Shown here: positions 1 through 64,000 of the stretch, one piece after another | How positions within the stretch are numbered: the first letter of the stretch is position 1 | Layout: every line of letters starts with the position of its first letter | Source of the DNA: a virus | Taxonomy: Duplodnaviria > Caudoviricetes | IMG/VR virus record: IMGVR_UViG_3300032030_000076 | Coordinates: 3,038 to 67,037 of that record | Strand: one strand, 5' to 3' | Length of the DNA stretch: 64,000 nucleotides | Made by a program: the position numbers and the translations under genes | Notes under the pieces: generated by a model | Seen by the model: the letters and a program-made list of their open reading frames with translations, nothing else | What the model was told of the DNA's origin: nothing | Database searches by the model: none

Positions 1-156
1 ACTCGCAGAACTGCTGCCGCCCGATATGCTCGCGATGGACGCTGGGAACGACGAGAGCGCGTTAGTCGGCGCGACCGTCGGGTTCTTCGCCTCGATGGCC
101 GCCTTGATTGCGTCGCGGTTCGCCGCGAGGTTTGTCATCTCCGACGCAATGCTCAT
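1..156 (-). CDS. Tail fibre-like protein, N-terminal part (runs off window start)
   Basis: Manual translation from ATG 156: MSIASEMTNLAANRDAIKAAIEAKNPTVAPTNALSSFPASIASI. This is a common phage fibre N-terminal motif; ATGA overlap with the upstream gene. Confidence 0.65.
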   Translation of the reverse strand, partial: MSIASEMTNLAANRDAIKAAIEAKNPTVAPTNALSSFPASIASISGGSSSAS

Positions 157-1169
157 GGCGCGACTCCTCCGTTTATCGCCGCAAGGACGGCCTCGACGTT
201 CCCGACGAGCGCGTAGACGCACGCGGCGGACGGGTACTCGTCCGCGGTCGACGACGACGAGACGGACTGCACCTTGTTGGACACGGACTCGAACGCGGAC
301 GGGTCGAGCACGCCCTCGGCGTACGAAAACCCGCCGGAAAGCTCCGAGATGGAGACGACGTGGCGACCCGCGGCGAACTGCGACGGAGGCTGCGCGCCGA
401 CCCATGTCGGGGCCGTGCCGCCCGGAAGGACGAAGCTCACGGCCTGGGAACCGGTCACGGTCATGTCCACCACGAGGTCTCGCGCGCGGCCCGGAATCTC
501 CGCAGGGAGCGTCAGCATCGTGGTTGTCGACACGGGAACCACGTTCACCGCGCGGTCGGCGAGGTGGCCGGGAAGAGTCCTATCGGCAACTACCGCAAAT
601 CCGCCTCCCCAATCGTCCGCCGTCCATTCCAGATGTGTCGACTGCGCGTTTCCTTTGTCTCCGCCAAGACCTCCTACAGGGTCACCGTCAACATAGACCT
701 CGGGATGCCAGGAATCGTCCAATCCCGTCTCTATCTTGACAACGGCTCCATTACGCTCGGGAGGCTTTGCAGTCCATTCGCCCGGCGTCACGAGCGCGTA
801 GGGAAGCGCGTCCGCGTCCGCCTTCTGCGCGAGCGCCGCGTTCACCTCGCTCGCGTTCGCCTTTCCGCTGATGTCCTGGTGCGCCGTCAGCACCGTCGCG
901 CTCGTCCCGCTCTTCAGCTGTATCGTCGTCTTGTCAGCGTCCGCGCCCGTTCCGGGCGTCACAAACATCTCGCTCTTGTCCGCCTTGCCGCTGACGTCAA
1001 CAGGCGCGGGGATCGTCGGCTTGTCCGAGAGGTCGTTGTACGACCCGCTTGTCGAAACAGCGGCGAAATCAGGCTTGTCCGTGACATCATCCCACGAAAC
1101 GGACCCGCCGCCGCCGCCCTGATTGAACAGGTCGAGCGGCGTCATCTTCACTATGTTCGATTCAGCCAT
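153..1169 (-). CDS. Tail fibre-like virion protein (338 aa)
   Basis: Contains SWDDVTDKP and SGSYNDLSDKPTIP motifs typical of phage fibre shafts; lies in the late operon. Confidence 0.6.
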   Translation of the reverse strand: MAESNIVKMTPLDLFNQGGGGGSVSWDDVTDKPDFAAVSTSGSYNDLSDKPTIPAPVDVSGKADKSEMFVTPGTGADADKTTIQLKSGTSATVLTAHQDISGKANASEVNAALAQKADADALPYALVTPGEWTAKPPERNGAVVKIETGLDDSWHPEVYVDGDPVGGLGGDKGNAQSTHLEWTADDWGGGFAVVADRTLPGHLADRAVNVVPVSTTTMLTLPAEIPGRARDLVVDMTVTGSQAVSFVLPGGTAPTWVGAQPPSQFAAGRHVVSISELSGGFSYAEGVLDPSAFESVSNKVQSVSSSSTADEYPSAACVYALVGNVEAVLAAINGGVAP

Positions 1170-1184
1170 GACAGTTCCTCCCTT

Positions 1185-3425
1185 TTACGACGTGGCCGAC
1201 TGCGCGGGAGTCTCGTCCGGCGCCTCCGCTTCGCAATAGTAGAGACGGCAAACATAACCGCTCGGCAGTTCCCCGGTGCCAGACTTTAAAAGAGAGATTC
1301 TTGAACCTTTGGGGCACGGGAGCGTAATAGCAAGATTGCTGTTGCCCGAGACAGACTGCGCGGCCAACGTGGTTCCGCTGGAATCCTTTACCTTTGCGGT
1401 GATGCTAAGATTTTCGCCTGTCACGCTGTCAATAAACATTACAAACCACCCGCTCTTGGGCAAATATCCATCGGCCGGATAGATTGTGTCGCTGCCTAAA
1501 GTAATTTCCACTCTTTTACCAGCGGCTGACGACGGCATCATGGCTTTTGGTACGCCACTGCCATTTACGGCACCTGTGAAACTTACGGCCCCTGCGATTT
1601 CGACTTCATTTGGCTTCAGATATATCCAGCTAGTACTGTTGTTTGTCAACATAACCCCTCTAGGGTATGATTCGTGACCATTGCCGAAAACCGTAATGCG
1701 ACCATGACCATCATCGGCATTAAAACCCTTTCCGCCTGAAAGCACCATAGCGCCGTTGTCAACCGTGTGACACATGGCAAACCCATTTTTCATAGCTAGG
1801 GATTTAGGTACAAGTATTGCTGCCATAGATGTTGTTGAGTTCCTAGGCACAGAATAACCCCCAAGCGTTTTCAGCGGCACCAGCAGCATGTTCTCACCTC
1901 CGTCAACGGGGTAATAGTCGCCGTAGTTAGGAGCCACATAGCCGTATGGGCACGGCTTGCGATATGTCGGATCGGTATCTCCTGAAAAATATCCGCTATT
2001 TTCAAATTGGTGCGCCCAGTTTTCCTCGTCTTTTTCGTCTTGACTTTTTGCCTTGTGGCAGTAATACGAATGGTTTGAGGCAAAATTCCAACCAGGAATG
2101 TCTTCCCTCACTTCTTGCAGCACTGCGGAATTGACATCGCCGGGATAACCTTGGTTGTAGGTAATCCGCCCATGAATCCGATTGGACGGGTCGCTGATGC
2201 CAAGGTGCATCTGCGAAATCCAGGGCTTGCTAAAATGCCCGCACTCGTAATCGTGCTGGACTACCTCAAGGTTGATCTGCGGTTCGTAATTTGGATTTGT
2301 CTCAAACTCGGGGTAGGCCATCGTGAATCCAAACGGAGTAGGATAAACCGTCGATTCGCCGCTGACGGTAGCCGTGCCGACGGGCAGCGCACAGATGCAC
2401 CTCCTGTTGTTGTGCGTCGTCAAGTGACAGATGAGCGAGCTGTGCGTCGAATCGAGGAACCCGACGGCGTACTCGCAGTTGCTGGCGTGCAGGTGGTCTG
2501 CATAAATCATTTCGCTGAACACGAACCCAAACTTGAAGCCCTGCACGTAAACGTTGCGGTAAACTTGCTGGTCGTTCTGGTCCCCGCTCGACATCAAGCC
2601 GACGGTGTTCGTAGGGCTGCGCAGCAATTCCTTGGGCCCATTATCAACTCCTGCTGGCCATCCTATCTGCTTGTCCAACCCGAAATAGCAGTTCTCGACC
2701 GTAAGACGCGAGACGTTTTGGAAGTTCACCGCGCTCATCGTCGGATACATTTTGTCTTCATCCATGTGAACCTGTATTTCAAGGTTCTTCAACACGACGT
2801 TATCGACAGACCACTTGCCCCTGGCGAACGTGGCGTATGTTGTGTTCTCCGGCGCGGCCAAGACCGCATACGGACGCTCGTAGTATTTAACTCGGGGCGC
2901 ATCAATCGTTGACCGCAATACGACGTTCTTCGTGGATGAAAAATGCTTGGATGTCTGATGTTCAACCTGATAGAAGTTCAGCGACTGGCACGGCATTTCG
3001 CCGACAAGCGCTATGTTCTTCGCGCCTGACGGTATGCGGAGCTGCGCGCGAAGCGGGCGTCCCAACGGATCAACCTCGTGCAATCCGCCTTTTATCATGT
3101 AAGGGGCGCCGGTGAACGGGAAATACACGACTCCTCCGCCATTTTCAACCGCCATCCTTATCGCCGCCTGAATCGCAACGGTGTCATCATTCACTCCGTC
3201 GCCTTTCGCGCCAAAGTCGCGAACATTCACGATCTCAGACGCCCTGTCACCCAATGAACGAGGCACAGACACAACCCTGTCGCTCAACGTCTCGTCAACG
3301 AAAACATCTGGCGCGTCATTTGCCTTCACCACGACCGAGTTGCCGATCCCGTCTTCGTGGATCGCATTCGCGTCCTCGATTTCAAAAATTTCGTCTCCGT
3401 TGTTGATTTTGGTTATCTTCTCCAT
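1185..3425 (-). CDS. Tailspike / polysaccharide depolymerase (pectate-lyase-3-like beta-helix), 746 aa
   Basis: VNVRDFGAKGDGVNDDTVAIQAAI...GGGVVYFP motif; tail context. Confidence 0.8.
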   Translation of the reverse strand: MEKITKINNGDEIFEIEDANAIHEDGIGNSVVVKANDAPDVFVDETLSDRVVSVPRSLGDRASEIVNVRDFGAKGDGVNDDTVAIQAAIRMAVENGGGVVYFPFTGAPYMIKGGLHEVDPLGRPLRAQLRIPSGAKNIALVGEMPCQSLNFYQVEHQTSKHFSSTKNVVLRSTIDAPRVKYYERPYAVLAAPENTTYATFARGKWSVDNVVLKNLEIQVHMDEDKMYPTMSAVNFQNVSRLTVENCYFGLDKQIGWPAGVDNGPKELLRSPTNTVGLMSSGDQNDQQVYRNVYVQGFKFGFVFSEMIYADHLHASNCEYAVGFLDSTHSSLICHLTTHNNRRCICALPVGTATVSGESTVYPTPFGFTMAYPEFETNPNYEPQINLEVVQHDYECGHFSKPWISQMHLGISDPSNRIHGRITYNQGYPGDVNSAVLQEVREDIPGWNFASNHSYYCHKAKSQDEKDEENWAHQFENSGYFSGDTDPTYRKPCPYGYVAPNYGDYYPVDGGENMLLVPLKTLGGYSVPRNSTTSMAAILVPKSLAMKNGFAMCHTVDNGAMVLSGGKGFNADDGHGRITVFGNGHESYPRGVMLTNNSTSWIYLKPNEVEIAGAVSFTGAVNGSGVPKAMMPSSAAGKRVEITLGSDTIYPADGYLPKSGWFVMFIDSVTGENLSITAKVKDSSGTTLAAQSVSGNSNLAITLPCPKGSRISLLKSGTGELPSGYVCRLYYCEAEAPDETPAQSATS

Positions 3426-3440
3426 GATTCATCCTCCGTT

Positions 3441-4181
3441 TCAAGCTACTGCTCCGAGGTACAGCACCCCGTCCGCAACACGCCGCCTGAACACCCTACC
3501 GACATACAGCACGCCGCCAAGCGCCTCGAAGCGGTCCACAAGCGACCTGTACTCGCGCCCCTCGCTCTCATACGACAGGCAGCCGTAGCCGCTCTCCTCG
3601 TCCTTTGAAATCAGCAAGCGGTGCCACAGGTCGTCGCCGCCCTGCGACTGCGGCCAGAACGCCCACGCGCCGCTTACCACGGTTGCGTCAAGCGCCTCAA
3701 TTATCGCCATGCCGCGCACGTGCTCCTTGTGCCAGGCGTCGACGTACTTCATCAGGTCTTTGTACTTGCCGAGGTCAACGGGCGTGTCCTCGCCCACGAG
3801 CTGCGGCCAGTGCGTCACTTCGCAGAAGTCCTTGAAGTAGAGCGTTTTACGCTCCTCGTCGTCCAACACGAACAGAAGCGGAACAGTTGCCGCAGGAGGA
3901 ACCGCGCGAAGCATCTGAACTGTATTGAGGTTGAGTTCGCACGAAAGAACGCCGTCGCTTCCGCTCCAGCTGTCGTTCGTGTCCGTAAACGGGAACATCG
4001 CAAGAGTCTCGCCGCACAACCCGACAACTCGAAGCCGCAGCTTGGAGACGTCCGTTACGAACGACACTCCGTCCGCGCCGCCGTTCGCTATCGTGACGGC
4101 GACATGCTCCCCTGCGGCGATAGTCCCCTTGAACTTCGCCGTCTTGTCCTTCAACTTCGGAATTATCTGCAAAGTAGTCAT
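3441..4181 (-). CDS. Hypothetical protein, probably virion-associated (246 aa)
   Basis: Long ORF with RBS, coupled to neighbours in the late operon. Confidence 0.6.
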   Translation of the reverse strand: MTTLQIIPKLKDKTAKFKGTIAAGEHVAVTIANGGADGVSFVTDVSKLRLRVVGLCGETLAMFPFTDTNDSWSGSDGVLSCELNLNTVQMLRAVPPAATVPLLFVLDDEERKTLYFKDFCEVTHWPQLVGEDTPVDLGKYKDLMKYVDAWHKEHVRGMAIIEALDATVVSGAWAFWPQSQGGDDLWHRLLISKDEESGYGCLSYESEGREYRSLVDRFEALGGVLYVGRVFRRRVADGVLYLGAVA

Positions 4182-4630
4182 GCAGCCGTCCCTGTCTGTT
4201 GTGTCGGCGCGTTCGCCTTTGCGAGCACCGCCGCATTGTCGATTTCAGTCTGCGCCGTTCGTATCTCTCCCGCCACAAGCTCGATGTCTGCGGGGCGGAT
4301 GTTGAGCATGTCGAAAGTGCCGTCCATGTGCGGCGGTTTGCCGGGCGTCGGGAAGGAGACCGTCTCCTGTGACACGGCGTCGCGGAGTGACTTCACCGCG
4401 AGGTCGAACACGGCGTCGTCCTGCGCGGCGGCGGCGATTGTCTGGAGCATCGCGCCCACTCCTGGCGGAACGACGTTCATCAGGAACGACTCCGCCACGG
4501 ACGGGTTCTGCTCCGCCATTATCACGACGGTCATATGCCCCGCCTTCGTGAGCGAGAACGCGGGAATCATCGGCACGACGTTCTTGCCGTACCACCTCGC
4601 CACGCCCTTAACTATCGCCGTCTTCGTCAT
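4178..4630 (-). CDS. Hypothetical protein (150 aa, start reassigned to MTKTAIV)
   Basis: AAGGA RBS upstream of ATG 4630; ATGA overlap with the next gene. Confidence 0.65.
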   Translation of the reverse strand: MTKTAIVKGVARWYGKNVVPMIPAFSLTKAGHMTVVIMAEQNPSVAESFLMNVVPPGVGAMLQTIAAAAQDDAVFDLAVKSLRDAVSQETVSFPTPGKPPHMDGTFDMLNIRPADIELVAGEIRTAQTEIDNAAVLAKANAPTQQTGTAA

Positions 4631-4720
4631 TTGGTTTTCCTTTCGTCTGGCTTTGTCCGATACGTCCGGGTCAAGCCAGCCATTGAGACAGGCTTGGCCC
4701 GGACCATCGGGCAAGGCCGC

Positions 4721-5359
4721 TTACGAGCCGGATGCCGTCGTGGTCTTAGCGGTCTGCGCCGCCTGAATCTGCGTCGCGACAGCCTGCGACGGAAGCATCA
4801 CGTTCGGCGTGATGTAGGTTCCGAGCATCGAGCCGAGCTGCGCCTTCATGTTCGCGTTCTCCTGCTTGAGAGCCGCGATCTCGGCGGCAGCCGTGTTGTC
4901 GATGAGCTCCTGGCGCTGACGCCACTCGACGAGGGTCTTGATGACCGAATCCGTCTTATTGTCGGTGTAGATCTGCGCCTTGAGCTGTCCGTTCTCCGCC
5001 GAGAGGGTGTTGTTCTTCTCGACGAGCGTAAGCTCACGATGCGTGACGAAATCGTCGTGGCAGTGGTGATCGCCGCCGAAGAACCCGCCGCGAAGGAGTG
5101 GAGCGCCAAGCGCGACCGCGCCGAGAACCGTGCCAACCACGCCAAGCGCGTTGCCGCCGCGTCCGATGTTGATGTTGCCTCCGAAGCCGCGCATCAGGTC
5201 GCCGAAGCCGCCGCCGAAGCCGTTGCCGTAGCCGTATGCGGGAACCGCCACGGGATAGCCGTAGCCGCCCCAGCCGCCGCCCCACGGACCGCCCCAGCCG
5301 TTGTTGTTGGGATACTGGTTGATCGTGGTCGATCCCTCAGTCTTGGTTGTTTCATCCAT
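4721..5359 (-). CDS. Gly/Tyr/Asn-rich protein with hydrophobic segment and coiled coil (212 aa)
   Basis: GWGGPWGGGWGGYGY low-complexity region, ALGVVGTVLGAVALG segment, C-terminal coiled coil; GGAG RBS. Confidence 0.75.
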   Translation of the reverse strand: MDETTKTEGSTTINQYPNNNGWGGPWGGGWGGYGYPVAVPAYGYGNGFGGGFGDLMRGFGGNINIGRGGNALGVVGTVLGAVALGAPLLRGGFFGGDHHCHDDFVTHRELTLVEKNNTLSAENGQLKAQIYTDNKTDSVIKTLVEWRQRQELIDNTAAAEIAALKQENANMKAQLGSMLGTYITPNVMLPSQAVATQIQAAQTAKTTTASGS

Positions 5360-5425
5360 GTTGGTATTCTCCTATTGGATTTGTTGTCGGTTTGTCCCGT
5401 CCGCACCGTGCGGACGGAAATCGTC

Positions 5426-5848
5426 CTAACCTCGCATGAGACCGGAGAGAGTGGAAACCTCCTCCTTGACGTCCTTCTCGGCATCCTCCTCGTTGCATGC
5501 CCAGCAGAAGTCGCTCGCAGCCATGATCGCTTCGGCTGCCTGGGTGTAGGACTTGTTCTTCATGATCCAGGCAAGAGCCTTGACAGCGCCCTCGCGCGTC
5601 TCGACGGTTTCGCCAGTGATGGTCTTGAATGTTTCCACGGCCTTGTCGTGCTTCTCCTTGTACTTCTTCATTTTGGCACGGTACTCCAACTTCTCGCGGA
5701 CGCTCTCGCCGTTCTGCTTTGAGTTGTCGTTCATACCGTTCTGCATGGACATGCCGCGCATTGAGCCAACCATGCGGTTCCCAATCTGCGCGCTCGTCAT
5801 GCCGCTGTCCATGTTGTTCGGGCCTGCCATGTTGTTGTCTGTTGCCAT
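5426..5848 (-). CDS. Met/Asn-rich hypothetical protein (140 aa)
   Basis: ORF with AAAGGA RBS in the late operon. Confidence 0.7.
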   Translation of the reverse strand: MATDNNMAGPNNMDSGMTSAQIGNRMVGSMRGMSMQNGMNDNSKQNGESVREKLEYRAKMKKYKEKHDKAVETFKTITGETVETREGAVKALAWIMKNKSYTQAAEAIMAASDFCWACNEEDAEKDVKEEVSTLSGLMRG

Positions 5849-5906
5849 CGTTTTCCTTTCTCGCTGAATCTCACTTACCGCCCCTCGGCACTCGCCTCGG
5901 GAAAAT

Positions 5907-6578
5907 CTACATGAAAAGCCCGCCAGCCGGAATCGCGTACTCCGTCCCTCCCGCGACCGCGCTCCCTCCGATCCTCCTGTACGCCGCCTCGCCTATCGCC
6001 TCGTGATACTTGCCGCCGTACTGCGCCGCGCGCTGCGGGTTGCTCCACGCCTTACCGGTCATCGAGAGCAGATGGAACATCGCCCCCGCGACGATCGCCT
6101 CCGCATAGCGCTCCTTAAACCACTTCGGGCAGGCTTCCCCGCCGACCTTCGGCACGACGGAAAAACGAACAATCGCCATTCTGTCTTCATACGAATAAAC
6201 ATATTCAGGTGTGAAGATATACGGATGAGGAACTGTCGCAATCTTGAATGGGACGGACTTGCCGTCACGCAAAGCCAATTCAAGTATAGTGCCAATCTCC
6301 ATCCCTTGAGGTGGAGCCGGAATGTTGTACCTTCCGCCCCACCAATTTGTCGCCCTGTCAATTTCTGCAAGACAATCATTGGGCCAAGCCTCGGTCGGCA
6401 TTGCCAAAACACAAGCGTCAGTCTCGCGGCAGAACTCCCGCAACGCGAATCCGAGCTGCTGGCGAACCATCAGGTCAGAAACTCCAGGCAATTCCGCTAT
6501 CATCAGGTTCGCAAGCGAACCTATGTTGTCCGTCTCGACCGGCTCGACCTCTATTGCGTTGTCTCCGATGAATGCCAT
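5907..6578 (-). CDS. Putative head-tail adaptor / head completion protein (223 aa, start MAFIGD)
   Basis: ELPGVSDLMVRQQLGFALREFCRET and EAIVAGAMFHLLSMTGKAWSNP motifs resemble podophage adaptor proteins; lies downstream of the capsid genes. Confidence 0.6.
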   Translation of the reverse strand: MAFIGDNAIEVEPVETDNIGSLANLMIAELPGVSDLMVRQQLGFALREFCRETDACVLAMPTEAWPNDCLAEIDRATNWWGGRYNIPAPPQGMEIGTILELALRDGKSVPFKIATVPHPYIFTPEYVYSYEDRMAIVRFSVVPKVGGEACPKWFKERYAEAIVAGAMFHLLSMTGKAWSNPQRAAQYGGKYHEAIGEAAYRRIGGSAVAGGTEYAIPAGGLFM

Positions 6579-6648
6579 CTTCACGGTCCATTGGTTGTTT
6601 GGAAGGGGGCTAGGAGCATCTGTTCGCGACGCCCCTAGCCCCATCCTG

Positions 6649-6975
6649 TCACGAACGTTTCTTCGTCGAGAAGTGCATGACTTCCGGCGAAGTCGGCTCG
6701 CCACGTTCGATGGACGCGGGATCGACCGCGCCCGGATCAGAGTCGCCAGCCGCCTTCTTCGGCGGAGGCGTGGCGACGTTCTGATGCGCCGTCCCGACTT
6801 CCGCGTTCTCGGCGATGGCCGCCCTCGCGAGGACCTTTCCATCCGTAATCTCCCCGGCGCAATACTTCGCGTAAAGAGCGTCGGGTATCATCACGAACTT
6901 CTCCGGCAACGGGTCGCCATCAGCGAACCACGGCACCACGCGCCCGTCGACGAGGCTTGCAATCGTCTTCGCCAT
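6649..6975 (-). CDS. Hypothetical protein (108 aa, start MAKTIA)
   Basis: AAGGAGGTG RBS before ATG 6975. Confidence 0.65.
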   Translation of the reverse strand: MAKTIASLVDGRVVPWFADGDPLPEKFVMIPDALYAKYCAGEITDGKVLARAAIAENAEVGTAHQNVATPPPKKAAGDSDPGAVDPASIERGEPTSPEVMHFSTKKRS

Positions 6976-6986
6976 CTCACACCTCC

Positions 6987-7484
6987 TTACGCGAGCTTCG
7001 GAAGATGCTCGACGCCCGTGAGCTCCGGCCAGTCGCCGAGAACCACGACCTCGAACTTCGCGTCGACGGCAGCGGCGCCTGTCGTAAGAACGAGATAGTC
7101 GTTCTCGCCCGTCATCCACGGCGTCGTGACGTCAATAGGATCTTTTACGCCCGCCGTACCGAAAGCAACAACAGACGCGCCATCCCCGCTCTTGACGGCC
7201 GCGACCGTTGCGTTTGTGAGATCGGTGACGGCCTTCGCCACGTTGACCGTGACAGAGGCTACGGAATCGTTCTTCTCAATCACGTTGACAACGACCGTGC
7301 GGGGAATGAACCCGGCAGGAAACTTCGCCACCGCGTAGTTGGTCGAGGCGGCGAGCGTGTCGCCCTCGTTGACCGTGTTGAAGTTCGTCACCGTCTTTTT
7401 GAAGACGCGCGAACGGACGACGTTCTGGTCGGTGAAGCCGTCGGGCTGGCCGACGACCACGTACTTGTCATTCAGAGTTGCCAT
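6987..7484 (-). CDS. Putative capsid decoration/cement protein (165 aa)
   Basis: Beta-rich small protein immediately after the major capsid gene. Confidence 0.55.
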   Translation of the reverse strand: MATLNDKYVVVGQPDGFTDQNVVRSRVFKKTVTNFNTVNEGDTLAASTNYAVAKFPAGFIPRTVVVNVIEKNDSVASVTVNVAKAVTDLTNATVAAVKSGDGASVVAFGTAGVKDPIDVTTPWMTGENDYLVLTTGAAAVDAKFEVVVLGDWPELTGVEHLPKLA

Positions 7485-7545
7485 TTTCTATGGTCCTTTC
7501 TGTTTTGGGGCGGCGGACGCTGACGCCGCGCCGCCCCTGTTGGAA

Positions 7546-8565
7546 TCACACACCCTTGACCGCGAATGCCACGCCGAAACGCTCCGGGTAGCGGACGAAC
7601 CAGTCGCCGATGGAGACGGAACGGTGGAAGTCGCCGACGACGCTCTTGTCGCGCAGCACCTCCGTGATCGTCACCTCGTCCGCGAACGTGATCGCCGACG
7701 CGTCGCCGAAGAGGATCGGGTAAATCCAGCGGCCAGAGCCGGAGGAAGTCTCCCACTTCGGGAGAAGGTTGGACACGTACACGTCCATTCCCGCCAGCTT
7801 GCCGATGGAAGTCACGGCGTTCTTGCGAAGGATGGAGGTGTCGTCTCCCATCTTCTCGGCGTTGTTGAACAGCTCCGAGTTCTGGAGCAGGTTCGTCATC
7901 CACACGGGAACGACGCAGAACTGCGCCATCCCGGCGCCGCCAGGCTGCTCCTCCAGGGTGGAGGTGAAGCGGGTGACGAGCTCGGTGGCCGTGGTCTTGT
8001 CGCCGCCGTTGACGGCTGCGGTTCCGTTCGCGCCAGCCGCAGAATCGCTCTTGTAGAGCGAGACGGGCTTCGCGACCGTGCCGAGGTTGTACGACGCGGA
8101 CTGCTTTCCAGCGGCCTCGCCGATATTCGCGATGTCGGCCTTCGTGCCGGAACAGATGTCCTTGAAGAACCATGTCTCCCAATCCTGCGCCAGCTGCTTC
8201 GCGCCGATGTCGGTCCACTTTTCCGCCCATCCGGGGATGTCGGAAAACGCCTTCTGCACGTCGGAGACGGTAAAGGCGTAGAGCAGGCCCTTGTCGATGG
8301 TGAAGCGCACGTCGTAGGCTTCGGGCTTCTCGTACTTGATCTTCATGCCGTCCACGAAACGCGAGGTTCCGATGTTGGGCATGCAGCGCACGATGATGGT
8401 GTCGCCCTTGTTCTTGAAGGCGCCCTTGTACTCGGTGTTGGTGATCTTGCGGAGAATGGTGTTGTACCAGAACTTCTCGCGCAGCTTGGGGGAATAGATC
8501 TGCGGAATGTACGACTTCAGCCCGAAGTCGCCCTTGCCACCGGTAATCGTAATGGAGTTTGCCAT
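7546..8565 (-). CDS. Major capsid protein (HK97 fold, P22-coat-like family), 339 aa
   Basis: YIPQIYSPKL...ITNTEYKG...GDTIIVR...IDKG motifs and IGKLAGMDVYVSNLLP; follows portal and scaffold. Confidence 0.85.
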   Translation of the reverse strand: MANSITITGGKGDFGLKSYIPQIYSPKLREKFWYNTILRKITNTEYKGAFKNKGDTIIVRCMPNIGTSRFVDGMKIKYEKPEAYDVRFTIDKGLLYAFTVSDVQKAFSDIPGWAEKWTDIGAKQLAQDWETWFFKDICSGTKADIANIGEAAGKQSASYNLGTVAKPVSLYKSDSAAGANGTAAVNGGDKTTATELVTRFTSTLEEQPGGAGMAQFCVVPVWMTNLLQNSELFNNAEKMGDDTSILRKNAVTSIGKLAGMDVYVSNLLPKWETSSGSGRWIYPILFGDASAITFADEVTITEVLRDKSVVGDFHRSVSIGDWFVRYPERFGVAFAVKGV

Positions 8566-8607
8566 CTTGGATTCCTTTCAGTCCGCCCCCGCGAGGGAAT
8601 GGTCGCG

Positions 8608-9480
8608 CTATCTCGGCACGATCCTCCCCTCGTTGAGAGCGGTGTCGAATTTCTTCTTGATTGCCCTGTACTCGTCTGCGGTTATGCGGCCCGAGCTATA
8701 GTCGTCTCCAGCGCGGCGCAACGCCTCGCTGTACTGCTCGACCGTGTACGTGGTCGTGTCGCCTTGACGAGCCGCAGGGCGGCTGCCGCCCCGTAGCGGA
8801 TAGGACGTTTGGGGCCGTGCGGCTACGCCGTCCCCTCCAGCGCGGATGCCGTGGGCCTCCGCGAACTCCATGATGAAATCTGCCGCAGTCGCGGCGTCGA
8901 ACGTCTTGAACGCGTCGTTCACGGACGAGGCTCGGCGGCGCTCGGCGCGCCACCTGTTCCACTCGTCCATGTGCCCGTCGCTGATCGCTGCCGAAAGGCC
9001 GGGCGCGATGCGCTCGACCTCGGCGTCGAACTGCGCCTTGCGCATCTCGACAGCATCGGCGTCGCGCTTCGCCATTTCCTCTCGGTATCGCTCGTTCTCG
9101 GCCTTCACGGCGGCGCTTGCGTCGCCCATCCGGCCCTGCACGAGCTTGTCGATCACGGCAAGCTGCTCTGCGTCTATTATCTCGCGCTCCTTGTCGCTCA
9201 GATAGTCAGTCGGCTTGCGCGATGAGAGCTTCGCGTTCTCGGCCTTCAGCCGCGCGATCTCCTCCTGCGCCTTGCGCAACTCGTCGTTGGTTTGGCGCAG
9301 ACGGCCTTTCTCCACGCGCTCCTGCTGGAGCGCGCGTTCGAGTTCGGCGATGCGGTCGCTATGGCCGCCGCCGTCCGTCTGCGGCGCGGCAAGCATCGAA
9401 GCGGCCGATACCGCCGCCGTCTCCGCCTGCTGTTCCGCGCCTTGCGCCTGTTCCGTGTTCTCTTCGTTCGTTTCCATCAT
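8608..9480 (-). CDS. Capsid scaffolding protein (290 aa)
   Basis: Acidic coiled-coil protein directly upstream of the major capsid gene. Confidence 0.65.
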   Translation of the reverse strand: MMETNEENTEQAQGAEQQAETAAVSAASMLAAPQTDGGGHSDRIAELERALQQERVEKGRLRQTNDELRKAQEEIARLKAENAKLSSRKPTDYLSDKEREIIDAEQLAVIDKLVQGRMGDASAAVKAENERYREEMAKRDADAVEMRKAQFDAEVERIAPGLSAAISDGHMDEWNRWRAERRRASSVNDAFKTFDAATAADFIMEFAEAHGIRAGGDGVAARPQTSYPLRGGSRPAARQGDTTTYTVEQYSEALRRAGDDYSSGRITADEYRAIKKKFDTALNEGRIVPR

Positions 9481-9521
9481 GTGCTTCCTTTCGCCTTATG
9501 AGCCGGATGCCAGTCCGGGAT

Positions 9522-9869
9522 TCATAACGGGGGTCGGCTGCCGGTACCTCCGGGATAGCCGCCTCCAATTTCGGGCGTCAGTCCCGCCCCTGGCGCCGCG
9601 CCCCCGCCGAAGGGGGTTCCGTCGGCTAACGGAAGCCCTCCGTAGGGATGCTCGCCAAAGCAGGCCAACACCCATTCGATCTCCTCCGCCTTTCCGACAG
9701 CGCGGTTAAGCTGCGCCGCATCGGTGCTCGGAATGAGAAAATGCCTGATTTCCGCGAGGCGCGAAAGGAGCGCCCAGCGGATTATGTCGAAGTCCTGATG
9801 CGCGGCGACCTCGCGAAACGCCTTCGCCGAATTCTCCGCGTTGAACCGCTTTGGCGAGAACTCCTTCAT
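9522..9869 (-). CDS. Hypothetical head-module protein (115 aa)
   Basis: Coupled (ATGA) to the portal gene; conserved position between portal and scaffold. Confidence 0.6.
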   Translation of the reverse strand: MKEFSPKRFNAENSAKAFREVAAHQDFDIIRWALLSRLAEIRHFLIPSTDAAQLNRAVGKAEEIEWVLACFGEHPYGGLPLADGTPFGGGAAPGAGLTPEIGGGYPGGTGSRPPL

Positions 9870-12103
9870 GCCGCGCCCCTCCTCTCGTTCGCGCTGCCGG
9901 GCATCGGCTCGCGCGGCATGATGTATTGCGTCCCCTCGCGGTTGTAGGTTTCCTGCTGCTGCCCGCCGCCGTATTCGTCTCCAAGATTCTGCGGCGGCGC
10001 CGTCTGCCCGCCATCGCCGTCTCCGCCGCCGACGCCTTGCTGTTGCTGTTGCGCGCCAAGCTGCGCCTGTTTCGCGCCTGCCGCCTGTTGCAGCTTCGCG
10101 ACGTACTCCTGCAAGTCCAACGACTGCTTCGACGGAATGATCTTGTCGATGTTCGAGATGTCGTACGTCTCCAACACCTGCCTGAAAAGTTCCATGAGCC
10201 CGCGCGGGCCGACCGTCTGCACGAGGAACTGGTTTCCGGCGACCATCTGCATGAGCTGCAAGACCTTCTGCATCTCCTGCTGCTTGAGAATAAGCCCCAT
10301 CACGCCGGTCGGCACGACCTCGACGTCGCCCGTGTAGCCGATGCTCTTGTCATACAGCATGTGGCGGTAGGCGTCCATCTTCACCATCTTGCGGATGACC
10401 ATGCGGTCCAGCGCGTCAATGATCATCTTCATCACGCGGTTCGCCGCCTCCGTGAGCATGGCAAGCCCGCTGTAGGTCCTTCCGGCACCGCCGGTCACGT
10501 TCTGCCCGTACGTGTATGACGGGATTCCAGACACGTCGTCGACGCGCTTGATCGCCATGTTCATCACTTCGAGAATTTCTCCGATCCTCGAATCGACGCG
10601 GAGGACGCCCATCGGAGGCCCGCTCGACACGTTCACCCCAGCGACCTGCCCCTTGAACGCGATGACCTTGCCGCCCTGGAGCTTCAGGCCGTTCGACGTC
10701 TTGTCAAGAAGCCTCGACGCGTCGCTGACCCACGCGATAGGCGCGCAGGTCATGTTCATGTTCACGATCAGCGCGGGAAGACACGCGTTGAGGATCCGCT
10801 GGTACGCGATAAGCCGTTGCGCGAGCGAGTTCCCGAAAAACGAGTCCGGCGCGTCGTAGAACTGCGCCTTGCAGAGCGGACGCCCCATGCACGGATTGAT
10901 GATCCTGCAATACACGCAATACTCGTCGATGACGATTGCGTTCACCTCGTAGTAGTCGGCGTCCGACACCTCCGAGCCGTCGTGCGTCTTCGTCACGCCC
11001 ATGCGCGTCAAAAGGCTGCCCTTGACCTGCCCGTAGTACGAGATTCCCTCCATCATGCAGGAGTTGTCCGCCGTCCAGTTTGACTGCCCGCGCATCTCCC
11101 TGTTCTTCTCGTCGCCGTCCTGCCACGAAAGCCGAACGCCGCCAATCGGATACTTCGCGAGAAGGTCGTCGACGGTATCCGCGAACCACACGCCGTCGCT
11201 CTCCGCAGACTGTCCCTTGGCTTCCTGCGCGTTCAGCCACAACTCGTGAGACGAAATGCGCGTCTTGATGCAGATAGGCCCGTCGTCCGTCCCGGACTGG
11301 TCAGGCGCGGGATATACGTCGAGCGGGTTTACAGCGCGGAACGCAACGCCTTGATGCGGCTTGCGTTTTATGTTCTTCCCGTCCGCGCCGCCGAACTCGT
11401 TCTTCCACCTGACGCACGGGACAGGCCCCTCCCACAGCGCGGTACCGTATATCGTCAGGTATTCGACGCCCGTGTTGAATGCGTCCAGAAAGTCTGCTTC
11501 CTCGAAGTCGTCGCGAACGCGCCGCTCCAGAAGCGCGATCTGGTCGTTGGAATACTCCCTCTGCATGTTCATCAGCTCGCCCATCCGATCGTAGCTGAAC
11601 TGAGCGACGGCATCTTCAGGCAGCGGGCCTCCGGCCTGTTGCGCGACGCCCAGCAGCTCGTCTAGGATCCGCTTCAGGAACATGTCTGTCACGAACTTCG
11701 GAACGTCCGGATGCGAGGTGGATGTGATTTTCGCAGGGAACTGCCCGCTCTCCGAGAAAATCTGCTTGAGCTGCGACAGCGCGGCGGCGCGACGAGTCTC
11801 CGTCGCCGCGTCGGTCATGTCCGCTGGAATGCCGAGCGCGGCCATCTTCGCGCGCTCCGCCGCGTCCGGTTCCGACATGCACACGCGCCACGACTCGCGC
11901 ATCTGCTCATGGAATCCCTTTTCGACCGCGAACCGCTCGTTCTCTAGGAACGTGTCGAAGACGAACCTCGCGAGCGTCATCTCGCGCGGCGTGGTGCGCA
12001 CGTCGCGGTCAAGCACCTCGCCGTCGGCCGCCTCTCCGGCCCCCTTGAAGTCGTTCACGTCCGGCGCAAGCGCCGTCGCCGAAATCTGGTCCAGTTCGTC
12101 CAT
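9866..12103 (-). CDS. Portal protein (745 aa)
   Basis: Size, position after terL, RIDDVSGIP/SYTYG-type segment and GRTYSGLAML motif, Gln-rich tail. Confidence 0.85.
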   Translation of the reverse strand: MDELDQISATALAPDVNDFKGAGEAADGEVLDRDVRTTPREMTLARFVFDTFLENERFAVEKGFHEQMRESWRVCMSEPDAAERAKMAALGIPADMTDAATETRRAAALSQLKQIFSESGQFPAKITSTSHPDVPKFVTDMFLKRILDELLGVAQQAGGPLPEDAVAQFSYDRMGELMNMQREYSNDQIALLERRVRDDFEEADFLDAFNTGVEYLTIYGTALWEGPVPCVRWKNEFGGADGKNIKRKPHQGVAFRAVNPLDVYPAPDQSGTDDGPICIKTRISSHELWLNAQEAKGQSAESDGVWFADTVDDLLAKYPIGGVRLSWQDGDEKNREMRGQSNWTADNSCMMEGISYYGQVKGSLLTRMGVTKTHDGSEVSDADYYEVNAIVIDEYCVYCRIINPCMGRPLCKAQFYDAPDSFFGNSLAQRLIAYQRILNACLPALIVNMNMTCAPIAWVSDASRLLDKTSNGLKLQGGKVIAFKGQVAGVNVSSGPPMGVLRVDSRIGEILEVMNMAIKRVDDVSGIPSYTYGQNVTGGAGRTYSGLAMLTEAANRVMKMIIDALDRMVIRKMVKMDAYRHMLYDKSIGYTGDVEVVPTGVMGLILKQQEMQKVLQLMQMVAGNQFLVQTVGPRGLMELFRQVLETYDISNIDKIIPSKQSLDLQEYVAKLQQAAGAKQAQLGAQQQQQGVGGGDGDGGQTAPPQNLGDEYGGGQQQETYNREGTQYIMPREPMPGSANERRGAA

Positions 12104-12151
12104 TCCAAGGCAAGGTTATCAGCTCGCCGCGCCCGTTTGACCATGTTTGAC

Positions 12152-13711
12152 CTACAGGATCATTTGTCCTATTCCTGCGCCGGACACAACCGCGTCGAGC
12201 GCCGCGTCGTCCGCGCCAATCGAATAGGGATTCGAGAAGTCCATGCCGCTGTTCTTGATGCCGCACACGAGGTATTGCAGCGCATCGTGGACATCCGACA
12301 CGGGATGCCCCTTGTCAGGCTCGTCCGTGTACTTCGCGTCCTCCTCCGCCGCGCCGTCCAGCCGCATCCGCCGATAGTGGTAGTCGCCGTTGAACCCGCC
12401 GATCAGAACCTTGCACGACGGGTCTATGATGATCGCGGGCGCAGCTCCTATCCGCCTGTTCAGTATCTCCGACACGTTGTTGATGCGCGTCACGGACGAG
12501 TTGTGGTATCCCCTCTGCCCGTATGGCGTGACCGGCGCGGGGATGATGTTCATTCCGTACTTGTTCATCGTCTCGATGCAGGTGCTGTCGTCCACCTGCG
12601 TCGGGTCCGCCCCCGCAGGATCGCCGAACCCGAACGTCTTCACTCGGTAAAAGTCAAAGTCGTTCACGAGCATCGGCCGCAGCTTCATCGTCACGAAGTC
12701 CGTTATCCCCATGTTGTCCGACGTGACCTCGCGCAATATCCGAATCTGTCCGTCCAGCCCCATCTGCCCGATCACCGCGCAGGGCGTCCGCCCGAAATCC
12801 TGCCCGTAGATCACCGGCAGGTTCTGCGAGAACTCCAGCGGCTTCTTCGCGACGTGGAAATCGTACGAGAACTCAGGGTACACCGGCCGCCCGGCCTTCT
12901 TCACCACCCACTTGTTCAGCACGAACCTGTCGATCTTTTCCTGCGACGAGCCGAGTTGGAAGCGCCAGTAGTCGAACCCCTCGTTATGGTTCTCCACGTT
13001 CTCCGCCGGAGGATACGCGGGGTCCTGCCCGACGTTGTTCTCGTACGTCACCTCGTTCGTCTCCGGGTCGACCTTCCGCAGAAGCGCGGGCGGCTGCACG
13101 AAGAACTCCCACCCCTCCGGACACTCCGTCTCCTTCTTGTACCACCAGTTCGACACGTCCAGCGGGTTCGTGTCCATCAGCACGCCCAGCGACGGGAACG
13201 TCCTGTCCCCGTCCTTCGCGGGGTATCGCCCAAGTCGCGTCATCGCCTGCTCCACCGCGTTCAGCGAAACCTGGCACGCCTCGTTCACGTATATCCCCGA
13301 AATCTCAAGGCCGAGCAGATGGTCCACAGCCCCAGGCGAGTCCATCGCCCTGAACAGAATCTCGATCTCCATCGGATCGCCCTTCGGCGTCGTCATACGC
13401 AGCTTGCCCTCAAGCGGAGGCGACCAGTGCATCGTCAGCGCGTGTATCCTGCCGAACCAGTTCACCGCAGTCGCCACCGTCGTCGACTTCAGCTCGTCGT
13501 ACGTGTTCCTGATCACCACCCACCGCGCGCGCACCACGCCATCCGCCATCGGCGGCATCAGCTCCGCAGTCTTCCGCACGATCTCCATCCACGACATCAC
13601 CGTCTTGCCCGATCCCGTCGGGCCTCGGACGCACTTCACCTTCGCCGCGCTCGCGTGGAACCTCGCGCCGGTCGGCGTCGCGACGTAGAACTCACCCTTC
13701 GGCCTGGACAT
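12152..13711 (-). CDS. terL: Terminase large subunit (519 aa)
   Basis: Walker A GPTGSGKT, SGIYVNEA Walker-B region, RNase H-like nuclease motifs GQDFGRTP and SDVHDALQY. Confidence 0.93.
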   Translation of the reverse strand: MSRPKGEFYVATPTGARFHASAAKVKCVRGPTGSGKTVMSWMEIVRKTAELMPPMADGVVRARWVVIRNTYDELKSTTVATAVNWFGRIHALTMHWSPPLEGKLRMTTPKGDPMEIEILFRAMDSPGAVDHLLGLEISGIYVNEACQVSLNAVEQAMTRLGRYPAKDGDRTFPSLGVLMDTNPLDVSNWWYKKETECPEGWEFFVQPPALLRKVDPETNEVTYENNVGQDPAYPPAENVENHNEGFDYWRFQLGSSQEKIDRFVLNKWVVKKAGRPVYPEFSYDFHVAKKPLEFSQNLPVIYGQDFGRTPCAVIGQMGLDGQIRILREVTSDNMGITDFVTMKLRPMLVNDFDFYRVKTFGFGDPAGADPTQVDDSTCIETMNKYGMNIIPAPVTPYGQRGYHNSSVTRINNVSEILNRRIGAAPAIIIDPSCKVLIGGFNGDYHYRRMRLDGAAEEDAKYTDEPDKGHPVSDVHDALQYLVCGIKNSGMDFSNPYSIGADDAALDAVVSGAGIGQMIL

Positions 13712-14363
13712 CCACCACCCCCATCTGCGTCTTCCCGCCGCCGAAGTTGAACGTCAGCGCCACCGCAGGCTTGTCCGGCCCGCCGCCCATCGCCGGAACT
13801 CCTTTCTCCCGCCGGAACTCCGGCCCAGACATCACCAGCAGCCGGTCCAACATCTTCTCGCTCTTCTTCCGCCCAACCTCGTTCCCCTCCCTGTCGAACA
13901 CCGCCTCGCCCTCCGTCGCCATCTCGAACGCCGTGTCCAGCACCTGTTGCCCCATCAGCTCCTTCATCGCGTCCCGCGCCGCCTTGTACATCGCGTCGAA
14001 CTCCGGGCACACGAACCTGAACGCCGTCACCTCCGCCTGCGACAGCCCCGCCTCCGCCCGCGCCTTCCCGAAAGTCTTCCCGGACAAGAGCAGCCCGATG
14101 AACTTCACCGCCGCCCGCGCCCTGTTCAACCCTCGCTTCGTCGACCCGAGCCCCTCGTCCACGATCGGACGCAGCCAAGTCTGCGCCATCGAGTCGAAGT
14201 TCTCCCCGACAAGCCCGAGCTTGCCGGCAAGCGCAGACACCGCGCCGACCTCCGCCGACACGTCCGTCTTCCTCGGCTCCAAGAACATGACCGTCTCCTT
14301 CATCGCCTGCTCGCGCAGCCATTTCTTCTCGGCCCACGTGCTTTCCGCAACTATGCGTCCCAT
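13692..14363 (-). CDS. terS: Probable terminase small subunit (223 aa)
   Basis: Overlaps the terL start; helical FDAMYKAARD...LDTAFEMATEG and KSEKMLDRLL pattern typical of TerS. Confidence 0.65.
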   Translation of the reverse strand: MGRIVAESTWAEKKWLREQAMKETVMFLEPRKTDVSAEVGAVSALAGKLGLVGENFDSMAQTWLRPIVDEGLGSTKRGLNRARAAVKFIGLLLSGKTFGKARAEAGLSQAEVTAFRFVCPEFDAMYKAARDAMKELMGQQVLDTAFEMATEGEAVFDREGNEVGRKKSEKMLDRLLVMSGPEFRREKGVPAMGGGPDKPAVALTFNFGGGKTQMGVVDVQAEG

Positions 14364-14619
14364 GCCGACAGTCTATCCGCAATCCGCCCCCGTTTGACTC
14401 CGTTTGACCGAAGCCGCAGCCCAATATCTGCGCTCCGCCAGCGCTACGCCATCCTCCCAGGACGCGCCCCCATCCCCCTCGACCACCTCGCCCCCGTTCC
14501 TTCGCGGGGCGCGCACATACCAGACGCACAGAACCCGCACCAATCCGGCCTCCCTCCGCCTCTCCGGACCCAGAATGCGTCTCGCCACCAGAAAATGGCC
14601 CAAAATGGCCCAAAATCAC

Positions 14620-14990
14620 CCCTGGGCAGGGGGTGGGCAAGTGGGCAGGCAAGCACCCTGCCCACAATCTCTAACATTTTCGCAACTTTTCAATCGCATA
14701 TTGTTAGACACCCTCGCGCGCGCGCGCTTGCGTGCGCGAAATTGAGCAATACGAGGCTATATTATGACCCCATTCGACCCCATTTTTCCTCGTACATATT
14801 TATATATATACCCCTGCCCACCCTGCCCACTCAATATACTTGTATAAAAACAGTAAAAATCATCATAAAAGTGCAAAAATACTGGGCAGGCAGCTTGCCA
14901 CAAAACGCACCCCACCCCTGCCCACCCTGCCCACGACGAAAAAACAGCCGCACGTTCGACCCCAGCCTCGCGCGCCGAAAAAGGGCAGGT
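14620..14990. repeat. Cluster of TGCCCA/TGGGCA motifs in non-coding DNA upstream of terS
   Basis: About nine copies in both orientations, including tandem CCCTGCCCACCCTGCCCAC near 14812 and 14916. Confidence 0.7.
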
Positions 14991-15269
14991 CCACGCCTCG
15001 GACGCACGCCGCTCTAACCCGGCCAAACTCGCCCAGATTTCCCCCGGACAGCCTCGCCGCCCGGCCTCAGCCGCGCCGTAACAGCCACCAGACGTCTCGC
15101 CACATGAAACACAATCCTTGTTTTCACATCAATTCGCAACGCGCCTCCACCAGACGCTTTATGGCAACAGGGAGTCCCCATGACGATGCACACCACGCGG
15201 GCCATCGCGCCTGATCTCTACCCCCCACGCCGGTGTCGTTTGCTTTCCGTTGGCTAAATACCAATTTTT

Positions 15270-15460
15270 AATTGCGAATAATCGCAATTTTGTTTGTTTT
15301 TCTTTAACTTTCGAAATTGCGTTCAATTTTTTCGCAATTTTTAACAGATTTTTTTGCGAAAAACAGTCGTTGGAATGTCGCATAACTCTTGTGTTATGTC
15401 AACTAGCGGGCGATATTAGAAAAACGCGAACACCGCCTTTATCTTGCGCAAACATCGCAA
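15270..15460. promoter_or_regulatory. AT-rich region with TTGCG-Nx-CGCAA inverted repeats (operator/accessory-site candidates)
   Basis: AATTGCGA-ATAA-TCGCAATT (15270-15289), AAATTGCG-N11-CGCAATTT (15314-15340), TTGCG-N7-CGCAA (15444-15460). Confidence 0.55.
15375..15404 (+). other. Xer recombination site (dif/cer-like, 8-bp spacer)
   Basis: ATGTCGCATAA-CTCTTGTG-TTATGTCAACT resembles the XerC arm (GGTGCGCATAA) and XerD arm (TTATGTTAAAT). Confidence 0.7.
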
Positions 15461-15981
15461 TTGATCCTCGCGCGTTATCCTATAGTGGCAGATTTGCAGT
15501 TTTTTTGATGCTATCTGACCGGCTTCGCATGGCTGCCGGCTGTCGCGCGCAACGCGTCGTATCATGTGGACTTTTGGGCGTTGGCCTTGGCCTTCTGATG
15601 CCGGTTGCGGCGGCGATTGCGCGGTTCGGCACGGCCTATTGCGCGTATTTGGCCTTGGGCGCGTTCAGGCTGCCTGGGCGTTGGATTGGCCGTTCTATGG
15701 ACGCGGCGCGATTCTAGAGGCGTTTTCGGGCGGTTCTGGGGTGTTCTTGGTTGGTGGCTGGCGGTCGTGGCTGGTCGATCTGTGGCATTTGACGGGATTT
15801 TTGGTGCGTGACGCGCTTGCGCCGTGCCTGTGCCCGTGCGCTCGATCGCGTCGTGCGTTCGCGCGTTCGCGTGCGCGTTGGTGCGCGCGCGCGTGGGTAG
15901 AAAGGGGATTGAGTGAAGGGGGAAGGAAGGGTAGCGGATTTTTGGGCGCGTGAGACTTTTTCGGTTTTTTTCTGGGGCCCC

Positions 15982-16010
15982 TTGCGCGGGGGCCGGGGAT
16001 GTGGTAGAAT
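15982..16010 (+). promoter_or_regulatory. Sigma70-type early promoter
   Basis: TTGCGC-17 bp-TAGAAT with extended -10 TG. Confidence 0.65.
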
Positions 16011-16154
16011 GGTGGCGTTCCCCCGTGATGGGGCTTGCGGCGAGTGACTCCGACGTAAGGCGTGTGCGAACAACAAACCTTTTGGGCTTGTCCGGGTGCG
16101 GGAAACCGCCAGAGTCAACCGGGCAGGCCCAAATTGCATAATGGAGTGACTCCC

Positions 16155-16829
16155 ATGAGCAACGAGACGAAGAAGGTCGCGAAAGCGGCAAGCCCAGACT
16201 GGGGCGAGAACGGTATCACGCCGGAGCGCGTGACTTGGGCAAAGACTACGCTGTTGGCCAATGCTGAAGAGCACGAGCAAAAGGCCGCGCGGTATATTAC
16301 CGAAAAGGCGCTAAACGTGCTAAAGGCGGCGGACGGCAAGATAATTACGCGGCGACTGTTTGACAAGCTCGCGGCGGCGTGGGGTGTCGAGAAGACGGAA
16401 AATCCTTTTGGCGGCTATCGTTACCCCGGATTGACATGGGGAGACGAAAAGAGCTATTTTGGCCGCAAGTTCGAAATTGAGATCGCGGGCAAAAGCGGCT
16501 ATCGTTACTGCCTGGAGCTAGTCCACGACGGCGGCGCGCTTGATGCTGTGCGCACGGTCGCAAAGTGGACGGAAGAGGCGGAACGCTGGCGGACGTGGGC
16601 GAGGGAAAATCGCGCTTGCGCCGGTTGCATCGAGTTCGCGGCCGCAGAGTATAACGCAATACACGCACACGCGCGAAAGCTCATGGAAGCGTTGCACGGG
16701 CGGCTCGGCAAGGAAATCATCAACCCGGAAATAAGCGTCTTGTGCGCTTTCGGCGGTGATATATACGACAGATTAAACCCCTTCCGCTGGCACGAGTCGA
16801 AGAGTTGGGAAAACGAAAGGAGGGGCTAA
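16155..16829 (+). CDS. Early hypothetical protein (224 aa, start MSNETK)
   Basis: GGAG RBS; first gene after the promoter. Confidence 0.7.
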   Translation: MSNETKKVAKAASPDWGENGITPERVTWAKTTLLANAEEHEQKAARYITEKALNVLKAADGKIITRRLFDKLAAAWGVEKTENPFGGYRYPGLTWGDEKSYFGRKFEIEIAGKSGYRYCLELVHDGGALDAVRTVAKWTEEAERWRTWARENRACAGCIEFAAAEYNAIHAHARKLMEALHGRLGKEIINPEISVLCAFGGDIYDRLNPFRWHESKSWENERRG

Positions 16830-16831
16830 TC

Positions 16832-17239
16832 ATGCAAGCGTGCGACGTGATACGCTATCTTGCCTTGACCATCCGCGACAACTGCGCGAGCGTCAAGTAT
16901 TCCGACGACGGCGGGCGGCTGGATATATCCGGCGCGTGGGTGTATGTTCCCGCCGACGATCTAGTGGACCTTCGGCGGTGCAACGGCGCGATTTATTCCG
17001 GCTGGCTGGCTGGCGTGAACGGTGACGCAAACGCCGGACGGCTGGAGAAGAAAGCCGCGGCCGCTTTGGAAAAGGCGCGGGATATTGTTGCGGCGTGGGG
17101 CAAGTCTCCTGCTGGCGGGTATGTCGAAATCGACGCAGAGACAGCGGCCAGTGCTGGCGCGCTCGTGCTTGTGTGCCATGATGCCGAAGGCGTTTCTAGG
17201 CGCGTGGATATGTCGGCGTTTTTCGGGCGTGGTGCCTGA
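16832..17239 (+). CDS. Early hypothetical protein (135 aa)
   Basis: AAAGGAGG RBS before ATG 16832. Confidence 0.65.
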   Translation: MQACDVIRYLALTIRDNCASVKYSDDGGRLDISGAWVYVPADDLVDLRRCNGAIYSGWLAGVNGDANAGRLEKKAAAALEKARDIVAAWGKSPAGGYVEIDAETAASAGALVLVCHDAEGVSRRVDMSAFFGRGA

Positions 17240-17350
17240 ATGGCGCACTGTGCGCCTTGCCGGTCGCGTTCCTTTTGCCGTCCTTGCGATGGTGGCGGGC
17301 GCGTCCGGCGGGCGGAATCAATCATCAATCAAAGAGAAGGAGTTTTTATC

Positions 17351-17440
17351 ATGTGTGAAATCATCGAATGTGTGGCCGTGTGTGCGTGGGTGCTTGTGCC
17401 CGTTGCGCTGGAAATCGCGGACGTTTTGAGGAGGGCGTAA
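17351..17440 (+). CDS. Small hydrophobic peptide (29 aa)
   Basis: AAGGAG RBS; MCEIIECVAVCAWVLVPVALEIADVLRRA. Confidence 0.45.
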   Translation: MCEIIECVAVCAWVLVPVALEIADVLRRA

Positions 17441-17441
17441 A

Positions 17442-17663
17442 ATGAACGGTCTAACGGATGGTCAGGAGTTCGCCGTCGAATGGCTCTACAAGGCATTAAA
17501 GCGTCTCGCGGTTGCGTGTGACGGTGGGGCCAACGGCTGGTTCGGGCACAGCTCGTGCCGCAACGGCGGTGAGGAGGCCGACGCGCTGGCGAATGCGAAC
17601 GACGCGCTGGCATATGCGAAGAACGAACTGAAGATTGAGCAGGAAAGCGAGGTGGCGAAATGA
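17442..17663 (+). CDS. Early hypothetical protein (73 aa)
   Basis: RBS; ends ESEVAK with ATGA overlap. Confidence 0.6.
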   Translation: MNGLTDGQEFAVEWLYKALKRLAVACDGGANGWFGHSSCRNGGEEADALANANDALAYAKNELKIEQESEVAK

Positions 17664-17839
17664 AAAGTGTATGGAAGGACTTTCGCTGTCGCGTTTGCTA
17701 TTGCGGACCGATTTTCGGATGGTGCGTATATCGCGGATCGTCACAGATGACGGTTTGCAACGTGCGGCAAGGCCCCATGACGCGAGAGGAAGCGGAGAAA
17801 ATCTGCCGCCGGCTAAACGGCGAGGAGGTGGCGAAATGA
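17660..17839 (+). CDS. Early Cys-containing hypothetical protein (59 aa, not in ORF track)
   Basis: Manual translation MKSVWKDFRCRVCYCG...RLNGEEVAK; ATGA overlaps at both ends. Confidence 0.6.
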   Translation: MKSVWKDFRCRVCYCGPIFGWCVYRGSSQMTVCNVRQGPMTREEAEKICRRLNGEEVAK

Positions 17840-18180
17840 CAGCAGACGAAATGCCGATAATGAGGCAGTACAAGGCGTTGAAGCGCGAAGCGCCAGCAGG
17901 GAGCATTTTGCTTCTGTCTATGGGTGACTTCTACGAAGCGTTCGGAGAGGATGCCATGATTCTTTCGCCAAGATTCGACACGCTATTGAGTATACGCGGC
18001 GGTGTTCCGATGACTGGATGTCATCGACTTTCGCTAGACACGAAGATACACAGCAGATTCGCTGGCGGTTTGGTATTCGCCATAGCGGAGGTTATGGAAG
18101 ATCGGCACTCTCACGGCGGATTGTTGCGTCGCGAGATCGTGCGCATCGTCAATGGAGGCGAAAGCGAGGTGGCGAAATGA
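17836..18180 (+). CDS. Stand-alone MutS domain I-like protein (114 aa)
   Basis: PIMRQYKALK...ILLLSMGDFYEAFGEDA...GVPMTG matches the MutS mismatch-binding domain with its F-x-E motif. Confidence 0.8.
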   Translation: MTADEMPIMRQYKALKREAPAGSILLLSMGDFYEAFGEDAMILSPRFDTLLSIRGGVPMTGCHRLSLDTKIHSRFAGGLVFAIAEVMEDRHSHGGLLRREIVRIVNGGESEVAK

Positions 18181-18746
18181 ACATCACGGAAGATGACAGA
18201 ACTACATACGTAGATCACGACATGGTGCAGAGAGGATTGGCCGATGTTGTGCCGTTAAAGGTTACCTTTCGGGGCGCGCCTGAAAGTCAGATTACGGTTA
18301 TGAACGCGATAGAGGCACATTTCATGGTGTATCAATATCGCAAGGACAACGGCGTGACATTTGGCGATTACGAGTTTTTTTTCTGGTGCGGCTGCGACAA
18401 TCGGACGGGCGAGTATGATATGAGGTATTTCTATCTCATGTTCAATGACAAGCAGAGCATGGAAGAGCGCGAGCGCGTATGCTCTCGACTGCGTTTCTTT
18501 CTGGATGGATATTCCGGCGGCGATGTCTGCTTTGAATATCATTCGGAGAAAAACCACGAGGCCATAAAGGTCGAGGCCATGCGCATACTTGCCGGGCTGG
18601 ATCTGGGGCAGATGGTGAACTATCGCGGTCAGCGCGGGCGGTTGAAGTGGTCGCGGGACAATGGCTATTATTTCATGCGGGCCGGGGCGCGGAAATACGG
18701 CTATCGTCTCGACTGGGCGGCCATTTGCGGGATCACTGTGGCGTGA
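18177..18746 (+). CDS. Early hypothetical protein (189 aa)
   Basis: ATGA-coupled start MNITEDD. Confidence 0.65.
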   Translation: MNITEDDRTTYVDHDMVQRGLADVVPLKVTFRGAPESQITVMNAIEAHFMVYQYRKDNGVTFGDYEFFFWCGCDNRTGEYDMRYFYLMFNDKQSMEERERVCSRLRFFLDGYSGGDVCFEYHSEKNHEAIKVEAMRILAGLDLGQMVNYRGQRGRLKWSRDNGYYFMRAGARKYGYRLDWAAICGITVA

Positions 18747-18760
18747 GAAAAGGAGACGAA

Positions 18761-18955
18761 ATGAAGCGGACATGGTATGTCGTGCAAACTTCGCCGCGCG
18801 TGGTCGTGGAGCAGGCGCAGCCGCTGACGCTCACGGAGGCCCGGCGGGCGTTCAAGGCCGCGCGCGCGGCGGGCGTGGAGGAGGACGGCTTCGGGCGTCG
18901 CTTCCCGCGAATCATTAAGGTTATTCAGGAAACGAAAACGATCAAGGAGGGCTAG
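18761..18955 (+). CDS. Early hypothetical protein (64 aa)
   Basis: AAAGGAG RBS; MKRTWYVVQT. Confidence 0.55.
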   Translation: MKRTWYVVQTSPRVVVEQAQPLTLTEARRAFKAARAAGVEEDGFGRRFPRIIKVIQETKTIKEG

Positions 18956-18958
18956 AAC

Positions 18959-19558
18959 ATGAAGGCGCAGATTGTAAACAGCTTTGCGGAGGCGTTAAAA
19001 TGCGGCTCTGGCCTTTGCATAATCGACAGCGGATGGCCGTCGTTCGACGCGAGCGACCGCGCGTATTTTACGCCCGGAAGTGATAGGTACATTGAGGCGG
19101 AACGGCTGCCGCCGGACTGGCTCGCGCTTGTCGGCAAGACAGTTTGCGCAGACCGCACGACAGTCGGCACGATTGCCGATCTGCTGGAGGAACTGCCGCC
19201 GGACGTGGCCGAGAAATGGCGCGAGCTGTACGCGAACAGCGAAAGCGACGAAGGCGAACAGGCTTTGGACGCTTTCGAGGAGGCGCACAATATCAGGTGG
19301 TACGGCGAAGGGTATTACATCGACAACGGCGAAGGCGAAGAGAGCGACGATGTTGCCGCGCAATTCGCATTGGAAAACGCGACGCCCTCCGAATTGACCG
19401 CCGAACAGGAACGACAACGCCAGCGAGAGGAAATCGCCAGGCGCATCGTAAGGCCGTTGAAAGGCAACGGGGCCGTGAACGTGCAACCGCAATTCGACCT
19501 AGGCCAGACGTGGCAAATGGATCTGTTTGCTCCGATAATGGAGGAGGCCGCAAAATGA
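18959..19558 (+). CDS. Early acidic hypothetical protein (199 aa) with C-terminal QMDLF
   Basis: AAGGAGG RBS; ORF track. Confidence 0.7.
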   Translation: MKAQIVNSFAEALKCGSGLCIIDSGWPSFDASDRAYFTPGSDRYIEAERLPPDWLALVGKTVCADRTTVGTIADLLEELPPDVAEKWRELYANSESDEGEQALDAFEEAHNIRWYGEGYYIDNGEGEESDDVAAQFALENATPSELTAEQERQRQREEIARRIVRPLKGNGAVNVQPQFDLGQTWQMDLFAPIMEEAAK

Positions 19559-19719
19559 GCGAGAAAAGGCTTTATGTGGTGTTTACGCACGTCGGGCGTT
19601 TTGAGACATGGGCCACGTCGCCCCGGCGGGCAATCGCAAATGTCCGCTTCCGCCTCTTCCGCCGATCGCCTGCCGCAAGCAGGTACACATGGTCGTGGAC
19701 CGTGCGAGAGTGCGCATAG
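19555..19719 (+). CDS. Early hypothetical protein (54 aa)
   Basis: GGAGG RBS, ATGA overlap. Confidence 0.5.
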   Translation: MSEKRLYVVFTHVGRFETWATSPRRAIANVRFRLFRRSPAASRYTWSWTVRECA

Positions 19720-19771
19720 TCGCGCAACGAAGCAACAACGAAAATCAACCCAACGGAAAGGAACGCAACAA

Positions 19772-20173
19772 ATGAAGATGGATGACGTGTTAAAAAGGCT
19801 AAATGCCGACAATGAAACGTCCGCCCGCATCGTTGGATGCATCGACCGGCTGTCGCGCGAGTTCGCGACGCCCGACGCCTTCTTCCTCGCAAGCAAGGGC
19901 GAGCTGATGAAGGCGTATTTAAGGATCACGCCCGAGTCGAAGCGCGGCTTGGGCGAAAAGTTTTTCAGTGCGATGGCGAAGGCCGTCCGCCTGTGGAATA
20001 CGCCGGAGGAGGACAGGCCCGTTGCGCCGGACGTGACGTACCGCGACCCTCGCCTCGACGAGATCCTCACCGTGAACGAGGTGCTGCTGATCGCCGAGCT
20101 GATGGAGAAGTTCAAGAAGGCAGAAGTTTCCGTCGACTGGATTCTCGCACAGGTAAGGCTTGCGAGGGCGTAG
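19772..20173 (+). CDS. Early hypothetical protein (133 aa)
   Basis: AAAGGA RBS with A-rich leader; GC3-rich codons. Confidence 0.65.
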   Translation: MKMDDVLKRLNADNETSARIVGCIDRLSREFATPDAFFLASKGELMKAYLRITPESKRGLGEKFFSAMAKAVRLWNTPEEDRPVAPDVTYRDPRLDEILTVNEVLLIAELMEKFKKAEVSVDWILAQVRLARA

Positions 20174-20184
20174 TCAAACAAGAG

Positions 20185-20230
20185 GTCTACCGCATTTGCC
20201 ATTGTCAACGAATGGCAAATGTGGTAGACT
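20185..20230 (+). promoter_or_regulatory. Sigma70-type promoter embedded in a 19-bp inverted repeat
   Basis: TTGTCA (20202)-17 bp-TAGACT (20225); arms 20185-20203 and 20211-20229 match at 18 of 19 positions. Confidence 0.7.
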
Positions 20231-20258
20231 AGAAAAGCAAACAACCCAAAGAAGGAGA

Positions 20259-20528
20259 ATGAAAATGAAACTGAAATTCATGTGCGATGGTTGCCGTTCC
20301 GTGATTCGCGACGGCGACGAGGGTTTTGATGCGGGCGAATATTTTGCCGGTGTCATGGCGAGGCGTGAGTACGGTCGGCGCGGACATGTCGGCCCGTGCC
20401 GTCTTGATTCGTGGACGGAGGACGGACGTTGCGGCGAATACGAGGCGTTTATTGGCGTGTCGAACGGCAACGGGATGTCTGGTCACAATATTCGTTTTTC
20501 CGTCATAACGGAACGGGTAGAAGAATGA
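20259..20528 (+). CDS. Hypothetical protein (89 aa)
   Basis: AAGGAG RBS; MKMKLKFMCDGC. Confidence 0.6.
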   Translation: MKMKLKFMCDGCRSVIRDGDEGFDAGEYFAGVMARREYGRRGHVGPCRLDSWTEDGRCGEYEAFIGVSNGNGMSGHNIRFSVITERVEE

Positions 20529-20728
20529 AAACAACTAATCTTCACCGCGTCCGCTCCGCCGCCGGGAGGGCGGGCGCGCTATCCCGCTGGCAGGGCGAGA
20601 GCCGCGAGCCAACCGTCCAAGTGCGCGTGTTCGCAGACGACGCCGAATGGCTTAAGTCGCAGGACGGTACCGTCGCGCAAGCCGTGCGCAACATCCGCAA
20701 AGCAACCAACGAAAGGAAACAACCATGA
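20525..20728 (+). CDS. Small putative DNA-binding (ribbon-helix-helix-like) protein (67 aa)
   Basis: TVQVRVFADDAEWLK...VAQAVRNI pattern; ATGA coupling. Confidence 0.45.
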   Translation: MKTTNLHRVRSAAGRAGALSRWQGESREPTVQVRVFADDAEWLKSQDGTVAQAVRNIRKATNERKQP

Positions 20729-21186
20729 CAGACAACGAACAGGCCGAACAGACCGACCCGTCCGCACCTCCATCCCTTCCGACCATCCCGCCAGGACGCA
20801 AGCGCAGGTCAGTCGGAGGACGCAAGAAGGGAATCCAGAACGCGAAGATATACGAGTTCAAGGACCGCAAGGCGACCTGCGAGCGGCGCAGGCAGATCAT
20901 GAACGAGTATATTGCCACGCATCCTGACTTCACGACCCATCGCAACGGCGGTCGCGACCGTGGCGGGCACCACCCCGACACCGTGCGCTCCGGCGAGAAG
21001 CGAGTCGTGTTTCTGATGCTGGAGTCTACGCGCAACACGATCAAGCGTTGCGCCGAGTCCGACGGCATCACAGCCATCGAGTTCATGCACGAGCTGGCGG
21101 AGAGCATGCGGTCGAGCGGACGGTACGCCGCGCTGTTCGCGCCGGGCACGGAGAGCGGACAGGAACAGCAGACGGACGCGCAGTAG
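20725..21186 (+). CDS. Basic putative DNA-binding protein (153 aa)
   Basis: GRKRR/GGRKKG basic segments and an RHH-like C-terminal KRVVFLMLESTRNTIKRCAESDG. Confidence 0.5.
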   Translation: MTDNEQAEQTDPSAPPSLPTIPPGRKRRSVGGRKKGIQNAKIYEFKDRKATCERRRQIMNEYIATHPDFTTHRNGGRDRGGHHPDTVRSGEKRVVFLMLESTRNTIKRCAESDGITAIEFMHELAESMRSSGRYAALFAPGTESGQEQQTDAQ

Positions 21187-21203
21187 AACGTCCGCCAAAC
21201 AAC

Positions 21204-21254
21204 GCGAGGAGGCGTGTCCAGTCATCGGGGCGCGCCTCCTCGCTTCTTTTTTTT
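21204..21254 (+). terminator. Rho-independent terminator ending the early operon
   Basis: GCGAGGAGGCG...CGCCTCCTCGC stem followed by a T-run. Confidence 0.8.
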
Positions 21255-21384
21255 ACGCGCGCGCTGGTGCTTACGAATGCTCATGAGTAGTGCCAACATT
21301 GCGCCGTCGCTCGCGGCGATCGCCGAAAGCGCAGTTCACAATGTGCGGTTGCATTCGTCCTTTTTTTTGAGGGGGATTGTTTTG

Positions 21385-21576
21385 TCAGTATGAAATGGGT
21401 TTTCCGTTTGGTCGAAGCATCCGTCCACTGTGTGTGTCAAGTATCAAATTGCCGTTTTGCCCGGCTTTCTGATACCTTGGCGGACGAAGAAGAGCGGCAA
21501 CGATGATGATTGTTATGCCTATAATGGCCGCAATCACTATTGTTTTGTTGTTTTTTAGCCAGTCTTGGACATCCAT
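21385..21576 (-). CDS. Small membrane protein in the immunity operon (63 aa)
   Basis: Single TM segment IVIAAIIGITIIIVAALL; low GC; downstream of cI. Confidence 0.65.
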   Translation of the reverse strand: MDVQDWLKNNKTIVIAAIIGITIIIVAALLRPPRYQKAGQNGNLILDTHSGRMLRPNGKPISY

Positions 21577-21577
21577 T

Positions 21578-21952
21578 TCAGATTTCCTTTCGTTTAGCCT
21601 GGGTATAAAGATATTCTATCGCGGTTTCTAGAAAACGAAGATACGGGATAAAATCATTTTTTCTTGGCTTGCTTCCATCGGCCATGGTATAATCCCACGG
21701 ATGAAACCTCATGCGATCCTCTGATGATAATTGGTTTGGCGTATAGCCATGGAACAATATGGCATTTGCGAGGTATAGAACTGGCAGTCTGTCCCGTACC
21801 TTTAGCTTGTGATAATTTGGCATGTCATTCTTACGTCCAACGACTGCATTTAGGTATTCGATTAAAGCGGTAATCATCGTGTTGACGTCAACCTCGTCAC
21901 TTGCTTTGCATAACGAATTATTGAACCTGTCAATCAATTCTCTATTGTTCAT
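21578..21952 (-). CDS. Hypothetical lysogeny-expressed protein (124 aa)
   Basis: Low-GC ORF coupled to cI. Confidence 0.65.
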   Translation of the reverse strand: MNNRELIDRFNNSLCKASDEVDVNTMITALIEYLNAVVGRKNDMPNYHKLKVRDRLPVLYLANAILFHGYTPNQLSSEDRMRFHPWDYTMADGSKPRKNDFIPYLRFLETAIEYLYTQAKRKEI

Positions 21953-22338
21953 TTCGCGCCGTCCTTTTCTTTTCTCATCTTGGCAATGCCTTGGATGCCC
22001 TTCAGCATTTCCTCGTGTCCGTGTACTACGAGATCGAGGTAGCCATCGTATTTCTCAAGTTTACGTTCTGCCGCCAATGCACGCTCGCGCCATTCTGATT
22101 CCGGCAGACCTTCACTAGTCTCTTTCGTCTCGCTCACTCCAGCAAGCCAGTCAAGCGAACATCCGTGAGCTCGGCAGATCATTATCATCTGATCCAGCTT
22201 TGGCTCGTACCCGAGTCTGAAGTATCTGTCAACAATCGGCTGTTTTATGCCGCATTTGCGCGCAAATGCCGTGATCGACGCATCGCCTTTCAGCTCCCGG
22301 AGACGGGAGGTAATTTTTTTTTCATTTTTTATACACAT
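21949..22338 (-). CDS. CI-like HTH repressor (129 aa)
   Basis: XRE-type HTH SITAFARKCGIKQPIVDRY...ICRAHGCSLDWLAG; divergent from a cro-like gene. Confidence 0.8.
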   Translation of the reverse strand: MCIKNEKKITSRLRELKGDASITAFARKCGIKQPIVDRYFRLGYEPKLDQMIMICRAHGCSLDWLAGVSETKETSEGLPESEWRERALAAERKLEKYDGYLDLVVHGHEEMLKGIQGIAKMRKEKDGAK

Positions 22339-22343
22339 CGCTA

Positions 22344-22372
22344 TTGACCTCCAAACCGAAGTGTGTTATACT
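22344..22372 (+). promoter_or_regulatory. Strong rightward lytic promoter (PR-like)
   Basis: TTGACC-17 bp-TATACT with extended -10 TG. Confidence 0.8.
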
Positions 22373-22413
22373 TTGTTTCGTCTTTCACCAAAAAAGAGTT
22401 TACCACACACATT

Positions 22414-22689
22414 ATGAGTAAGGCAAGAGAAAAAGCCATGCCAACGCATACACACAAGTGTATGAGCCGCGCGCGCCCGCCAAAGCCCGCGGTGACAATC
22501 GACTCTACGGTTAGTGGACGCCTCATCATCGGCAACACCACAGCCGCCGCGAAGTGGCTGGGGATGCGCCAGCAGGACTTCTACCGCATCGTAAAGAACA
22601 TCCTGCGCCCGCCGAAGCGCGTGGTGGCGTACCAGAAGAAGGTCGATGCCGTCAAGGCGGCATACCCCGAACTGTTCAAGGAGGGCTGA
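22414..22689 (+). CDS. Cro-like regulator (91 aa)
   Basis: NTTAAAKWLGMRQQDFYRIV HTH-like motif; first gene after PR. Confidence 0.6.
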   Translation: MSKAREKAMPTHTHKCMSRARPPKPAVTIDSTVSGRLIIGNTTAAAKWLGMRQQDFYRIVKNILRPPKRVVAYQKKVDAVKAAYPELFKEG

Positions 22690-22819
22690 ATAAGACGCAG
22701 TTCTTTCGCAACCCCTTCGCCCCGAAGGTTAGTTGCGTTTCCGTAGGGGCCGCGAACGCCGGCGTATCAGGCGTGGCAGCACGGAGAGACGGCTTAAACG
22801 CAACAAAGGAAACGCAAAA

Positions 22820-23671
22820 ATGAAAAGCACAAAGAAAGAAGTCACGAGCGGGTACGAGACGATCACGCCGCAGAAGGCGCGCGAATATCTCGGCACATCG
22901 ATAGGCAACAGGCCGATCAAGGCCGCGAAGGTTCAGCTCTTCGCGCAGTACATGAAAGCCGGAGAGTGGAACAGGTACGCCCAGCCGATCTACTTCGACG
23001 AGGACGGGCGGCTGATGGACGGTCACACGCGGCTCAACGCGGTCGTGAAGTGCGGCGCGACGGTGGAGATGAACGTGGTGCGTAACTTCCCGAGGGTCGA
23101 ATGGAACAAGCTTAACAGCGGGAGCATCTGGACGGCGGGTGACTTCGCCGCCGCCAACGGCGTGAAGAACGCCAACTCGTCGATGTCCGCCGTGAAGATA
23201 CGCGAGGCGCTGAAGCGCGGACTTCGCATCGGCTCGATCAGCAGCGCGTCCAAAGGCAAGATTCAGGATCACGTCTGGACAAACGATGATTTTCTGCGGC
23301 TCTTCAACGCGGACAAGGACTGGCCGGAGGACATGGACTTCGCCGCCCTTCTCTACCGCCAGTGGTACGGGATCTCCATGTCGATGTGCGCAGGCATCCT
23401 CCACCACCTCGTCCACGACTGCAAGTGGCCGCGCGATTTCGTCTGCGACTTTTTCCGGCAGGTCTACACGCTCGAAGGGATCACGGCGAATACGCGCACG
23501 CTCCGCAAGCGCATCGACATGGACAGGACGGGCGGAGCGAAGCTCACGCCGAACTACGTCTGCACGTTGATCTGCAAGGCTTTCGAGGGATTCGCGACGA
23601 ACGTGCCGAAGTCGAAGCTCACGGTCTGCAACGTCTCCAACGTCATCAAGTTCCCCAGGAGGAAGGCGTGA
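22820..23671 (+). CDS. ParB/Srx N-terminal-domain protein (283 aa)
   Basis: GNRPI...PIYFDEDGRLMDGHTRLNA ParB-fold motif. Confidence 0.75.
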   Translation: MKSTKKEVTSGYETITPQKAREYLGTSIGNRPIKAAKVQLFAQYMKAGEWNRYAQPIYFDEDGRLMDGHTRLNAVVKCGATVEMNVVRNFPRVEWNKLNSGSIWTAGDFAAANGVKNANSSMSAVKIREALKRGLRIGSISSASKGKIQDHVWTNDDFLRLFNADKDWPEDMDFAALLYRQWYGISMSMCAGILHHLVHDCKWPRDFVCDFFRQVYTLEGITANTRTLRKRIDMDRTGGAKLTPNYVCTLICKAFEGFATNVPKSKLTVCNVSNVIKFPRRKA

Positions 23672-24591
23672 GGGAGCTGAAGACGAGACGGCTGTTCGCA
23701 GACCTCATCCCTCCGCTTTCCATCGAGGAGCGGGGGGAGCTGGAGAACAGCATAATGGACGAAGGTTGCCGCGATGCGATATGCGTTTGGAACGGCGTAA
23801 TCGTGGACGGACACAACCGATATGAAATCTGCAAACGGCGCGGGCGGGCGTTTCGCGTGAAAGAGATGGACTTCGCGAATGACGCCGAGGCCGTTGCGTG
23901 GATAATCCGCAACCAGTTCGCGCGGCGGAACCTGACCGCCATGCAGCGGGCCGAGTTGGCGTTGCGGATGAAAGACGCGATAGCCGAGGAAGCGAAGCAG
24001 AGGCAGATTCGCAAACCAAAATCTGTTGTGCCAACATTGGCACAACAGAAAGAGGGTAAGACCCGCGACGAGTTGGCGAAGATTGCCGGAGTTTCGCACG
24101 GCACGATTGCGAAGGTCGAGAAGATCGTCGCAAAGGCCGCGCCCGAAGTGGTAGAGGCCACGCGCAAGGGCGAAATGAGCATAAACGCGGCGTACAAGAC
24201 CATCATACCCTCTCCAGACGCGCAAGAAACGCCCTCTGGCGCGTCCGCGCTGGAAGCCGCAAATGACACGCCCGCGCCGAGCGGACGAGCCACGGCGCGG
24301 GAAATCGGCGTTTCTGCCGAGCCTGCCAATCCTGCCGTCCCAGTCCGCCGCATGAAGAACTGGGAGCGGTTCGCGAACCGCCACGAGGCGACAGCGGCGC
24401 ACGCCGCCGAGAAGGTCGTGTTCGGCTGCGGATGGGGCGAGATCGAATGGCTCTACATGGACTACATCCCGGACGAGCCGAGGATCGACTACCTCAAACG
24501 TCTTTCAAAACTCAGCATTTTGAAGAGCGAGGGGTTCAAGGAATTAAAGAGGCTTGAAAAGGCCGAAAAAGCAAAGAAGGAAGCCAGATGA
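23668..24591 (+). CDS. Second ParB-like domain protein with HTH (307 aa, GTG start)
   Basis: IPPLSIEERGELENSIMDEG...IVDGHNRYEIC...NQFARRNLT and TRDELAKIAGVSHGTI HTH. Confidence 0.8.
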   Translation: MRELKTRRLFADLIPPLSIEERGELENSIMDEGCRDAICVWNGVIVDGHNRYEICKRRGRAFRVKEMDFANDAEAVAWIIRNQFARRNLTAMQRAELALRMKDAIAEEAKQRQIRKPKSVVPTLAQQKEGKTRDELAKIAGVSHGTIAKVEKIVAKAAPEVVEATRKGEMSINAAYKTIIPSPDAQETPSGASALEAANDTPAPSGRATAREIGVSAEPANPAVPVRRMKNWERFANRHEATAAHAAEKVVFGCGWGEIEWLYMDYIPDEPRIDYLKRLSKLSILKSEGFKELKRLEKAEKAKKEAR

Positions 24592-24743
24592 ACACCAACG
24601 AAGAACGAAGGCCGTATACGATCCTGCTCACGGACACGGAAGTTGCCGCAGTCCGCGACATGACGAAGGTCGATGCCGTCGCCCCCGCCGTGGTGGCGGT
24701 CGTGCGCAAGGCGATGGAAGCCCACGAAAAGGGACTGGCGTAG
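24588..24743 (+). CDS. Small hypothetical protein (51 aa)
   Basis: Manual translation MNTNEERRPYTILL...; ATGA overlap. Confidence 0.5.
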   Translation: MNTNEERRPYTILLTDTEVAAVRDMTKVDAVAPAVVAVVRKAMEAHEKGLA

Positions 24744-24746
24744 GCG

Positions 24747-25118
24747 ATGTACGACTACTGGAACAGGGAGTTCGTGAACGAGCGGTTGCGGCTGGGATTC
24801 CGCCAGTCCTACCGTCTCGTTCCCGCAACGCCGTCGGGACGCATCCGTTCCGACAATATCCTGCTCCTGCTCAACCGCTCGCGCGTCGGCATACAGTCCG
24901 CAATCTCCGAACTGCCGTCAGACCTGCTCACGCCAGAGGAAACCGCCGCCCGCTTCGCGCAGTCAGGCATCACGCTCCGTGACCTGCGCAGGTGGACACG
25001 CCGTGCAAAGAAGGTCGCTCCGCACTTTCGCCTCAACCGCAACACGATCCGCTTCTCAGCCGCCATGCTAGACCGCTGGCTCTCGGAAAACTCAAGGCCG
25101 AAAGGAGCCTGCGCATGA
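24747..25118 (+). CDS. Excisionase-like winged-HTH protein (123 aa)
   Basis: LLTPEETAARF...HFRLNRNTIRFSAAMLDRWL resembles Xis/MerR-type HTH. Confidence 0.6.
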   Translation: MYDYWNREFVNERLRLGFRQSYRLVPATPSGRIRSDNILLLLNRSRVGIQSAISELPSDLLTPEETAARFAQSGITLRDLRRWTRRAKKVAPHFRLNRNTIRFSAAMLDRWLSENSRPKGACA

Positions 25119-25528
25119 CGGACAGCATCTCCGTACCGGCAGACCTTTGGAGAGACATCCGCGACTTCATTCTGCCGCGCGTCTCCCCTTGTAAGGAGTG
25201 CGTCCGTGGCAACCCGAACGCTTGCTGGAACGCAGACTGCGGCGCGTTCAAGTTCCGAAACCTCGCCCGTCGAATCGGCGCAGTCCAAAATGGCAACGCC
25301 CCTTCCAAGCCCCGCTACGTGCTCGTTGAGGACGAGATTCTTTCCGCGCTCGCGCTGTACGACAGGCCCGTGCCGCCGTCGCGCATCGTGCTTGAGACGA
25401 CGCGCTCCAAGGCCAACAAGCATTCAGCAGTCAAGCGGCTGATAAGGATGGGCCAGATAGTCGAGACGTTTGCGCCAAACGGATCACGCATGATTTCGCT
25501 CCCTCGCAAGGAGCGCAAAAACAGATAA
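25115..25528 (+). CDS. Hypothetical protein with Cys cluster and possible wHTH (137 aa)
   Basis: AAAGGAG RBS, ATGA overlap; CKEC...C...C motif. Confidence 0.55.
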   Translation: MTDSISVPADLWRDIRDFILPRVSPCKECVRGNPNACWNADCGAFKFRNLARRIGAVQNGNAPSKPRYVLVEDEILSALALYDRPVPPSRIVLETTRSKANKHSAVKRLIRMGQIVETFAPNGSRMISLPRKERKNR

Positions 25529-25549
25529 CAAGAACAAGAAAGAGACACC

Positions 25550-26533
25550 ATGAACAAGACACCAACACCTACCACGACGGCGGTCGCCGTCGCACAGCCG
25601 CAGGGCGGCACGGCCCTCGCGAACATCATCCCGATCAACAGCATTGAGGATGTTTCGCGCCTCGGAATCGCCGTCGCGAAGTCCGGCTGGTTCGGAAGCA
25701 TCACGCAATCCACCGGCGAAATGATCGCCATGACGATGTTGCAGGAGCGCATCAGCCCCGTGACGTTCAAGAAGAAGTATCACGTCATGGGCGACGGATC
25801 ACTGTCCGTCGCGTCCCGCGCAATCGTCAGCGCGTTCAAACGTCTCGGAGGCAAGATGAAGCTGCATGAGGTCAGCAAGGACAAGTGCGACATTACTTTC
25901 GTTTACGACGGAAACGAGCTTCGCCACACCGTGACGTTGCAGGAGTTTATCGACAACGGCGTCGCCGTCTCGTCCAAGACGGGCGCGCTGAAGGACAACT
26001 GGGCTAAGTTCTCCGGCGACATGCTCTACGCGAGGTGCTGCTCCTTCGCAATCCGCAAGGTCTGCCCGGAGGCGGATGACGGCCTGTACACCACGGAAGA
26101 AGTTGCCGACTTCGACGCCGCCCCGGCCGCGCCGCGCGAGCCCGTGAAGATCGACAAGTCCGAGGTCGTCTCGCGTCTTGCGAAGTCCGCCGCTCCAGCG
26201 CCGTCTGCGCCTGCCGCCGCGCCAGCGCAACCCGCCGAGGCCGAGGTAGTGGAGCCGGTCGCAATCGAGATGCCGTCGCCCGCGCAGAAGGAGAAGGTCG
26301 CCGCCGCAACGCAACCGCAACCCGCCGCCGCGCCTAATCCGTTCGCCGCAACGACAGAGGCCACGGTCTGTCCGATCGAGGGAAAGTTCTTCAATGTCCC
26401 CTTCACGGACATGGAGCCGGACATTCTGATGTACGTTCTCATGCCCGACACCTCGCAACGTCACCCCGAACTAACGCCCGCGCACGTCGAGGCCGCGAAA
26501 GCCGCCGCCCGCGCCAAGGGATTGGAGGTCTGA
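25550..26533 (+). CDS. RecT/Red-beta-like single-strand annealing protein (327 aa)
   Basis: DNWAKFSGDMLYARCCSFAIRKVCPEADDGLYTTEE matches the RecT-family C-terminal core motif. Confidence 0.7.
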   Translation: MNKTPTPTTTAVAVAQPQGGTALANIIPINSIEDVSRLGIAVAKSGWFGSITQSTGEMIAMTMLQERISPVTFKKKYHVMGDGSLSVASRAIVSAFKRLGGKMKLHEVSKDKCDITFVYDGNELRHTVTLQEFIDNGVAVSSKTGALKDNWAKFSGDMLYARCCSFAIRKVCPEADDGLYTTEEVADFDAAPAAPREPVKIDKSEVVSRLAKSAAPAPSAPAAAPAQPAEAEVVEPVAIEMPSPAQKEKVAAATQPQPAAAPNPFAATTEATVCPIEGKFFNVPFTDMEPDILMYVLMPDTSQRHPELTPAHVEAAKAAARAKGLEV

Positions 26534-26534
26534 C

Positions 26535-26834
26535 ATGAGCATGAACATTAAACCATGCCCTTTTTGCGGCAATGAAGAGCTAGAATTTGCACTACGCATT
26601 GAAACAGAACGAAAATTGTTTCAAGATACTCCAACATCGCAATTAATCGGTCAAATCAAATGCAATAAGTGTGGATGCGGTCTTTATAATAAGATCGAGA
26701 ACGATGTGATTGTTTTCGTGACAAAGTGTGATCAGAGTTCAATGACGTCAATCATTGACGACAAGATGCTTGCAATGTTTATCAGTTTCCGCGATGAAAC
26801 ATTTACAAAGTGGAATAACAGGAGCGCATTATGA
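26535..26834 (+). CDS. Lar-like (restriction alleviation) Zn-finger protein, low-GC moron (99 aa)
   Basis: IKPCPFCG...CNKCG...KWNNR; markedly AT-rich relative to neighbours. Confidence 0.65.
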   Translation: MSMNIKPCPFCGNEELEFALRIETERKLFQDTPTSQLIGQIKCNKCGCGLYNKIENDVIVFVTKCDQSSMTSIIDDKMLAMFISFRDETFTKWNNRSAL

Positions 26835-27493
26835 GCACGAACAATCTCCCCACCTTGCAGAACATGGTCGAGCTTTCCGTCGCGAAGGAGCTTGCCGACA
26901 CCACCGCCGCGCTCGCGCCCATCGTCGCGGTCGAAAACGATGCCGATGCGCGACGCGCGAAGAACGCCGTCAAGGCCGTGAAGGCCGTCGTGAAAGTAAT
27001 TTCCGAGGCTCGTCTCGCCGCAACGCGGCAGGCCGACGCGTGGAAGAAGAGCATCATCGCGCAGGAGCGCGAGTTCACCGCCGCCGCGAACGCGGAGATA
27101 AACCGCGTCGATTCGCTCGTCGGCGCGTATGTCGCCGCAAAGGAGCAGGCCGAGGCGGAAGCGCGGCGCGCCGAGGAAGAGCGCCGCCTTGCGGAGATTG
27201 CCGAGGCCCAGCGCATCGCCGAGGCCGAGGCCGCGTTGACCGGCAAGGAGATCGCCGTCCCCGTGCCGGTGGCCGAGCCGGAGCCGCAGAAGAAGTCTCC
27301 AATCGTGCAGGGCGTGACCACCCGCATGGTCTGGACGTTCGACATCGTGGACGCCGACGCCGTGCCGCGCGCCTACTGCGCTCCAGACGAGAAAGCCATC
27401 CGCGCCTACATGGACGCGGCCAAGAAGTCCGGCGCGTCCATCGAATCCCTGTCCATCCCCGGCGTGGCGTTCCGCAAGGAAATCCGCGTCTGA
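26831..27493 (+). CDS. Coiled-coil phage recombination-module protein (220 aa)
   Basis: Ala-rich coiled coil and C-terminal VPRAYCAPDEKAIRA...IPGV motif common in phage recombination modules. Confidence 0.6.
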   Translation: MSTNNLPTLQNMVELSVAKELADTTAALAPIVAVENDADARRAKNAVKAVKAVVKVISEARLAATRQADAWKKSIIAQEREFTAAANAEINRVDSLVGAYVAAKEQAEAEARRAEEERRLAEIAEAQRIAEAEAALTGKEIAVPVPVAEPEPQKKSPIVQGVTTRMVWTFDIVDADAVPRAYCAPDEKAIRAYMDAAKKSGASIESLSIPGVAFRKEIRV

Positions 27494-27583
27494 ATTTCTG
27501 GGCGGCGGTGCGGTGTCTCGCCGCCGCCCAGAACTACCAACAACAGCACCACATACAAACCAACCAAACGAAAGAACAAAACC

Positions 27584-28177
27584 ATGAGTACCACAACCAC
27601 AACCGCAACCACCCCGACCACGAACATCCCAGTGCCGAAGAAGAAGCAGTACGAAGACCTTTACGAAGGGCTTGCAACGATCACGTCCACCGACGCGACC
27701 GACCTGCGATTCACCGACGGGCTGACCGAAGAGGAGGCCGCCGCCGGATTCCTCGTTGTCCTGCGCGTCCAGCCCAAGGACGAGAAGATCTCTGCACAGA
27801 CCATCGAGCTTGAGTTCTCCGACCGCGAGTGCAAGCAGAAGGCGAACATCGGCAAGAAGCAGAAGGACGTGACGCGCGAGGAGCTGTTCGCGCACAAGCT
27901 GATTTCCGGCGCGGACGCTGCAAGCGCGAACGTCGCCGAGGTGTTCGACGAGTCCATTAAAGGCAAGGAAGTCATGATCCGAGTCACCAAGACCACCGAC
28001 CCGAACAAGGAGCCGGACAAGCAGGTGCGCGTGAACTGCTACCTGTCAAGCCGCCGCCCGTCCCTGTCCGCCGCCGAGCGCGCCAAGCGGATCGCGATGC
28101 TGACCGGCAAGCCCGTCCCCGCAGCGGCGAAACCGGCGCAAGCCGCCGCCGCGCCCGTCACGGCCAACCCGTTCTGA
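27584..28177 (+). CDS. Putative single-stranded DNA-binding protein (197 aa)
   Basis: Beta-rich core, Ala-rich tail ending NPF; replication-module position. Confidence 0.45.
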   Translation: MSTTTTTATTPTTNIPVPKKKQYEDLYEGLATITSTDATDLRFTDGLTEEEAAAGFLVVLRVQPKDEKISAQTIELEFSDRECKQKANIGKKQKDVTREELFAHKLISGADAASANVAEVFDESIKGKEVMIRVTKTTDPNKEPDKQVRVNCYLSSRRPSLSAAERAKRIAMLTGKPVPAAAKPAQAAAAPVTANPF

Positions 28178-28237
28178 TATTTGTGCATCCATGCACGAAA
28201 GCGAAGCCCTGCCACACTAGCACACCAGGTCCCAGCC

Positions 28238-28726
28238 ATGCACATCGTGATCGACAAGCAAGAGAAAACGCCGTGGACATTTCCAGAGGGCGTGAAAACG
28301 TCCGTGGAACATCTGCGCCAAGGTGACTATGCCCTTGCTGGCGACAATGCGTTCTCCATTGAGCGGAAGTCTCTCGCCGATTTCCGCAACACGGTCGTGC
28401 GTGGCTGGGACCGTTTTCGTCGCGAAATGCTCCGCATGGACATCGCGGGCTTCGCGCACAAGGTCATCGTCGTCGAGGGCGACTTCGCCGACTACTGCTT
28501 CAAGGAACTGCCCGACGGCGAGGGCATCGAGGAACCGGCGGCGGGAACGGACGATGTGTTTACGCCGTCGCTTGCCGCCCGCCGCGTCGCCGAGCTTACG
28601 ATTTTCCATCGCGCAACCGTCCTCTTCGCCCGTGACGAGGGCATTGCCGCCGCGCTTGCGTTCCAGATTCTTCTCCAGCGGCAGATTCAGCTCACGGGCG
28701 TTGCAAAGCTTCCGAAAGACCAATGA
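28238..28726 (+). CDS. ERCC4 (XPF/Mus81)-domain nuclease (162 aa)
   Basis: IVIDKQEK...GDYAL...IERKSLADF...IVVEG motifs. Confidence 0.85.
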   Translation: MHIVIDKQEKTPWTFPEGVKTSVEHLRQGDYALAGDNAFSIERKSLADFRNTVVRGWDRFRREMLRMDIAGFAHKVIVVEGDFADYCFKELPDGEGIEEPAAGTDDVFTPSLAARRVAELTIFHRATVLFARDEGIAAALAFQILLQRQIQLTGVAKLPKDQ

Positions 28727-30846
28727 TTTCCACCGCCACACAGACACTCACCTGCACCGTGACGCGCGTCGTGCATCCGCGCGAGCCGTTCACGGACGGC
28801 CAGCCGCGCTTCTGCGTCCTGCTGACCTCCATCGGCAAGGCGACTGGCATGCTGCCGTTCTACCCGGACGAGGGTATGCGCCTGAAGCTCACGGGCGAAC
28901 GCCGCGAGTGGAACGGCGAGTTGCAGTTCCGCTTCACGCGCGCCCTGCACGACGCGCCAGCCGACCCAAAGGCCCTGCTGGATTACGTCGCAACAATCGC
29001 CAAGGGCGTCGGCCCCAAGACCGCCGAGAAGATTTGGCGCGATTACGGCGCGGACTGGCAGGCGCACATCGACGAATTGAAGCCGTCCGTGTCGAACGCC
29101 CTGCGCCGCACGATGGACGCGCTCGCCGCGAACAAGGCGCGCTTCGACCTCACCGTGTACATGGTTTCCGTCGGCGGCTCCCCGCGCATGGCGGACGCGG
29201 CGTGGGCGGCGTGGGGCGAGAACGCGCAGGCCACCATCGCGGCGAACCCGTACCTCCTCGCAACGCTCCCCGGCATCGGCTTCAAGACCGTGGACGGCGA
29301 CATCCGCAGGCATTTCAAGATCAAGGACGAGGACATCCGCCGCGCCGTCGCCGCAATCGACTACGCGCTTCATGACCTGATGGAGCAGTCCGGCGATTCG
29401 GTCGTGCAGCGCGACGCGCTCTATTCGCAGTTCCACGAGCTAGGTATTTCCCGTGCCGTCGCGTCCGTTGCGCTTGCGAAGTTGCTTTACGCCAAGCGCA
29501 TCCGCTACATCGGCATGGACATGGTGACGACAAGCCAGGTAGCGACGCACGAGGGCGACCTGTACAGGTACATCACCGATAATAACATTGTCAGCACGAA
29601 GCCGCCAACCGATTTCTCTAAAGCCATAACACGTTCCGAACTCAAAGACCTGTGTGACATTAAACTTGACGAATCGCAGATAATCGCAATCAATGTTGCC
29701 ACAAATAGCTTGGGACTTTGTGTGATCAATGGCGGCGCGGGTTGCGGAAAGTCAACCGTAATAAAATACATCTGCCGCATCCTTGAACGGCGCGGTTGCG
29801 CCGTCTCGCTCTGCGCGTTCGCGGGCAAGGCCGCCGCACGACTTCGCGAGGCAACGGGCCATCACGCCTCCACGATTCATTCCATGCTCGCCTTCGGCGG
29901 TGAAGGACTAGGGTTCACCGCTGGCAATCTGCATGGCCGATCGGTGATCGTGGATGAGGCGTCGATGGTTCCGTCCTCGCTCCTTTACGAAATCACGAAG
30001 CGCGACCCAGAACGGCTTATCCTCGTCGGCGACCAGGCGCAGCTCCAGCCCGTCGGCATCGGCTCGCCGTTCCACGACGTTATCGACACCTTGCCGACAG
30101 TTGTTCATACCTTGACAACGTGCTATCGTAACAAGGAGGCCGTGTTCGCCGCCGCCGCTAAGATTCGCAACGGCGAGATGCCGGAGGAAGGAAAGTCAGC
30201 GCATGAGGAGTTTACTGTTCGCCGGTTCGATTCGCCCGATGCCGTCCATGCGTTCATCGAGGAGGCGGTCAAGGCGGGCGAGATAGACTTCGACCAAGAC
30301 CTCGTTCTTTCCCCGCGCAACGGCGAGGGCGAGGAACCCGCCGCCGCCACGGTGAAATCGCTCAACGCGGGCATACAGGCAATCGAGAATCCGCACGAGG
30401 ACGGCGTGAAGTTCGCGCCGGATGATCGCGTCATGTGCACCAAGAACTTTCCGAAGCTGGACATCTGGAACGGCACGACGGGCTGGATAACCCGCGTTGA
30501 CCGCGACGGCAAGCCCTTCTTCCTTCCCGACGATGCAAGCCCTGATGGCCGAAGTGACTTCGGCCAAGATGAAATCCGCCTGGGCGAGAAGGAGCAGCGC
30601 GACGCGATTACGCCAGCGTGGTGCCTGACGATCCACAAGGCGCAAGGCTCGCAGTACCGCGACGTGTACGTGGTCTGTCTCCGCCGCGATGCTGCGCGTC
30701 TGTTCGACCGTTCCATGCTCTACACCGCCGTCACCCGAGCCAAGCGCAAGTGCGTCCTGCTCTGCGACGACGGCATCGACCGCATCATCGGCGCGGTTCG
30801 CCGCCGCCGCACGTATCTTCAACTGCTGTTCAAGGGAGAGGCGTGA
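28723..30846 (+). CDS. RecD2-like SF1 helicase (707 aa)
   Basis: HhH region, GGAGCGKST Walker A, IVDEASMV, LVGDQAQL, and LTIHKAQGSQY...YTAVTRAK motifs. Confidence 0.9.
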   Translation: MISTATQTLTCTVTRVVHPREPFTDGQPRFCVLLTSIGKATGMLPFYPDEGMRLKLTGERREWNGELQFRFTRALHDAPADPKALLDYVATIAKGVGPKTAEKIWRDYGADWQAHIDELKPSVSNALRRTMDALAANKARFDLTVYMVSVGGSPRMADAAWAAWGENAQATIAANPYLLATLPGIGFKTVDGDIRRHFKIKDEDIRRAVAAIDYALHDLMEQSGDSVVQRDALYSQFHELGISRAVASVALAKLLYAKRIRYIGMDMVTTSQVATHEGDLYRYITDNNIVSTKPPTDFSKAITRSELKDLCDIKLDESQIIAINVATNSLGLCVINGGAGCGKSTVIKYICRILERRGCAVSLCAFAGKAAARLREATGHHASTIHSMLAFGGEGLGFTAGNLHGRSVIVDEASMVPSSLLYEITKRDPERLILVGDQAQLQPVGIGSPFHDVIDTLPTVVHTLTTCYRNKEAVFAAAAKIRNGEMPEEGKSAHEEFTVRRFDSPDAVHAFIEEAVKAGEIDFDQDLVLSPRNGEGEEPAAATVKSLNAGIQAIENPHEDGVKFAPDDRVMCTKNFPKLDIWNGTTGWITRVDRDGKPFFLPDDASPDGRSDFGQDEIRLGEKEQRDAITPAWCLTIHKAQGSQYRDVYVVCLRRDAARLFDRSMLYTAVTRAKRKCVLLCDDGIDRIIGAVRRRRTYLQLLFKGEA

Positions 30847-33467
30847 TGGCGGTCGCAATCTACGACTTCAACGAGATCAAGCGGCGCGTGTCGTGCGAGG
30901 ACTACCTGCGCGAGCGCGGCATGAAGGTCAGCGCGGGCCGTTGCGCGGCGACGTGGCGCGGCGGCAAGGGGCAGAACGTGTCTATCGAGGGCGCGGTCTG
31001 GCACGACTTCAAGACGGACGAGGGCGGCTCTGTGCTGGACCTCTGCAAGCGCGTCGAGGGCCTGTCAGACTTGCAGGACGCCGCCCGCGTACTCGGCGAG
31101 CGGTTCGGCGTCGAGCCGAAGAAAACGTCGCACAAGCCGGAGCCGCTTGTCACCCGCGCGAAGAAGCTGAAGGAATCGGGCTACGTGCTTGACACGACCT
31201 ATTGCTACGAGGACGAAAACGGCAAGCCCGTGTATTACGTGGACCGCTACCGCTGGCCTAACCCGTTCGTCGAGCCGCCGGACGGCAAGGCAAAAGAGTT
31301 TGTGCAACGCACCCCCGAACATGAAGGGCTGGACGCTGACACGCCGCACCTTCTGTACCACCTTCCCGAAGTCAAGACGGCGCAGGAAGTGTTCATCGTC
31401 GAGGGCGAGAAGGACGTGGAGACGCTTCGCAAATGGGGCCTTGTCGCAACCACCAACTCCGGCGGCGCGTCGAAGGACGGTTCTTCCAAGTGGCCGCACG
31501 AGCTGAACGGCTGGTTCACCGGCAAGGACGTGACGATCATCGCGGACAACGACGATGCGGGCAAGGCCCACGCGCAGAACCTCGCGACCATGCTTGCGCC
31601 TGTCGCGAAATCCGTTCGCTCGTTCGCGATCTCCGCGCTCCCGAAGGGAGACGTGACCGATTGGGCGGAGAAGGAGGGCGGCACCGCCGACGCGCTCCGC
31701 GCCGCCGTCACCGCACTCGTCCCCGTCGCGAAGCCGGATGACAACGCCGCCGCAATAGCCGCCGCGAAGGTCGCGAACGAGGTGCCGTTCTCCAACTTCA
31801 CGTCCGTCTGGCGCGAGACGGGCAAGCGCAGGGTCGAGGTGAAGATTCCGCGCACGGTTGACGATCTTCGCAAGGACGTGTACGTGCGATTCCTCGGATT
31901 CCCACGTCGCGTCGGCACCTCGCTTCTGTTCGACCACGACAAGGACAACGGCAACATCCGCGAGCTGCGCAACGAACACGCGCTCTTCGCGTGGATCGGC
32001 GAGAAGTCCCGCCACGTCACGCCGTGGATGGCGAGCGGACCGGACGGGTTCGTGTCCAAGAAGGAGCTGTTCTCGTCGCTCGTCTTCAACTCCGTCGGCT
32101 ACGAGCGAATCTCGTCCGTTCCCGACTACCCAATCCGCAAGGACGTGTACTACACCTACCGCGACGCATTGCGCCCGTCGCCCGGACATGCCGCGCTCAA
32201 CAATTTCCTTGCGCAGTTCAACCCCGCGACGGAGGCCGACGCGATCCTGCTCCGCGCGTTCGTCGCCGCGCCGATGGTGTACGAGTACATGATTCAGCGC
32301 CCGTGCTGGATAATCGACGCCGTGTTCGGACAGGGCGCGGGCAAGACAACGCTCGCCGAGATCGTCGCGCAGCTCTACGATTCGACCGCGATCAAGACCG
32401 ACGTCAACGAGATGAACTTCAAGGGCGAGGAGATCAAGAAGCGCATCGTGTCCGCAAGCGGACGCAACGCGCGGATGTTCCTCGTGGACAACGTGAAGGG
32501 CGCGCTGTCCTGTCCGTTCCTCGCGGAGCTGATAACTAGCACTTACTTCTCCGGTCGCGCCCCCTACGGCGAGGGCGAGGAGAAGCGCCCGAACGACCTC
32601 ACGTTCGTCATCACCTCCAACGCCGCGTCCGTGGACTCCGACCTCTCGTCGCGATCCGTCACGGTGTACATCGGCTCGCGCAAGGACAAGTCCGGCGACT
32701 GGATGCGCAACATGCAGGCGCGGCTTGCGAAGGAACGCTACCTTATCCTCGGCGACATCTACGACATCCTCTGCAACGGCCCGTCCATGCCAAGTTCCTA
32801 CCGCGCAGTCACACGGACGCCGGAGTTTGAGCGCGACGTGATATTCAAAATGGCCGGAAGCCGCGATGCGTTCGACAAGGCGATACTGCACGTCCTGTCC
32901 ACGCGCTCCAACATCAACTACGAGGGCGAGCTTGCGGGGCTAGTGACCGAAGCGATCGAAATGAACATTGACCGCTGGCTCCAGAAGCAGGCCCAGCACC
33001 CGAACGCGCACAACCCGACATCTCATGAGATGGTCGCCGTTTGGCTCCGCACCGCAGTCGTGGACTACTGGATCAAGCCGCAGTTCAAGATCGACACGCA
33101 GACCCTGCGCAACATGGTGGACACGGGCAAGACGACGCGGTTCCTGCGCGGCGTAAAAAGATACCCGATGTCAAGCGCGTATGACGGCGACGGCCGCTCC
33201 TCCGGCATCCTATACTTCGGCTCGCAGGTGCAGTACCCCTACATCCCCGTGCTGACGCTGAACGGCAAGGACGTGGAACTTGCGCCCGGCATCGGCTGGC
33301 ACCACAACCCGCGACTAATCGAGGAACTTGCGGCGCAGGCAAGTGGCGCGGCCACTGCCAACGCAGACGCGATAGACGTGCCGGCCGAGGTCGCGCCGGT
33401 CCCCGCGCTTCCCGACGGCGACGCGCCGATGGACGATCTCATCACCACGGAGGCACTACCCCTATGA
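30846..33467 (+). CDS. DNA primase (Zn-binding + TOPRIM) fused to a P-loop ATPase/helicase domain (873 aa)
   Basis: WHDFKTDEGGSVLDL, VFIVEGEKDV, IIADNDDAG, GQGAGKTT and FLVDN motifs; start reassigned to MAVAIY. Confidence 0.85.
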   Translation: MAVAIYDFNEIKRRVSCEDYLRERGMKVSAGRCAATWRGGKGQNVSIEGAVWHDFKTDEGGSVLDLCKRVEGLSDLQDAARVLGERFGVEPKKTSHKPEPLVTRAKKLKESGYVLDTTYCYEDENGKPVYYVDRYRWPNPFVEPPDGKAKEFVQRTPEHEGLDADTPHLLYHLPEVKTAQEVFIVEGEKDVETLRKWGLVATTNSGGASKDGSSKWPHELNGWFTGKDVTIIADNDDAGKAHAQNLATMLAPVAKSVRSFAISALPKGDVTDWAEKEGGTADALRAAVTALVPVAKPDDNAAAIAAAKVANEVPFSNFTSVWRETGKRRVEVKIPRTVDDLRKDVYVRFLGFPRRVGTSLLFDHDKDNGNIRELRNEHALFAWIGEKSRHVTPWMASGPDGFVSKKELFSSLVFNSVGYERISSVPDYPIRKDVYYTYRDALRPSPGHAALNNFLAQFNPATEADAILLRAFVAAPMVYEYMIQRPCWIIDAVFGQGAGKTTLAEIVAQLYDSTAIKTDVNEMNFKGEEIKKRIVSASGRNARMFLVDNVKGALSCPFLAELITSTYFSGRAPYGEGEEKRPNDLTFVITSNAASVDSDLSSRSVTVYIGSRKDKSGDWMRNMQARLAKERYLILGDIYDILCNGPSMPSSYRAVTRTPEFERDVIFKMAGSRDAFDKAILHVLSTRSNINYEGELAGLVTEAIEMNIDRWLQKQAQHPNAHNPTSHEMVAVWLRTAVVDYWIKPQFKIDTQTLRNMVDTGKTTRFLRGVKRYPMSSAYDGDGRSSGILYFGSQVQYPYIPVLTLNGKDVELAPGIGWHHNPRLIEELAAQASGAATANADAIDVPAEVAPVPALPDGDAPMDDLITTEALPL

Positions 33468-34075
33468 GCATCAAGGTCTACCACAACAGCCGCAACGAGG
33501 CGGCAAGCACGGACGGACGCATCTGGTGGCGCGGCACGGCCACGGACGCCGCCTCAATCGCCCTGGAGGAATTGCAGCCGGTGTCGGCCCTGCTCCCGGC
33601 TGACGCGAACATTCCGCAAGCGACCGTTGCGAAGGCGCGCGCCGTGTTCATTTCGGCGTTGCGTAAGGCCGCGCCGACGGTCGCGCCATCCGACGACGCG
33701 GAGCGCACGATTCTTCGCAAGGCGTGGGACGACGCGCAGGCATTCGCCGCCTCGCACATGGTCATCGCAATCGGCAAGCCCGTGTTCGACCACCACCTCT
33801 GCGTCGTCGGCACGGCGGATGTGGTGTACGATCCGCGTTCTGCCGCCGCCGCTCCGTCGGCGGCAATCTCATTCTGCTACGCGCCGGACGGCTACGAGTT
33901 CGCGGGCGAGCTGAACGCGCTGACGCGCATTTTCTATAACGGCTTGCCGAACACGCCGACCGAGTGCCCGTTCGGCCACTACGACACCCACGCCTACTGC
34001 CGCGCCGTGACACTGCTCGTTCTCCGCGACCAGACGGAATGGCACAAGCGCAAGATGGACGAGCTTCCATTCTAA
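33464..34075 (+). CDS. Hypothetical protein (203 aa)
   Basis: ATGA-coupled to the primase gene. Confidence 0.6.
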   Translation: MSIKVYHNSRNEAASTDGRIWWRGTATDAASIALEELQPVSALLPADANIPQATVAKARAVFISALRKAAPTVAPSDDAERTILRKAWDDAQAFAASHMVIAIGKPVFDHHLCVVGTADVVYDPRSAAAAPSAAISFCYAPDGYEFAGELNALTRIFYNGLPNTPTECPFGHYDTHAYCRAVTLLVLRDQTEWHKRKMDELPF

Positions 34076-34102
34076 ACCAACACAAAAAAAGGAAAGACAC
34101 CA

Positions 34103-34216
34103 ATGATAGACACAGACGTATTCGCGCTTGCCGTTGTCGCGGCGGCGCTTGCGGGCGCGGCGATAGCGGCGTTCGTTGTCGCGTGGATTCACGATCCGAA
34201 GGGAGGCGCGAGGTGA
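34103..34216 (+). CDS. Small membrane peptide (37 aa)
   Basis: AAGGAAAG RBS; VFALAVVAAALAGAAIAAFVVAW. Confidence 0.5.
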   Translation: MIDTDVFALAVVAAALAGAAIAAFVVAWIHDPKGGAR

Positions 34217-34401
34217 GCGACGGCATCGAATTAAAGTCCTGTCCGTTCTGCGGAAGCGACGCGGTGATGAACGCAACCGTGTTCGGCGAATGGACGGTCT
34301 GTTGCATCAATCCCGAATGTCGTTGCTGGGACTACGGACCGAACTGTTACGCGACGAAGGAAGAAGCTGTCGCCGCGTGGAACAGGAGGGCGGAAGCATG
34401 A
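34213..34401 (+). CDS. Lar-like Zn-finger protein (62 aa, GTG start)
   Basis: LKSCPFCGS...EEAVAAWNRR. Confidence 0.75.
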   Translation: MSDGIELKSCPFCGSDAVMNATVFGEWTVCCINPECRCWDYGPNCYATKEEAVAAWNRRAEA

Positions 34402-34610
34402 GCAAGCGACACTCACCATTGACCGTTTGCGACCGCGACTGTGCGACGGCGAACGCATGTACGATGGGCGGCGAACAATGCCCCGACTGCGGATGCTGGT
34501 ATTGCCCCGTGAGCGACGACCACGACGAGGACGGTCGTTGCGACGACTGCGCCGAGCGGCACAGGCGTGAGATTGAACAGGAAGAACCTGAACAGGATAA
34601 CGAACAATGA
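34398..34610 (+). CDS. Cys-rich Zn-finger-like protein (70 aa)
   Basis: Multiple CxxC motifs; ATGA overlaps. Confidence 0.55.
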   Translation: MSKRHSPLTVCDRDCATANACTMGGEQCPDCGCWYCPVSDDHDEDGRCDDCAERHRREIEQEEPEQDNEQ

Positions 34611-34786
34611 ACAGAGCAACAGAAAGAATGCTTGCGTTTGCAAGGGATATTGCGGCGGAGTTGGATATGGAACTTCCAACAACGACCGATGCAGACGGCG
34701 AAACCGTGATGGACGAGTCTTATGACGCCATTAGCGAGTTTCTTGCCGCGAACAAGGACGATTACTACTACTGGAAGAGGGGTTGA
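34607..34786 (+). CDS. Hypothetical protein (59 aa)
   Basis: Manual translation MNRATERMLAFARDIAAEL...; ATGA overlap. Confidence 0.5.
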   Translation: MNRATERMLAFARDIAAELDMELPTTTDADGETVMDESYDAISEFLAANKDDYYYWKRG

Positions 34787-34788
34787 AC

Positions 34789-35325
34789 ATGACGAGTGAA
34801 AACGAGAACGAGAACCGCAAGACTATCGCGGATGTCTTGGCGAAGATGGAGCGAGAATCAATCATTCATGTGTATATACCTGCAACAGACTTGGAAAGAT
34901 ATGTCAAACAAATCAAAGAGGCGTTGAAGCGGGAGAAGGCCGAGATTGAGGCCGACGCGCTCGCCGTCGGCGGAATCGTCGAGGCGGCGCGAACTGCTGA
35001 GAAATCGTCGGCAGTTGGCAACTCGGCGGCGATGCGCGAGACGATGTCTTTATTTGTGCACGACTTCGCGTCTTTTATGAAAGACGTTGAGCATGGAATT
35101 TTTCACATGATGCAGTGTATGGATTTTGTAAAAAAGTTCATTCCGCTAATGGATTCCGCCCTCTCCGAGCCCGCGAGGAACTGCGACCTCTACGACAACA
35201 AGACTGATGCCGAGACAAGGTTCGTAGAAGAGACGGGAGAGAATGACATGGCACAACATTACTGGCAAATGTTCGCCATCTGGCTATTCGACACGGCGGC
35301 TAGGCAGAAAGTGGAAGTCAAATGA
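34789..35325 (+). CDS. RNCD-family paralog 1 (178 aa)
   Basis: NSAAMRE...SALSEPARNCD...IWLF. Confidence 0.7.
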   Translation: MTSENENENRKTIADVLAKMERESIIHVYIPATDLERYVKQIKEALKREKAEIEADALAVGGIVEAARTAEKSSAVGNSAAMRETMSLFVHDFASFMKDVEHGIFHMMQCMDFVKKFIPLMDSALSEPARNCDLYDNKTDAETRFVEETGENDMAQHYWQMFAIWLFDTAARQKVEVK

Positions 35326-35489
35326 GGTACTGCGTAGGAGAAGAACCGGAGTGCAATGGACCGAACTGTGGTCATGCAGAAGACTGTCCTTACTATCATG
35401 AAATTATGAAGGAAGATTCTTCTTGTCGGTGTGAATTAGAAAAGTATAAGAAGTCTGTTACGAAAGGAGAAAACGATGGGATCAAGTAA
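35322..35489 (+). CDS. Small Cys-rich hypothetical protein (55 aa)
   Basis: Manual translation MRYCVGEEPECNGPNCGHAEDC...; ATGA overlap. Confidence 0.45.
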   Translation: MRYCVGEEPECNGPNCGHAEDCPYYHEIMKEDSSCRCELEKYKKSVTKGENDGIK

Positions 35490-35802
35490 TGTCAAGGCGA
35501 TGCGCGATGCTCTTTTAAACATTCAGGAGTATGCGGCGGCTATGGATGTTGACGATGGTAATGTGTTGGCGATATTAGATGCTTGCCGAGACGCCTTATC
35601 CGCGCCCGCGAGGAACTGCGACAGATTCGCGGACGATACTGACGCGCAGATTGCGTTTCTCAATGAGGTGTGGCTAATATCGGTTGACCGTGAAACAATG
35701 CTTGCGCGAGACAAGTACGAAAACTGGTCTGACGAAATGAGAACAAGGTACGGTAAATGGCTCCTCGCACCAGCGGCGGAGAAGAAAGGAAAAGCGAAAT
35801 GA
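35476..35802 (+). CDS. RNCD-family paralog 2 (108 aa)
   Basis: NVKAMRDAL...DALSAPARNCD...KWLLAP; AAAGGAG RBS. Confidence 0.7.
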   Translation: MGSSNVKAMRDALLNIQEYAAAMDVDDGNVLAILDACRDALSAPARNCDRFADDTDAQIAFLNEVWLISVDRETMLARDKYENWSDEMRTRYGKWLLAPAAEKKGKAK

Positions 35803-36065
35803 CGATTAAAGAACGACAGGTAACTTATGCTTTCGCGATGGTCGAGAGCGCGAAGCAGTTGCTTCATCTTGCGTCCTGCATGATTGGCAATCTTGCTTAT
35901 GACGCTGAATATGGAAAGGAACGCAACATCCACGAAGATTTTGTAGACGCTTTTAAATCCGTGGAAAAGCTGCTGCAAGTGCTGGAACGTTTAGTGGATA
36001 ATAGCACAGAGTGGTCGCCTATGCCGAGTGAAACGACGAAAGGAGCAGGCGATGGAAGCAAGTAA
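35799..36065 (+). CDS. Hypothetical protein (88 aa)
   Basis: ATGA overlap; MTIKERQ. Confidence 0.55.
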   Translation: MTIKERQVTYAFAMVESAKQLLHLASCMIGNLAYDAEYGKERNIHEDFVDAFKSVEKLLQVLERLVDNSTEWSPMPSETTKGAGDGSK

Positions 36066-36414
36066 TCTGCAAGAACTGAAAGACGCCGCAACAGAACTGA
36101 TGCGGTTCACATGCAACTCGTGCGAGCGGCGTTTTTGCGAAGACGACTCCGAAGAGGAGGACGGTCAGAGTTCGCCTTCGCCATGCAGCGCAATCATTAG
36201 GATGAGGAACGCATTGTCTTCGAACCCTCTCCGCAACTGCGACGTTGGCACGGCGGAGGAGCAGGCGGAGCGAATGCGTTTATATTGCAATTCTCATGGC
36301 GTGGACGAAATCGTATGTTTCCGTTGCGATAAGTGTCCGCTTTTGACGGTCAAGATGTGCGAGCTTGCATGGGCGCAGTTGCCATACGAGGCGCAGGAAG
36401 GAGGCGCGAAGTGA
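36052..36414 (+). CDS. RNCD-family paralog 3 (120 aa)
   Basis: SNLQELKDA...NALSSNPLRNCD...LAWAQLPY; AAAGGAG RBS. Confidence 0.7.
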   Translation: MEASNLQELKDAATELMRFTCNSCERRFCEDDSEEEDGQSSPSPCSAIIRMRNALSSNPLRNCDVGTAEEQAERMRLYCNSHGVDEIVCFRCDKCPLLTVKMCELAWAQLPYEAQEGGAK

Positions 36415-36626
36415 GCGCGTCAATCAGAATCAAGATTACAGGAGGAACAGACATTGAAGAAGCCTACTACGATTGCGAGAAGGTTTCTACACGACTCGGC
36501 GAGATGTCGGTAGAAACAGTCTTCAATGGCGTAAACATGCTATACCATCATCAGCCTATGAAGGAATGGGTGGAAGAATACCGTACGGAATTTTTCGGGA
36601 AAGCAAAGAAAGGAGACGAGTGGTGA
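36411..36626 (+). CDS. Hypothetical protein (71 aa)
   Basis: GTGA overlap with GGAGG RBS. Confidence 0.55.
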   Translation: MSASIRIKITGGTDIEEAYYDCEKVSTRLGEMSVETVFNGVNMLYHHQPMKEWVEEYRTEFFGKAKKGDEW

Positions 36627-36820
36627 GAATCTCATACCGTGTCTGCGACATCTGCGGACAGAAGTTGACTGACGGGTGCGTCATCGATGTTCGATTCCGC
36701 ACAGTCAAGGACGGCAAGAACGCGCAAGCGCAACGGTGCATCGACATGTGCGACGGTTGCTTTAACGAAATCATGAAACGACTTGATGCCGTCGATGCCA
36801 TGAAAGGAGAATCTAAATGA
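36623..36820 (+). CDS. Zn-ribbon hypothetical protein (65 aa)
   Basis: CDICG...DMCDGC; GTGA overlap. Confidence 0.6.
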   Translation: MRISYRVCDICGQKLTDGCVIDVRFRTVKDGKNAQAQRCIDMCDGCFNEIMKRLDAVDAMKGESK

Positions 36821-37002
36821 CTGCCGAACGAGCGCACAGATACCATATCGTCATACGAACATTGCCCGGAGCGACGTTCATTGAGCGCGTAGGAACGAAG
36901 AAGGAGTGCATGGAATACGCGAACAGGGCTCCAAAGGAGTATCTGAAGCTATGCAAGATGGTTCCAGTAATGAGGTGGGACAAGAAAGGAAGAAGAAAAT
37001 GA
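36817..37002 (+). CDS. Hypothetical protein (61 aa)
   Basis: AAAGGAG RBS, ATGA overlap. Confidence 0.55.
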   Translation: MTAERAHRYHIVIRTLPGATFIERVGTKKECMEYANRAPKEYLKLCKMVPVMRWDKKGRRK

Positions 37003-37136
37003 CAGTAAAAGAACTGAAAGAGTTCATCGAGGAAATCCCGGACGACACTCTCGTCCATGTGATTTTCCGTGGCATCATCGACAAGCAACCGTCGCTGAAC
37101 GTGGACGATAAAGTCCTGTATGTGGAGGGAATGTGA
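36999..37136 (+). CDS. Hypothetical protein (45 aa)
   Basis: MTVKELKEFIEEIPDD, a common phage small-protein N-terminus. Confidence 0.55.
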   Translation: MTVKELKEFIEEIPDDTLVHVIFRGIIDKQPSLNVDDKVLYVEGM

Positions 37137-37137
37137 A

Positions 37138-37341
37138 ATGCAAGCGAAAGACTGCCGCTGGCTTGACCGCTACTTCGGGACAGTCTGCCGCAACCAGAAG
37201 ACGCATCCGAACGTGATGCGTCTGGACAACGGCGCGACCGTGTTCTGCGAACCATCCTGCACACGTTGCGCCGGATGCTGCTACGAGCCGATCACGCCGA
37301 ACACGCCAGCGTGGGACGACGACGGGGTGGACAACCAGTGA
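37138..37341 (+). CDS. Cys-rich hypothetical protein (67 aa)
   Basis: GGAGG RBS; several Cys. Confidence 0.5.
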   Translation: MQAKDCRWLDRYFGTVCRNQKTHPNVMRLDNGATVFCEPSCTRCAGCCYEPITPNTPAWDDDGVDNQ

Positions 37342-37844
37342 ACAAATCCTACAACATGAACATCGACACGGGCGAAAAGACATGGCTAACGCCTCCCGAA
37401 ATCATCGATGCGCTCGGCCCGTTCGATCTAGACCCGTGCTGTCCGCCTACGATGCCGTGGCGTACCGCGACGCAGATGGTGCATTGGCCGGACGACGGAT
37501 TGAAGGTGGATTGGACTGGCAAGCGCGTGTGGCTCAATCCGCCATACGGGCGCGAGGCCGTGCCGTTCTTGCGCAAAATGGCGAAAAACAAGACGGGGGG
37601 GGGGATATTGCTCATATTCGCGCGGACAGATACCTCCGCGTGGCAGGACTTGATATTTCCATTCGCCTACGGCATCATGTTTCTGCGAGGACGGCTACGC
37701 TTCCACAAGCCGAACGGAACGCAAGAAGAGACGGCTGCCGCGCCATCTGCGCTCGTCGCGTACTCCGAACAGGACTTTGCCCGTCTGCGCAACGCGGGGC
37801 TTACAGGCGCGTTTTTGCGTGTGTATGAAAGGAGCATTAAATGA
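37338..37844 (+). CDS. Phage N6-adenine DNA methyltransferase (phage Dam-like family), 168 aa
   Basis: TWLTPPEII...FDLDPC, VWLNPPYG catalytic motif, ARTDT...RGRLRF; G10 tract at 37595-37604. Confidence 0.88.
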   Translation: MNKSYNMNIDTGEKTWLTPPEIIDALGPFDLDPCCPPTMPWRTATQMVHWPDDGLKVDWTGKRVWLNPPYGREAVPFLRKMAKNKTGGGILLIFARTDTSAWQDLIFPFAYGIMFLRGRLRFHKPNGTQEETAAAPSALVAYSEQDFARLRNAGLTGAFLRVYERSIK

Positions 37845-38098
37845 ACCAACTCAACCAACTCGCGACCCGCCTGCGCCTAAACGCCGCCAGCATGGAACAC
37901 GGCGAGGCCGAGCACGACATCCGCGCCGCCGCTGATATCCTCGACTCGTTCGCCGACGTAGGAGAGATAGAGTTCACGGAGAACCGCTACTCTCCGTTCC
38001 GCGATATGGCAAGCAAGTGCCTAGTCTCGCCGCGCCGCATCGCGCAGGCGTTCAGCAGGGCGTACCTGCGCGTGGCGGAAAGGATGGAGAAGTCATGA
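37841..38098 (+). CDS. Hypothetical protein (85 aa)
   Basis: AAAGGAG RBS, ATGA overlaps. Confidence 0.6.
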   Translation: MNQLNQLATRLRLNAASMEHGEAEHDIRAAADILDSFADVGEIEFTENRYSPFRDMASKCLVSPRRIAQAFSRAYLRVAERMEKS

Positions 38099-38463
38099 AG
38101 CGGTACAAAATGTCTTCGTTGAATGGCAAGAATGTACGTCTTCACCAGAAGGTCTGGATTCTTGCACATGGCGATATTCCAAAAGGATATGTCGTGCATC
38201 ACGTCAATTTTGACAAACAAGACAATCGAATCGAAAATCTCGTTCTGATGAAAGACGCAGACCATCGAGCATTGCATTCTTGCCGAAGGCATGGCGTTGA
38301 GTTTAGCGGACGGGCATTCACGCGGGAAGAGGCTCTTGCGAGAAAACGCGCAAAGAGCGCAATCTACCTTGCAAAGAACCGTGAACGAATTTATGCAAGG
38401 ATAAATGCCTATCGCCAGCGCAAGCGCGCAGAAGCAAAGGCGCAGAAGAAGGAGGTTTCATGA
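38095..38463 (+). CDS. HNH endonuclease (122 aa)
   Basis: LHQKVW...GDIPKGYVVHHVNFDKQDNRIENLVLM. Confidence 0.85.
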   Translation: MKRYKMSSLNGKNVRLHQKVWILAHGDIPKGYVVHHVNFDKQDNRIENLVLMKDADHRALHSCRRHGVEFSGRAFTREEALARKRAKSAIYLAKNRERIYARINAYRQRKRAEAKAQKKEVS

Positions 38464-41078
38464 AGAGAGAACTCACCTACGCAACGGTATGCAGCGGAAT
38501 AGAATGTTGCTCCGTCGCCTGCATCGGACTCCCGATGCGCCCGGTCTTCTTCAGCGAGATCGAGCCGTTCCCATGCGCCGTCCTCAAGGCGCACTACCCG
38601 AATGTCCCAAACCTCGGCGACATGAGCAAGATTCAAGTATCAGACGATGGGCTGCATATCACGAACGGCAGGGAGAGCATATCGCTCGACGAGCCGTTGG
38701 ACATCCTCGCTGGCGGCACTCCATGCTTCGTCGCGGGGACGATGGTTCTCACGCCGAGGGGATATGTCCCGATTGAGACGCTGAAGGTCGGGGACGAGGT
38801 GGTGTCTGGCACGGGCCACATCCGCAAGGTCGAGGCGGTCGGAAGCAAGATGGCGAAGGTTGGAACCCTGAAGGTTCTTGGCCGTCCCGAAATCGTCTGT
38901 ACACCGAACCATCCGTTCTTCTGCGTCGGCATGAAGCGCGACGACAGGCGCAAGTCCGAAACCTACGCGATGAAGATTCCAGTAGGCGACTACGCGGCGA
39001 CGCGAGCGGACGAGGCGGTCGGGAAGTACGTCGGGCGCATCAACCACATGAGAGGCACGGCGTTCTCGGTGTGCTACCCGAAGTGCGGCGGGGCGACCTG
39101 CGATGACATCATGGAACTCGCTGGATGGTATCTCGGAGACGGGTATATCCGGCGGTTCAAGGGCAAGACGAAGAAGAGTGTCGTGTTCGCCTTGTGCTGC
39201 GAGAAGAAGATCGCGCGGTTCAGGGAGCGGTTCGGCGGCATCGTGAACATCTGCGAAAGCGGCGAAGGCAAGTTGATCGTGAACTGTACGGCGCTTGCGG
39301 ATTGGCTCGTCGAGAACTTCGGGGAGCATTCCGCCGGGAAGCGCATCCCGTACTGGTGCTACGACCGCGAGAACACGCATTGCCTGTTGCGCGGCTACGA
39401 GGCAACGGACGGATGGCACAACAACAACGAGCGGAAGTTCTGCACGGTCTCGCCCGCGTTGGCCTACGGCATAGCGGATTTGATCGGGAACGCATCAATA
39501 TCCCTTCATGTCCCTCCGCCTAAAGGCCATATCCAAGGGCGCGAAATCAACCAAAGACCGTGCTATGTCGTAGCCGTCCCTGTCGGGCGGACAATCAGAA
39601 CCAAATTCATCAACGGACGCTATGCGTCGATAGTAAGGAGCTACAATGGAACAGATGGAACTGTTCGGCGAGTTTACAACATCACCGTCGCAGACGAACA
39701 CGACTACATCGTGTCCGGTCTGTGGACGCACAACTGTCAGGACGTGTCGGTCGCAGGAAAGCGAGCCGGGATGCAGGAAGGGAGCGGAACACGCTCCAGC
39801 CTCGCGTTCGACTTTGTGCGGCTTGCCCGCGAACTGCGACCCAGATGGGTGCTTTGGGAGAACGTGGCGGGAAGTATCGATTCCAAGAACGCCCCCGACT
39901 TTCTGCGTTTCGCCTCTGCGCTTGGGGACTGCGGGTATACTCTCGCGTGGCGCGTGCTGGACGCGCAGTATGTGCGAGTGGACAGCATGGAACGTGCCGT
40001 CCCGCAGAGACGGCGGCGTGTGTGGGTTGTCGGATGTCTTGGAGCCGATGAGTCCGTCCCTGCGCAAATACTTTTTGAGCCCGACTGCGTTGCGGGGCAT
40101 ACTCCGCCGCGCAGACGCGCGGGGCAAGGCTTTGCCTACTCTCTTGCGGGACGCGATAGAGTGGATGCTGGAATGGTGGGAAAGCCAGCCGCAAGAAGAG
40201 ACGGCGGATGCAGAGCATTCATCCCATACGGAACGAGACTCGGCGCAAGTCCAGAAGGGATAACGCAGCCGTTAACCCGCATAGACAGCAAGTTCCAGAA
40301 ATGTATCGCACTCGACGGCGACAAACTGAAGCCGCGCGAAGACCAGCGCAAGGGCGGCAACGGCTTCGGGATAAACGAGAAAGGCGCGGGCTACACCCTC
40401 ACGGGCGTGGACAGGCACGGCGTGGCGTATGAATCGCAAGTTTACGAGAACCACGCGCAGGACAGCCGCGTAAAGACGATAGAGGTCAGCGACACGCGCA
40501 ACCAGAAAGACGGCACGGGCGGGAACAACCTGCCGCTCGTCTGCTTCTCCAAGGTGTCACACCCTTCCGCGCCGAACGGCGAGGGCGAACGCTGGGACGA
40601 GCGCGAGGTGGCGCAGACGCGCAACACGTTCGACAACGGCGAGAAGCGCTGCCAGGAGGTCGTGGTCAGCATGGCGCAGAACACGCGAGACGAGGTGCGC
40701 ATCGTCGGCGGAGACGGGCAGATTGCAGGCGCGTTGCCAGCCGAGCCGGGGATGAAACAGCAGACCTACGTGGTAAGCACCGCCTACAAATTGGACTCCA
40801 CCGCGTCCAACTCCATGAAGAGCGCGAACCCGAACAGCGGCTTCCACGAGACGCATGTCGCGGCTTGCCTCGACACCACAACGCCAGACCCCACGAAAGC
40901 ACAGGGCGGCAACGTGATAATCAGCACCAACTCCAACGGCGAGGACGTCGCCGCCACCCTGACGCGCGACCTCGCCAAGCAGACCGGCGCGCAGCAACAG
41001 AACGGGGGGGGGTACATCCTCACCCGCCGCGAGGATTCTGCCTTGACCGATTCGGGCAGTACGGAGACAGGGAGATAG
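38460..41078 (+). CDS. C5-cytosine DNA methyltransferase, motifs I-VIII plus long variable region, intein-containing (872 aa precursor)
   Basis: CSGIE (I), GGTP-C (IV, split by the intein), WENV (VI), PQRRRRVWVVG (VIII); motifs IX-X are absent from this ORF. Confidence 0.92.
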   Translation: MKRELTYATVCSGIECCSVACIGLPMRPVFFSEIEPFPCAVLKAHYPNVPNLGDMSKIQVSDDGLHITNGRESISLDEPLDILAGGTPCFVAGTMVLTPRGYVPIETLKVGDEVVSGTGHIRKVEAVGSKMAKVGTLKVLGRPEIVCTPNHPFFCVGMKRDDRRKSETYAMKIPVGDYAATRADEAVGKYVGRINHMRGTAFSVCYPKCGGATCDDIMELAGWYLGDGYIRRFKGKTKKSVVFALCCEKKIARFRERFGGIVNICESGEGKLIVNCTALADWLVENFGEHSAGKRIPYWCYDRENTHCLLRGYEATDGWHNNNERKFCTVSPALAYGIADLIGNASISLHVPPPKGHIQGREINQRPCYVVAVPVGRTIRTKFINGRYASIVRSYNGTDGTVRRVYNITVADEHDYIVSGLWTHNCQDVSVAGKRAGMQEGSGTRSSLAFDFVRLARELRPRWVLWENVAGSIDSKNAPDFLRFASALGDCGYTLAWRVLDAQYVRVDSMERAVPQRRRRVWVVGCLGADESVPAQILFEPDCVAGHTPPRRRAGQGFAYSLAGRDRVDAGMVGKPAARRDGGCRAFIPYGTRLGASPEGITQPLTRIDSKFQKCIALDGDKLKPREDQRKGGNGFGINEKGAGYTLTGVDRHGVAYESQVYENHAQDSRVKTIEVSDTRNQKDGTGGNNLPLVCFSKVSHPSAPNGEGERWDEREVAQTRNTFDNGEKRCQEVVVSMAQNTRDEVRIVGGDGQIAGALPAEPGMKQQTYVVSTAYKLDSTASNSMKSANPNSGFHETHVAACLDTTTPDPTKAQGGNVIISTNSNGEDVAATLTRDLAKQTGAQQQNGGGYILTRREDSALTDSGSTETGR
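38724..39734 (+). mobile_element. Intein (337 aa) with LAGLIDADG-like endonuclease region
   Basis: N-terminal CFVAGT, block B TPNHPF, LAGWYLGDG and LLRGYEATDG, block F VYNITV, C-terminal THN followed by Cys. Confidence 0.93.
39646..40263 (+). CDS. Overlapping +1-frame ORF, M.EcoHK31I-beta-like MTase subunit (205 aa)
   Basis: TAAGGAG RBS 5 nt before ATG 39646; LSDVLE...KYFLSPTALRGILRRADARGKALP resembles beta subunits encoded inside C5 MTase genes. Confidence 0.75.
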   Translation: MEQMELFGEFTTSPSQTNTTTSCPVCGRTTVRTCRSQESEPGCRKGAEHAPASRSTLCGLPANCDPDGCFGRTWREVSIPRTPPTFCVSPLRLGTAGILSRGACWTRSMCEWTAWNVPSRRDGGVCGLSDVLEPMSPSLRKYFLSPTALRGILRRADARGKALPTLLRDAIEWMLEWWESQPQEETADAEHSSHTERDSAQVQKG

Positions 41079-41154
41079 CAAGCGCGATGAAAATGAGAGA
41101 CTACAAAGACCACACCGACCTCGTTGTCCACGAGAAGGAAGGAGCGGAAGGTGA

Positions 41155-41973
41155 ATGAGCGCCTACGGAATAAACCCAGCGGAGAGCGGAATGATGATAG
41201 GAACTAATCCGCCGACAGAGGAGTGCGGGCAGACCCTGCGCAAGTCGCCCGGTGGTGAGAATGGAGTCTTGCAGATGCAGAACCAAACTGACATTGAGAC
41301 AGCATACCGAATAAAGATAAACCTTCGCCCTGCCGTGTTGTGCAGTCATCGTTGCGAAGAGTGCAGATTCTGCACCTTTAGCGGCGACGAGGACGGCGGG
41401 GAATACGTTTGGTGCAGGCATCCGCACACGTTGTCGTTGCCCAACTTCTTCAACATCATGGAAGAGAACATGGTGTGCAACCTGTTTGAGCCATGTCCAG
41501 AAGTGCAGACCGTCGGCTTCAAGGCTGGGCAGTCCAAGGACGGCGGACTAGGAGACGAGCGCGAAGTCTCGCCAACACTCTCGCAGATGCGCTACATCGT
41601 CCGCCGCCTCACGCCCATCGAGGCTGAGCGGCTCATGGGGTTGCCGGACGGATGGACCATCCCCACGGGACTACGCCGCTACTTCGGCGCGGACGGAGAG
41701 CCGTCCCCCGAACTGGTGGACGAGTTCGTTGAGCGGTTCGACACCTTCAACGCCATCATGGCCGCATACGAGCACAAGGCCCCGCCGAAAGGCAAGTCGC
41801 GCAAGCAGGTCGCGGAATGGCTCAAGAAGATTTCGGACGCGGAGACTTGCCCGGACAGCCCACGTTACAAGGGGTGCGGAAATGGGCAAGCCACGAACCA
41901 GCCGAGGTGGATCGTGACGAGGCTTCTCGCCATTGGAGAAGGCATCGACCCGTTTACTGGAGAAGAACTATGA
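41155..41973 (+). CDS. C5 MTase C-terminal subunit carrying motifs IX and X (272 aa)
   Basis: YIVRRLTPIEAERLMGLPDGWT (IX) and DSPRYKGCGNG (X); AAGGAG-like RBS region and ATGA overlap. Confidence 0.88.
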   Translation: MSAYGINPAESGMMIGTNPPTEECGQTLRKSPGGENGVLQMQNQTDIETAYRIKINLRPAVLCSHRCEECRFCTFSGDEDGGEYVWCRHPHTLSLPNFFNIMEENMVCNLFEPCPEVQTVGFKAGQSKDGGLGDEREVSPTLSQMRYIVRRLTPIEAERLMGLPDGWTIPTGLRRYFGADGEPSPELVDEFVERFDTFNAIMAAYEHKAPPKGKSRKQVAEWLKKISDAETCPDSPRYKGCGNGQATNQPRWIVTRLLAIGEGIDPFTGEEL

Positions 41974-42506
41974 ACCATAAGGAAAACTTGATTGGCAGAA
42001 AGTTCTGCCGCCTGAACGTCATCGCTTATGCACCCGACTATGTGTCTCCGCGCGGCAGACATTGGCCCAACTGCCTTTGCCGTTGCGACTGCGGCAAGAT
42101 GCATACGGCGCGGGCCTGCTCGTTGAAGTCCGGATTGGTGAAGTCTTGCGGATGCTTGGCGCGTGAACAAGCCGCCGCACGGCAACGCAAGCACGGACTC
42201 GCGCACAAAGACCCGCTCTACACGGTTTGGAAGGGAATGCGGGAGCGTTGCACGAACCCACGGCAGAAGCATTGGCACCGCTACGGCGGTCGCGGAATCC
42301 GCGTCTGCGCGGAGTGGGACGATTTCATGGCGTTCCGCACATGGGCATTGGCGCACGGATGGCAACGCGGATTGCAGGTAGACCGCATAGACAACGACGG
42401 CGGCTACTCGCCCGATAACTGCCGCATCGTCACCTGCAAGGAAAACAACGACCATCGCAACTCTCCGCGAGACGCGAAGGGCAGATACATGAGAAAGGCA
42501 TCATAG
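41970..42506 (+). CDS. HNH homing endonuclease (178 aa)
   Basis: CRCDCG...KSCGC, WKGMRERC...YGGRGIRVC and QVDRIDNDGGYSPDNCR motifs. Confidence 0.88.
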   Translation: MNHKENLIGRKFCRLNVIAYAPDYVSPRGRHWPNCLCRCDCGKMHTARACSLKSGLVKSCGCLAREQAAARQRKHGLAHKDPLYTVWKGMRERCTNPRQKHWHRYGGRGIRVCAEWDDFMAFRTWALAHGWQRGLQVDRIDNDGGYSPDNCRIVTCKENNDHRNSPRDAKGRYMRKAS

Positions 42507-42508
42507 CC

Positions 42509-42922
42509 ATGCTCGTGAACATCGAGGGCGTCGCCAAGCCAGCAGACGCGAACGGCATCCGTGAAATCGTGCCATACGTCTACACCTCGCAGGACTCCCG
42601 CGAAACCCCGTCAGAGGTGCGCGACGCCAACCACGCGCGCGAAATCGTGCGCCGCCTGTGCATTCCAGAGTCCGTATTCGTGGACGCAGAACCCCCGCGT
42701 GGCGATGGCTACGACCCCATGTGGATAGTGCAGATTTCGGTTCTCGGAACGCGGCAGAAAATCACGCGCTACCGAACTGGCTACCACAAGTACGACGGAT
42801 GCCCGTTGGCGGCAATCGGCTACATGATGGACATTCACGCCGCAATCAGAAAAATCTTGAAGAACTCCCGCAAGGAGCTGGAGTCTGAAAGGAAACAAAA
42901 ACAGAAACAGGAGAACAACTGA
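42509..42922 (+). CDS. Hypothetical protein (137 aa)
   Basis: ORF track; in operon. Confidence 0.55.
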   Translation: MLVNIEGVAKPADANGIREIVPYVYTSQDSRETPSEVRDANHAREIVRRLCIPESVFVDAEPPRGDGYDPMWIVQISVLGTRQKITRYRTGYHKYDGCPLAAIGYMMDIHAAIRKILKNSRKELESERKQKQKQENN

Positions 42923-43302
42923 TGATTACACCAACGCAAATGTACTGGATAACAAGGCTGGACGGCATAAATGAAGTAGGTATCTTTATGATAATTTTAG
43001 CATCTACTGCGTTGCTTGTCGGGCCTATTATCATGGAGCTTTTCGATGACCTCATAGATGAAAAAAAATTATCGCTACATTTCAGGTCAATCTTCAAATG
43101 GGCATTGCCGACATTTTTATTCGGACTTGCCATTGTCACGTTCGTTCCGTCCACAAAGCAAATGGCGGCTATCCTTCTCATACCTAGCATCGTCAACAAC
43201 GAGAAGATTCAGCAGACTGGCAATAAGCTCTACGAACTTGCTTCCGAATGGATGGATGAACTTAGGCCAAACGCGGCGAAAAATAAGGAGAACGAGAAAT
43301 GA
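42922..43302 (+). CDS. Membrane protein (126 aa)
   Basis: Two to three hydrophobic segments; low GC. Confidence 0.65.
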   Translation: MITPTQMYWITRLDGINEVGIFMIILASTALLVGPIIMELFDDLIDEKKLSLHFRSIFKWALPTFLFGLAIVTFVPSTKQMAAILLIPSIVNNEKIQQTGNKLYELASEWMDELRPNAAKNKENEK

Positions 43303-43661
43303 GTAGTATTCGCGAAAGCGGTACAAGCCCGATGTTAAACTTCGCGTATATCGTGAACGAGATGCGCGAGGCCGTCAAGAACAAGATGTCGGCAGACCAC
43401 GAGATGTCAGCCGACGAACGCGCCGTCGAGAAGTTCTGCAAGGACATGATCGCAGATTGGGCAAGATGCCTTGCGCGGCAGTACATAGAGATTGGAAAAT
43501 CCGTAATATCCTTCTGCAACGCATTCACGCTTGTCTATACGCCGAACGACAAGGACTGTCCCGCGTTGCTTGCTGGCGCGTTCGAGGAGTTCAAGGAGGT
43601 GATGGGCATTGAGACTGTCAAATGCGAAGAAGAGGAGGCGCGCGATGAGCCGCAAGCCTAG
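43299..43661 (+). CDS. Hypothetical protein (120 aa)
   Basis: TAAGGAG RBS, ATGA overlap. Confidence 0.6.
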   Translation: MSSIRESGTSPMLNFAYIVNEMREAVKNKMSADHEMSADERAVEKFCKDMIADWARCLARQYIEIGKSVISFCNAFTLVYTPNDKDCPALLAGAFEEFKEVMGIETVKCEEEEARDEPQA

Positions 43662-43863
43662 GCCATGCTCCGCATGCCCCCTCCGCTCCGCGAACGGCTG
43701 GTGCGCCCACCTCGCCACAACCCGCCCGCCGAACGCGCCTTCTTGCGAGTGGGGTAGGAAGAAGATGGACAGCGCGTATGCCGCCGAGTACAACCGCCGC
43801 AAGTGCGGGTGGAAGAGGCGCGAAACGAAACCGGAGCAGGGGCAGGAGGAGGAAGAAATATGA
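43645..43863 (+). CDS. Cys-containing hypothetical protein (72 aa)
   Basis: GAGGAGG RBS; CSACP...C...C. Confidence 0.5.
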   Translation: MSRKPRPCSACPLRSANGWCAHLATTRPPNAPSCEWGRKKMDSAYAAEYNRRKCGWKRRETKPEQGQEEEEI

Positions 43864-44066
43864 CCACATTCATCGTAACATTCTGTTTTCCAGGGTCTAC
43901 ATTGTTCGGCACATGCACGTGGTCTATGCGTGTCGTCGCTATCAGCGCGGAGGATGCCGTTAAAGCCTGCGTCGCCGCACATCCGAATTGCGCTGTGACG
44001 TCGGTTGATGTGTGCGGCGACGTTTGTACATGCTCAATCGCAAGTAGTGATGGAGACAAGGAATGA
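43860..44066 (+). CDS. Hypothetical protein (68 aa)
   Basis: GGAGG RBS, ATGA overlap. Confidence 0.5.
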   Translation: MTTFIVTFCFPGSTLFGTCTWSMRVVAISAEDAVKACVAAHPNCAVTSVDVCGDVCTCSIASSDGDKE

Positions 44067-44383
44067 CCGTGCAATACGAATTGCCTGACGATCCGCATCT
44101 GCGCTCGTTGCGCAACTGGTTCAACGAACAGCTCAACAAACGGCTGGATGAGTTCTACGCCAAACGGGTAAAGAAGGTCGAGGCCGATATTCTTGCGTGG
44201 ATCAAACGCAACCCAATCTGCTACGTGAACCCATGCGAGGCGATTCTTGACGGCATCTGCGGCGTTATGACGCCTGCGATATATCCGCATGGCAATGTGT
44301 TTGCAGAACGATACGACGTGTCGGAGTTCTTTCTCGGATTTCCCCGCGCCCTGCCGACCGAGCTGAAAGGAGTCGCAGTATGA
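44063..44383 (+). CDS. Hypothetical protein (106 aa)
   Basis: ATGA overlaps; ends PTELKGVAV. Confidence 0.6.
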   Translation: MTVQYELPDDPHLRSLRNWFNEQLNKRLDEFYAKRVKKVEADILAWIKRNPICYVNPCEAILDGICGVMTPAIYPHGNVFAERYDVSEFFLGFPRALPTELKGVAV

Positions 44384-44697
44384 ACGCAATCCAGATTGCA
44401 ATTGTCGTCATTGGCCTTGTATTAGCATATATCGCCGGGCTATCCATTGGGAAGTTTACAAACTTAAAGTGCATATCGTGTCTGGCTGGACGTAATTGGG
44501 CTTACTTGGAAAGTTTCGCCCTTTCCGTTTCGACTTGCGCAATGGCCGTCGCATTGCATCACAATGCTGGAAACGACAAGCCGATGGACGAGTTCACGAA
44601 AATACTTGCGCTCCTGTCGCTACGCAAGATTTCAGCCGTGGAGGCGACACATAGGCTTCGGAATTTTGAAAAGAAGATGAAAGGAGTTGCCTTATGA
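44380..44697 (+). CDS. Membrane hypothetical protein (105 aa)
   Basis: N-terminal TM segment; AAAGGAG RBS. Confidence 0.6.
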   Translation: MNAIQIAIVVIGLVLAYIAGLSIGKFTNLKCISCLAGRNWAYLESFALSVSTCAMAVALHHNAGNDKPMDEFTKILALLSLRKISAVEATHRLRNFEKKMKGVAL

Positions 44698-44855
44698 CTG
44701 CCATCCAAGTAGAAGGAATCGCGTTCTTATCTATCTTTTGGCTGTATTGGGCAGAAGGCGTTGAGCCTATCTCGCTTGACAGCGTTTCGTGCCTTGGCAA
44801 CATCGCGCTTCCTTCCGTCATGCCGCCGACCGAGATGAAAGGAATCGCCGTGTGA
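44694..44855 (+). CDS. Small hypothetical protein (53 aa)
   Basis: AAAGGAG RBS, ATGA overlap; ends PTEMKGIAV, abutting the integrase stop. Confidence 0.5.
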   Translation: MTAIQVEGIAFLSIFWLYWAEGVEPISLDSVSCLGNIALPSVMPPTEMKGIAV

Positions 44856-46052
44856 TTATTCTGTCGGCATGATCGCGAAGTACGCTTCGCCATCTGCCTT
44901 GCTCGCAAGCCCGCAGTAGTTGTCGGCCCTCATCTTTTCGCTCGTACCTACCATCGCCGTCGTCTTCGCAGGATCGCCGTACGCCGCGACGTGGTACGTG
45001 ATGAACGTATGCCTCCCGCAGTTCTGGAACACGGGAATCCCTTTCAGCCTCGCGGCGTGGTAGATTTCCTTCTGCGTGTCATTCGATATGTCTTCAAGAG
45101 CCTTGTGGAAGTCGAACGACTTCATCCAGGCAAGCGCCGTCGGATGTATGTGAAACGCCCTCGGCCTCTTGCCCTGCTGGAATCCCTTCGCCTTCGCGAT
45201 CCTGATCGTCGCGCCGTCGAGGTCGATCTTCGCGGCGTCGGGATCGGATGCCATTCGCAAGATCTCGACCGCACGGCATCCGCAAAAGAACGATACGATT
45301 GCGTATGCGAGCAGTTCCGGCCTGTCGGCCTTGTGGGCTTCGAGCAGACGGAACAGCTTCTCGACGTCATCCGGCTTCATGTAGTCTGGCTCCTCCCACG
45401 GCTCAGGCTTGAACTTCATCGAGCGAATTGGATTCTTTGCGAGATATTCGCGCTCTTCCTTGCAGCACCAGTTTAGGAACGTCTTGATGTAGAGAAGGTG
45501 CGAGTTGTACGTCTTTGGCTTCTTGTCTGCGTAACCGGCGTCAAGGTAGTCTGCAATCTCCTTAGCGCTGATCGACGCGAGCGTCCTGTCGCCGAGCGAC
45601 CTTGCCCACTTCCCCGTGGTTGCGTTAGTCTTGTCCTTGTCGGCGCCTTCGTTCTTTGCGTCGTAGTATTCCTCGTATGCCTCTGCTACCTTCTTGTCTC
45701 CTTCTGATGAAGGCCGACGCTCTTCTTTCGCCTTGACGTAAGCGTTAGCAACGTCATAGAGCGTGACGCTGATTCCTGCCGACGCGAGCAGGTCAAGCGC
45801 GTTCTTCGCGTCAAGCGCCTGCAACGCGTTGAGTCTGACTGCCGCGTCGCCTCCCGCGCTGTGACGCTGGTAGAAGTCGCGGATTGCCGCCATCATGTCA
45901 TCCTTCGTTTTTCTGGAAATCCGAACGGGCTTCCGTTCAAACGGGTCGATTCCAAAATATGCCTCGTAGTCGCGATGCAACTTCCCGAATCGTTGCTTCC
46001 TGATTCTGACTTTGATGTTTTCCTCGACCGTGCTCTTTGGTAGGTATGCCAT
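44856..46052 (-). CDS. int: Tyrosine recombinase / phage integrase (398 aa)
   Basis: FCGCRAVEI (R), AKAK (K), GRHTF (RH) and C-terminal NY catalytic Tyr region. Confidence 0.9.
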   Translation of the reverse strand: MAYLPKSTVEENIKVRIRKQRFGKLHRDYEAYFGIDPFERKPVRISRKTKDDMMAAIRDFYQRHSAGGDAAVRLNALQALDAKNALDLLASAGISVTLYDVANAYVKAKEERRPSSEGDKKVAEAYEEYYDAKNEGADKDKTNATTGKWARSLGDRTLASISAKEIADYLDAGYADKKPKTYNSHLLYIKTFLNWCCKEEREYLAKNPIRSMKFKPEPWEEPDYMKPDDVEKLFRLLEAHKADRPELLAYAIVSFFCGCRAVEILRMASDPDAAKIDLDGATIRIAKAKGFQQGKRPRAFHIHPTALAWMKSFDFHKALEDISNDTQKEIYHAARLKGIPVFQNCGRHTFITYHVAAYGDPAKTTAMVGTSEKMRADNYCGLASKADGEAYFAIMPTE

Positions 46053-46147
46053 TTCGTCACCTTGCTTTCCGTTTTTTTTGATTGCGAATCATTTGCGAAA
46101 ACATTTTTATCGTCCACTTTGACGATGCCTAAAAAATGAACGAGGCT

Positions 46148-46176
46148 ATTATAACATAAGGGCGAAATGAATGCAA
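46148..46176 (-). promoter_or_regulatory. Integrase promoter candidate
   Basis: Minus strand TTGCAT-17 bp-TATAAT with extended -10 TG. Confidence 0.6.
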
Positions 46177-46392
46177 CCCCTAGCAGGTTAAAAATTGGGA
46201 TTATATCAAAAAAGCATTTATGACGCAATAGTGAAGAAACGGCTTATAATTTTACATTTTGTTTATATTATAACAGGTCGTGATGTTTTTGAAATGAAAA
46301 ACGCATTGACAGTTGATAAGATTTTTTGACATGAAAAAGCGTTTTTTCTTGTGAATTTTTTGCGAAAGATTCGGCGATGCGGACGCACGACG

Positions 46393-46430
46393 CAAAGAAA
46401 AATCCCCTGACGAAGCGGCAACTTCGTCAG
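46393..46430 (-). terminator. Terminator after the late operon
   Basis: Perfect 9-bp stem CTGACGAAG/CTTCGTCAG followed on the minus strand by GGGATTTTTCTTT. Confidence 0.6.
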
Positions 46431-46483
46431 AGTTTCGGAGATGAATCCCCGAGTGTCTTGAAAAGACAGCAAGGCATTGTACA

Positions 46484-49400
46484 CTATTCACCGAGGATTC
46501 GCAACACCTGCGCTTGCAAGCGCAACCGTTCCTTGCGATGGCTGTCGCGTTGCTTCTTGCCTATCGGCATCTTCGGCTCGACCCACTTCTTCCCGCTCTT
46601 GATCTCGCCGCGCTCCAGATGCGTAAGTTCCTTGATGCGGTCGACGAGCTTATCCACTCGGCCTTTTTCTGCCGTAAGGTACGGACGCGCGCGCTTCAGC
46701 TCGCGTCGGCGCCCGGCGTCTTTCGTGCCCTTGAACTCCGCCTTGTCCTTCTCGTAGCCGTCCAGCGCGTCGAAGTAGCGCGAGGTGGACTCTGGATATT
46801 CGCGGACAAGGCGGCGCACAATCGGCATGTCAGTCAGAAGCCTGTCCGTGTCGCCTCCCTTCGCGGCATGGTAAAGGTTCTGTACAGTGGAATACGCGTT
46901 CCCGACGTCTCTTCCGAACCCGCCCCAGATGAACTCCCACACGAGCTGTGCGTCCTCCGGCGCGATGTCGATCTTTCCCTTGCGCAAGCTGTTGCCGCCG
47001 GAAAGGGCGTTGACCGCCTGCGTCAGCTTCTGGTACGGCCACGGCGTGTTGCGCTTCCCGTTCCACGACTTCGGCGCGTTCTTGTCGAACGACAGCTTCA
47101 CGCGCTCGTCGCCCTTGTAGTTCTTTCCGCTCGCAAGCTGGATGATCGGGTCGATCGCTGACGGCGCGACGGACTGCCCGAGCAAGTTCCAGTCCAGCTC
47201 GCCCTTGTCGTTTATCATCCCGTTGCCGCCGACGAGATCGGTTATCTGGTCGGTCAGCTCGCGCGGCAGGGCGGCCAGCGCGTCCTCCGGCTTCGTCTCG
47301 CCGAGGATCACGTTCGTCGCGGTCTGCGCGAGGTACGGAAGCGCGGCATACGGGCCACGGAACCGCAGCAGGGGCATCTGGCGTCCCCAACCGACGGGAA
47401 TGCCGACGTTGTGCTTCTTGTCGTATTCGCTCATGTTGCGCGCGTTGCGCCCGCCCTTGCGCTCGCGGTCGTCGTCGTTGCCGCCGAAGTGGTCGATGAC
47501 AGCCTTCGCGGCGCCGATGCCGACGAGCAGCGCGATGAAGTCGCCGCGCATCTTGTGCCTGCCCCAGCCGCTTCCGTCGTCTGGAAGGTCCTGCACGGAT
47601 TCCTTGCCCGCCTGCACCGCGCGCGCCGCGCCCTGCACCGACGCGTTCGCGAACATGTACAGTCCGTTGACGATGGGCATGAACGACCCCTTGCGGTTGA
47701 AGTCCACGGTCGCCTCGCGGGCGAACTTGACGGCCTCGTTGACCGGCACTCCCTTGTTGTGGATGGCGGAGAACAGCCCGATGCGCGTGGAATACTCCAT
47801 GAACTCGTTCGCCGCCGCGATGAAGTCCTTGCCGCTCTCCCACGCCCACTTCGCCTTGTCTCCGGCTGACATCTTCCAGAAGCTTTCCGCGCTGCGGCGG
47901 AGCTTGTCGAGCCGCAGGCGCACGTCCTGCTCATTGCCCTCGAAGCCCGCCGACGCGACGCCGCCCTTCGTGAGCAGTCCAGCCTTGATGGCCTTCTTCA
48001 CGTCGCCTCGCAGCTCGCCGCGCCGCACGTACCGCCACACGTCCTTCGCGTTGCGTATCTCCGCCGCGACCGCCTTCGCGAACGCCGTAGCGCCGTCCCA
48101 CACGCCGTACCGGCCCATGAGCGCCTGCGCGGCCTCAAGGCTGTCGGCGATGTAGTTGCTGACAGAGAACTCCGGCGAGTATTGCGTGCGCATCGCGCTC
48201 ATCCAGTGCGTGACGGCTGGCACCTTGGAGAGAATGCCGTCGCCCCACGTCTCCACGTTGTCGCCCTTGAACGACCTCATGAAGTCGCGCCCTCGCCCGT
48301 TTACGCCCTTGTCGACGCGGATGGCGTAGAGCTTGCCGTCGCGCTTGAAGAGCTGGATGTCCTCGCGCTCGTCCGCCATCTGCATCCCGGCGTTGGCCTT
48401 CACCTTGTCCGCGTCGCTGAACGTGAACACGTAGTCCGAGCCGTGGTGCGCCTCGTCGATGCCCTCGACGATCTCGCCGATGTGCAGGCCCTGCGCCTCC
48501 GCCCATTCGACGAGGTTCGCGAGGACGTTCGCCGTCTCGTTGCGGATGGATCCGCGTATGCCCTGCTCCGCCTGCAAGAGCGACGCCGCGACCGGCGAGT
48601 CCGCGATGTCCGCCGTCCCGCGCCCGAACGCCTTCATGAACTCGCTGCGCCTCGGGCCTGCGGTCGAGGAGTTGAGGAGCCCCGGCTCAAGCTGCTCCAC
48701 GTCCGTCTTGAGCGGAACGTAGTTGCTCCATTGGTAGAGGTAGTAGTTCGCCTCGGAAGGGGAGAGCTTGCCGGATTCGAGGCGGCGGCGGATGTCGTCG
48801 CGGTTGATGTCGACGAGCGCGCGCTGGGCGTTCTTCATGTGGCGGAACCTGGCGCGGCCGTACTTGGCCTCAAGCTCGGCGATGATGTCGTTGGCGACGT
48901 TCGCGGAAAGCCCGACGCGCGCGCCGTTGCGCACGATCTCGCCCATTCCGTAGGAATAGTCGTCGTCCGGCGTGACGCCGTTGCGCCGCGCAATCGTGTC
49001 GTTGCGTTCCTTCGCGTGCTTGCATTGCGCGTAGAGATCGAGGTCTTGCAGCAGCTCCTCGGACGACTGGCCGTCGAGCCTCGCGCCGTTGAGGGCGCGC
49101 GCCATCGTGTCGACCTTGCGCTGCAACCCGCGTGTCTCGTGCTCCACGCGCCCGTTCGCCTTCTGCAACGCGGCGGCGACGTCGGTCGATTTCGTCCAGT
49201 CCGTGTAGCCGTCGGACGCGCGAATCTCCTCCTTCACGCCGGGAATCTCGTCCTGCACGTCCTTGATCGGCGCGTGGCTGTCGAGGAAGTGTTCGCGCGC
49301 CTTCTCGGTGCCGGTGCGCACGTCGTCCATGATGTTGGAGCCAGCGGGCGCGGGCGCGCGGGCCGTGCGGACGGAGGTCGCCTCCGGCTCGAGTTCGGAC

Positions 49401-52400
49401 GCTCCGCCAGCTCCATCACTAGTTTCAAGAAGGCCGAGCGTCCTGCCCTCCGCCATCGTCCTGTCAAGAAACTCGTTGAACTGCTCCGGCGTCATCCTGT
49501 CGATGCCCGACAAATCTGCGCGGTTAAGGCCCATCCGCGCAAGCAGGCCCTTCCACGCGGCCTTGATCGCGTCCCACGCGCGGTTGTACCACTGCCGTCC
49601 CTGCAATGTCTTGACGAAATCCTTCAGCACGGGCGACTCGCGCCCCTCGCGGATCGCGGCCCATATCTCGTCGCGGAGCGTCGCCTCGTCCGCGCCGGGG
49701 TAGCGGCTCTTCACGTTGTCCACGAGCGCCTGCGGCGCGCTGTCGATGATCGCGTTGATCCTGTCGAGAAGGGCGCGGTTGCCGCGCGCGGCCTCCTGCT
49801 CCGCGAAGCGCAGCGTCGCGTGACCGCCAAGCTCGTGGTCGAGCGTCTTCCAGTTCGCGCCGCGAAAGAGGGTCAGCTCGCCCGTCGCGCGGTTGAAGGT
49901 ACCGAGGACGCGGCCGCCGCCGTCAGAAAGTTGCCTCGCGCCCTCGCCGCCGTCCCTCGCGGGGTCGAACGCCCTGTCCTTGACCGACACCTTCAGCCCC
50001 GGCAGCATCCTCTTCGCGACGGACGCGAGCCACGTCGCGACCTTCAGCTCGTACCGCTGGCGCAACGGCTCCGCGTCCTTCGCCTTGCGTTGCTTGAGCC
50101 ACCGCTGGTAGTCTGCGTCGGCGGCGAAGCGCGCGGCGCGCGCGGCGGGGGATTCCTGCTCTACAATGCGGCTTGCGCGGATGTTCACCTCGTCCACATC
50201 CATTCCGTTCGCCTTGTCCTCCGCACGGCCTCTGCGCACCGCCTCTCGCTCCGCCGCAGTCAGCGTCCTCTTCATTCCTGACGCCGCGATGTCTCTTGTC
50301 TGCACCGTTATGTTCTCCACCTTCGGGGGAATGTACGGCACCCTGTTCGCCGTGCGCCGCTGGACGGTCGCCGTGCCGTCGCCGTTGTCCTTCACGAACG
50401 TGACCGCGCCGTACTGGCCGTCCGCGCCGCGAAGCATCACCGTGTCGCCGCGCTTGAACGTGGATGGGGATTGCGCGACGGCGGATTGCGCGGAAACAGA
50501 CCGCGCATCTTCGCTTGTCGCCTGCGGGGCGACATCGGCAGACTGGCGCTTTACGCCGACAATATCCTTGCGCGGGAAAGTCAACTCCGCGTCACCGCCC
50601 ATCCCGCCTCTTGACAATATCTTTACGTTCTTTGGCCCAACGCTTATTACCTCGCCCTCGTAAAGCATTGTGTTTCTGTCGTTCTTGATCGCGACAACAG
50701 CGCCCTTGACGACATTGCCTTTTGACGGACTGGCGAATCCGTCCATCTCGGTCCTTCGCCCGTTCAAGTCTGTCCATGTCGAGTTTTCCGCCGATTCCGT
50801 GGCCTGCGCCGCTTCAGCGCCGTCCGCCGTCTCGGTTGCCCGCGTTTCGTCCTGTGCGCTTGCAGACGCGGTTTCGCGCATCTGTGACGGGCTTGCCGCC
50901 TCGTGCCTCTTCTCGAAGTCCGTTACGGCCCTGTACGCCTTGCCGCCGTCGTCGCCCTCCACGTTCAGCGCGGCGTCGATGAGGTCTGCGTATTCCTTCG
51001 CTTCCGCGTCCGTGAGCCTGTCCGCCCACGCGGGAAGCGCCTCGCCGTCGGCCCACTCCGCGTAGACGCTGGCAAGGCGTTCGCGCGCGCCCGGCGCGGC
51101 GTTGCCCGCCTGCGCTCCGCCCTGCTCCGTCTGCCTCTGCGTCCTGCTGAAAAGGTCTTCGCCCTCCGCGCCGCCAAGGTCAAGAAGGGTCTGCCCCGTC
51201 TCGCCCGCGCTTCCGCGAAGTTCCGCTTCCTGACGCCGCTTGATTTCCTCGCGTTGCGCCTGCATATCCCGCTCACGCTTCAACTGCTCCGGCGTCGCCG
51301 ATTCTAGCGCGAAGTCCGGCGCGGCCTGTTCTCTCCTCGCCTGCTCGTCGGCCTCGCGCGCCTCGGCCTCTATCGCCTCGCGCTCGGCCCTGTCCCATGC
51401 CTCTTCCTGCCGCTCGATCGCCGCGTCCTCCTCAGCCTCGGCATCGCTGGCCGCATCATGTTCAGACGCGCGTCTCGCAAGCTTGTCGTCCGTGTAGGCG
51501 GCGGCTTCCTCGTCGCGCTCCCTTGAAACGGTCTTTTCCTCGCGGGCGGCGTTGCGCTTGTTCGCCGCCCATTCAGCGTATTTCCTGCGCGTCTCCAGAA
51601 ACCAGTTCACGACGGCTTCCGGCCCTTCGCGCTCGATCATGTTCTCGACGTACGCCTGCAAGTCGGACGGCATGTTCTCGGTCAGCGCGTCGTTCGTGCC
51701 GGTTCGCGGCCTCATGCCGAACAGCGAGATGTAGTCGCCGCGACGGTTCTTCCTGGCGTTGCCGTCTAGGAATCCAGCAATCCAGTCGGCAAGCGTGTCT
51801 GCCGCTCCCTTCGGCGGAATCTTCAAAAGTCCGCCGTTGTCACGCGCGAACCGCAGAAGAGCCGCGCCCATCTGGTCGCCCGTGCCGCCGTCGTCTGGAT
51901 GCGCCGCGTAGTCCTCGTAGGAATACCCGCGCAGGTTCTGTCCGCGCCGCGTCTTCGGCCTTACCACTCCCGCAGTCTGCGCTTCTGCTCCCTGCGCCTC
52001 TCCCTGCTCTGGTCGCGGTTCTTCGACCGCTTCCGGTCGCTCCGCTCCCTGTTCGGGTTGCGCTGGTGCTTCAGCGGTTCCATTCCCTGTCTCATCTGGA
52101 TTCTCCTGTATCGATTGTGTCGGTTCCTGTTCGTTCTCTCCGCGATGGCGGAAGTTGACCGCGCCCAAGTTCCGGCGCAGACGGTTCGGCCTGTCTATTG
52201 GCTCGGCAGTCTCTACTTCGTTCTGTACCGGCGCGGGAGATTCCGCAACCTCCTCCGCCGTCTCGCCACGATGCCTGAAGTTCACCGCCGCGAGATTTCG
52301 GCGCAGACGATTCAGACGTTCGACGACAGGCGGCTCCGCCGCCGCTTCCGTCACCGTCTCCGTTTCCGCCCCGTTTTCGCCCTCTGGCGCGTCCGCCGCT

Positions 52401-54202
52401 TCGGGCGTCTCCTCGCCCGCCTCTTCCGATCCGCGCGTTCCTGGGGCTTCCGTGGCGGCTTCCGTGGCGTTCTGCGCCTGCTGTTGCTCCGCCGCCTCGT
52501 CAGCGGACATGAAGTCAGCCGCGCGGTTCTCGCTCGCAACCCGCATCTGTTCCTCCGCCGACGGGTTCTCCGTCCTCGTCCCGCCCTCGTCGAACATCGC
52601 GAGCGCGGCGTCGCGGAAATCGTCTACCTCGCGCTTGCCCTTGGCGATGGTGTCCACGAGGTCGTTGATCGCGTCCGCGCCCTTGCCGATCTTCTTCTTG
52701 ACCTGCTCTTCCGTAAGCCCGTTGACGTACGCGTCGAACGCCGCCCACTTCTCGTCCGCCGTGTAGTCCTTCAGCACGTCCTTGTCGATGCCCGCGCTCT
52801 CCGCGAGGATGTTGTCTATCGGCTTCGACCTGATCCTGTCGCTGACGTGCGCCATGCCGCCGCCGAGAATCTGGATGAGCAGCATCGACTCCGCGAGATT
52901 CTTCAGCGATTCGGGCTTGAAGAACTCCTTCGCCGCTTCTGCGCCACGCCGGAGCGCGTTGCCTTCCTTCTCGCTTTCGCGCCGGTCGATGCCAAGCGCG
53001 GCGTCGAAGATGTTGTCCTCCAGCTCTTCAATCGTCTCCTCCGGCATCCCTTGCAGGCCCGTCGCCTTGCCGAAGCGCCGCATGTTCTTTCCGTACCTCG
53101 ACAGCGCCTTGCCGACAGCCGTCTCCGCAATCTTGTCACCGACCGACTTCACGAGAGGAATCTTGCCGAGCGTCGCTCCGGCGATGCCGCCGAGCGCCTT
53201 CGTCGCGAGCGTGCCGCCGACCAGCTCGATCGCAGGCTCGACGATACCCCGCGCAACGCCCTTCGCGACGGCGGCGCCGGTCGAATCGCGCTGCGCCGCG
53301 ACTCGCACGTTGCCGTCAGCGTCCATCTCGTAGCGGTCGCTCGCCATCTCCTGCCCGCGCTCCGCGCCGCCGATGAGGCCCGCCATCACGCCGTGCGCGC
53401 CTGGAAGCGCGAACGGGATCATGTAGGAGCCGGTCTGCACCAGTCCGCCCACAAGCCCCGCCTGCGCCTGCTTCTCGCGCCCTTGCAGCTCCGCCCGCGC
53501 CGCTTGCTTCTCGCGCTCGTTCTGGAGCGTGATGTCCCGCGCCCTCTCCTGCGCGAAGCGGACGCGCGCCGCCTTGCGCGCCGCCGGATCGGCGATCCTC
53601 GCGCCGTCCGTCCTATCCCACTCCTGCATCACGCCCTCGTCGCTCCTCGCCCACGGGCCGAGGAACCGCTTGAACCACGCGCCCGCGCCGTTCCAGCCAG
53701 CCGCGTCCACGAGATAGTCCAGCTCGCTGTCGGGCAGTTCCGTCAGCGGCACGTCCTTCCCGTCCTTGCGCACCGTCCCGCGCAGGATGTCCTGCAAGTT
53801 CATCTCGACGTTCTTCTCGGCGACCCTGCCGGAAGTATTGTGAGAGACGCCTGCCCACAGGTTCTTCAGCCACGCTGACACGGAGCCGTCCGCGCGATCC
53901 GCGACCGGCGCGCCGCTCGCCTGCGCCTCCAGCGCGACCTTCTCGACGCCGCCCATCGCGTCGTCGCCCGCGAAGTCATCCGGGCGCATCGGCGCGCCCG
54001 CGTTGCCGACATGCTGGCTGTTCGCCGAAATATAGGCATCGAGCTCTTCGTCCGAGAACTTGGAGAAGTCCGGCGACGCGGACTGCCCGGCGACGGCAGG
54101 TTGCGCTGGCACCGCGTCCACAGGTTCGGCCCCGCCCTGCGGACTGTTCGCCGCGATATACGCGTCAAGCTCCTCGTCGGTATACTTGGAAAAGTCTTCC
54201 AT
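46484..54202 (-). CDS. Giant polyvalent ejection/internal virion protein (2572 aa) with metallopeptidase-like and LPD38-like domains
   Basis: GTFNRATGELTLF...DHELGGHATL zincin-like motif; C-terminal AREATVDFNRKG...YMFANASVQG and LPD38-like tail; last gene of the virion operon. Confidence 0.75.
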   Translation of the reverse strand: MEDFSKYTDEELDAYIAANSPQGGAEPVDAVPAQPAVAGQSASPDFSKFSDEELDAYISANSQHVGNAGAPMRPDDFAGDDAMGGVEKVALEAQASGAPVADRADGSVSAWLKNLWAGVSHNTSGRVAEKNVEMNLQDILRGTVRKDGKDVPLTELPDSELDYLVDAAGWNGAGAWFKRFLGPWARSDEGVMQEWDRTDGARIADPAARKAARVRFAQERARDITLQNEREKQAARAELQGREKQAQAGLVGGLVQTGSYMIPFALPGAHGVMAGLIGGAERGQEMASDRYEMDADGNVRVAAQRDSTGAAVAKGVARGIVEPAIELVGGTLATKALGGIAGATLGKIPLVKSVGDKIAETAVGKALSRYGKNMRRFGKATGLQGMPEETIEELEDNIFDAALGIDRRESEKEGNALRRGAEAAKEFFKPESLKNLAESMLLIQILGGGMAHVSDRIRSKPIDNILAESAGIDKDVLKDYTADEKWAAFDAYVNGLTEEQVKKKIGKGADAINDLVDTIAKGKREVDDFRDAALAMFDEGGTRTENPSAEEQMRVASENRAADFMSADEAAEQQQAQNATEAATEAPGTRGSEEAGEETPEAADAPEGENGAETETVTEAAAEPPVVERLNRLRRNLAAVNFRHRGETAEEVAESPAPVQNEVETAEPIDRPNRLRRNLGAVNFRHRGENEQEPTQSIQENPDETGNGTAEAPAQPEQGAERPEAVEEPRPEQGEAQGAEAQTAGVVRPKTRRGQNLRGYSYEDYAAHPDDGGTGDQMGAALLRFARDNGGLLKIPPKGAADTLADWIAGFLDGNARKNRRGDYISLFGMRPRTGTNDALTENMPSDLQAYVENMIEREGPEAVVNWFLETRRKYAEWAANKRNAAREEKTVSRERDEEAAAYTDDKLARRASEHDAASDAEAEEDAAIERQEEAWDRAEREAIEAEAREADEQARREQAAPDFALESATPEQLKRERDMQAQREEIKRRQEAELRGSAGETGQTLLDLGGAEGEDLFSRTQRQTEQGGAQAGNAAPGARERLASVYAEWADGEALPAWADRLTDAEAKEYADLIDAALNVEGDDGGKAYRAVTDFEKRHEAASPSQMRETASASAQDETRATETADGAEAAQATESAENSTWTDLNGRRTEMDGFASPSKGNVVKGAVVAIKNDRNTMLYEGEVISVGPKNVKILSRGGMGGDAELTFPRKDIVGVKRQSADVAPQATSEDARSVSAQSAVAQSPSTFKRGDTVMLRGADGQYGAVTFVKDNGDGTATVQRRTANRVPYIPPKVENITVQTRDIAASGMKRTLTAAEREAVRRGRAEDKANGMDVDEVNIRASRIVEQESPAARAARFAADADYQRWLKQRKAKDAEPLRQRYELKVATWLASVAKRMLPGLKVSVKDRAFDPARDGGEGARQLSDGGGRVLGTFNRATGELTLFRGANWKTLDHELGGHATLRFAEQEAARGNRALLDRINAIIDSAPQALVDNVKSRYPGADEATLRDEIWAAIREGRESPVLKDFVKTLQGRQWYNRAWDAIKAAWKGLLARMGLNRADLSGIDRMTPEQFNEFLDRTMAEGRTLGLLETSDGAGGASELEPEATSVRTARAPAPAGSNIMDDVRTGTEKAREHFLDSHAPIKDVQDEIPGVKEEIRASDGYTDWTKSTDVAAALQKANGRVEHETRGLQRKVDTMARALNGARLDGQSSEELLQDLDLYAQCKHAKERNDTIARRNGVTPDDDYSYGMGEIVRNGARVGLSANVANDIIAELEAKYGRARFRHMKNAQRALVDINRDDIRRRLESGKLSPSEANYYLYQWSNYVPLKTDVEQLEPGLLNSSTAGPRRSEFMKAFGRGTADIADSPVAASLLQAEQGIRGSIRNETANVLANLVEWAEAQGLHIGEIVEGIDEAHHGSDYVFTFSDADKVKANAGMQMADEREDIQLFKRDGKLYAIRVDKGVNGRGRDFMRSFKGDNVETWGDGILSKVPAVTHWMSAMRTQYSPEFSVSNYIADSLEAAQALMGRYGVWDGATAFAKAVAAEIRNAKDVWRYVRRGELRGDVKKAIKAGLLTKGGVASAGFEGNEQDVRLRLDKLRRSAESFWKMSAGDKAKWAWESGKDFIAAANEFMEYSTRIGLFSAIHNKGVPVNEAVKFAREATVDFNRKGSFMPIVNGLYMFANASVQGAARAVQAGKESVQDLPDDGSGWGRHKMRGDFIALLVGIGAAKAVIDHFGGNDDDRERKGGRNARNMSEYDKKHNVGIPVGWGRQMPLLRFRGPYAALPYLAQTATNVILGETKPEDALAALPRELTDQITDLVGGNGMINDKGELDWNLLGQSVAPSAIDPIIQLASGKNYKGDERVKLSFDKNAPKSWNGKRNTPWPYQKLTQAVNALSGGNSLRKGKIDIAPEDAQLVWEFIWGGFGRDVGNAYSTVQNLYHAAKGGDTDRLLTDMPIVRRLVREYPESTSRYFDALDGYEKDKAEFKGTKDAGRRRELKRARPYLTAEKGRVDKLVDRIKELTHLERGEIKSGKKWVEPKMPIGKKQRDSHRKERLRLQAQVLRILGE

Positions 54203-54217
54203 CGTGGATCCTTGTGA

Positions 54218-56539
54218 TTAGTCGTTGCCGAACGGGTACATGGATTTCATTATTCCCATCGACTTCTTTATGGCCTTCTTTTCCTCTTCCGTTGGTTCAG
54301 ACGTAAGGGCGTTCCACGCCTTGTCCATGAACCATGCGGCTATCCTTCCGGCAGTCTCTCCGCCTTTTGCCAATCCGTTCTTGATCGTGGCCCAATGCGC
54401 TGCGTTTCTCTCGTCGACGCCTTTCTGCCACTCCTCGTAATCGCGCTTGCGGCGTTCCGCTGGAGTCAGTTCCGTTGCGGGCTTCGCGACGGGCTTGCGG
54501 AGCTTGGCATTCCGTCCGGAATCGGTCTTGCCGTTTTGCGCCGTGCCGCCGGGTTCCTTGGGAGCGAGGGTTTCGATCTCCTTCTCTAGTTCGGCGTCTG
54601 GATTGACCACGGCATCTATCGCCGCCTGGATGTCGGCCCAATCGTCATCGTCGATAGTGGGCTGCGCCGACGACTCGACCGGCTTCTGCGGAACACTTGC
54701 AACGGGTGTCGCCGCAGTGGCTTTTGCCGCTTGCGCCGCGCCGCCCTGCGCCTGTTGCGTCTGCTGCTGCCTCGCGGCTTCACGCCTCCTGCGCTCCTCG
54801 ACCGCGCGCTGCACGTCCTGCGGCGTCGCCCGTTGCGTGGCTTGCGTCGCCGCGCCGCCCTGCGCCGGTTGCGTTGCGCCCTGCGCGGGGGGCTGGCCGC
54901 CGCCCCGCATCTGCTGGAGAAGCGCGGCGCCGTCATGCGCGGGAGGCTGGCCGTCATTTGCAAACACGCTCTGACCGTTCGCAAGGCGCATCTTAGCGAA
55001 GTCTACCGCCGCTTTCACAATGTCGTTTGGAACAGGCTTGTTGTTCGGAATGATGTCGTTCACCATCAATTCCTGCTGCGCCTTCGTCAGCGTAGGCACA
55101 AGCGTTGGGATGTCAATTTCCTTCCCGTCAAAGTTCACGCCTATCGTGTATTCCGTCGCGACTCCACCATTCGGCAACTTCAGTTCACCAAGCCAACCCG
55201 TGCCCTTGTATGTCTTGCCGTCGTTACGAAGGCCGTACCGCCCAGCCCCGCCCTGCGACCCTTGCGCCTCGGCGGCGGGCTCCGGCCTCGGCATCTCCTC
55301 GTACCGAGTCTCGCCCGTCGCCGCATCGTACCGCGCCGTCATCGGCGTCGCGCCCTGCACATCGTAGCCGTTCGCGTCGTACACCTTGCCGTCGCGAATC
55401 CAGCCGTTTCCGATCACGAGACGCCCGTTCGCGTCCGTATATCGCACGAGCTGCTGCGGCCCGCGCATGTTGTCGGCGCGCCGCTGGTCCTCCACGGCGT
55501 TCTGCCGCTGGCGCTGGGCGATCTCCTGCTCCTCCGGCGAGAGCTTGCGCGGCCCGTAATACTTTTCGAGGAGCGCGTCCGCCGCCGCGAGCCGCGCCTG
55601 CCAATCGTCCTGTCCGCCGTTCCCGCCGCGCGGGCCGAGATAGTGTTCGAGGTAGGCGTCGACGCTCTTCATCACATCATCGTCCGTAGCGGGCTCGTAG
55701 TCCGGGACCTCGTTCCCGTTGTCGTCCGTCGTCATCAGCGGCTTCCCGTCCTCGCCGACCCTCTGCTTGCCGTGGATTCCTGCCCTGAAGTCCTTGTTCG
55801 TGAGAAGCGCCCTCGCCGCCTCCCACCGGGGGTCCCTGCCTTCCTTCATCGCGGACTGCACGACCGTATCGATCATCTTGTCCAGCCCCGCGTTCTTCGC
55901 CTGCGACTGCCGTACCTGCGCCCCCATCGCCACGCCGGAGAAGTCCGGCACGGGAAGTTCGTTCCCGGCGTAGCCGTGCTTGTCCATGAGGGACTGTCGG
56001 AACGCCATCGTGTCCTGCTGATTGAATATCGCCCCTCCGCCGCCGAGCATCATCTGGTACTGCTCGCGCGGCTTGATGACCCTCGGAGTCCTTGTCACGC
56101 CGCCGTTAGGTCCGGCCGATAGCATGTCAATCACGAAATCGCCGTTGGACGTGTAGCCCATTCCGCCTATGGCCTGCGACTTGCCGTCCATTCCAAAGTT
56201 GCGCATCGCGCTGTCCAGCGCGTAGGCCGGGAACCTGCCGCCGTTCTGCTGCGCGATCTTCATCGCGGAAAGGATGGTCGCGTTTCCGAGGTTCGCGTTG
56301 TGCCGCTTCACGGCGGCCGCGCGACGCCCGAGCTGCGCCATGCCGTCGTACACCTGCCGTTGCGAAAGCGCGTCGTCGTAGTCCGCGCCCCACTCCTCGC
56401 GTGCCGTCATCCCTCCGAGGCTCTCCGTCCGAGAGAAGTTTCCTCTCCCGTCCGCAGAGAACGCGCTGATGGACGACCGCCGCCGCGCATATCCGTTAGG
56501 ATCTGTCCCAAAACTGCCTTCATCATCGAAAAGTGCCAT
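54218..56539 (-). CDS. Internal virion/ejection protein (773 aa)
   Basis: Ala/Gln-rich protein upstream of the giant protein. Confidence 0.6.
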   Translation of the reverse strand: MALFDDEGSFGTDPNGYARRRSSISAFSADGRGNFSRTESLGGMTAREEWGADYDDALSQRQVYDGMAQLGRRAAAVKRHNANLGNATILSAMKIAQQNGGRFPAYALDSAMRNFGMDGKSQAIGGMGYTSNGDFVIDMLSAGPNGGVTRTPRVIKPREQYQMMLGGGGAIFNQQDTMAFRQSLMDKHGYAGNELPVPDFSGVAMGAQVRQSQAKNAGLDKMIDTVVQSAMKEGRDPRWEAARALLTNKDFRAGIHGKQRVGEDGKPLMTTDDNGNEVPDYEPATDDDVMKSVDAYLEHYLGPRGGNGGQDDWQARLAAADALLEKYYGPRKLSPEEQEIAQRQRQNAVEDQRRADNMRGPQQLVRYTDANGRLVIGNGWIRDGKVYDANGYDVQGATPMTARYDAATGETRYEEMPRPEPAAEAQGSQGGAGRYGLRNDGKTYKGTGWLGELKLPNGGVATEYTIGVNFDGKEIDIPTLVPTLTKAQQELMVNDIIPNNKPVPNDIVKAAVDFAKMRLANGQSVFANDGQPPAHDGAALLQQMRGGGQPPAQGATQPAQGGAATQATQRATPQDVQRAVEERRRREAARQQQTQQAQGGAAQAAKATAATPVASVPQKPVESSAQPTIDDDDWADIQAAIDAVVNPDAELEKEIETLAPKEPGGTAQNGKTDSGRNAKLRKPVAKPATELTPAERRKRDYEEWQKGVDERNAAHWATIKNGLAKGGETAGRIAAWFMDKAWNALTSEPTEEEKKAIKKSMGIMKSMYPFGND

Positions 56540-56557
56540 GACATTTGCCTCCTGTCT

Positions 56558-57559
56558 TTAGGTCCTGAAGAACGTTCCCGTGTCGCGCCAGTTGCCGTGG
56601 TGCGTGTTGTCGATGATGTTCACTCCTCCTCTGCCGCCGTTCATCGCGCCGACGCGCATCTGCTCGGTCGATTGTGTGTTGCGCGCCTCGTTCATCTGCA
56701 CGCCTGCCAGCGAGTCGTATGCGCCTTGCAAGGCCCTGTCGTAGTTCAATCCGAGGCTTCCCGCGCTTCCGTACAATCCTCCTGCCTGTCCAAGCGCACT
56801 CGCCGCTCCCTGCTGCGCGTTTACGCCCTGCGCCCGCGCGGACGTCCCGATGCTCGCGAGTTCGCCGCCCGTCTTCAGGAATGTGTTCGCGTTGTTCGTG
56901 ATGAGGTTCTGGAACATGTTCGCCTGGTCTGTCAACCCGCGCTCCTGCGCACGCGTCATAGCCGCCGCAGACGCCACGGCGCGGAGACGGTCGTACGCCG
57001 ACGCCGTGTTTGCGAACGCGCCGCTCGACGGGTTGACGCCCATTCGCGCAAGCTGGCGTTCCGACTGCGCGCGCGCGTTGTCGAACTGGCTCTGCACGTC
57101 CTGCTTCGCAGACGCAACGTACTTGTCCGGGTCGAACTCGCCGTACAGCTTCAGAGCCTCCGCCACGAGCGGCGACGCCGACGCGTCCATGTTGATGAAG
57201 CCCATCCCCGTGCCGAGCGTGTCGAGAGCCTGTTCCGTGACCCTCGTCCCGCTCTCGAAGAGCGCGTCGCCCTCGCCGCGCATCGTGTCTGCGATCGGGA
57301 TCATCCTGTCCGCCGCCACGCGCATGTCTCCGACCGCGCGGTCTATCGCTGGCCTCCCCGCAAGAATCGCCTGCACGCCGCTCTGCGCGGAGCCTACCGC
57401 ACCTGCCGCCTGTCCGCGCGAGGACGAAATCGCACCGTCGAGCTGCACAAGCGGCTCTCTATCCGCTCCACGTGTCGCGCCAAACGCGCCGCTGTCTCCG
57501 ATTGCCGACCAACCAGACAGCGGGTTGGAAAAAGTGTTCCACCCTTGGAATACTGCCAT
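56558..57559 (-). CDS. Internal virion/ejection protein (333 aa)
   Basis: Ala/Gly/Gln-rich, RQLARMGVNPSSG motif typical of podophage pilot proteins. Confidence 0.6.
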   Translation of the reverse strand: MAVFQGWNTFSNPLSGWSAIGDSGAFGATRGADREPLVQLDGAISSSRGQAAGAVGSAQSGVQAILAGRPAIDRAVGDMRVAADRMIPIADTMRGEGDALFESGTRVTEQALDTLGTGMGFINMDASASPLVAEALKLYGEFDPDKYVASAKQDVQSQFDNARAQSERQLARMGVNPSSGAFANTASAYDRLRAVASAAAMTRAQERGLTDQANMFQNLITNNANTFLKTGGELASIGTSARAQGVNAQQGAASALGQAGGLYGSAGSLGLNYDRALQGAYDSLAGVQMNEARNTQSTEQMRVGAMNGGRGGVNIIDNTHHGNWRDTGTFFRT

Positions 57560-57733
57560 TTACTTACCTCCTCCGTTAGTTGCGGCCTCAAGCGCGGCGA
57601 GCCGCCTCGCGAGGCTTGCAATGTTCTCGTTCAGCTTCATTACCGCTTCCCGCGTCTGCTGGTCGGCTATCTGGTGGAACGGCACCATGCCGTTCGGAAG
57701 CCCCGTCCTGTTAGACCTGCCGTTGTTCGCCAT
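57560..57733 (-). CDS. Small coiled-coil protein (57 aa, not in ORF track)
   Basis: Manual translation MANNGRSN...KLNENIASLARRLAALE; GGAGGTG RBS. Confidence 0.55.
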   Translation of the reverse strand: MANNGRSNRTGLPNGMVPFHQIADQQTREAVMKLNENIASLARRLAALEAATNGGGK

Positions 57734-57734
57734 G

Positions 57735-59978
57735 TCAGTTCACCTCCGCCATATTTGTCCCGATCAAAATCGCGTCGACTTCCTCGCTCGCCGTCACGGT
57801 AAAGCTCACAAACCTCTCCGGCCTCGTGCGCGGAAGCCTCCGCCCATCCTGCGACCAGATCGTGACAGGCCGCTTGTGTGTCGATTTCGACGCCGCCGTA
57901 GGAGAAGAGAACGTGCCTACAGACAGTTGCAGGCTTCCGTCGCTTCCGTATGCCATCGCGTCCACCCTCGCCGCAACGGGATCGAACGGGCGCGGCATCA
58001 CGAACGTCTTGCTCGTCCATTCCATGTTCTTGTTCTCGTCGCTTCCTTCCCAAAGGCAGATGGCGAACATGTCTTCCTCGAAATGCGCGACAAGAGCCCT
58101 GTCTCGTTGCGCGGAGAACGTGTACGTCGCGTTTGCGCCCTCAACGATCTCCCCGTCCTCGTACCAGCCGACGAAGCGATACCCGTTGAACGACACGGCG
58201 TACACGGTGACAGAATCGTCCTGCGCGTTCGTGACGCTCGTCGTCGTGCGCGAATCGCCTATGTACACAATGCCCTTGTCGCTGTCTTCTTCGCGAACCG
58301 AAACGCTCGTCGTGAACTCGGATGCAGTCCCCCACCTCGCCTTGAACACCCTGTCATGACGCCCGACATTGAGCTTCCGCGTATACGATGCGCCAGAAGG
58401 CTCCGTGACGAGAATCTTCTCGTCGCCGTTCTGAAGCACCTCGACAAGACGGAAGAATTGCAATGCCCCAGGCCCTAACGCGGGAGTCGCAGTCAAGACA
58501 ACATTCGTGGACGCGACGACTCTATACAACTCGCCCGTTCCGCTGCTTACGCCTGTTCCGCTGATCGAAAGTGTCCCAGGAGAACCAGATTCGTCCGGGT
58601 CGTTCTTCTCGCTTAGAAGCCTCACAGCCACAAACGTGGTTTGGTCGGTAAAGACGGCAAGGTAGTCGTGCGACCTGTCTACCGTTACGAGCTGTGAAGA
58701 TTCATAATAGTCATTCTCCTCGCCGTCTACATACCAGCCACCGAAGAACGATTGCGCGGACGCATCAGCAACTATCGTAATCTGACTCCCAAGGACATAT
58801 TCCCTTGACACGCTGTAGTCAGACGAAGGATAGTCGCTTGGATAGGCGTCTCCATTACCGTACTCCGTGTTCTTACGGATGGTCACTGTAGCCTTGTACT
58901 TCGCGACGAGCGACAGGTCTGCCAGAAGTTTCCTCGCATAGCCTGTTCTGGAATCCGAAACTTTCGTGCCGTTCTCGTACCATCCGTCGAACGAGCATCC
59001 GTTTCCGGAAATCGGTTCGGGCGCGACGAACGTCACGATGTCTCCGTAGACCGGATTTTCTATCGCGGAATCGGTCCCGTCCGTCATGCTCGTGTTCGCT
59101 CCTTGAGCTACGGCAACCTTCGATGCGTCGTCTATGCCATGCGTCACGTTGATCGGCTTCAGACCGTATGTCGCCGTCAGCGTCACGTCGTTGTCCGGCA
59201 TGGTGAAAGTCAGCACGCTGTTTTTCCGGTCTGCCTCGTCGATTCCGCCAACCCCGCTGACGTTCCAGGCGATGAACACGATTCCTGTCAGACCAGTCGT
59301 CTGCGCCGTCGCAGTTATTGAAGTGCCAGAAATCGCCGAATTGCTTGAAATGGTTACTGTCGGCGGAGCCGATTGGTATGCGTCGCTCTCGTTTAAGGAA
59401 CTCGGCTTCGCAGGATAGGACGATGACGCGGAGATCGCATGTGTGTATTGATGAGTTTTCCATTGCGCGACTGCCGTCACATTTCCAGTTAAATTATATG
59501 TCGCACCGCTGCCATAGATTACTCCACCTATGTCCCATCCGTCGAAATCGTAACCCTGCAAAGTCGGAATGGTTGTGGTTATTTTTACATTTGGGCCTTC
59601 TCCGTATGTCGACGCAATAGTAGATGAGCTTCCGTGGCTCCCTCCGTTCAAGTCATACTCAATCCTTGGAAGCAATGAAAAGTTTGCGCTATTCGACACA
59701 TTTGTGGATACGTCATCAGATACGACGAACCTGTCAGAAAGTTTCGACCCGCTTTTTACCGTAACATAGCTTGTGCTGCTATTATTGTACCAATATCCGC
59801 TATTTCCAGAATAACTTTCGTTCAGATCCCATCCTGTGAACTTGCTTTTCGTTTTTGGGGAAGCCTTGAACACATGATACCCGCCACCAATATATTCATA
59901 GCTAATACTACCAAGGTCCGAATCGTATGAAATGTCTATTGTTTTGCCTGAACCTGTACTCCAAGACATATCACTCAC
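57735..59978 (-). CDS. InlB-B-repeat adhesin fused to a tail-nozzle C-terminal domain (about 747 aa)
   Basis: Repeated GY/F-x-F-x-GW motifs; last about 110 aa LWEG...WTSKTF...ILIGTNMAEV resemble nozzle C-termini. Start may be ATG 59969. Confidence 0.7.
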   Translation of the reverse strand: MSDMSWSTGSGKTIDISYDSDLGSISYEYIGGGYHVFKASPKTKSKFTGWDLNESYSGNSGYWYNNSSTSYVTVKSGSKLSDRFVVSDDVSTNVSNSANFSLLPRIEYDLNGGSHGSSSTIASTYGEGPNVKITTTIPTLQGYDFDGWDIGGVIYGSGATYNLTGNVTAVAQWKTHQYTHAISASSSYPAKPSSLNESDAYQSAPPTVTISSNSAISGTSITATAQTTGLTGIVFIAWNVSGVGGIDEADRKNSVLTFTMPDNDVTLTATYGLKPINVTHGIDDASKVAVAQGANTSMTDGTDSAIENPVYGDIVTFVAPEPISGNGCSFDGWYENGTKVSDSRTGYARKLLADLSLVAKYKATVTIRKNTEYGNGDAYPSDYPSSDYSVSREYVLGSQITIVADASAQSFFGGWYVDGEENDYYESSQLVTVDRSHDYLAVFTDQTTFVAVRLLSEKNDPDESGSPGTLSISGTGVSSGTGELYRVVASTNVVLTATPALGPGALQFFRLVEVLQNGDEKILVTEPSGASYTRKLNVGRHDRVFKARWGTASEFTTSVSVREEDSDKGIVYIGDSRTTTSVTNAQDDSVTVYAVSFNGYRFVGWYEDGEIVEGANATYTFSAQRDRALVAHFEEDMFAICLWEGSDENKNMEWTSKTFVMPRPFDPVAARVDAMAYGSDGSLQLSVGTFSSPTAASKSTHKRPVTIWSQDGRRLPRTRPERFVSFTVTASEEVDAILIGTNMAEVN

Positions 59979-61419
59979 CTCCTCCCGTAATCATGCCCCT
60001 CACGAAATAGAGCCTGTCGTTCCTGTCGTCACGGCAGAGGCAACGCGCAGGCTCGTCATGCGTCGTGATCGCGTCAGCGCCTTCGGAAAGGTCTATCACA
60101 AGGCCTGGCTTTCTATCCTTTACGTCATTGAAGAACAGGTACAGCGCGCCGTCATGATGCTCCATGACGCACTTCTCTGGATTCTTCGCCTGCCATTGCT
60201 CCTTCGTGAACGCCTTTGATGTGACGTTCACGCACACGGTCCCTGCACTTGCGTCGTTCACGATGGCCATTAGCCCTTCGTGCGACACGAAGTAGACGCT
60301 GTTGCGCAGGACGCACACGCCTCGCGCGCTCAAGCAAGCCGCCGCTCCCGCAAGCTTCGCGACCGTCATGCTCTCCGGCGCGGTCCCGGAAAGAACCCAA
60401 GGATAACCGTCAGTCAGCGCGAACACGCTGTTGCTTGTTGTCGCAAGCGCGACGATGTTGTCCTTCACGTCATAACGGTACGCAATCGGCCAGCTCGTCA
60501 CGGTTCCGATGTCAGAAAACATCACTGTATGCGGAGAACTTCGCGAAAATCCTGCGTAGAATCCGCCTGCGACGAACTGGATTCCGGAAAGGTCTACCGG
60601 CGGAGACTCGATCCCCGGCTCTGCCTCGCCTAGCCTGTCTGGCACAAACGCAGCAGAAAAACCACCCGGCTCCGTCGCCTCGGCCACGGTACGCTCGACA
60701 AAGAATTGGATCCCGTCGGTGTTTTCGGAAGTCCCTGCCGCCGTCGCATACACGTAGATCTTCCGCGCGTCCTGCGGGACATTTTGCATCGCTCCGAACG
60801 AGACAGACATCCCGTTATTGAGCGCGATTGGAGCCGTCTTGCCACCAGTCTTGCTTGGCGCAGAAAGCCCGCTCTCATAACCGTTCGCGTCAACCCATGA
60901 CACGAAAAACTGCACGTAATAGACCGTCTTGCCGTCCGACAATGTTCCAGTTGTAGAAACTGTCGGGGCGTCTAGCACTGTCTTGCAAAAAGTTCTCCTG
61001 AAAATCGCGTTTGACGAACGCGAATAAAAGTACACGGCAGGCGCGTCATATCTGTCAACACCATTCTCATCCGTAAATGTGACGCCAGTCTGTCCTGTCA
61101 CAAAAAGTCTGTCGTAATCGTCGTCCGCGATGTTCCCCTCCGCGAAATCGACTATCCCCGGAAATGCGAGAAAGTCGGTCATCACGGTGCCGTCAGTCTG
61201 CGTGTGCTTCCATGCGTAGAGACTTTTCGCATCAGCGACGGAAGTAAGCCCGTTCTCCATGTGTATCATGATGTCTCTTGCGATTGACGACTTTCTTAGC
61301 GGGACGAGCTTGCCGTTCTTCAGGCGGCAGTTGTGCGCGGTCACGGCCATACCGTCCGCAAGAAGCGTCGGATGCACCCTCGGCTGGATGCCGTGGAAGT
61401 TGTCAACTCGTATGTTCAT
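59971..61419 (-). CDS. Tail nozzle/stabilisation protein (tail tubular B-like), C-terminally truncated (482 aa)
   Basis: NFHGIQPRVHPTLL...NCRL N-terminus, SWPIAY...IVALA...GYPWVLSGTAPESM beta-propeller motifs. Confidence 0.75.
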   Translation of the reverse strand: MNIRVDNFHGIQPRVHPTLLADGMAVTAHNCRLKNGKLVPLRKSSIARDIMIHMENGLTSVADAKSLYAWKHTQTDGTVMTDFLAFPGIVDFAEGNIADDDYDRLFVTGQTGVTFTDENGVDRYDAPAVYFYSRSSNAIFRRTFCKTVLDAPTVSTTGTLSDGKTVYYVQFFVSWVDANGYESGLSAPSKTGGKTAPIALNNGMSVSFGAMQNVPQDARKIYVYATAAGTSENTDGIQFFVERTVAEATEPGGFSAAFVPDRLGEAEPGIESPPVDLSGIQFVAGGFYAGFSRSSPHTVMFSDIGTVTSWPIAYRYDVKDNIVALATTSNSVFALTDGYPWVLSGTAPESMTVAKLAGAAACLSARGVCVLRNSVYFVSHEGLMAIVNDASAGTVCVNVTSKAFTKEQWQAKNPEKCVMEHHDGALYLFFNDVKDRKPGLVIDLSEGADAITTHDEPARCLCRDDRNDRLYFVRGMITGGGE

Positions 61420-61766
61420 AGCTGCATCAAAGTCTCCGCGCGGTTCTTCAACGTCTCAGACACCTGCATGTTCACGGTGTCCGTGATGTCAAGCTCATAG
61501 ACGAGGCTCGCCGCGTACTTCACCACGGCGTCCACGTAACGCGCCTCGTTTATCCGGATGTCCACTCCGGGCGCGACGACGAAGGCTGTCGCGTCAAGCA
61601 GCATGTTCTCGCCGTACTTCTCCGACGGCTGGATCGTGCGAAGATGGCCGACCGCGCTTCGTATGCAGTCGAACACGACTTCCTGCGAGAACCGGTACGC
61701 GTCGCTCTCCGTGTCGTTCACGAGAGTCCGCACCTTAGCCTCCAGCTCTTCGATCTTTATCGTCAT
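61416..61766 (-). CDS. Putative head-tail adaptor (116 aa, start MTIKIEE)
   Basis: VRTLVND...RFS...AVVKYAASLVY pattern; coupled to the nozzle gene. Confidence 0.55.
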   Translation of the reverse strand: MTIKIEELEAKVRTLVNDTESDAYRFSQEVVFDCIRSAVGHLRTIQPSEKYGENMLLDATAFVVAPGVDIRINEARYVDAVVKYAASLVYELDITDTVNMQVSETLKNRAETLMQL

Positions 61767-62035
61767 CTTCGTCCTCCGTCCGTCTGATAGATAGTCTCCC
61801 TGTTTCGGCCTCTCCGAGCGCGGGAGTCTCTCGTCAATGAAGGTCGTTCGCGATACCCGGGCCTGTACCGTGATGCGGGAAAAAGGAGTGGTAAAACCCG
61901 CATCAGGCAAATTCCTACTTCGCGTCCTCGTCCGGAGGCGGCACTGGCGTCGCCGGTATCACGCAACATCCGCGCCTGTCTGCCTCGGCGTAAAGCTCTT
62001 CGAGCCTTTTCTCGTGCTCTTCCTGTGTCATCTGG

Positions 62036-62377
62036 CTACCTCTCTTCCTTGTTTTCCTGTTCGGTTGGCGGCGTCGTCTCGCACGGGTCTACCTTCGCGT
62101 CGATGGTCTTCCACGAGCGGATATGGACGATGCCGAAATAGTCGTTCGTCTCTGCGACGGTGTACTTCACCTTGAGCGCGGCGTTCTCGGCGACTCCTAG
62201 GCGGAAGCCGGAGAGACAGTTCAGCACGTCCATCTGGGCCGCGCCGTCAGTTCCGGGAACCGTGAAGCCCACGGCGAGGTCTGTGCCTTCGACGACCTTC
62301 GCGCCCTTGTAGATGCACCCAGCGAGGAGCGCGCCAAGGAGAAGCGCGGTCGCAGTCTTTGTCAGAATTCTCTTCAT
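62036..62377 (-). CDS. Lipoprotein (113 aa), possible o-spanin or accessory lipoprotein
   Basis: Signal peptide with lipobox LLAGC. Confidence 0.7.
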   Translation of the reverse strand: MKRILTKTATALLLGALLAGCIYKGAKVVEGTDLAVGFTVPGTDGAAQMDVLNCLSGFRLGVAENAALKVKYTVAETNDYFGIVHIRSWKTIDAKVDPCETTPPTEQENKEER

Positions 62378-62501
62378 GCTGTCTTTCTCCCTTCGATAGA
62401 TTAGATGCCCGCCTCGCCAATCTCTCACCCAAACGTCCAGTACGGTTAGTCCCTGCGACCGTCCACTCGGACGGACAGGCGGCGAGGCGGACAAGCTGTG
62501 G

Positions 62502-62900
62502 TCAGTCGCGGTCCTCGCAATCCTCGCAACAACCGAAGTCCACGTCGGTGTCGGGAACATCACCACCGCGCCACGCGATGACTGCGGCGTTGAAGGCGTC
62601 GCGCACCTTGGTGAGTTCCGCCGCCTCGATCTTGAAGTCGGCGAGGGCGTCCGCCGCGTCCGCGACTGCGCCGAGCGTCGCCTTATATGCGGACTGCCAC
62701 TTGGTCGGGACGAGCCACGCAAGGGAGGTCATCGTCGCGAGAACCTTGCACAGCGTGTTGTAGGCGGCGGCGATCTTCTTGCGCTTCGTCGGGTCGATTG
62801 CGGCGAGGGCTTGGTTCACGATGTCGAGCAGATAGTCCACGACGGCCTCCATGCCGCCGAAGAGGTACTTGAACGCGATCTTGAGCTTGCTGATGTTCAT
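62502..62900 (-). CDS. Hypothetical protein (132 aa)
   Basis: AAGGA RBS; amphipathic helices. Confidence 0.65.
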   Translation of the reverse strand: MNISKLKIAFKYLFGGMEAVVDYLLDIVNQALAAIDPTKRKKIAAAYNTLCKVLATMTSLAWLVPTKWQSAYKATLGAVADAADALADFKIEAAELTKVRDAFNAAVIAWRGGDVPDTDVDFGCCEDCEDRD

Positions 62901-62915
62901 GTGTGTTTCCTTTTC

Positions 62916-63170
62916 TTACTTCACCGTCGGCACCGCGCCGCCGGAAATCTGCCTGATCGTCTGCGCGTCCGCTTTCGACGCGTCCGTGACCGTGCGCAGT
63001 CCGCTGTCTCCAGTCAGGAGGAGTATCTGCGTGTTGAGAAGCTTGATCGCCATGAACGCCACGACGAAGAACATCAGCACGACCGTTCCCAAAATCACGT
63101 TCTGCTTCGCCTCCACCTTCGCCACGCGCTCCAGCAGGATGCAACCTTCGCTTGTACCTTTCATGCACAT
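62916..63170 (-). CDS. Single-TM protein, possible holin (84 aa)
   Basis: VILGTVVLMFFVVAFMAIKLL TM segment. Confidence 0.45.
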   Translation of the reverse strand: MCMKGTSEGCILLERVAKVEAKQNVILGTVVLMFFVVAFMAIKLLNTQILLLTGDSGLRTVTDASKADAQTIRQISGGAVPTVK

Positions 63171-63171
63171 G

Positions 63172-63618
63172 CTACACGCCCTCCTTCACGCTCGCGGCGA
63201 GCAGCGATTCCGCCGTCGCGTCGTCCACGCCGAGCGCGGCCTTGGCGGCGGCGAGCCACTGGCCGAACAGCTCGTTGTCCTCGGACAAATCCTGCGCGAG
63301 CGAGAACGCCGTCCACGCGTTCATGCCGTTGACGGTCTGCGCCTCCAGCCACGCGCGCAGGGCGTCCCACTTGCCGATTGCGGAGAGCGCGGCGTAGAGG
63401 CGCAATTTCGAGAACGTGCGCGAAGCCGGAATCACCCGCGCCTCGTTCTCCTCTTCGGTCGCTGCGTACTCGCAGTCAGTCCAGTCGTCCGCAGAGTCCC
63501 ACGCGGCGAGCGCGACCCGCGTGATTCGCGTCGGGCCTCTGTCAGTCTTGCGCCGCAACGCCATACCGCTGTCCGCGTTGAGCACCGTGGTTCCGTCTGT
63601 GTTGGTAGTGATTGTCAT
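63172..63618 (-). CDS. Probable tail-fibre assembly/chaperone protein (148 aa)
   Basis: Directly follows the fibre gene; TAAGGAG RBS. Confidence 0.5.
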   Translation of the reverse strand: MTITTNTDGTTVLNADSGMALRRKTDRGPTRITRVALAAWDSADDWTDCEYAATEEENEARVIPASRTFSKLRLYAALSAIGKWDALRAWLEAQTVNGMNAWTAFSLAQDLSEDNELFGQWLAAAKAALGVDDATAESLLAASVKEGV

Positions 63619-63629
63619 CGCTAAACTCC

Positions 63630-64000
63630 TTACCAAGAAAGCGTCCAGTTTTTAGCCGCGACCATCGCCTCGATCGCGCTCTGCTCCGACGCCGTGAACA
63701 GCCCCTTGATGGCCGAGTTGAGCGTGATGGTCTGGCCGCTCTTGTTGCATGTATTCAAGTTGCCAATGAAGCCGTCCGTGATTGCGCCGTTCACGAACGT
63801 CGCCACGCTCGCCTTGTCGCGAACATGGATAGACTGTGCGAACGAAACCGAAAGATTCGCCGTGAAATGCGTCGGCAGAACCTCAAGGCTATAACATCCG
63901 TTGAACACGTTGGTGTTATTGGTCGAACGCCCGATGTCGAGCGTGTCGGGAAGCGCGCGCAGATAGGCGCAACCGGAAAACATGTACGAGCAGTTGGTAG
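63630..64000 (-). CDS. Tail fibre C-terminus with BspA-like leucine-rich repeats (partial)
   Basis: TNCSYMFSGCAYLRALP and NVFNGCYSLEVLP repeats; frame is open to the window end. Confidence 0.7.
   Translation of the reverse strand, partial: TNCSYMFSGCAYLRALPDTLDIGRSTNNTNVFNGCYSLEVLPTHFTANLSVSFAQSIHVRDKASVATFVNGAITDGFIGNLNTCNKSGQTITLNSAIKGLFTASEQSAIEAMVAAKNWTLSW

Follow-up and report, generated by a model that had tools for sequence, protein, structure and literature searches.

A Xer-type site with dif-like arms and an 8-bp centre in a 67-kb tailed temperate phage

Host Xer recombination is exploited by plasmids, by small non-tailed phages and by islands, and plasmid Xer sites avoid crossing with dif by having centres that differ from the dif centre. 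The loxP/Cre system of P1 is an example of site-specific recombination in a tailed temperate phage, and can close DNA that is terminally redundant. It also keeps circles monomeric (PMC2409434). The working range of Xer-site centres is 6-8 bp; the cer site has an 11+8+11 layout with exchange by XerC, and it needs PepA and ArgR on approximately 180 bp of DNA next to the XerC arm (PMC5357621). IMEX sites occur in the CTX, VGJ and TLC phages and in the gonococcal island, and also in Microviridae and double jelly-roll prophages (PMC5357621, PMC3091885, PMC12715192). All of these are small, either non-tailed phages or islands, and most lack an integrase, the exception being the Int-type double jelly-roll prophages (PMC12715192). 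Overall, exploitation of Xer has been described for filamentous, double jelly-roll and Microviridae elements, and Xer-like recombinases encoded by the phage have been described for plasmid prophages (PMC12715192, PMC3091885, PMC8026635, PMC5357621). In the searchable literature, we found no description of a site with host dif arms in a tailed phage that has its own integrase. Here we present a candidate.

The window is a stretch of 64,000 nts, bases 3038-67037 of a 67,037-bp virus record (classed as linear in IMG/VR and as 100% complete by CheckV), and the phage DNA probably comes from a sheep gut metagenome. Phage positions are given in window coordinates. To the left of the Xer-type site, and all on the minus strand, are the genes for the small terminase subunit (terS, 13692..14363; phrog_4044, E 4.8e-5), the large terminase subunit (terL, 12152..13711; phrog_2, E 8e-16, plus a weak Terminase_6N match), a portal of the SU10 type (9866-12103) and the major head protein (7546-8565). 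To the right, on the plus strand, an early promoter TTGCGC-N17-TAGAAT (15982..16010) and a conserved leader precede the first early gene (16156..16829, 224 aa as called in the protein database), which has no Pfam or PHROG match. This gene has protein relatives at 81% and 51% identity, and a related-locus search found none in viral contigs. The minus-strand packaging and head block and the plus-strand early block thus place the site within a divergent gap of about 1.8 kb. The GC skew flips around this region, and an ORF of 129 aa inside it (15564-15953), without a Pfam or PHROG match, is counted as non-coding. Comparing 12 kb around the site to GenBank phages by megablast gave no match, and Rfam and tRNA scans of the site region gave nothing credible.

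Approximately 30 kb from the site, a tyrosine-type integrase is encoded on the minus strand (44856..46052; phrog_1, E 8e-25), with identities of 66% and 40% to the integrases of two relatives (the complete G001:C17 and G002:C87, respectively). The earlier note's description of a tailed temperate phage with an integrase of its own is borne out by these genes. The phrog_1 match is good, but the integrase has no match to Pfam PF00589 (Phage_integrase) and no sequence match to any solved structure, so we classify it as a divergent tyrosine recombinase. Adjoining it is an AT-rich gap (46053..46483, 37% G+C), which is likely the attP of the phage integrase and which holds a second cluster of the TTGCGAW motif discussed below.

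The site itself, ATGTCGCATAA-CTCTTGTG-TTATGTCAACT, spans 30 bp at 15375-15404 and occurs once in the 67-kb phage. Read directly on the plus strand, it consists of a XerC-type arm ATGTCGCATAA (15375..15385), a central region CTCTTGTG of 8 bp (15386..15393), and a XerD-type arm TTATGTCAACT (15394..15404). To place these arms we need the dif of the host lineage. A TerL search identified relatives of the phage in two rumen MAGs, G002 (an uncultured Lentisphaerae bacterium, TerL 79%) and G001 (same order, TerL 90%). TerL relatives are present in 22 of 319 genomes of the order, with two contigs collinear with the phage, which makes the assignment of the host to this Lentisphaerae-type order reasonable at the order level. 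Amongst 61 sampled genomes of the order, the pattern TCGCATAA-N6-TTATGTnAAnT is found in 18 (once in 16 of them, twice in the other two), always with a spacer of 6 bp, and a reversed-pattern control has no matches in the same 61 genomes. The full form is A[C/T]GTCGCATAA-TATATG-TTATGT[A/C]AA[C/G]T. In the complete 6.13-Mb chromosome G051, the motif is at position 229,429, at the peak of the cumulative GC skew where dif is expected, which supports reading it as dif. As a by-product, this gives a dif consensus for a poorly studied order of the PVC group, usable to assign hosts to rumen phages. The recombinases are also there: G002, G018 and G051 have a XerD (TIGR02225) above the curated cut-off together with a second Xer paralogue, and G001 has two Xer-type paralogues, the best one at 315 bits, just under the XerD cut-off.

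The phage arms are those of this dif. The left dif arm is ATGTCGCATAA in three host-order genomes (L056, L063, L067; 11/11 with the phage) and ACGTCGCATAA in most others, and the phage XerD-type arm agrees 11/11 with the right dif arm in L053, L062, L063 and L068. In G018 (C154, L063), the dif is ATGTCGCATAA-TATGAG-TTATGTCAACT, where both arms are identical to those of the phage site (22/22). The site of dif type in G002, GTGTCGCATAA-TGCGTG-TTATGTCAACT, has a gene above the curated XerD threshold at a distance of 1.2 kb. The core pattern has one match in the window and none in 100 dinucleotide-preserving shuffles. On a weight matrix from 13 distinct host-order dif sites, the phage site reaches 42.6 bits, with a maximum of 43.2, and no other position in the 67-kb phage gets above 1.7 bits; the matrix is partly circular, as the host dif sites were fished with a pattern derived from the phage site. 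That pattern left out the initial three bases of the XerC arm, so their agreement (ACG, ATG or GTG in the hosts, ATG in the phage) is independent. The earlier note had matched the site to the XerC and XerD arms of dif and read an 8-bp spacer, and both observations hold up.

The inner CATAA...TTATG of the site is a simple inverted repeat, and relatives have repeats of their own at the same relative position (GTTAGC palindromes in L046, ATGAGA repeats in L002), as could happen if the resemblance had arisen by chance or if the site bound some unrelated phage protein. We find this hardly credible, given that the outer, non-palindromic arm bases that distinguish XerC from XerD also match the host dif, and that a sequence scoring this close to the matrix maximum is single in the genome, with no second CAYAA-N8-TTRTG anywhere in the phage. 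The dif likeness is not a chance effect, and the phage site belongs by sequence to the class of Xer core sites.

It is not a chromosomal dif. The comparison with the host dif that the earlier note had proposed gives identical arms and a different centre. Host dif centres have 6 bp, mostly TATATG, and the dif is at the replication terminus of a lineage encoding XerD and a second Xer paralogue, whereas the phage site has an 8-bp centre of unrelated sequence and is carried on a phage genome. The flanks of the phage site and of host dif are unrelated, with similarity confined to the core. Because the centre is not dif-like, the site does not look like a fresh capture of chromosomal dif. Versions with 7- or 8-bp spacers are absent from the 319 genomes of the order. 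A centre of 8 bp is still inside the working range of Xer sites.

Our preferred reading, which we hold tentatively and at somewhat less than an even chance, is that of a XerCD site specific to the phage lineage, at which phage recombines with phage and not with dif. Host XerC and XerD probably bind the site: with arms identical to those of the host-lineage dif, the two would bind side by side. Since the private 8-bp centre differs from the 6-bp dif centre in both length and sequence, exchange would be productive only between two copies of the phage, and crossing with chromosomal dif is not expected. The outcome would be the resolution of multimers while the phage DNA is circular, or the closing of a terminally redundant molecule. 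The reading is supported by the arm identity to the host-lineage dif, the uniqueness of the site in the phage, and the Xer genes of the lineage; the site is absent from relatives. The nearest functional parallel is P1 loxP, which like the phage site is on a tailed temperate phage and near the packaging region. P1 has its own recombinase and a plasmid prophage, while here the enzyme would be the host's.

The earlier note had likened the site to cer. In ColE1 and related plasmids, cer resembles the phage site in its 8-bp centre, in its single copy on a mobile replicon, and in the AT-rich DNA on the XerC side. In cer, that accessory DNA of about 180 bp is bound by PepA and ArgR, and the exchange is by XerC only (PMC5357621), whereas the host lineage is without these proteins in the genomes searched: neither PepA (Peptidase_M17) nor ArgR (Arg_repressor_C) is found in G051 (complete, 6.1 Mb), G002, G001 or G018, with control genomes positive. 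The AT-rich tract of the phage (15255..15372) has 26% G+C compared to 60% for the window, and includes four TTGCGAW copies and the palindrome AATTGCGA-ATAA-TCGCAATT (15270-15289). A fifth TTGCGAW copy is to the right of the Xer-type site at 15454-15460. The equivalent TTGCGAA-rich tracts are present in L002 and L046, both without a Xer site, from which it follows that the tract was not built for the site. The tract predates the site, different from what is seen in cer plasmids. The palindrome-bearing AT-rich tract next to the XerC arm is therefore there as the earlier note said, but the cer-like accessory role given to it falls, both by the relatives that have the tract without the site and by the lack of PepA and ArgR in the four host-order genomes. 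The phage site is not a cer in the strict PepA/ArgR sense, and the analogy holds for the spacer length only. Accessory proteins other than PepA and ArgR are possible at the phage site.

The same plasmid analogy had suggested an episomal phase, based on a pair of ParB genes. We could not reproduce the ParB pair: there is no ParB_N match in the six frames of the phage, and no ParA-type ATPase (AAA_31, CbiA) is over the cut-off, so the hint at an episomal phase is not supported. Plasmid-maintenance genes, unlike in cer plasmids, are not found. With no partition genes detected and an integrase present, a long-lived circular plasmid phase is unsupported. The relatives assemble as circles (with end overlaps of 99 bp), which fits permuted or circular DNA and not specifically a plasmid.

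The remaining described precedent is IMEX, in which the host XerCD would integrate the phage at the chromosomal dif, making the site an alternative attP beside the phage integrase. As in IMEX, a dif look-alike is carried by a phage and would use the host XerCD, both arms are intact, and centres of at least 7 bp occur among IMEX sites. XerD-first integration exists in the TLC phage and the gonococcal island (PMC5357621), and the XerD-proximal GTG of the phage centre matches two to three bases of host dif centres ending in ATG or GTG. On the XerC side, CTC has no match to the host TAT or TGC, and the centre lengths differ, so that compared to IMEX centres, homologous to dif beside the exchanging recombinase, the phage site has almost no centre homology. 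Most IMEX elements rely on the host Xer instead of an integrase of their own; this is a 67-kb tailed phage whose phrog_1 integrase is conserved, also in relatives without the site, and has its own AT-rich gap. Integrated IMEX copies are flanked by dif-type sites at the terminus; in the 319 genomes of the order we find no integrated copy, no hybrid and no 7- or 8-bp site, and contigs of the source run, in which rare forms are hidden, have no joint at 15375-15404. Judging from the IMEX literature, two perfect arms would also expose a prophage to excision driven by FtsK. We regard integration at dif as quite improbable. We also considered and rejected the site as the attP of the phage integrase itself, which is conserved in relatives lacking any dif-like site and has its own AT-rich gap 30 kb away.

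The site is not a feature of the phage family. None of about 20 relatives examined has it: it is absent from L001-L003, from G001:C17, from G002:C87 and from 18 further TerL relatives of the order, for which the scan covered the DNA upstream of terL (two further fetched stretches were too short to scan). G001:C17 is a complete and collinear genome of 63.8 kb with a 99-bp end overlap, a TerL at 90% and an integrase at 66% identity. The arms are therefore not kept amongst the relatives examined, an outcome that the earlier note had listed as counting against its reading. Amongst the metagenome runs, all of them examined as contigs in which DNA ends are not visible and rare junctions are hidden, the site turns up in the probable source run alone, where it has 0 differences and no joint; in other rumen runs, the matches are confined to the terS part, to some of the repeat region and to the promoter piece. 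Phage DNA with the site comes from one sample only. In the non-coding DNA around it, similarity is no longer detectable to relatives with approximately 74% identity in the structural genes.

This distribution is what a non-functional relic would produce, either a Xer site acquired from some mobile element such as a plasmid, or a dif-like site that lost its function when the centre gained 2 bp, within an intergenic region that changes fast. The site is in one genome and missing from all the relatives examined, the 8-bp form is otherwise unseen in the lineage, and the flanking region is hypervariable between relatives. Yet the two arms are intact at 22/22 in the midst of non-coding DNA whose similarity is gone, and decay predicts mismatches in the arms unless the event is very recent. 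A relic seems unlikely to us, if worth keeping in mind. The best reading of the distribution is that the putative phage-with-phage XerCD site is a recent, lineage-specific addition to a control region shared by the family, and outside the core biology of the family.

A different function for the same letters has to be weighed on the minus strand. Read in that direction (15374..15402), the site resembles a promoter, with TTGACA (15402-15397), a 17-bp spacer with TG at -15/-14, and GACATT (15379-15374). The -35 hexamer agrees at 6/6 positions and the -10 at 3/6, with no T at -12. A dif-derived sequence could then serve as a promoter or regulatory dock and not for recombination, and bound XerCD could repress it. 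The candidate promoter points to the AT-rich tract and the terminase operon. In the host-lineage dif, TTGACA and TGCGAC are 15 bp apart, and the 8-bp centre brings the spacing to the 17 bp of a promoter. Phage promoters of the lineage have the form TTGACA/TTGCGC-N17-TAGAAT/TATACT with TG at -15/-14, and in three distant relatives the best matches of the matrix are such promoters with the same CAA-N8-TTATG layout. (We rejected these weak 8-bp-spaced matches upstream of terL as Xer sites; they are ordinary TTGACA-N17-TATACT/TACATT promoters, with TG at -15/-14, of a divergent gene.) Against a promoter, besides the missing T at -12, the promoter scan did not list this entry, no gene follows for approximately 1 kb downstream, and the promoters of the three relatives have the reverse orientation with respect to terL. 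At all five positions where the phage site departs from the promoters of the relatives, it has the dif letter, which in one case costs the T at -12 and so weakens the -10, and a generic sigma-70 promoter leaves all but about 10 of the 22 arm positions unexplained. From these two facts, the dif identity is primary, and a promoter role, if any, secondary. We give a role as promoter or dock in place of recombination a low probability.

The arms, with other centres, are found beyond this phage. In IMG/VR the same arms occur in 42 stretches from about 40 contigs, compared to a chance expectation of about 0.4 (an estimate that assumes approximately 5e10 bases in the collection). All have 6-bp centres that are not those of dif; none has an 8-bp centre, and none has TATATG. 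Most are intergenic, adjoining head, terminase, methylase and primase genes. We tried and rejected a link of these sites to packaging, as three terS and two terL amongst 84 neighbours is about the number expected. The 42 stretches give indirect support to the idea that tailed phages keep such sites. Taken together, a perfect site with host dif arms in a 67-kb tailed rumen phage and some 40 viral contigs sharing those arms suggest that docking or use of XerCD extends to tailed phages. The phage site itself is a singleton with an unusual spacer, which is the weakness of extending it to tailed phages at large.

A more ambitious version is that tailed phages widely borrow the host XerCD in the way P1 uses Cre-lox. 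This phage and the approximately 40 tailed-phage contigs in IMG/VR, with the same arms and non-dif centres, would use host XerCD to close injected DNA that is terminally redundant and to maintain replicating circles as monomers, and the private centres would stop crossing with the chromosomal dif. The 8-bp centre of this phage would moreover give rise to a promoter with a spacing of 17 bp, so that one and the same site would be a target for recombination and a XerCD-gated promoter for the packaging operon. We consider this combination distinctly unlikely as a whole.

In a large metagenome set, we find five distinct 8-bp versions, about the number expected by chance and unrelated to this phage, and 7-bp versions that are real repeat families. 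The latter (loci L073-L135) have the same arms and a 7-bp centre TTTGCTA, GGGCGCC or TGGCGCC, and are multi-copy with conserved flanks. In single samples, many of them sit at the ends of contigs, and they have the look of Xer-dependent mobile elements or cassette boundaries of an unknown kind.

Amongst the host-order genomes, two have a site of dif type beside xerD, at 1.2 kb in G002 (C106, L049/L068, L136) and at 10 bp from the gene end in G018 (C154, L063), both with centres that deviate from the consensus. The distance between xerD and dif in the complete G051 is 3.4 Mb. Linked xerD-dif modules are known for single-recombinase systems (XerS, XerH); we know of none for XerCD. Two other genomes have two dif-type sites each. 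The two in G014 (C101:27-51 and C195:93-117) are both at contig ends and have near-identical flanks. Those in G034 are at C1:20882 and C4:121948, the second with a non-dif centre TCGTCA. These double sites may be elements integrated at dif.

Outward from terS, the phage family has a common architecture of G-rich repeats around an AT-rich core, a box ATGGGGACTCCCTGTTGCCA, the AT-rich TTGCGAA tract, and a hypervariable stretch. In this phage, the G-rich repeats are of the GTGGGCAGG type, direct and inverted (14620..14934; repeat families D4 and D5, inverted pairs I1, I22 and I23). Each relative has its own G-rich repeats of 9-10 nts (GGGGGACAA or GGGGAACAA) at the equivalent place (L002 4890-5130, L003 4770-5150, L046 6880-7170), again as direct and inverted copies that flank a TATA-rich core immediately upstream of terS. 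The repeats are possibly a phage-specific recognition array, as of a pac, cos or origin region. The box, of 20-25 nts and on the minus strand in this phage (ATGGGGACTCCCTGTTGCCAT, 15160..15181), provides the one intergenic blastn match to L002/L047. It sits between the AT-rich tract and the G-rich repeats, and is found also at L002 ~4597-4636, L003 ~4640-4660 and L046 ~6705-6728, as the sole island in the otherwise unalignable intergenic DNA of four related phages. The box could be a packaging, origin or RNA element.

Of 20 contigs with TerL relatives, seven (G097, G154, G112, G138, G274, G278, G294) end 0.9-1.9 kb upstream of terL, in the non-coding region equivalent to that of the site, which points to repeats or physical DNA ends there. 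End overlaps are 69 bp in G097:C1 and 99 bp in G151:C187; in the relatives, end repeats are limited to overlaps of 69-99 bp of the kind that assemblers produce, and a long terminal repeat able to hold the site is not found. The TTGCGAW motif is over-represented in the window, with 48 copies compared to 29 expected, and clusters at two non-coding places, 15272-15460 beside the Xer-type site and 46082-46539 at the integrase gap; both clusters may be served by one DNA-binding protein. Within the region of the site, 15979-16174 is the stretch shared most widely, and includes the early promoter and a 140-nt leader. It appears in other rumen runs mostly at more than 95% identity and in several host-order genomes at 77%, and it is present twice in G142.

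What the first reader, a model, noticed from the sequence alone, without database searches (positions are those of the whole stretch)
39634..40263. An intein's DNA supplies the RBS and start codon of an overlapping MTase subunit gene (dual-coding intein)
A 205-aa +1-frame ORF starts at 39646 behind a strong TAAGGAG. Its first 89 nt lie within the intein's blocks F-G region, and it continues over MTase motifs IV-VIII. Its C-terminal half resembles the beta polypeptide of M.EcoHK31I, which is known to be encoded in an alternative frame inside the alpha gene (similarity recalled, not computed). With the intein removed in silico, the same frame is open back to an ATG at 38647, so the insertion would have cut beta from an ancestral start. 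The intein seems to have acquired a replacement start. That would make it hard to lose, with its 3' end under selection in two frames. I know of no described case.
Basis: partly seen in the sequence, partly recalled or inferred. Interest (0 to 1): 0.9.

Follow-up and report, generated by a model that had tools for sequence, protein, structure and literature searches.

The report
Intein carries start of hidden gene
A selfish protein-splicing element (intein) sitting in a phage DNA-methylase gene also carries, in a second reading frame of its last 89 bases, the ribosome-binding site, start codon and first 30 residues of a conserved hidden gene that overlaps the methylase, so the element repairs in one frame the damage it does in the other.

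Summary
A 205-aa +1-frame ORF (39646-40263) starts 5 nt behind TAAGGAG, and its first 89 nt lie in the intein (38724-39734).

The ORF is not a chance frame. It belongs to a large unannotated family ("beta") always nested in the +1 frame of phage C5 cytosine methylase genes. The methylase's third codon positions are constrained only where beta overlaps. One phage encodes the beta domain in frame.

The intein claim holds comparatively. In 7 of 8 lineages of inteins at the Pro-Cys site of beta-bearing methylases, the intein's 3' end carries an ATG and a Q-x-x-[LMF]-F-type motif in +1, usually with a Shine-Dalgarno sequence. None of 27 lineages in beta-less methylases does (Fisher p = 1.2e-6). Intein-free relatives start beta with MEQLELF in the N-extein, and the window has lost that start.

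The motif fits the bacterial sliding-clamp-binding consensus. Clamp binding is inferred, with only weak model support.

Homology to M.EcoHK31I beta could not be tested, because the sequence was not obtainable. No expression data exist.

This scan had already found the nested beta gene and the clamp-like tag on other DNA. The intein part is new.

The parts
38460..41078 (+). alpha: C5 cytosine methylase ORF (872 aa with intein), motifs I-VIII plus variable modules, frame 0
   Evidence: PF00145 at E 3.5e-24 and phrog_116 at E 5.4e-49. Motifs were read in the translation.
38647..38723 (+). N-extein stretch whose +1 frame once held the beta N-terminus. It is now open (MGCISRTAGRAYRSTSRWTSSLAAL) but has no SD and no Q..LF motif, so the ancestral start has decayed.
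   Evidence: Intein-free relatives L006 and L004 read MEQLELFS here (alpha ITNGTTRVILD). The window and L009 read ITNGRESISLDEPLD in alpha, with AAC GGC in place of A ATG G.
38724..39734 (+). Intein (337 aa) between Pro and the catalytic Cys of motif IV. It has Cys1, TPNHP (block B), two LAGLIDADG-like motifs, and VYNITV...WTHN followed by Cys+1.
   Evidence: Hint_2 at E 3.9e-10, above the cut-off. LAGLIDADG_3 is weak at 14.9 bits, below the cut-off. Homologous inteins at the same site are in L007, L009, L005 and L200.
39631..39636 (+). TAG TAA, two stops in the +1 frame that close it just upstream of the beta start
   Evidence: Three-frame translation.
39634..39640 (+). Shine-Dalgarno TAAGGAG for beta. 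It is made from the intein codons GTA AGG AGC (V R S).
   Evidence: The equivalent SDs are GCAAGGAGA in L005, GAGGAGGA in L009 and GGAGG in L207 and L214.
39646..40263 (+). beta: 205-aa +1-frame overlapping gene. The first 89 nt are in the intein, and the rest lies over motifs IV-VIII and the post-VIII tail of alpha.
39652..39666 (+). QMELF, a clamp-binding-motif-like pentapeptide at residues 3-7 of beta, encoded in the +1 frame of intein codons (N)GTDGTVR
   Evidence: The family N-terminal profile is Q-L-[TS]-[FMLI]-[FLWS]. The consensus Q-phi-x-[L/M]-[F/L] is given in PMC11139829.
39735..40017 (+). Predicted disordered Ser/Thr/Pro/Arg-rich linker of beta (residues about 31-124), overprinted on alpha motifs IV-VIII
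   Evidence: AlphaFold2 pLDDT is about 50-57 for residues 1-125.
40018..40185 (+). beta C-terminal helical domain (VCGLSDVLE...KYFLSPTALRGILRRADARGKALPTLLRDAIEWML), overprinted on the alpha tail ...AQILFEPDCVAGHTPPRRRAGQGF
   Evidence: pLDDT is 92-98 for residues 141-180, with helices 128-131, 137-142, 146-159 and 165-180. The same domain is encoded in frame in L120.
41155..41973 (+). Separate ORF (272 aa) with motif IX (VRRLTPIEAERLMGLPDGWT) and motif X (GCGNGQA), the third polypeptide of the methylase
   Evidence: PF00145 C-terminal match at E 0.013, below the cut-off. phrog_16528 and phrog_26324 'DNA methyltransferase' match at E 6e-13 and 4e-12.

Best explanation
The phage methylase gene is dual-coding. 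Frame 0 makes the catalytic chain alpha (motifs I-VIII). Frame +1 makes beta, which has an N-terminal Q-L-x-L-F-type tag, a disordered linker of about 120 residues, and a helical domain of about 55 residues that belongs to the methylase.

A homing intein has entered at the Pro|Cys of motif IV. In frame 0 the insertion is healed by protein splicing. In frame +1 it cannot be spliced out and would cut off beta's start and tag. The intein's own 3' end therefore carries, in the +1 frame of its splicing blocks F-G, a Shine-Dalgarno sequence, an ATG and a new copy of the tag (MEQMELF). Beta is thus translated from inside the intein and runs across the junction into the extein.

Shown by sequence and comparison: the ORF, SD and ATG, family membership, selection on the +1 frame, recurrence of intein-borne starts, and decay of the old start. 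Inferred: that beta is translated and is a methylase subunit (from fusions and the M.EcoHK31I precedent), that the tag binds the host sliding clamp, and that loss of the intein would now cripple beta.
For: (1) Family. phmmer gave 1274 representatives, mostly 150-220 aa. tblastn gave 83 phage records, and the three hits examined lie under annotated C5 methylases in the +1 frame.

(2) Always nested. 90 of 90 beta-picked loci and 79 of 80 alpha-picked loci carry beta in +1 of an ORF with PCQ and QxRxR. There are no stops in the beta frame, against a mean of 7.4 stops per locus in the third frame.

(3) Selection. Entropy at alpha third codon positions is 1.55 bits upstream, 1.01 in the overlap and 1.66 downstream (Mann-Whitney p = 7e-21). 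A 5-mer SD is present before the beta start in 58% of loci, against 7% at random positions.

(4) A real domain tied to the methylase. In L120 the beta domain is in frame with alpha, downstream of motif VIII. 15 'long beta' proteins fuse beta to TRD-IX-X (L006).

(5) Intein starts. The window has TAAGGAG-5nt-ATG MEQMELF. L200 has MEQMDLF. L005 has AAGGAGA-ATG MNKPEQMFLF. L009 has GAGGAGGA-ATG MYQMELF. L204 has MSQMDFAF. L207 has ..WQPELPF. L214 has ..QQMELPF. L226 has ..EQPSLF. These sit at different distances (10-30 codons) from the junction. The count is 7 of 8 beta-bearing lineages against 0 of 27 beta-less lineages, Fisher p = 1.2e-6. Four same-family inteins in other genes have stops there.

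(6) Window versus L200. Intein third-position divergence is 42/92 upstream of the beta start and 3/29 in the overlap, p = 4e-4.

(7) The old start. Intein-free L004, L006 and L096 start beta with SD-ATG M(V)EQL(E/S)LF in the N-extein. Relics survive in L007 and L204. The start has decayed in the window, L009 and L214.

(8) The tag. It fits Q-phi-x-[L/M][F/L] (PMC11139829), lies in a predicted disordered N-terminus, and occurs in four different alpha contexts.

(9) Complex model. Complex prediction of a prophage beta N-terminus (1-45) with its own host's DnaN gave weak support: score 0.54 against a best control of 0.00. The mark was reached by 58 of 80 solved complexes and 2 of 110 mismatched pairs. 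At 0.60 or under it was reached by only 7 of those 80 and by both mismatches. The runs agree in at least 42% of contacts, and the partner pLDDT is at least 39. Clamp-peptide complexes have been solved, so this pass may come from memory.

(10) Literature. M.EcoHK31I beta is encoded entirely in another frame of alpha, is required for activity, and its first 42 residues are dispensable in vitro (PMC2836561).
Against: There is no transcript, ribosome-profiling or peptide evidence for beta here or in any relative examined. The family has no Pfam or PHROG model and no characterised member that I could align.

One beta-bearing intein lineage (L007/L008) has only MGQLELS behind a poorly spaced AGAGGA, and it keeps the old N-extein start. 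An intein-borne tag is therefore not universal.

Block G (xDGIxVHN) reads QMELPF in +1 under some codon choices, so part of the motif is cheap to obtain and lineage counts may overstate independent invention. Lineages were defined crudely, as more than 80% identity over the last 32 intein residues.

The clamp model gives only weak support and used a proteobacterial pair, not this phage and its unknown host. The window's M at the motif's second position is less favourable than L.

The window's methylase may itself be impaired. Frame 0 ends at 41078 after a G9 run, and the conserved ...DYKDHTDLVV module continues in another frame.
Confidence: 0.75

Rival explanations
1. Beta is a real overlapping gene, but in intein-bearing alleles it starts at a downstream Met in the extein (for example MCEWT at residue 109 or MSPSL at residue 135). 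On this reading the intein-borne SD, ATG and QMELF are a fortuitous open stretch.
For: Several database proteins begin at MCEWT... or MSPSL... (P0003, P0004, P0010, P0019), although these are gene-caller choices. In M.EcoHK31I, internal Mets at positions 17 and 26 of beta can initiate, and the first 42 residues are dispensable in vitro (PMC2836561). Block G reads QMELPF in +1 under some codon choices.
Against: The count is 7 of 8 against 0 of 27 lineages (p = 1.2e-6). SDs sit at proper spacing. The motif lies at different positions in different inteins (blocks F or G). Third-position divergence drops from 0.46 to 0.10 exactly at the beta start in window versus L200. Two stops lie immediately upstream of the ATG.
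Confidence: 0.12
2. The +1 ORF is a non-functional by-product: a long open frame in GC-rich DNA whose apparent conservation merely mirrors conservation of the methylase frame.
For: Part of the beta sequence is dictated by alpha. GGxPCQ forces EExPA(R/S) in +1, and DLL of motif IV overlaps the tag in the short-N-terminus subfamily (own derivation from the codons). No database annotation goes beyond 'hypothetical'.
Against: Third-position entropy is halved only in the overlap, including within classes of equal alpha conservation. The third frame has 7.4 stops per locus. SD is enriched eightfold. The beta domain is encoded in frame, without overlap, in L120 and is fused to TRD-IX-X in 15 proteins. 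The tag recurs in four unrelated alpha contexts and inside inteins.
Confidence: 0.03
3. The intein-borne start is functional, but the N-terminal Q..LF motif is not a clamp tag. It serves something else, such as docking on alpha, DNA or another host factor, or acting as a degradation signal.
For: The clamp model is only weak support. The window phage encodes no clamp. The second position is M here. Some enterobacterial and Xanthomonas betas lack a canonical motif (L099, L102-L104).
Against: The profile Q-L-[ST]-[LMFI]-[FLW], or its hexameric form, matches the published consensus at every position. It lies at the tip of a disordered arm, as in Hda (PMC11139829). The N-terminus is dispensable for catalysis in M.EcoHK31I. 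A DnaN-like gene lies 0.8 kb upstream of both methylase copies in G060.
Confidence: 0.35

Closest known systems
M.EcoHK31I alpha/beta (E. coli HK31, YGGCCR; Lee, Kam & Shaw 1995 as described in PMC2836561)
   Same: A C5 methylase made of two polypeptides. Beta is encoded entirely inside the alpha gene in another reading frame (I recall it as about 176 aa; the paper read here does not give the length). Beta's N-terminal ~42 residues are dispensable in vitro, and both chains are needed for activity.
   Different: Its sequence could not be obtained, so homology is untested. Its beta is said to supply motif IX, whereas here a true motif IX lies in a third ORF (41155-41973). It is a restriction-modification enzyme, not a phage orphan. 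No intein and no clamp tag are described for it.
Split C5 methylase M.AquI (alpha = I-VIII, beta = IX-X; own knowledge, not checked here)
   Same: The catalytic and C-terminal parts are on separate polypeptides from adjacent, partly overlapping genes.
   Different: Its overlap is short, with no long overprinted N-terminal arm. It has no intein.
Eukaryotic DNMT1-PCNA recruitment (PMC9690074)
   Same: A cytosine-5 DNA methylase carries a short sliding-clamp-binding peptide, so that it acts on newly replicated DNA.
   Different: It uses a PIP box on the catalytic chain and a eukaryotic clamp. Here a bacterial-type motif sits on a separate, overprinted chain, and binding is untested.
Hda and other beta-clamp ligands with Q-phi-x-[L/M][F/L] motifs (PMC11139829)
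   Same: The motif sequence matches. As in Hda, it lies in a disordered N-terminus.
   Different: No methylase is among the listed bacterial clamp partners, and there are no binding data here.
Homing inteins (Hint plus LAGLIDADG) at conserved catalytic sites
   Same: Insertion is before a nucleophilic Cys in the most conserved motif of the host protein. Blocks A, B, F and G are present. Many C5 methylases carry inteins at this same PC|Q site (33 lineages).
   Different: Known inteins are neutralised in one frame only, by protein splicing. Here the element also encodes, in a second frame, translation signals and a functional-looking peptide for a different host protein. I found no description of this.
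Overprinted (overlapping) genes of viruses (PMC8227390)
   Same: A second protein is read from an alternative frame of an existing gene. The overprinted product is largely disordered.
   Different: Here the overlapping pair appear to be two parts of one enzyme, and a mobile element has become part of one of the two coding frames.

Membership tests
Nested +1-frame 'beta' ORF family of phage-type C5 methylases | Significant sequence similarity to family members over most of the length | tested here: met
   phmmer found 1274 representatives at E <= 1e-3, the best at 6.8e-63 over residues 1-193. The HMM of A1 hits the window at 9e-68.
Nested +1-frame 'beta' ORF family of phage-type C5 methylases | Lies in the +1 frame inside a gene with C5 methylase motifs IV and VIII | tested here: met
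   39646-38460 = 1186, which is 1 mod 3. 90 of 90 and 79 of 80 relatives show the same relation.
Nested +1-frame 'beta' ORF family of phage-type C5 methylases | C-terminal helical domain with VC(S/G)LSD(I/V)LE...(K/R)YFLS..A..GILRRA..RGK.LP | tested here: met
   Invariant and near-invariant columns L128, L132, L144, G151, R155, A156 and P164. pLDDT exceeds 90.
Nested +1-frame 'beta' ORF family of phage-type C5 methylases | Purifying selection acting on the +1 frame | tested here: met
   Third-position entropy is 1.01 against 1.55 and 1.66 bits, p = 7e-21.
M.EcoHK31I beta polypeptide | Sequence homology to M.EcoHK31I beta | not testable with these tools
   PMC306636 is not held. No supplement is held. 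No database hit bears the name.
M.EcoHK31I beta polypeptide | Encoded wholly within the alpha gene in another frame | tested here: met
   Beta 39646-40263 lies inside alpha 38460-41078. The architecture is as described in PMC2836561.
M.EcoHK31I beta polypeptide | Required together with alpha for methylation; supplies motif IX | not testable with these tools
   This needs an assay. A canonical motif IX is in ORF 41155-41973, not in beta. Beta's YFLSPTALRGILRRA only loosely resembles motif IX (my reading).
Intein (Hint domain with homing endonuclease) | Hint domain with Cys1, block B TxxH, and C-terminal HN followed by a Cys/Ser/Thr nucleophile | tested here: met
   Hint_2 scores 40.7 bits (cut-off 28.4). 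CFVAG, TPNHP and THN|C are read in the sequence.
Intein (Hint domain with homing endonuclease) | LAGLIDADG endonuclease domain | tested here: inconclusive
   LAGLIDADG_3 scores 14.9 bits, below the cut-off of 22.5. The motifs LAGWYLGDGY and LLRGYEATDGW are visible.
Intein (Hint domain with homing endonuclease) | Protein splicing and homing activity | not testable with these tools
   Needs an experiment.
Bacterial beta-clamp ligands (CBM-bearing proteins) | Motif Q-phi-x-[L/M]-[F/L] or Q-phi-x-[L/M]-x-[F/L] | tested here: met
   QMELF lies at residues 3-7. The family profile is and the consensus in PMC11139829. Met at the second position is non-canonical but hydrophobic.
Bacterial beta-clamp ligands (CBM-bearing proteins) | Motif lies in a disordered, accessible segment | tested here: met
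   pLDDT is about 50 for residues 1-125.
Bacterial beta-clamp ligands (CBM-bearing proteins) | Binds the hydrophobic pocket of DnaN | tested here: inconclusive
   Complex prediction gave weak support only, 0.54 against a best control of 0.00, on a proteobacterial prophage-host pair.
C5 cytosine DNA methyltransferase (PF00145) | Motifs I, IV (PCQ), VI (ENV) and VIII (QRRRR) in alpha; IX and X present in the locus | tested here: met
   PF00145 at E 3.5e-24 for alpha. Motifs IX and X are in ORF 41155-41973.

The most novel reading that the evidence does not exclude
Inteins that home into the Pro|Cys site of dual-coding phage methylase genes are co-adapted to a two-frame target. They carry a portable module (SD, ATG and a sliding-clamp-binding tag), written in the +1 frame of their own splicing blocks F-G. 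On invasion this module instantly rebuilds the N-terminus of the overprinted beta chain. The element is then neutral in both frames: by protein splicing in one and by translational re-initiation in the other. Once the old start decays, the host depends on the intein. Beta, through that tag, tethers the phage methylase to the host replication clamp, as a bacterial-virus counterpart of DNMT1-PCNA.
Probability: 0.4. Interest if true: 0.9.

Novelty: new variant of a known kind. Interest (0 to 1): 0.8.

Why it matters
Inteins are regarded as elements that cost the host nothing because they remove themselves at the protein level. That logic fails when the target DNA is read in two frames.

Here the comparative record suggests that inteins solved the problem repeatedly by encoding, in a second frame of their most conserved splicing blocks, the translation start and a functional tag of the other protein. 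This has three consequences.

- It would be the first case known to me of an intein whose DNA is part of a host gene's coding sequence in another frame.
- It gives a concrete route by which a selfish element becomes indispensable, because the old start decays after invasion.
- It provides strong natural evidence that the widespread, unannotated beta gene nested in phage cytosine methylases is translated and that its N-terminal motif matters. Evolution rebuilt that motif at least four times in unrelated sequence contexts.

If the motif binds the sliding clamp, phage methylases would be coupled to the replication fork. That bears on how phages escape restriction.

Tried and rejected
- **Family libraries for beta.** Pfam and PHROGs scans gave no family.
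- **Database names.** Two searches of the 5.8-billion-protein set returned only 'hypothetical' or 'Uncharacterised protein'.
- **Obtaining M.EcoHK31I beta.** The 1995 paper (PMC306636) is not held. The 2009 paper has no held supplement. Homology to the named precedent therefore stays untested.
- **Fold searches.** The window beta model against PDB with Foldseek gave nothing below E = 6. The 'long beta' P0297 model (pTM 0.32) with VIA-align wide gave a best Z of 5.2 on a generic helical hairpin. No structural equivalence to a region of solved C5 methylases could be drawn.
- **Locus search with A1.** The search for related loci with the broad alignment A1 failed, because no stretch was conserved enough. 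It was replaced by A2.
- **Host clamp.** The phage record encodes none, so a prophage and its own host from another phylum had to stand in.
- **Programmed frameshifting.** I considered it as a way to join alpha and beta and rejected it as unsupported. The alpha-N-terminus/beta hybrid proteins switch frame at different places. They look like indels or assembly errors.
- **Literature searches.** Searches for an intein supplying a start to an overlapping gene, and for a clamp-binding motif on a bacterial or phage cytosine methylase, found nothing. The library lacks most subscription journals.
Full report
**1. What is in the window**

The ORF 38460..41078 (872 aa) is a C5 cytosine methylase. PF00145 matches at E 3.5e-24 and phrog_116 at E 5.4e-49. 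Motif IV is interrupted: GGTP|CFVAGTMVL...GLWTHN|CQDVSVAGKR.

The insert spans 38724-39734 (337 aa). It is a Hint-domain intein, with Hint_2 at 40.7 bits against a cut-off of 28.4. It has LAGLIDADG-like motifs that score below the Pfam cut-off. A separate ORF, 41155..41973, holds motifs IX and X.

It runs 39646..40263, 205 aa, in the +1 frame relative to the methylase. TAAGGAG lies at 39634-39640 with 5 nt before the ATG. The +1 frame is closed by TAG TAA at 39631-39636, immediately upstream. Its first 89 nt are intein DNA.

**2. The +1 ORF is a member of a large, selected, unannotated family**

An exhaustive phmmer search found 1274 cluster representatives at E <= 1e-3, 112 at E <= 1e-10, and a best hit of 6.8e-63. 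Most are 150-220 aa. tblastn against GenBank phages hit 83 records. These include phages of Mycobacterium, Vibrio, Caulobacter, Ruminococcus and Escherichia. In the three hits inspected, the match lies under an annotated methylase gene in its +1 frame, as an open ORF.

I built an HMM from 48 members (A1). With it, 90 of 90 loci picked through beta had beta in the +1 frame of an ORF bearing PCQ and QxRxR.

The less biased test used 80 IMG/VR loci picked only by similarity to alpha. All 80 had a beta match, 75 of them full-length, and 79 were in the +1 frame.

On a codon alignment of 73 of these loci, Shannon entropy at alpha third positions was 1.55 bits upstream of beta, 1.01 bits in the overlap and 1.66 bits downstream (Mann-Whitney p = 7e-21). 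The drop persists within classes of equal alpha amino-acid conservation. The third frame carries a mean of 7.4 stops per locus, and the beta frame carries none. A 5-mer Shine-Dalgarno core precedes the beta start in 58% of loci, against 7% at random positions in alpha.

The eightieth locus, L120, is a 252-kb phage contig. It encodes a circularly permuted methylase in which the beta domain (NAGILS...VCGLSDVLEE...ACFGILRRAETRGKELP) lies in the same frame as alpha, about 190 residues downstream of motif VIII, with no overlap at all. In addition, 15 of 334 retrieved proteins are 'long beta' forms in which beta continues in frame into the variable modules and motifs IX-X. The close intein-free relative L006 is one of these.

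The downstream modules can thus hang on either chain. They sit on alpha in the window, L004 and L117, and on beta in L006 and L116. That is what one expects if alpha and beta work as one enzyme. A by-product of alpha conservation cannot explain these facts.

**3. Anatomy of beta**

AlphaFold2 on A1 gives pLDDT of about 50 for residues 1-125. It gives a confident helical domain, with helices at 128-131, 137-142, 146-159 and 165-180, and pLDDT of 92-98 for residues 141-180.

The extreme N-terminus carries a conserved short motif. In the alpha-picked sample the profile is Q-L(72%)-T/S(79%)-F/M/L/I(89%)-F/L/W(67%, otherwise S followed by a hydrophobic residue). This fits the published bacterial sliding-clamp-binding consensus, Q-phi-x-[L/M][F/L] or Q-phi-x-[L/M]-x-[F/L]. 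The best binders are QLxLF, and Hda carries the motif in a disordered N-terminus (PMC11139829; QL(S/D)LF in PMC9690074).

The motif is found in four different alpha contexts:
- over DLL of motif IV, in most IMG/VR loci;
- 10-12 codons further upstream, in L004, L006, L096 and mycobacteriophage Dove;
- after motif IV-V, in enterobacterial forms (MQLTMF);
- inside inteins.

**4. The intein supplies the start**

Intein-free close relatives start beta in the N-extein. In L006 and L004, alpha reads ITNGTTR(V/I)ILD and beta reads MEQLELFS. In L096, beta reads M..VEQLSLF. The intein site lies about 20 codons downstream of that start, so an insertion separates the start and tag from the rest of beta.

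In the window, the N-extein reads ITNGRESISLDEPLD. The A ATG G has become AAC GGC, and the +1 frame there (MGCISRTAGRAYRS...) has no SD and no motif. The new start lies in the intein. The codons GTA AGG AGC TAC AAT GGA ACA GAT GGA ACT GTT CGG (V R S Y N G T D G T V R) read in +1 as **GATMEQMELFG.

Other inteins at the same site do the same thing, at other positions:
- L200 (86% identical at the junction): MEQMDLF.
- L005: AAGGAGA-7nt-ATG, MNKPEQMFLF.
- L009 (37% identical intein, nearly the same extein as the window): GAGGAGGA-8nt-ATG, MYQMELF, only 10 codons before the junction.
- L204: MSQMDFAF.
- L207: GGAGG..ATG, ..WQPELPF.
- L214: GGAGG..ATG, ..QQMELPF.
- L226..EQPSLF.

L007/L008 has only MGQLELS.

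A scan of IMG/VR for intein/motif-IV junctions gave 33 lineages. Six have beta in the extein, and five of these have an ATG inside the intein followed within 14 residues by the motif and open into beta. The other 27 lack beta. None of them has such a start, and their +1 frame closes within 5-69 codons in all but one.

Adding the window-type and L005-type lineages gives 7 of 8 against 0 of 27 (Fisher p = 1.2e-6). Four inteins of the same family in other host genes (a thymidylate-synthase-like gene, a terminase, and two others) have stops in +1 there.

Between the window and L200, third-position divergence in the intein is 42/92 upstream of the beta start and 3/29 within the 89-nt overlap (p = 4e-4).

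Relics of the old start survive in the N-exteins of L007 (SD-GTG, EQLNFSW) and L204 (MMSEQLTLLS). The old start is gone in the window, L009 and L214. That pattern suggests invasions of different ages.

One mechanistic detail stands out. The conserved block G sequence x-D/N-G-I-x-V-H-N, with suitable synonymous codons (GCA GAT GGA ATT GCC GTT CAC AAC), reads Q-M-E-L-P-F-T-T in +1. The splicing block is therefore pre-disposed to encode the tag.

**5. How it most likely works**

Frame 0 yields the alpha precursor, and the intein splices out to restore PCQ. This is inferred from intact splicing residues. Ribosomes also initiate at 39646 and make beta, whose residues 1-30 are intein-encoded. This is inferred from the SD, the ATG and comparative selection.

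Beta's helical domain joins the methylase. This is inferred from in-frame fusions and from the M.EcoHK31I precedent, in which beta is nested in alpha in another frame, both chains are needed, and the first 42 residues are dispensable in vitro (PMC2836561).

The N-terminal tag on a disordered arm of about 120 residues may dock on the host sliding clamp. The only test I could run was a model of a prophage beta N-terminus (residues 1-45) with the DnaN of the same bacterial genome. It gave weak support: score 0.54 against a best control of 0.00. The mark was reached by 58 of 80 solved complexes and 2 of 110 mismatches. At 0.60 or under it was reached by only 7 of those 80 and by both mismatches. 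The runs agree in at least 42% of contacts, and the partner pLDDT is at least 39. Because clamp-peptide complexes are solved, the pass may reflect memory.

Precise loss of the intein from the window allele would leave beta without its SD and tag. The host gene now depends on the element. This too is an inference.

**6. Comparison with the known, and novelty**

The nested beta gene has one published precedent, M.EcoHK31I. I could not obtain its sequence, so membership is untested.

This scan had already noted the nested gene on other DNA several times, and also a QLELF clamp-like tag. I reached both independently here and re-tested them. They are not new to the scan.

What I found no description of, in the scan notes or in the papers searched, is an intein whose DNA is also coding sequence, with translation signals, for a different protein in another frame, and which recurs across intein lineages. 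I rate it a new variant of known kinds (inteins and overprinted genes), with high interest.

**7. Limits**

- No expression or binding data exist.
- Lineage independence was judged crudely.
- Part of the motif comes cheaply from block G.
- One beta-bearing lineage lacks a good tag.
- The window's own methylase has a possible frameshift after the G9 run at 41004-41012.
- The host is unknown.

Noticed in passing
window 40190-40300; L006:446-1468; L116 vs L117 (two copies in genome G060): The variable (TRD) modules downstream of beta are in the alpha frame in some genomes (window, L004, L117) and in the beta frame in others (L006, L116, P0084, P0282, P0297). A small indel after the beta helical domain toggles between 'long alpha/short beta' and 'short alpha/long beta', even between two copies in one genome.
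   Followed up: partly
L120:691-3408 (IMGVR_UViG_3300028888_001839, 252-kb contig): A circularly permuted C5 methylase in one 906-aa frame. Its order is variable modules, IX, X, then I-VIII, the VVFE..G.PPER tail, about 190 residues, and finally the beta helical domain in frame. It is a natural non-overlapping version of alpha plus beta.
   Followed up: partly
proteins P0215, P0218, P0220, P0226, P0261 and 13 others: Eighteen database proteins are hybrids. They run in the alpha frame through motif IV (some through ENV) and then continue in the beta frame to the helical domain, switching at different points. They may be indel pseudogenes, assembly errors or something regulated. P0261 stands for 18 member sequences.
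   Followed up: no
G060:C2:1038980-1039348 and 1792464-1792832 (next to L117 and L116): A DnaN-like sliding-clamp gene (PF00712, E 2e-19) lies about 0.8 kb upstream of both copies of a beta-bearing methylase in one alphaproteobacterial genome.
   Followed up: no
L007:2440-2503 and L204 N-extein: Two intein-bearing alleles still keep the old beta start in the N-extein, now cut off from the rest of beta by the intein. L007 has SD-GTG EQLNFSW and L204 has ATG ATG SEQLTLLS. They look like recent invasions.
   Followed up: partly
window 41004-41158: After a G9 run, frame 0 stops at 41078. Another frame reads ...AMKMRDYKDHTDLVVHEKEGAEGE, a module conserved in relatives (L005 ARDHKDATDLVV; L006 ends ...AEGE), and ends in ATGA at the start of the motif IX-X ORF. 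This could be a frameshift, slippage or a sequencing error. It is the subject of another first-reader note.
   Followed up: no
window 37266-37844 and 38017-38463: A Dam-type N6-adenine methylase (PF05869, E 3e-10) and an HNH_3 endonuclease ORF (E 2e-16) lie directly upstream. The HNH ORF ends at 38463, overlapping the methylase start codon (38460).
   Followed up: no
L009 (IMGVR_UViG_3300031994_000113) vs window: The two phages share nearly identical exteins, including the decayed N-extein +1 frame. Their inteins are only 37% identical and have different beta-start positions. This suggests intein replacement at an already intein-adapted allele.
   Followed up: no

Follow-up and report, generated by a model that had tools for sequence, protein, structure and literature searches.

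The window, by which is meant the whole stretch of 64,000 nucleotides of viral DNA that was analysed, carries two adjacent reverse-strand genes whose products both bear parts of a podophage tail nozzle. Both open reading frames were found at the positions given in an earlier, sequence-only reading of this DNA, which had proposed a nozzle gene split in two with an InlB-repeat adhesin grafted onto the C-terminal piece. The features of the locus are as follows.

59971 to 61419, reverse strand: nozzle-N gene, 482 aa; N-terminal platform strands, a beta-propeller and an inserted tip domain of GP4 type, without the C-terminal domain
59967 to 59986, reverse strand: coupling junction; GGGAGGAGG at 59986-59978 within the last nozzle-N codons, TGA at 59973-59971, 1 base, ATG at 59969-59967
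57735 to 59969, reverse strand: nozzle-arm gene, 744 aa; InlB-B repeat arm, then the nozzle C-terminal module
58068 to 59912, reverse strand: InlB-B / Listeria-Bacteroides repeat arm, from Pfam matches and a family HMM
57738 to 58079, reverse strand: nozzle C-terminal module (C-module), ~114 aa; a WEG...W.SK strand segment followed by a jelly-roll 'platform' domain whose last residues are ...GTNMAEVN
58068 to 58079, reverse strand: internal ATG (58070-58068) with GAGGA (58079-58075) four bases upstream

The nozzle-N product (482 aa) is a podophage nozzle of GP4 type minus its C-terminal part. It matches the phrog_511 family with an E-value of 2.5e-61 over positions 320-754 of the 862 in the profile, and among PDB sequences it matches 8jov_A, the nozzle of phage GP4 (E 1.9e-22). 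The AF2 model of nozzle-N (pLDDT 84.8) superposes on 8jov_A residues 5..423 with a Z-score of 28.9 and an rmsd of 3.4 over 347 residues, the next-best structural matches being other nozzles (Z 18-20). The terminus of nozzle-N corresponds to GP4 residue 422, and the model ends ~100-125 residues short of the chain end in P22 gp10, Sf6 gp8, VP1 gp16, Pa223 and Pam1, all of which are nozzles solved as intact single chains. The break that had been placed after DRLYFVR is indeed there, although the stop codon falls eight residues later, the C-terminal end reading ...DRLYFVRGMITGGGE*. The C-terminal jelly-roll (platform) domain is absent from this polypeptide and instead forms the end of the arm protein, which, together with the termination at the GP4 422 equivalent, indicates that the fold of the family is encoded here on two chains.

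Past the break point, six intact nozzles (GP4 gp74, LASTA gp07, Itty13 gp09 and three metagenomic sequences) carry I.(E/D)W(E/D)(G/A)...W(R/K)SK.F, in agreement with the W(E/D)G...W.SK.F motif quoted in the sequence-only reading, and the same six end in ...RLP...E......(I/V)......(M/G).E. When aligned, the string shared with these intact nozzle ends forms the end of the arm protein. By pairwise BLASTP the arm protein matched GP4 gp74 and LASTA gp07 only in a short, weak collinear stretch (E 0.007), and profiles were therefore needed. Positions 758-858 of phrog_511 match the last 124 aa of the arm protein (E 7e-4), and an hhalign comparison of a 25-sequence C-module alignment with the six intact nozzles gave a probability of 97.5% and an E-value of 5.8e-12, covering GP4 residues 422-575. 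A nozzle segment thus does close the second gene, as had been proposed, but it begins at ~58079, ~114 aa from the end, rather than ~110 aa from the end at 58070. A phmmer search of PDB sequences with the C-module gave no match, and tblastn against 50,697 deposited phage genomes gave none at E <= 1, so that at that sensitivity the module was detected in no cultured phage. Literature domain boundaries were sought for GP4 gp74, which goes unmentioned in PMC11784390.

The AF2 model of the C-module (pLDDT 78.9) finds its best structural match in residues 434..575 of 8jov_A, with a Z-score of 9.2 and an rmsd of 1.6 Å over 85 residues. The five rows that follow (Pa223, three SU10 entries and VP1) are all nozzle C-termini, and the model fits the chain ends of Pa223, VP1, P22 gp10 and Sf6 gp8. 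The GP4 nozzle 8JOV is covered collinearly and without overlap by the two pieces, nozzle-N accounting for residues 5-423 and the C-module for 434-575. When the chains are modelled alone, pLDDT is below 50 for two conspicuous stretches, the conserved first 26 residues of nozzle-N and the C-module's WEG segment, as is expected for strands that need a partner. It could be argued that the 482-aa protein is a complete short nozzle and the 744-aa protein an independent tail fibre with a generic nozzle-like jelly-roll, since jelly-roll and CBM-like folds are common, many unrelated ones score Z 5-6.4 against the C-module model, and the Foldseek E-values for the module are weak (4e-3). However, the sequence homology (E 5.8e-12) sets in at the very point where nozzle-N ends, the six best structural matches all belong to C-terminal domains of nozzles, and the 67-kb genome holds a single copy of the module. 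Moreover, the 482-aa protein is not a complete unit, as it lacks the C-terminal jelly-roll that the matched intact solved nozzles retain. An independent fibre is consequently very improbable.

The two genes adjoin directly, no gene sitting between them. The arm gene starts at ATG 59969, one base past the nozzle-N stop and with GGAGG upstream, rather than at GTG 59978, which sets the length of its product at 744 aa. A scan of IMG/VR yielded two loci with a single-protein query and eight with an alignment query, and at 8/9 loci GGAGG is followed by a stop codon (all three occur), 1 nt and ATG. All 119 nozzle-N homologues (43-69% identity) terminate at ...YFVR plus 2-8 aa, and wherever the DNA of a distinct related locus extends far enough downstream (8/8), the following gene encodes a protein of 683-1465 aa with the module at its end; a break kept in this way across relatives is not an artefact. 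These data also bear on the suggestion that the locus is one gene, interrupted by a sequencing error or read through by programmed +1 frameshifting into one nozzle chain of 1226 aa that contains a large insertion. The frames are offset by one base at the junction, and the SD-like GGAGG before an in-frame TGA superficially resembles the prfB frameshift site. Against this, the break is shared by the 119 homologues and eight loci with all three stop codons in use, and an ATG at proper SD spacing follows at eight of the nine. There is no conserved slippery codon, the P-site codon here would be GAG, which cannot re-pair in +1, and none of the best 150 module-bearing proteins contains nozzle-N, hence no fused single-chain intermediates exist among them. 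The likelihood of a single frameshifted gene is close to nil.

The module was found in 377 protein clusters and lies at the extreme C-terminus in 150/150 of the matches listed, in proteins of up to 2200 aa. InlB-B repeats are present in 45/48 sampled module-bearing proteins, and no other Pfam family was detected at E <= 0.001. The forecast that relatives would show different inserts at this site was therefore not borne out: the payload is of the same InlB-B type in variable number, from 1 to 16 repeats, which tracks protein length (r 0.87).

Arm-free forms were also considered. The sequence-only reading had raised the possibility that an adhesin-free version is made from Met 58070. This Met is unique to the present phage, being conserved in none of 24 aligned relatives, and the GAGGA ahead of it consists of Glu-Glu codons; lacking conservation, the Met is judged incidental and the internal start is unsupported. 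Most short module matches come from contigs smaller than 1.4 kb and fall into the same 90% clusters as long members, which identifies them as fragments. Two do not fit this pattern: P0261, of 139 aa, comes from a contig of 43.6 kb, and P0160, of 182 aa, from one of 9.6 kb.

The arm protein as a whole (744 aa) is 99.6% identical along its full length to P0127, which represents its cluster. Outside the C-module it consists of InlB-B repeats. Pfam reports Flg_new_2 (E 5.7e-19, 68.3 bits, gathering cut-off 23.6) and Flg_new (1e-12, 48.4 bits, gathering cut-off 27), and a family-derived HMM resolves six domains at residues 20-97, 116-173, 206-269, 305-361, 385-444 and 575-634. The 130-aa gap at residues 445-574 probably holds one divergent, seventh repeat, which accords with the six or seven repeats in ~630 aa given in the sequence-only reading. 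The Atlas clusters nearest to the arm are bacterial and some viral proteins of the same repeat class, and GC content drops to 0.41-0.50 at 59350-59950 from ~0.6 nearby.

Mean identity among relatives is 55% for nozzle-N and 49% for the C-module but 23% for the arm, with the N-terminal 100 residues of the arm protein being the least conserved. Fast divergence is the usual signature of the part that contacts the host, and an adhesin role for the arm would follow from this evolutionary rate taken with the domain type. In bacterial proteins, however, InlB-B repeats often neighbour CBMs, BACON, SLH or peptidases as spacers, so the arm could be a stalk rather than a binder. On that account the nozzle would still be of two chains, with the arm serving passively, as a stalk or 'rope', to dock or space further tail proteins, for instance the product of a 746-aa tailspike-like gene. 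In bacterial surface proteins such repeats are commonly found beside domains with other functions, neither Pfam nor the family HMM revealed a distinct head domain in the arm, a separate tailspike-like gene is present in the genome, and the long N-terminal part of gp39 of phage A1002, described below, docks 11 fibre dimers. Opposed to these points are the faster divergence of the arm than of either nozzle piece (23% vs 49-55%), greatest in its N-terminal 100 residues, and the lack of small fibre genes between the nozzle genes, which both A1002 and KPP25 possess; a GP4 gp80-like fibre subunit was likewise not found in the genome, a weak negative. A purely passive stalk is accordingly regarded as unlikely. 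The tailspike-like gene itself lies at 1185-3425 and could encode the main receptor-binding protein, which would count against the arm in that role.

Taken together, the data make it probable that the locus encodes a split nozzle whose two genes are translationally coupled, with the final ~114 aa of the arm protein plugging into nozzle-N and the arms serving as lateral fibres. In this model the hexameric nozzle would be built from two polypeptides, with nozzle-N supplying the propeller and tip, while the strand segment and jelly-roll platform at the end of the arm protein would rebuild the fold that GP4-type phages make as a single chain. Physical complementation of the two chains is suggested by homology and by the A1002 precedent. 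Every available test agrees with the earlier proposal that the propeller is completed in trans; the piece contributed in trans is, however, mainly a jelly-roll with the short WEG...W.SK strand segment and not a large part of the propeller. A 6:6 stoichiometry would place six arm proteins at the top rim of the nozzle and, because the plug is at the C-terminus, their N-termini would point outward. Each arm may then consist of six or seven InlB-B repeat domains strung together flexibly, and the arms would most likely act as lateral fibres for an initial, reversible contact with glycans on the surface of the host, or of its surroundings; arm length and tip vary fast between relatives.

In short-tailed phages the lateral fibres are as a rule proteins of their own, docked by their N-termini. 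Here the fibre would owe its anchorage to forming part of the nozzle fold, and its polarity would be reversed. The phage is an uncultured temperate podophage of the gut or rumen, with bacteria of Lentisphaerae or Kiritimatiellae type as its probable hosts. The split with a repeat arm defines a large uncultured clade, comprising at least 119 nozzle-N clusters and at least 377 module-bearing clusters, that is probably tied to bacteria of the PVC group, which have been little studied, in the rumen and gut. The findings provide an annotation rule for genes now named 'hypothetical' or 'repeat protein', and suggest that completion of a nozzle in trans can be detected from sequence alone. The compact domain pair is also a candidate natural protein-protein plug.

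The closest known relatives of both pieces, in sequence and in fold, are gp74 of Ralstonia phage GP4 (577 aa, PDB 8JOV) and the phrog_511 family, which includes Stx phage phi24B gp57, Klebsiella LASTA gp07 and Pseudomonas Itty13 gp09. The gene neighbourhood is similar as well, ejection-type proteins and a giant DarB-like protein being encoded downstream. Whereas the GP4-type nozzle is one chain of 577-583 aa, the present one is cut after the GP4 422 equivalent, and ~630 aa of repeats precede its C-terminal piece. The nozzles of T7 (gp12), P22 (gp10), Sf6 (gp8), VP1 (gp16), Pa223 and SU10 have the propeller and C-terminal jelly-roll in common with it, but all are single chains, and their lateral fibres are separate proteins docked by their N-termini.

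A split nozzle has been described by cryo-EM in the Pseudomonas aeruginosa podophage A1002, which is KPP25-like (PLoS Biol Nov 2026; PMC13730344). There the C-terminal 152 residues of the nozzle-rope gp39 (620 aa) complete the truncated nozzle-base gp42 (398 aa) (PMC13730344). The two-gene design is thus solved so far in one cultured phage and is common in metagenomes. In both systems a truncated nozzle-base lies upstream, the C-terminus of the second protein bears the missing propeller and platform parts (~150 aa in A1002, propeller-C plus platform-C) and the break falls at a topologically equivalent place; the outward course of the long N-terminal part, the C-terminal anchor polarity and the six-fold symmetry of the mount would also be shared. 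In A1002, however, the pieces are separated by two fibre genes and the rope docks fibre dimers, whereas here the genes are directly coupled and the second carries a string of InlB-B repeats. Using KPP25 ORF008 and ORF005, whose sizes match the A1002 genes, as stand-ins, hhalign gave probabilities of 0.3% and 0.1%, respectively, with single-sequence templates of limited sensitivity. As neither piece resembles the A1002-type proteins in sequence, the present system looks like an independent variant; and as both are related in sequence to the single-chain nozzles of GP4 type, the split is probably of separate origin from that of the A1002 type. This suggests that nozzles have been split more than once. 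It is a tentative extension that the seam before the platform domain is a recurrent breakpoint, cut independently in the GP4 and KPP25/A1002 types, and that the ~114-aa domain is a portable plug able to mount any N-terminal payload with six-fold symmetry, here InlB-B arms whose 1 to 16 repeats may be tuned in length to the thickness of the host surface layer. If so, the module would be a natural, transferable handle for retargeting short-tailed phages.

Finally, the arm is of the same repeat type as the InlB B-repeat proteins (PF09479 Flg_new, PF18998 Flg_new_2, TIGR02543). Most of those proteins sit on the bacterial cell surface, held by wall or membrane anchors, and carry further functional domains, whereas here the anchor is a phage nozzle domain.

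The nozzle gene and its downstream neighbour lie within a run of structural genes in a virus record of 67,037 bp, rated 100% complete, of which the window comprises bases 3038-67037. The features concerned are as follows.

61416-61910, minus strand: 164-aa ORF, structural gene run
59971-61419, minus strand: 482-aa ORF (nozzle-N), structural gene run
57735-59978, minus strand: 747-aa ORF when read from the listed start GTG 59978 (arm gene), structural gene run
56558-57559, minus strand: 333-aa ORF, structural gene run; Ala/Gly/Gln-rich
54218-56539, minus strand: 773-aa ORF, structural gene run; Ala/Gly/Gln-rich
46484-54202, minus strand: 2572-aa ORF, structural gene run, downstream of ejection-type genes
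44856-46052, minus strand: tyrosine integrase (phrog_1, E 8e-25), adjoining the structural block
1185-3425, minus strand: 746-aa ORF with a tailspike-like N-terminal part

Consistent with the sequence-only reading, PHROG 511, alignment with Ralstonia phage GP4 gp74 and a structural model all identify the 482-aa protein as a nozzle without its end. Nozzle-N matches PHROG 511 at profile positions 320-754 of 862 (E 2.5e-61), and its sole solved-structure relative by sequence is GP4 gp74 (PDB 8JOV chain A, E 1.9e-22), with residues 3-475 aligning to gp74 residues 4-422 by BLASTP. The AlphaFold2 model, built with 21 homologues (mean pLDDT 84.8, pTM 0.83), superposes on 8jov_A residues 5..423 with Z 28.9 and an rmsd of 3.4 Å over 347 residues, followed at Z 18-20 by the nozzles of Pan3, crAss001, P22, Pa223, Sf6, Pam1, SU10 and VP1. 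Where these nozzles are single chains, the alignment ends ~100-125 residues short of the chain end (P22 gp10, 4..357 of 471; VP1, 4..395 of 521; Pa223, 7..397 of 512). The GP4-type relatives GP4 gp74 (577 aa), Klebsiella LASTA gp07 (582 aa) and Pseudomonas Itty13 gp09 (583 aa) are likewise annotated as single chains. One subgroup of nozzle-N homologues (P0060, P0078, P0101, P0108 and P0114), 526-551 aa long, is enlarged by 50-70 aa near residues 160-230, within the inserted tip region of the nozzle, and retains the identical C-terminal truncation.

The proposal that the missing piece forms the end of the arm protein was also upheld. Scanned alone, the last 124 aa match PHROG 511 positions 758-858 (E 7e-4), a stretch that comes straight after that matched by nozzle-N. 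The segment ICLWEGSDENKNMEWTSKTFVMPRP...RRLPRTRPERFVSFTVTASEEVDAILIGTNMAEVN was aligned with the C-termini of five intact nozzles using MAFFT, and hhalign comparison of a 25-module profile with a profile of six intact nozzles gave a probability of 97.5% and E 5.8e-12, pairing residues 12-125 of the 125-aa piece with GP4 gp74 422-575. Nozzle-N and this C-terminal module jointly cover the GP4 nozzle, collinearly and with zero overlap; the genome contains no second copy of the module. In the AlphaFold2 model of the 125-aa piece (pLDDT 78.9), residues 30-125 form a confident β-sandwich, and definition is poor over residues 1-28, where the WEG segment lies. The structure that it matches best is 8jov_A 434..575 (22% identity, Z 9.2, rmsd 1.6 Å over 85 residues); next come nozzle C-terminal domains from Pa223, SU10 (three entries) and VP1, with P22 gp10 and Sf6 gp8 lower. 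Because the Foldseek match was weak (E 4e-3) and generic jelly-rolls reached Z 5-6.4, this structural match is supportive but not by itself decisive, and the proposed homology of module and nozzle rests on the sequence profile result.

The nozzle-N gene ends ...LYFVRGMITGGGE and its stop, and the junction reads ...CTC TAT TTC GTG AGG GGC ATG ATT ACG GGA GGA GGT GAG TGA T ATG TCT TGG... The arm-gene ATG lies one base past the nozzle-N stop, with GGAGG eight bases 5′ of it; because of this spacing and the position of the ATG right after the stop, the gene was taken to start at ATG 59969 (744 aa). The same form, with GGAGG within the last codons, a stop, one base and ATG, occurs in 8 of 9 loci, the stop itself varying between TGA, TAG and TAA. 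The suggestion of an additional, arm-free product started at an internal Met fared less well: an ATG does lie at 58070, with GAGGA four bases upstream of it, but none of the other sequences in an alignment of 25 shares this Met, and the GAGGA represents Glu-Glu codons. Short module-carrying database proteins are mostly fragments, since most lie on 0.5-1.3 kb contigs and fall into 90%-identity clusters with long members; two others come from longer contigs.

The split is conserved. A protein search with nozzle-N returned at least 119 clusters (455-551 aa, 43-69% identity), all ending in ...(M/L)Y(F/Y)V(R/K) and a few further residues, and in the eight distinct related loci whose downstream DNA is long enough (L003-L007, L014, L015 and L019) the next gene, of 683-1465 aa, ends in the module. 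Together with the junction form, these conserved ends and gene pairs rule out assembly error as the cause of the split; they also speak against read-through of the stop and against a conserved frameshift site. Searched exhaustively with a profile, 1.84 billion representatives yielded 377 module-bearing proteins at E <= 0.001 (116 at E <= 1e-30). Among the best 150 of the 377, with lengths up to 2200 aa, the module is always the extreme C-terminus and none contains a nozzle-N part.

The arm itself matches the Pfam families Flg_new_2 (divergent InlB B-repeat, E 5.7e-19) and Flg_new (Listeria-Bacteroides repeat, E 1e-12). A family-iterated HMM placed six repeats at residues 20-97, 116-173, 206-269, 305-361, 385-444 and 575-634, and residues 445-574 look like one more, divergent unit. 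In 48 sampled module-bearing proteins, Flg_new_2 was present in 45 and Flg_new in 43, with no other Pfam family; repeats number 1 to 16 per protein, correlating with protein length (r 0.87). The survey for different inserts at the split site therefore revealed not different payloads but one repeat type in differing number. According to the Atlas, InlB-B-type repeats of bacterial surface proteins lie mostly beside other functional domains, and some viral proteins contain such repeats too; since they usually accompany such domains, the arm may be a pure stalk.

Across the eight loci, nozzle-N has a mean pairwise identity of 55%, the module 49% and the arm 23%; in the closest pair (L003 and L004) the values are 89%, 86% and 47%, respectively. 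Conservation in the arm is lowest over its N-terminal 100 residues. A conserved virion-attachment end with a fast-changing distal end is the usual pattern of host-recognition fibres, here with the opposite polarity, the anchor being C-terminal. GC content falls to 0.41-0.50 in the first 600 bases of the arm gene (59350-59950) against ~0.6 around it and in the genome, and the tip-encoding part may have been recently acquired or exchanged. Nozzle-N and module distances correlate (r 0.86), as expected from gene linkage, so that r alone does not demonstrate contact.

Residues ~47-112 of the 746-aa ORF match the conserved N-terminal part of many tailspike PHROGs (best E 1.4e-10). This protein is a separate tailspike, and the phage therefore probably has two kinds of host-contact proteins. 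The integrase beside the structural block indicates that this GP4-like podophage is temperate. The 333-aa protein matches PHROG 8003 ('virion structural protein', E 7.6e-11); its gene and the 773-aa gene, flanked by the arm gene and the giant ORF, occupy the place where T7-like gene order has the ejection (internal core) proteins. The C-terminal 900 aa of the 2572-aa product, which is probably a giant virion protein, internal or ejected, match PHROGs 14770 (E 1e-59) and 616 (E 2e-31); in GP4 and LASTA the equivalent giant genes carry the annotation DarB-like antirestriction protein.

Lateral fibres normally dock near the adaptor. In the proposed mechanism, coupled translation would supply nozzle-N and arm protein in equal amounts, and the strand segment and jelly-roll of the module would pack on the nozzle-N propeller and conserved N-terminal strands; those strands and the WEG segment are poorly modelled in isolation. 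Six arms would then extend from the nozzle rim, near the adaptor. Complementation, stoichiometry, orientation and binding are inferred here rather than demonstrated.

The split observed in the sequence is confirmed and the two-chain reading is supported, and two-chain nozzles with a repeat arm are widespread among uncultured phages. Relatives share bins with rumen and gut genomes of Kiritimatiellae, Lentisphaerae and Verrucomicrobiota, and no module was found in deposited cultured phages. A split nozzle was published for Pseudomonas phage A1002 on 3 November 2026, in which nozzle-base gp42 (398 aa) is completed by the C-terminal part of nozzle-rope gp39 (propeller-C 469-519, platform-C 520-620), whose long N-terminal part docks eleven fibre dimers (PMC13730344). 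Pseudomonas phage KPP25 (L023, AB910393) has genes of the same sizes and order (398, 171, 147 and 620 aa) at 7852-11869, where ORF008, ORF007, ORF006 and ORF005, annotated only as 'structural protein' or 'hypothetical protein' (ORF007), match gp42, gp41, gp40 and gp39. As these sizes are exactly equal, the split is probably common to the genus Kochitakasuvirus. Profile comparisons of the two window families with KPP25 proteins gave no match (probability below 1%), and both pieces have clear relatives in GP4-type single-chain nozzles; the cut therefore appears to have arisen separately in this clade, at an equivalent seam. The nozzle genes here are directly coupled, whereas fibre genes intervene in A1002, and an arm of globular InlB-B repeats replaces the rope with docked dimers. 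The design is a new, sequence-unrelated variant of one known from a single solved phage.
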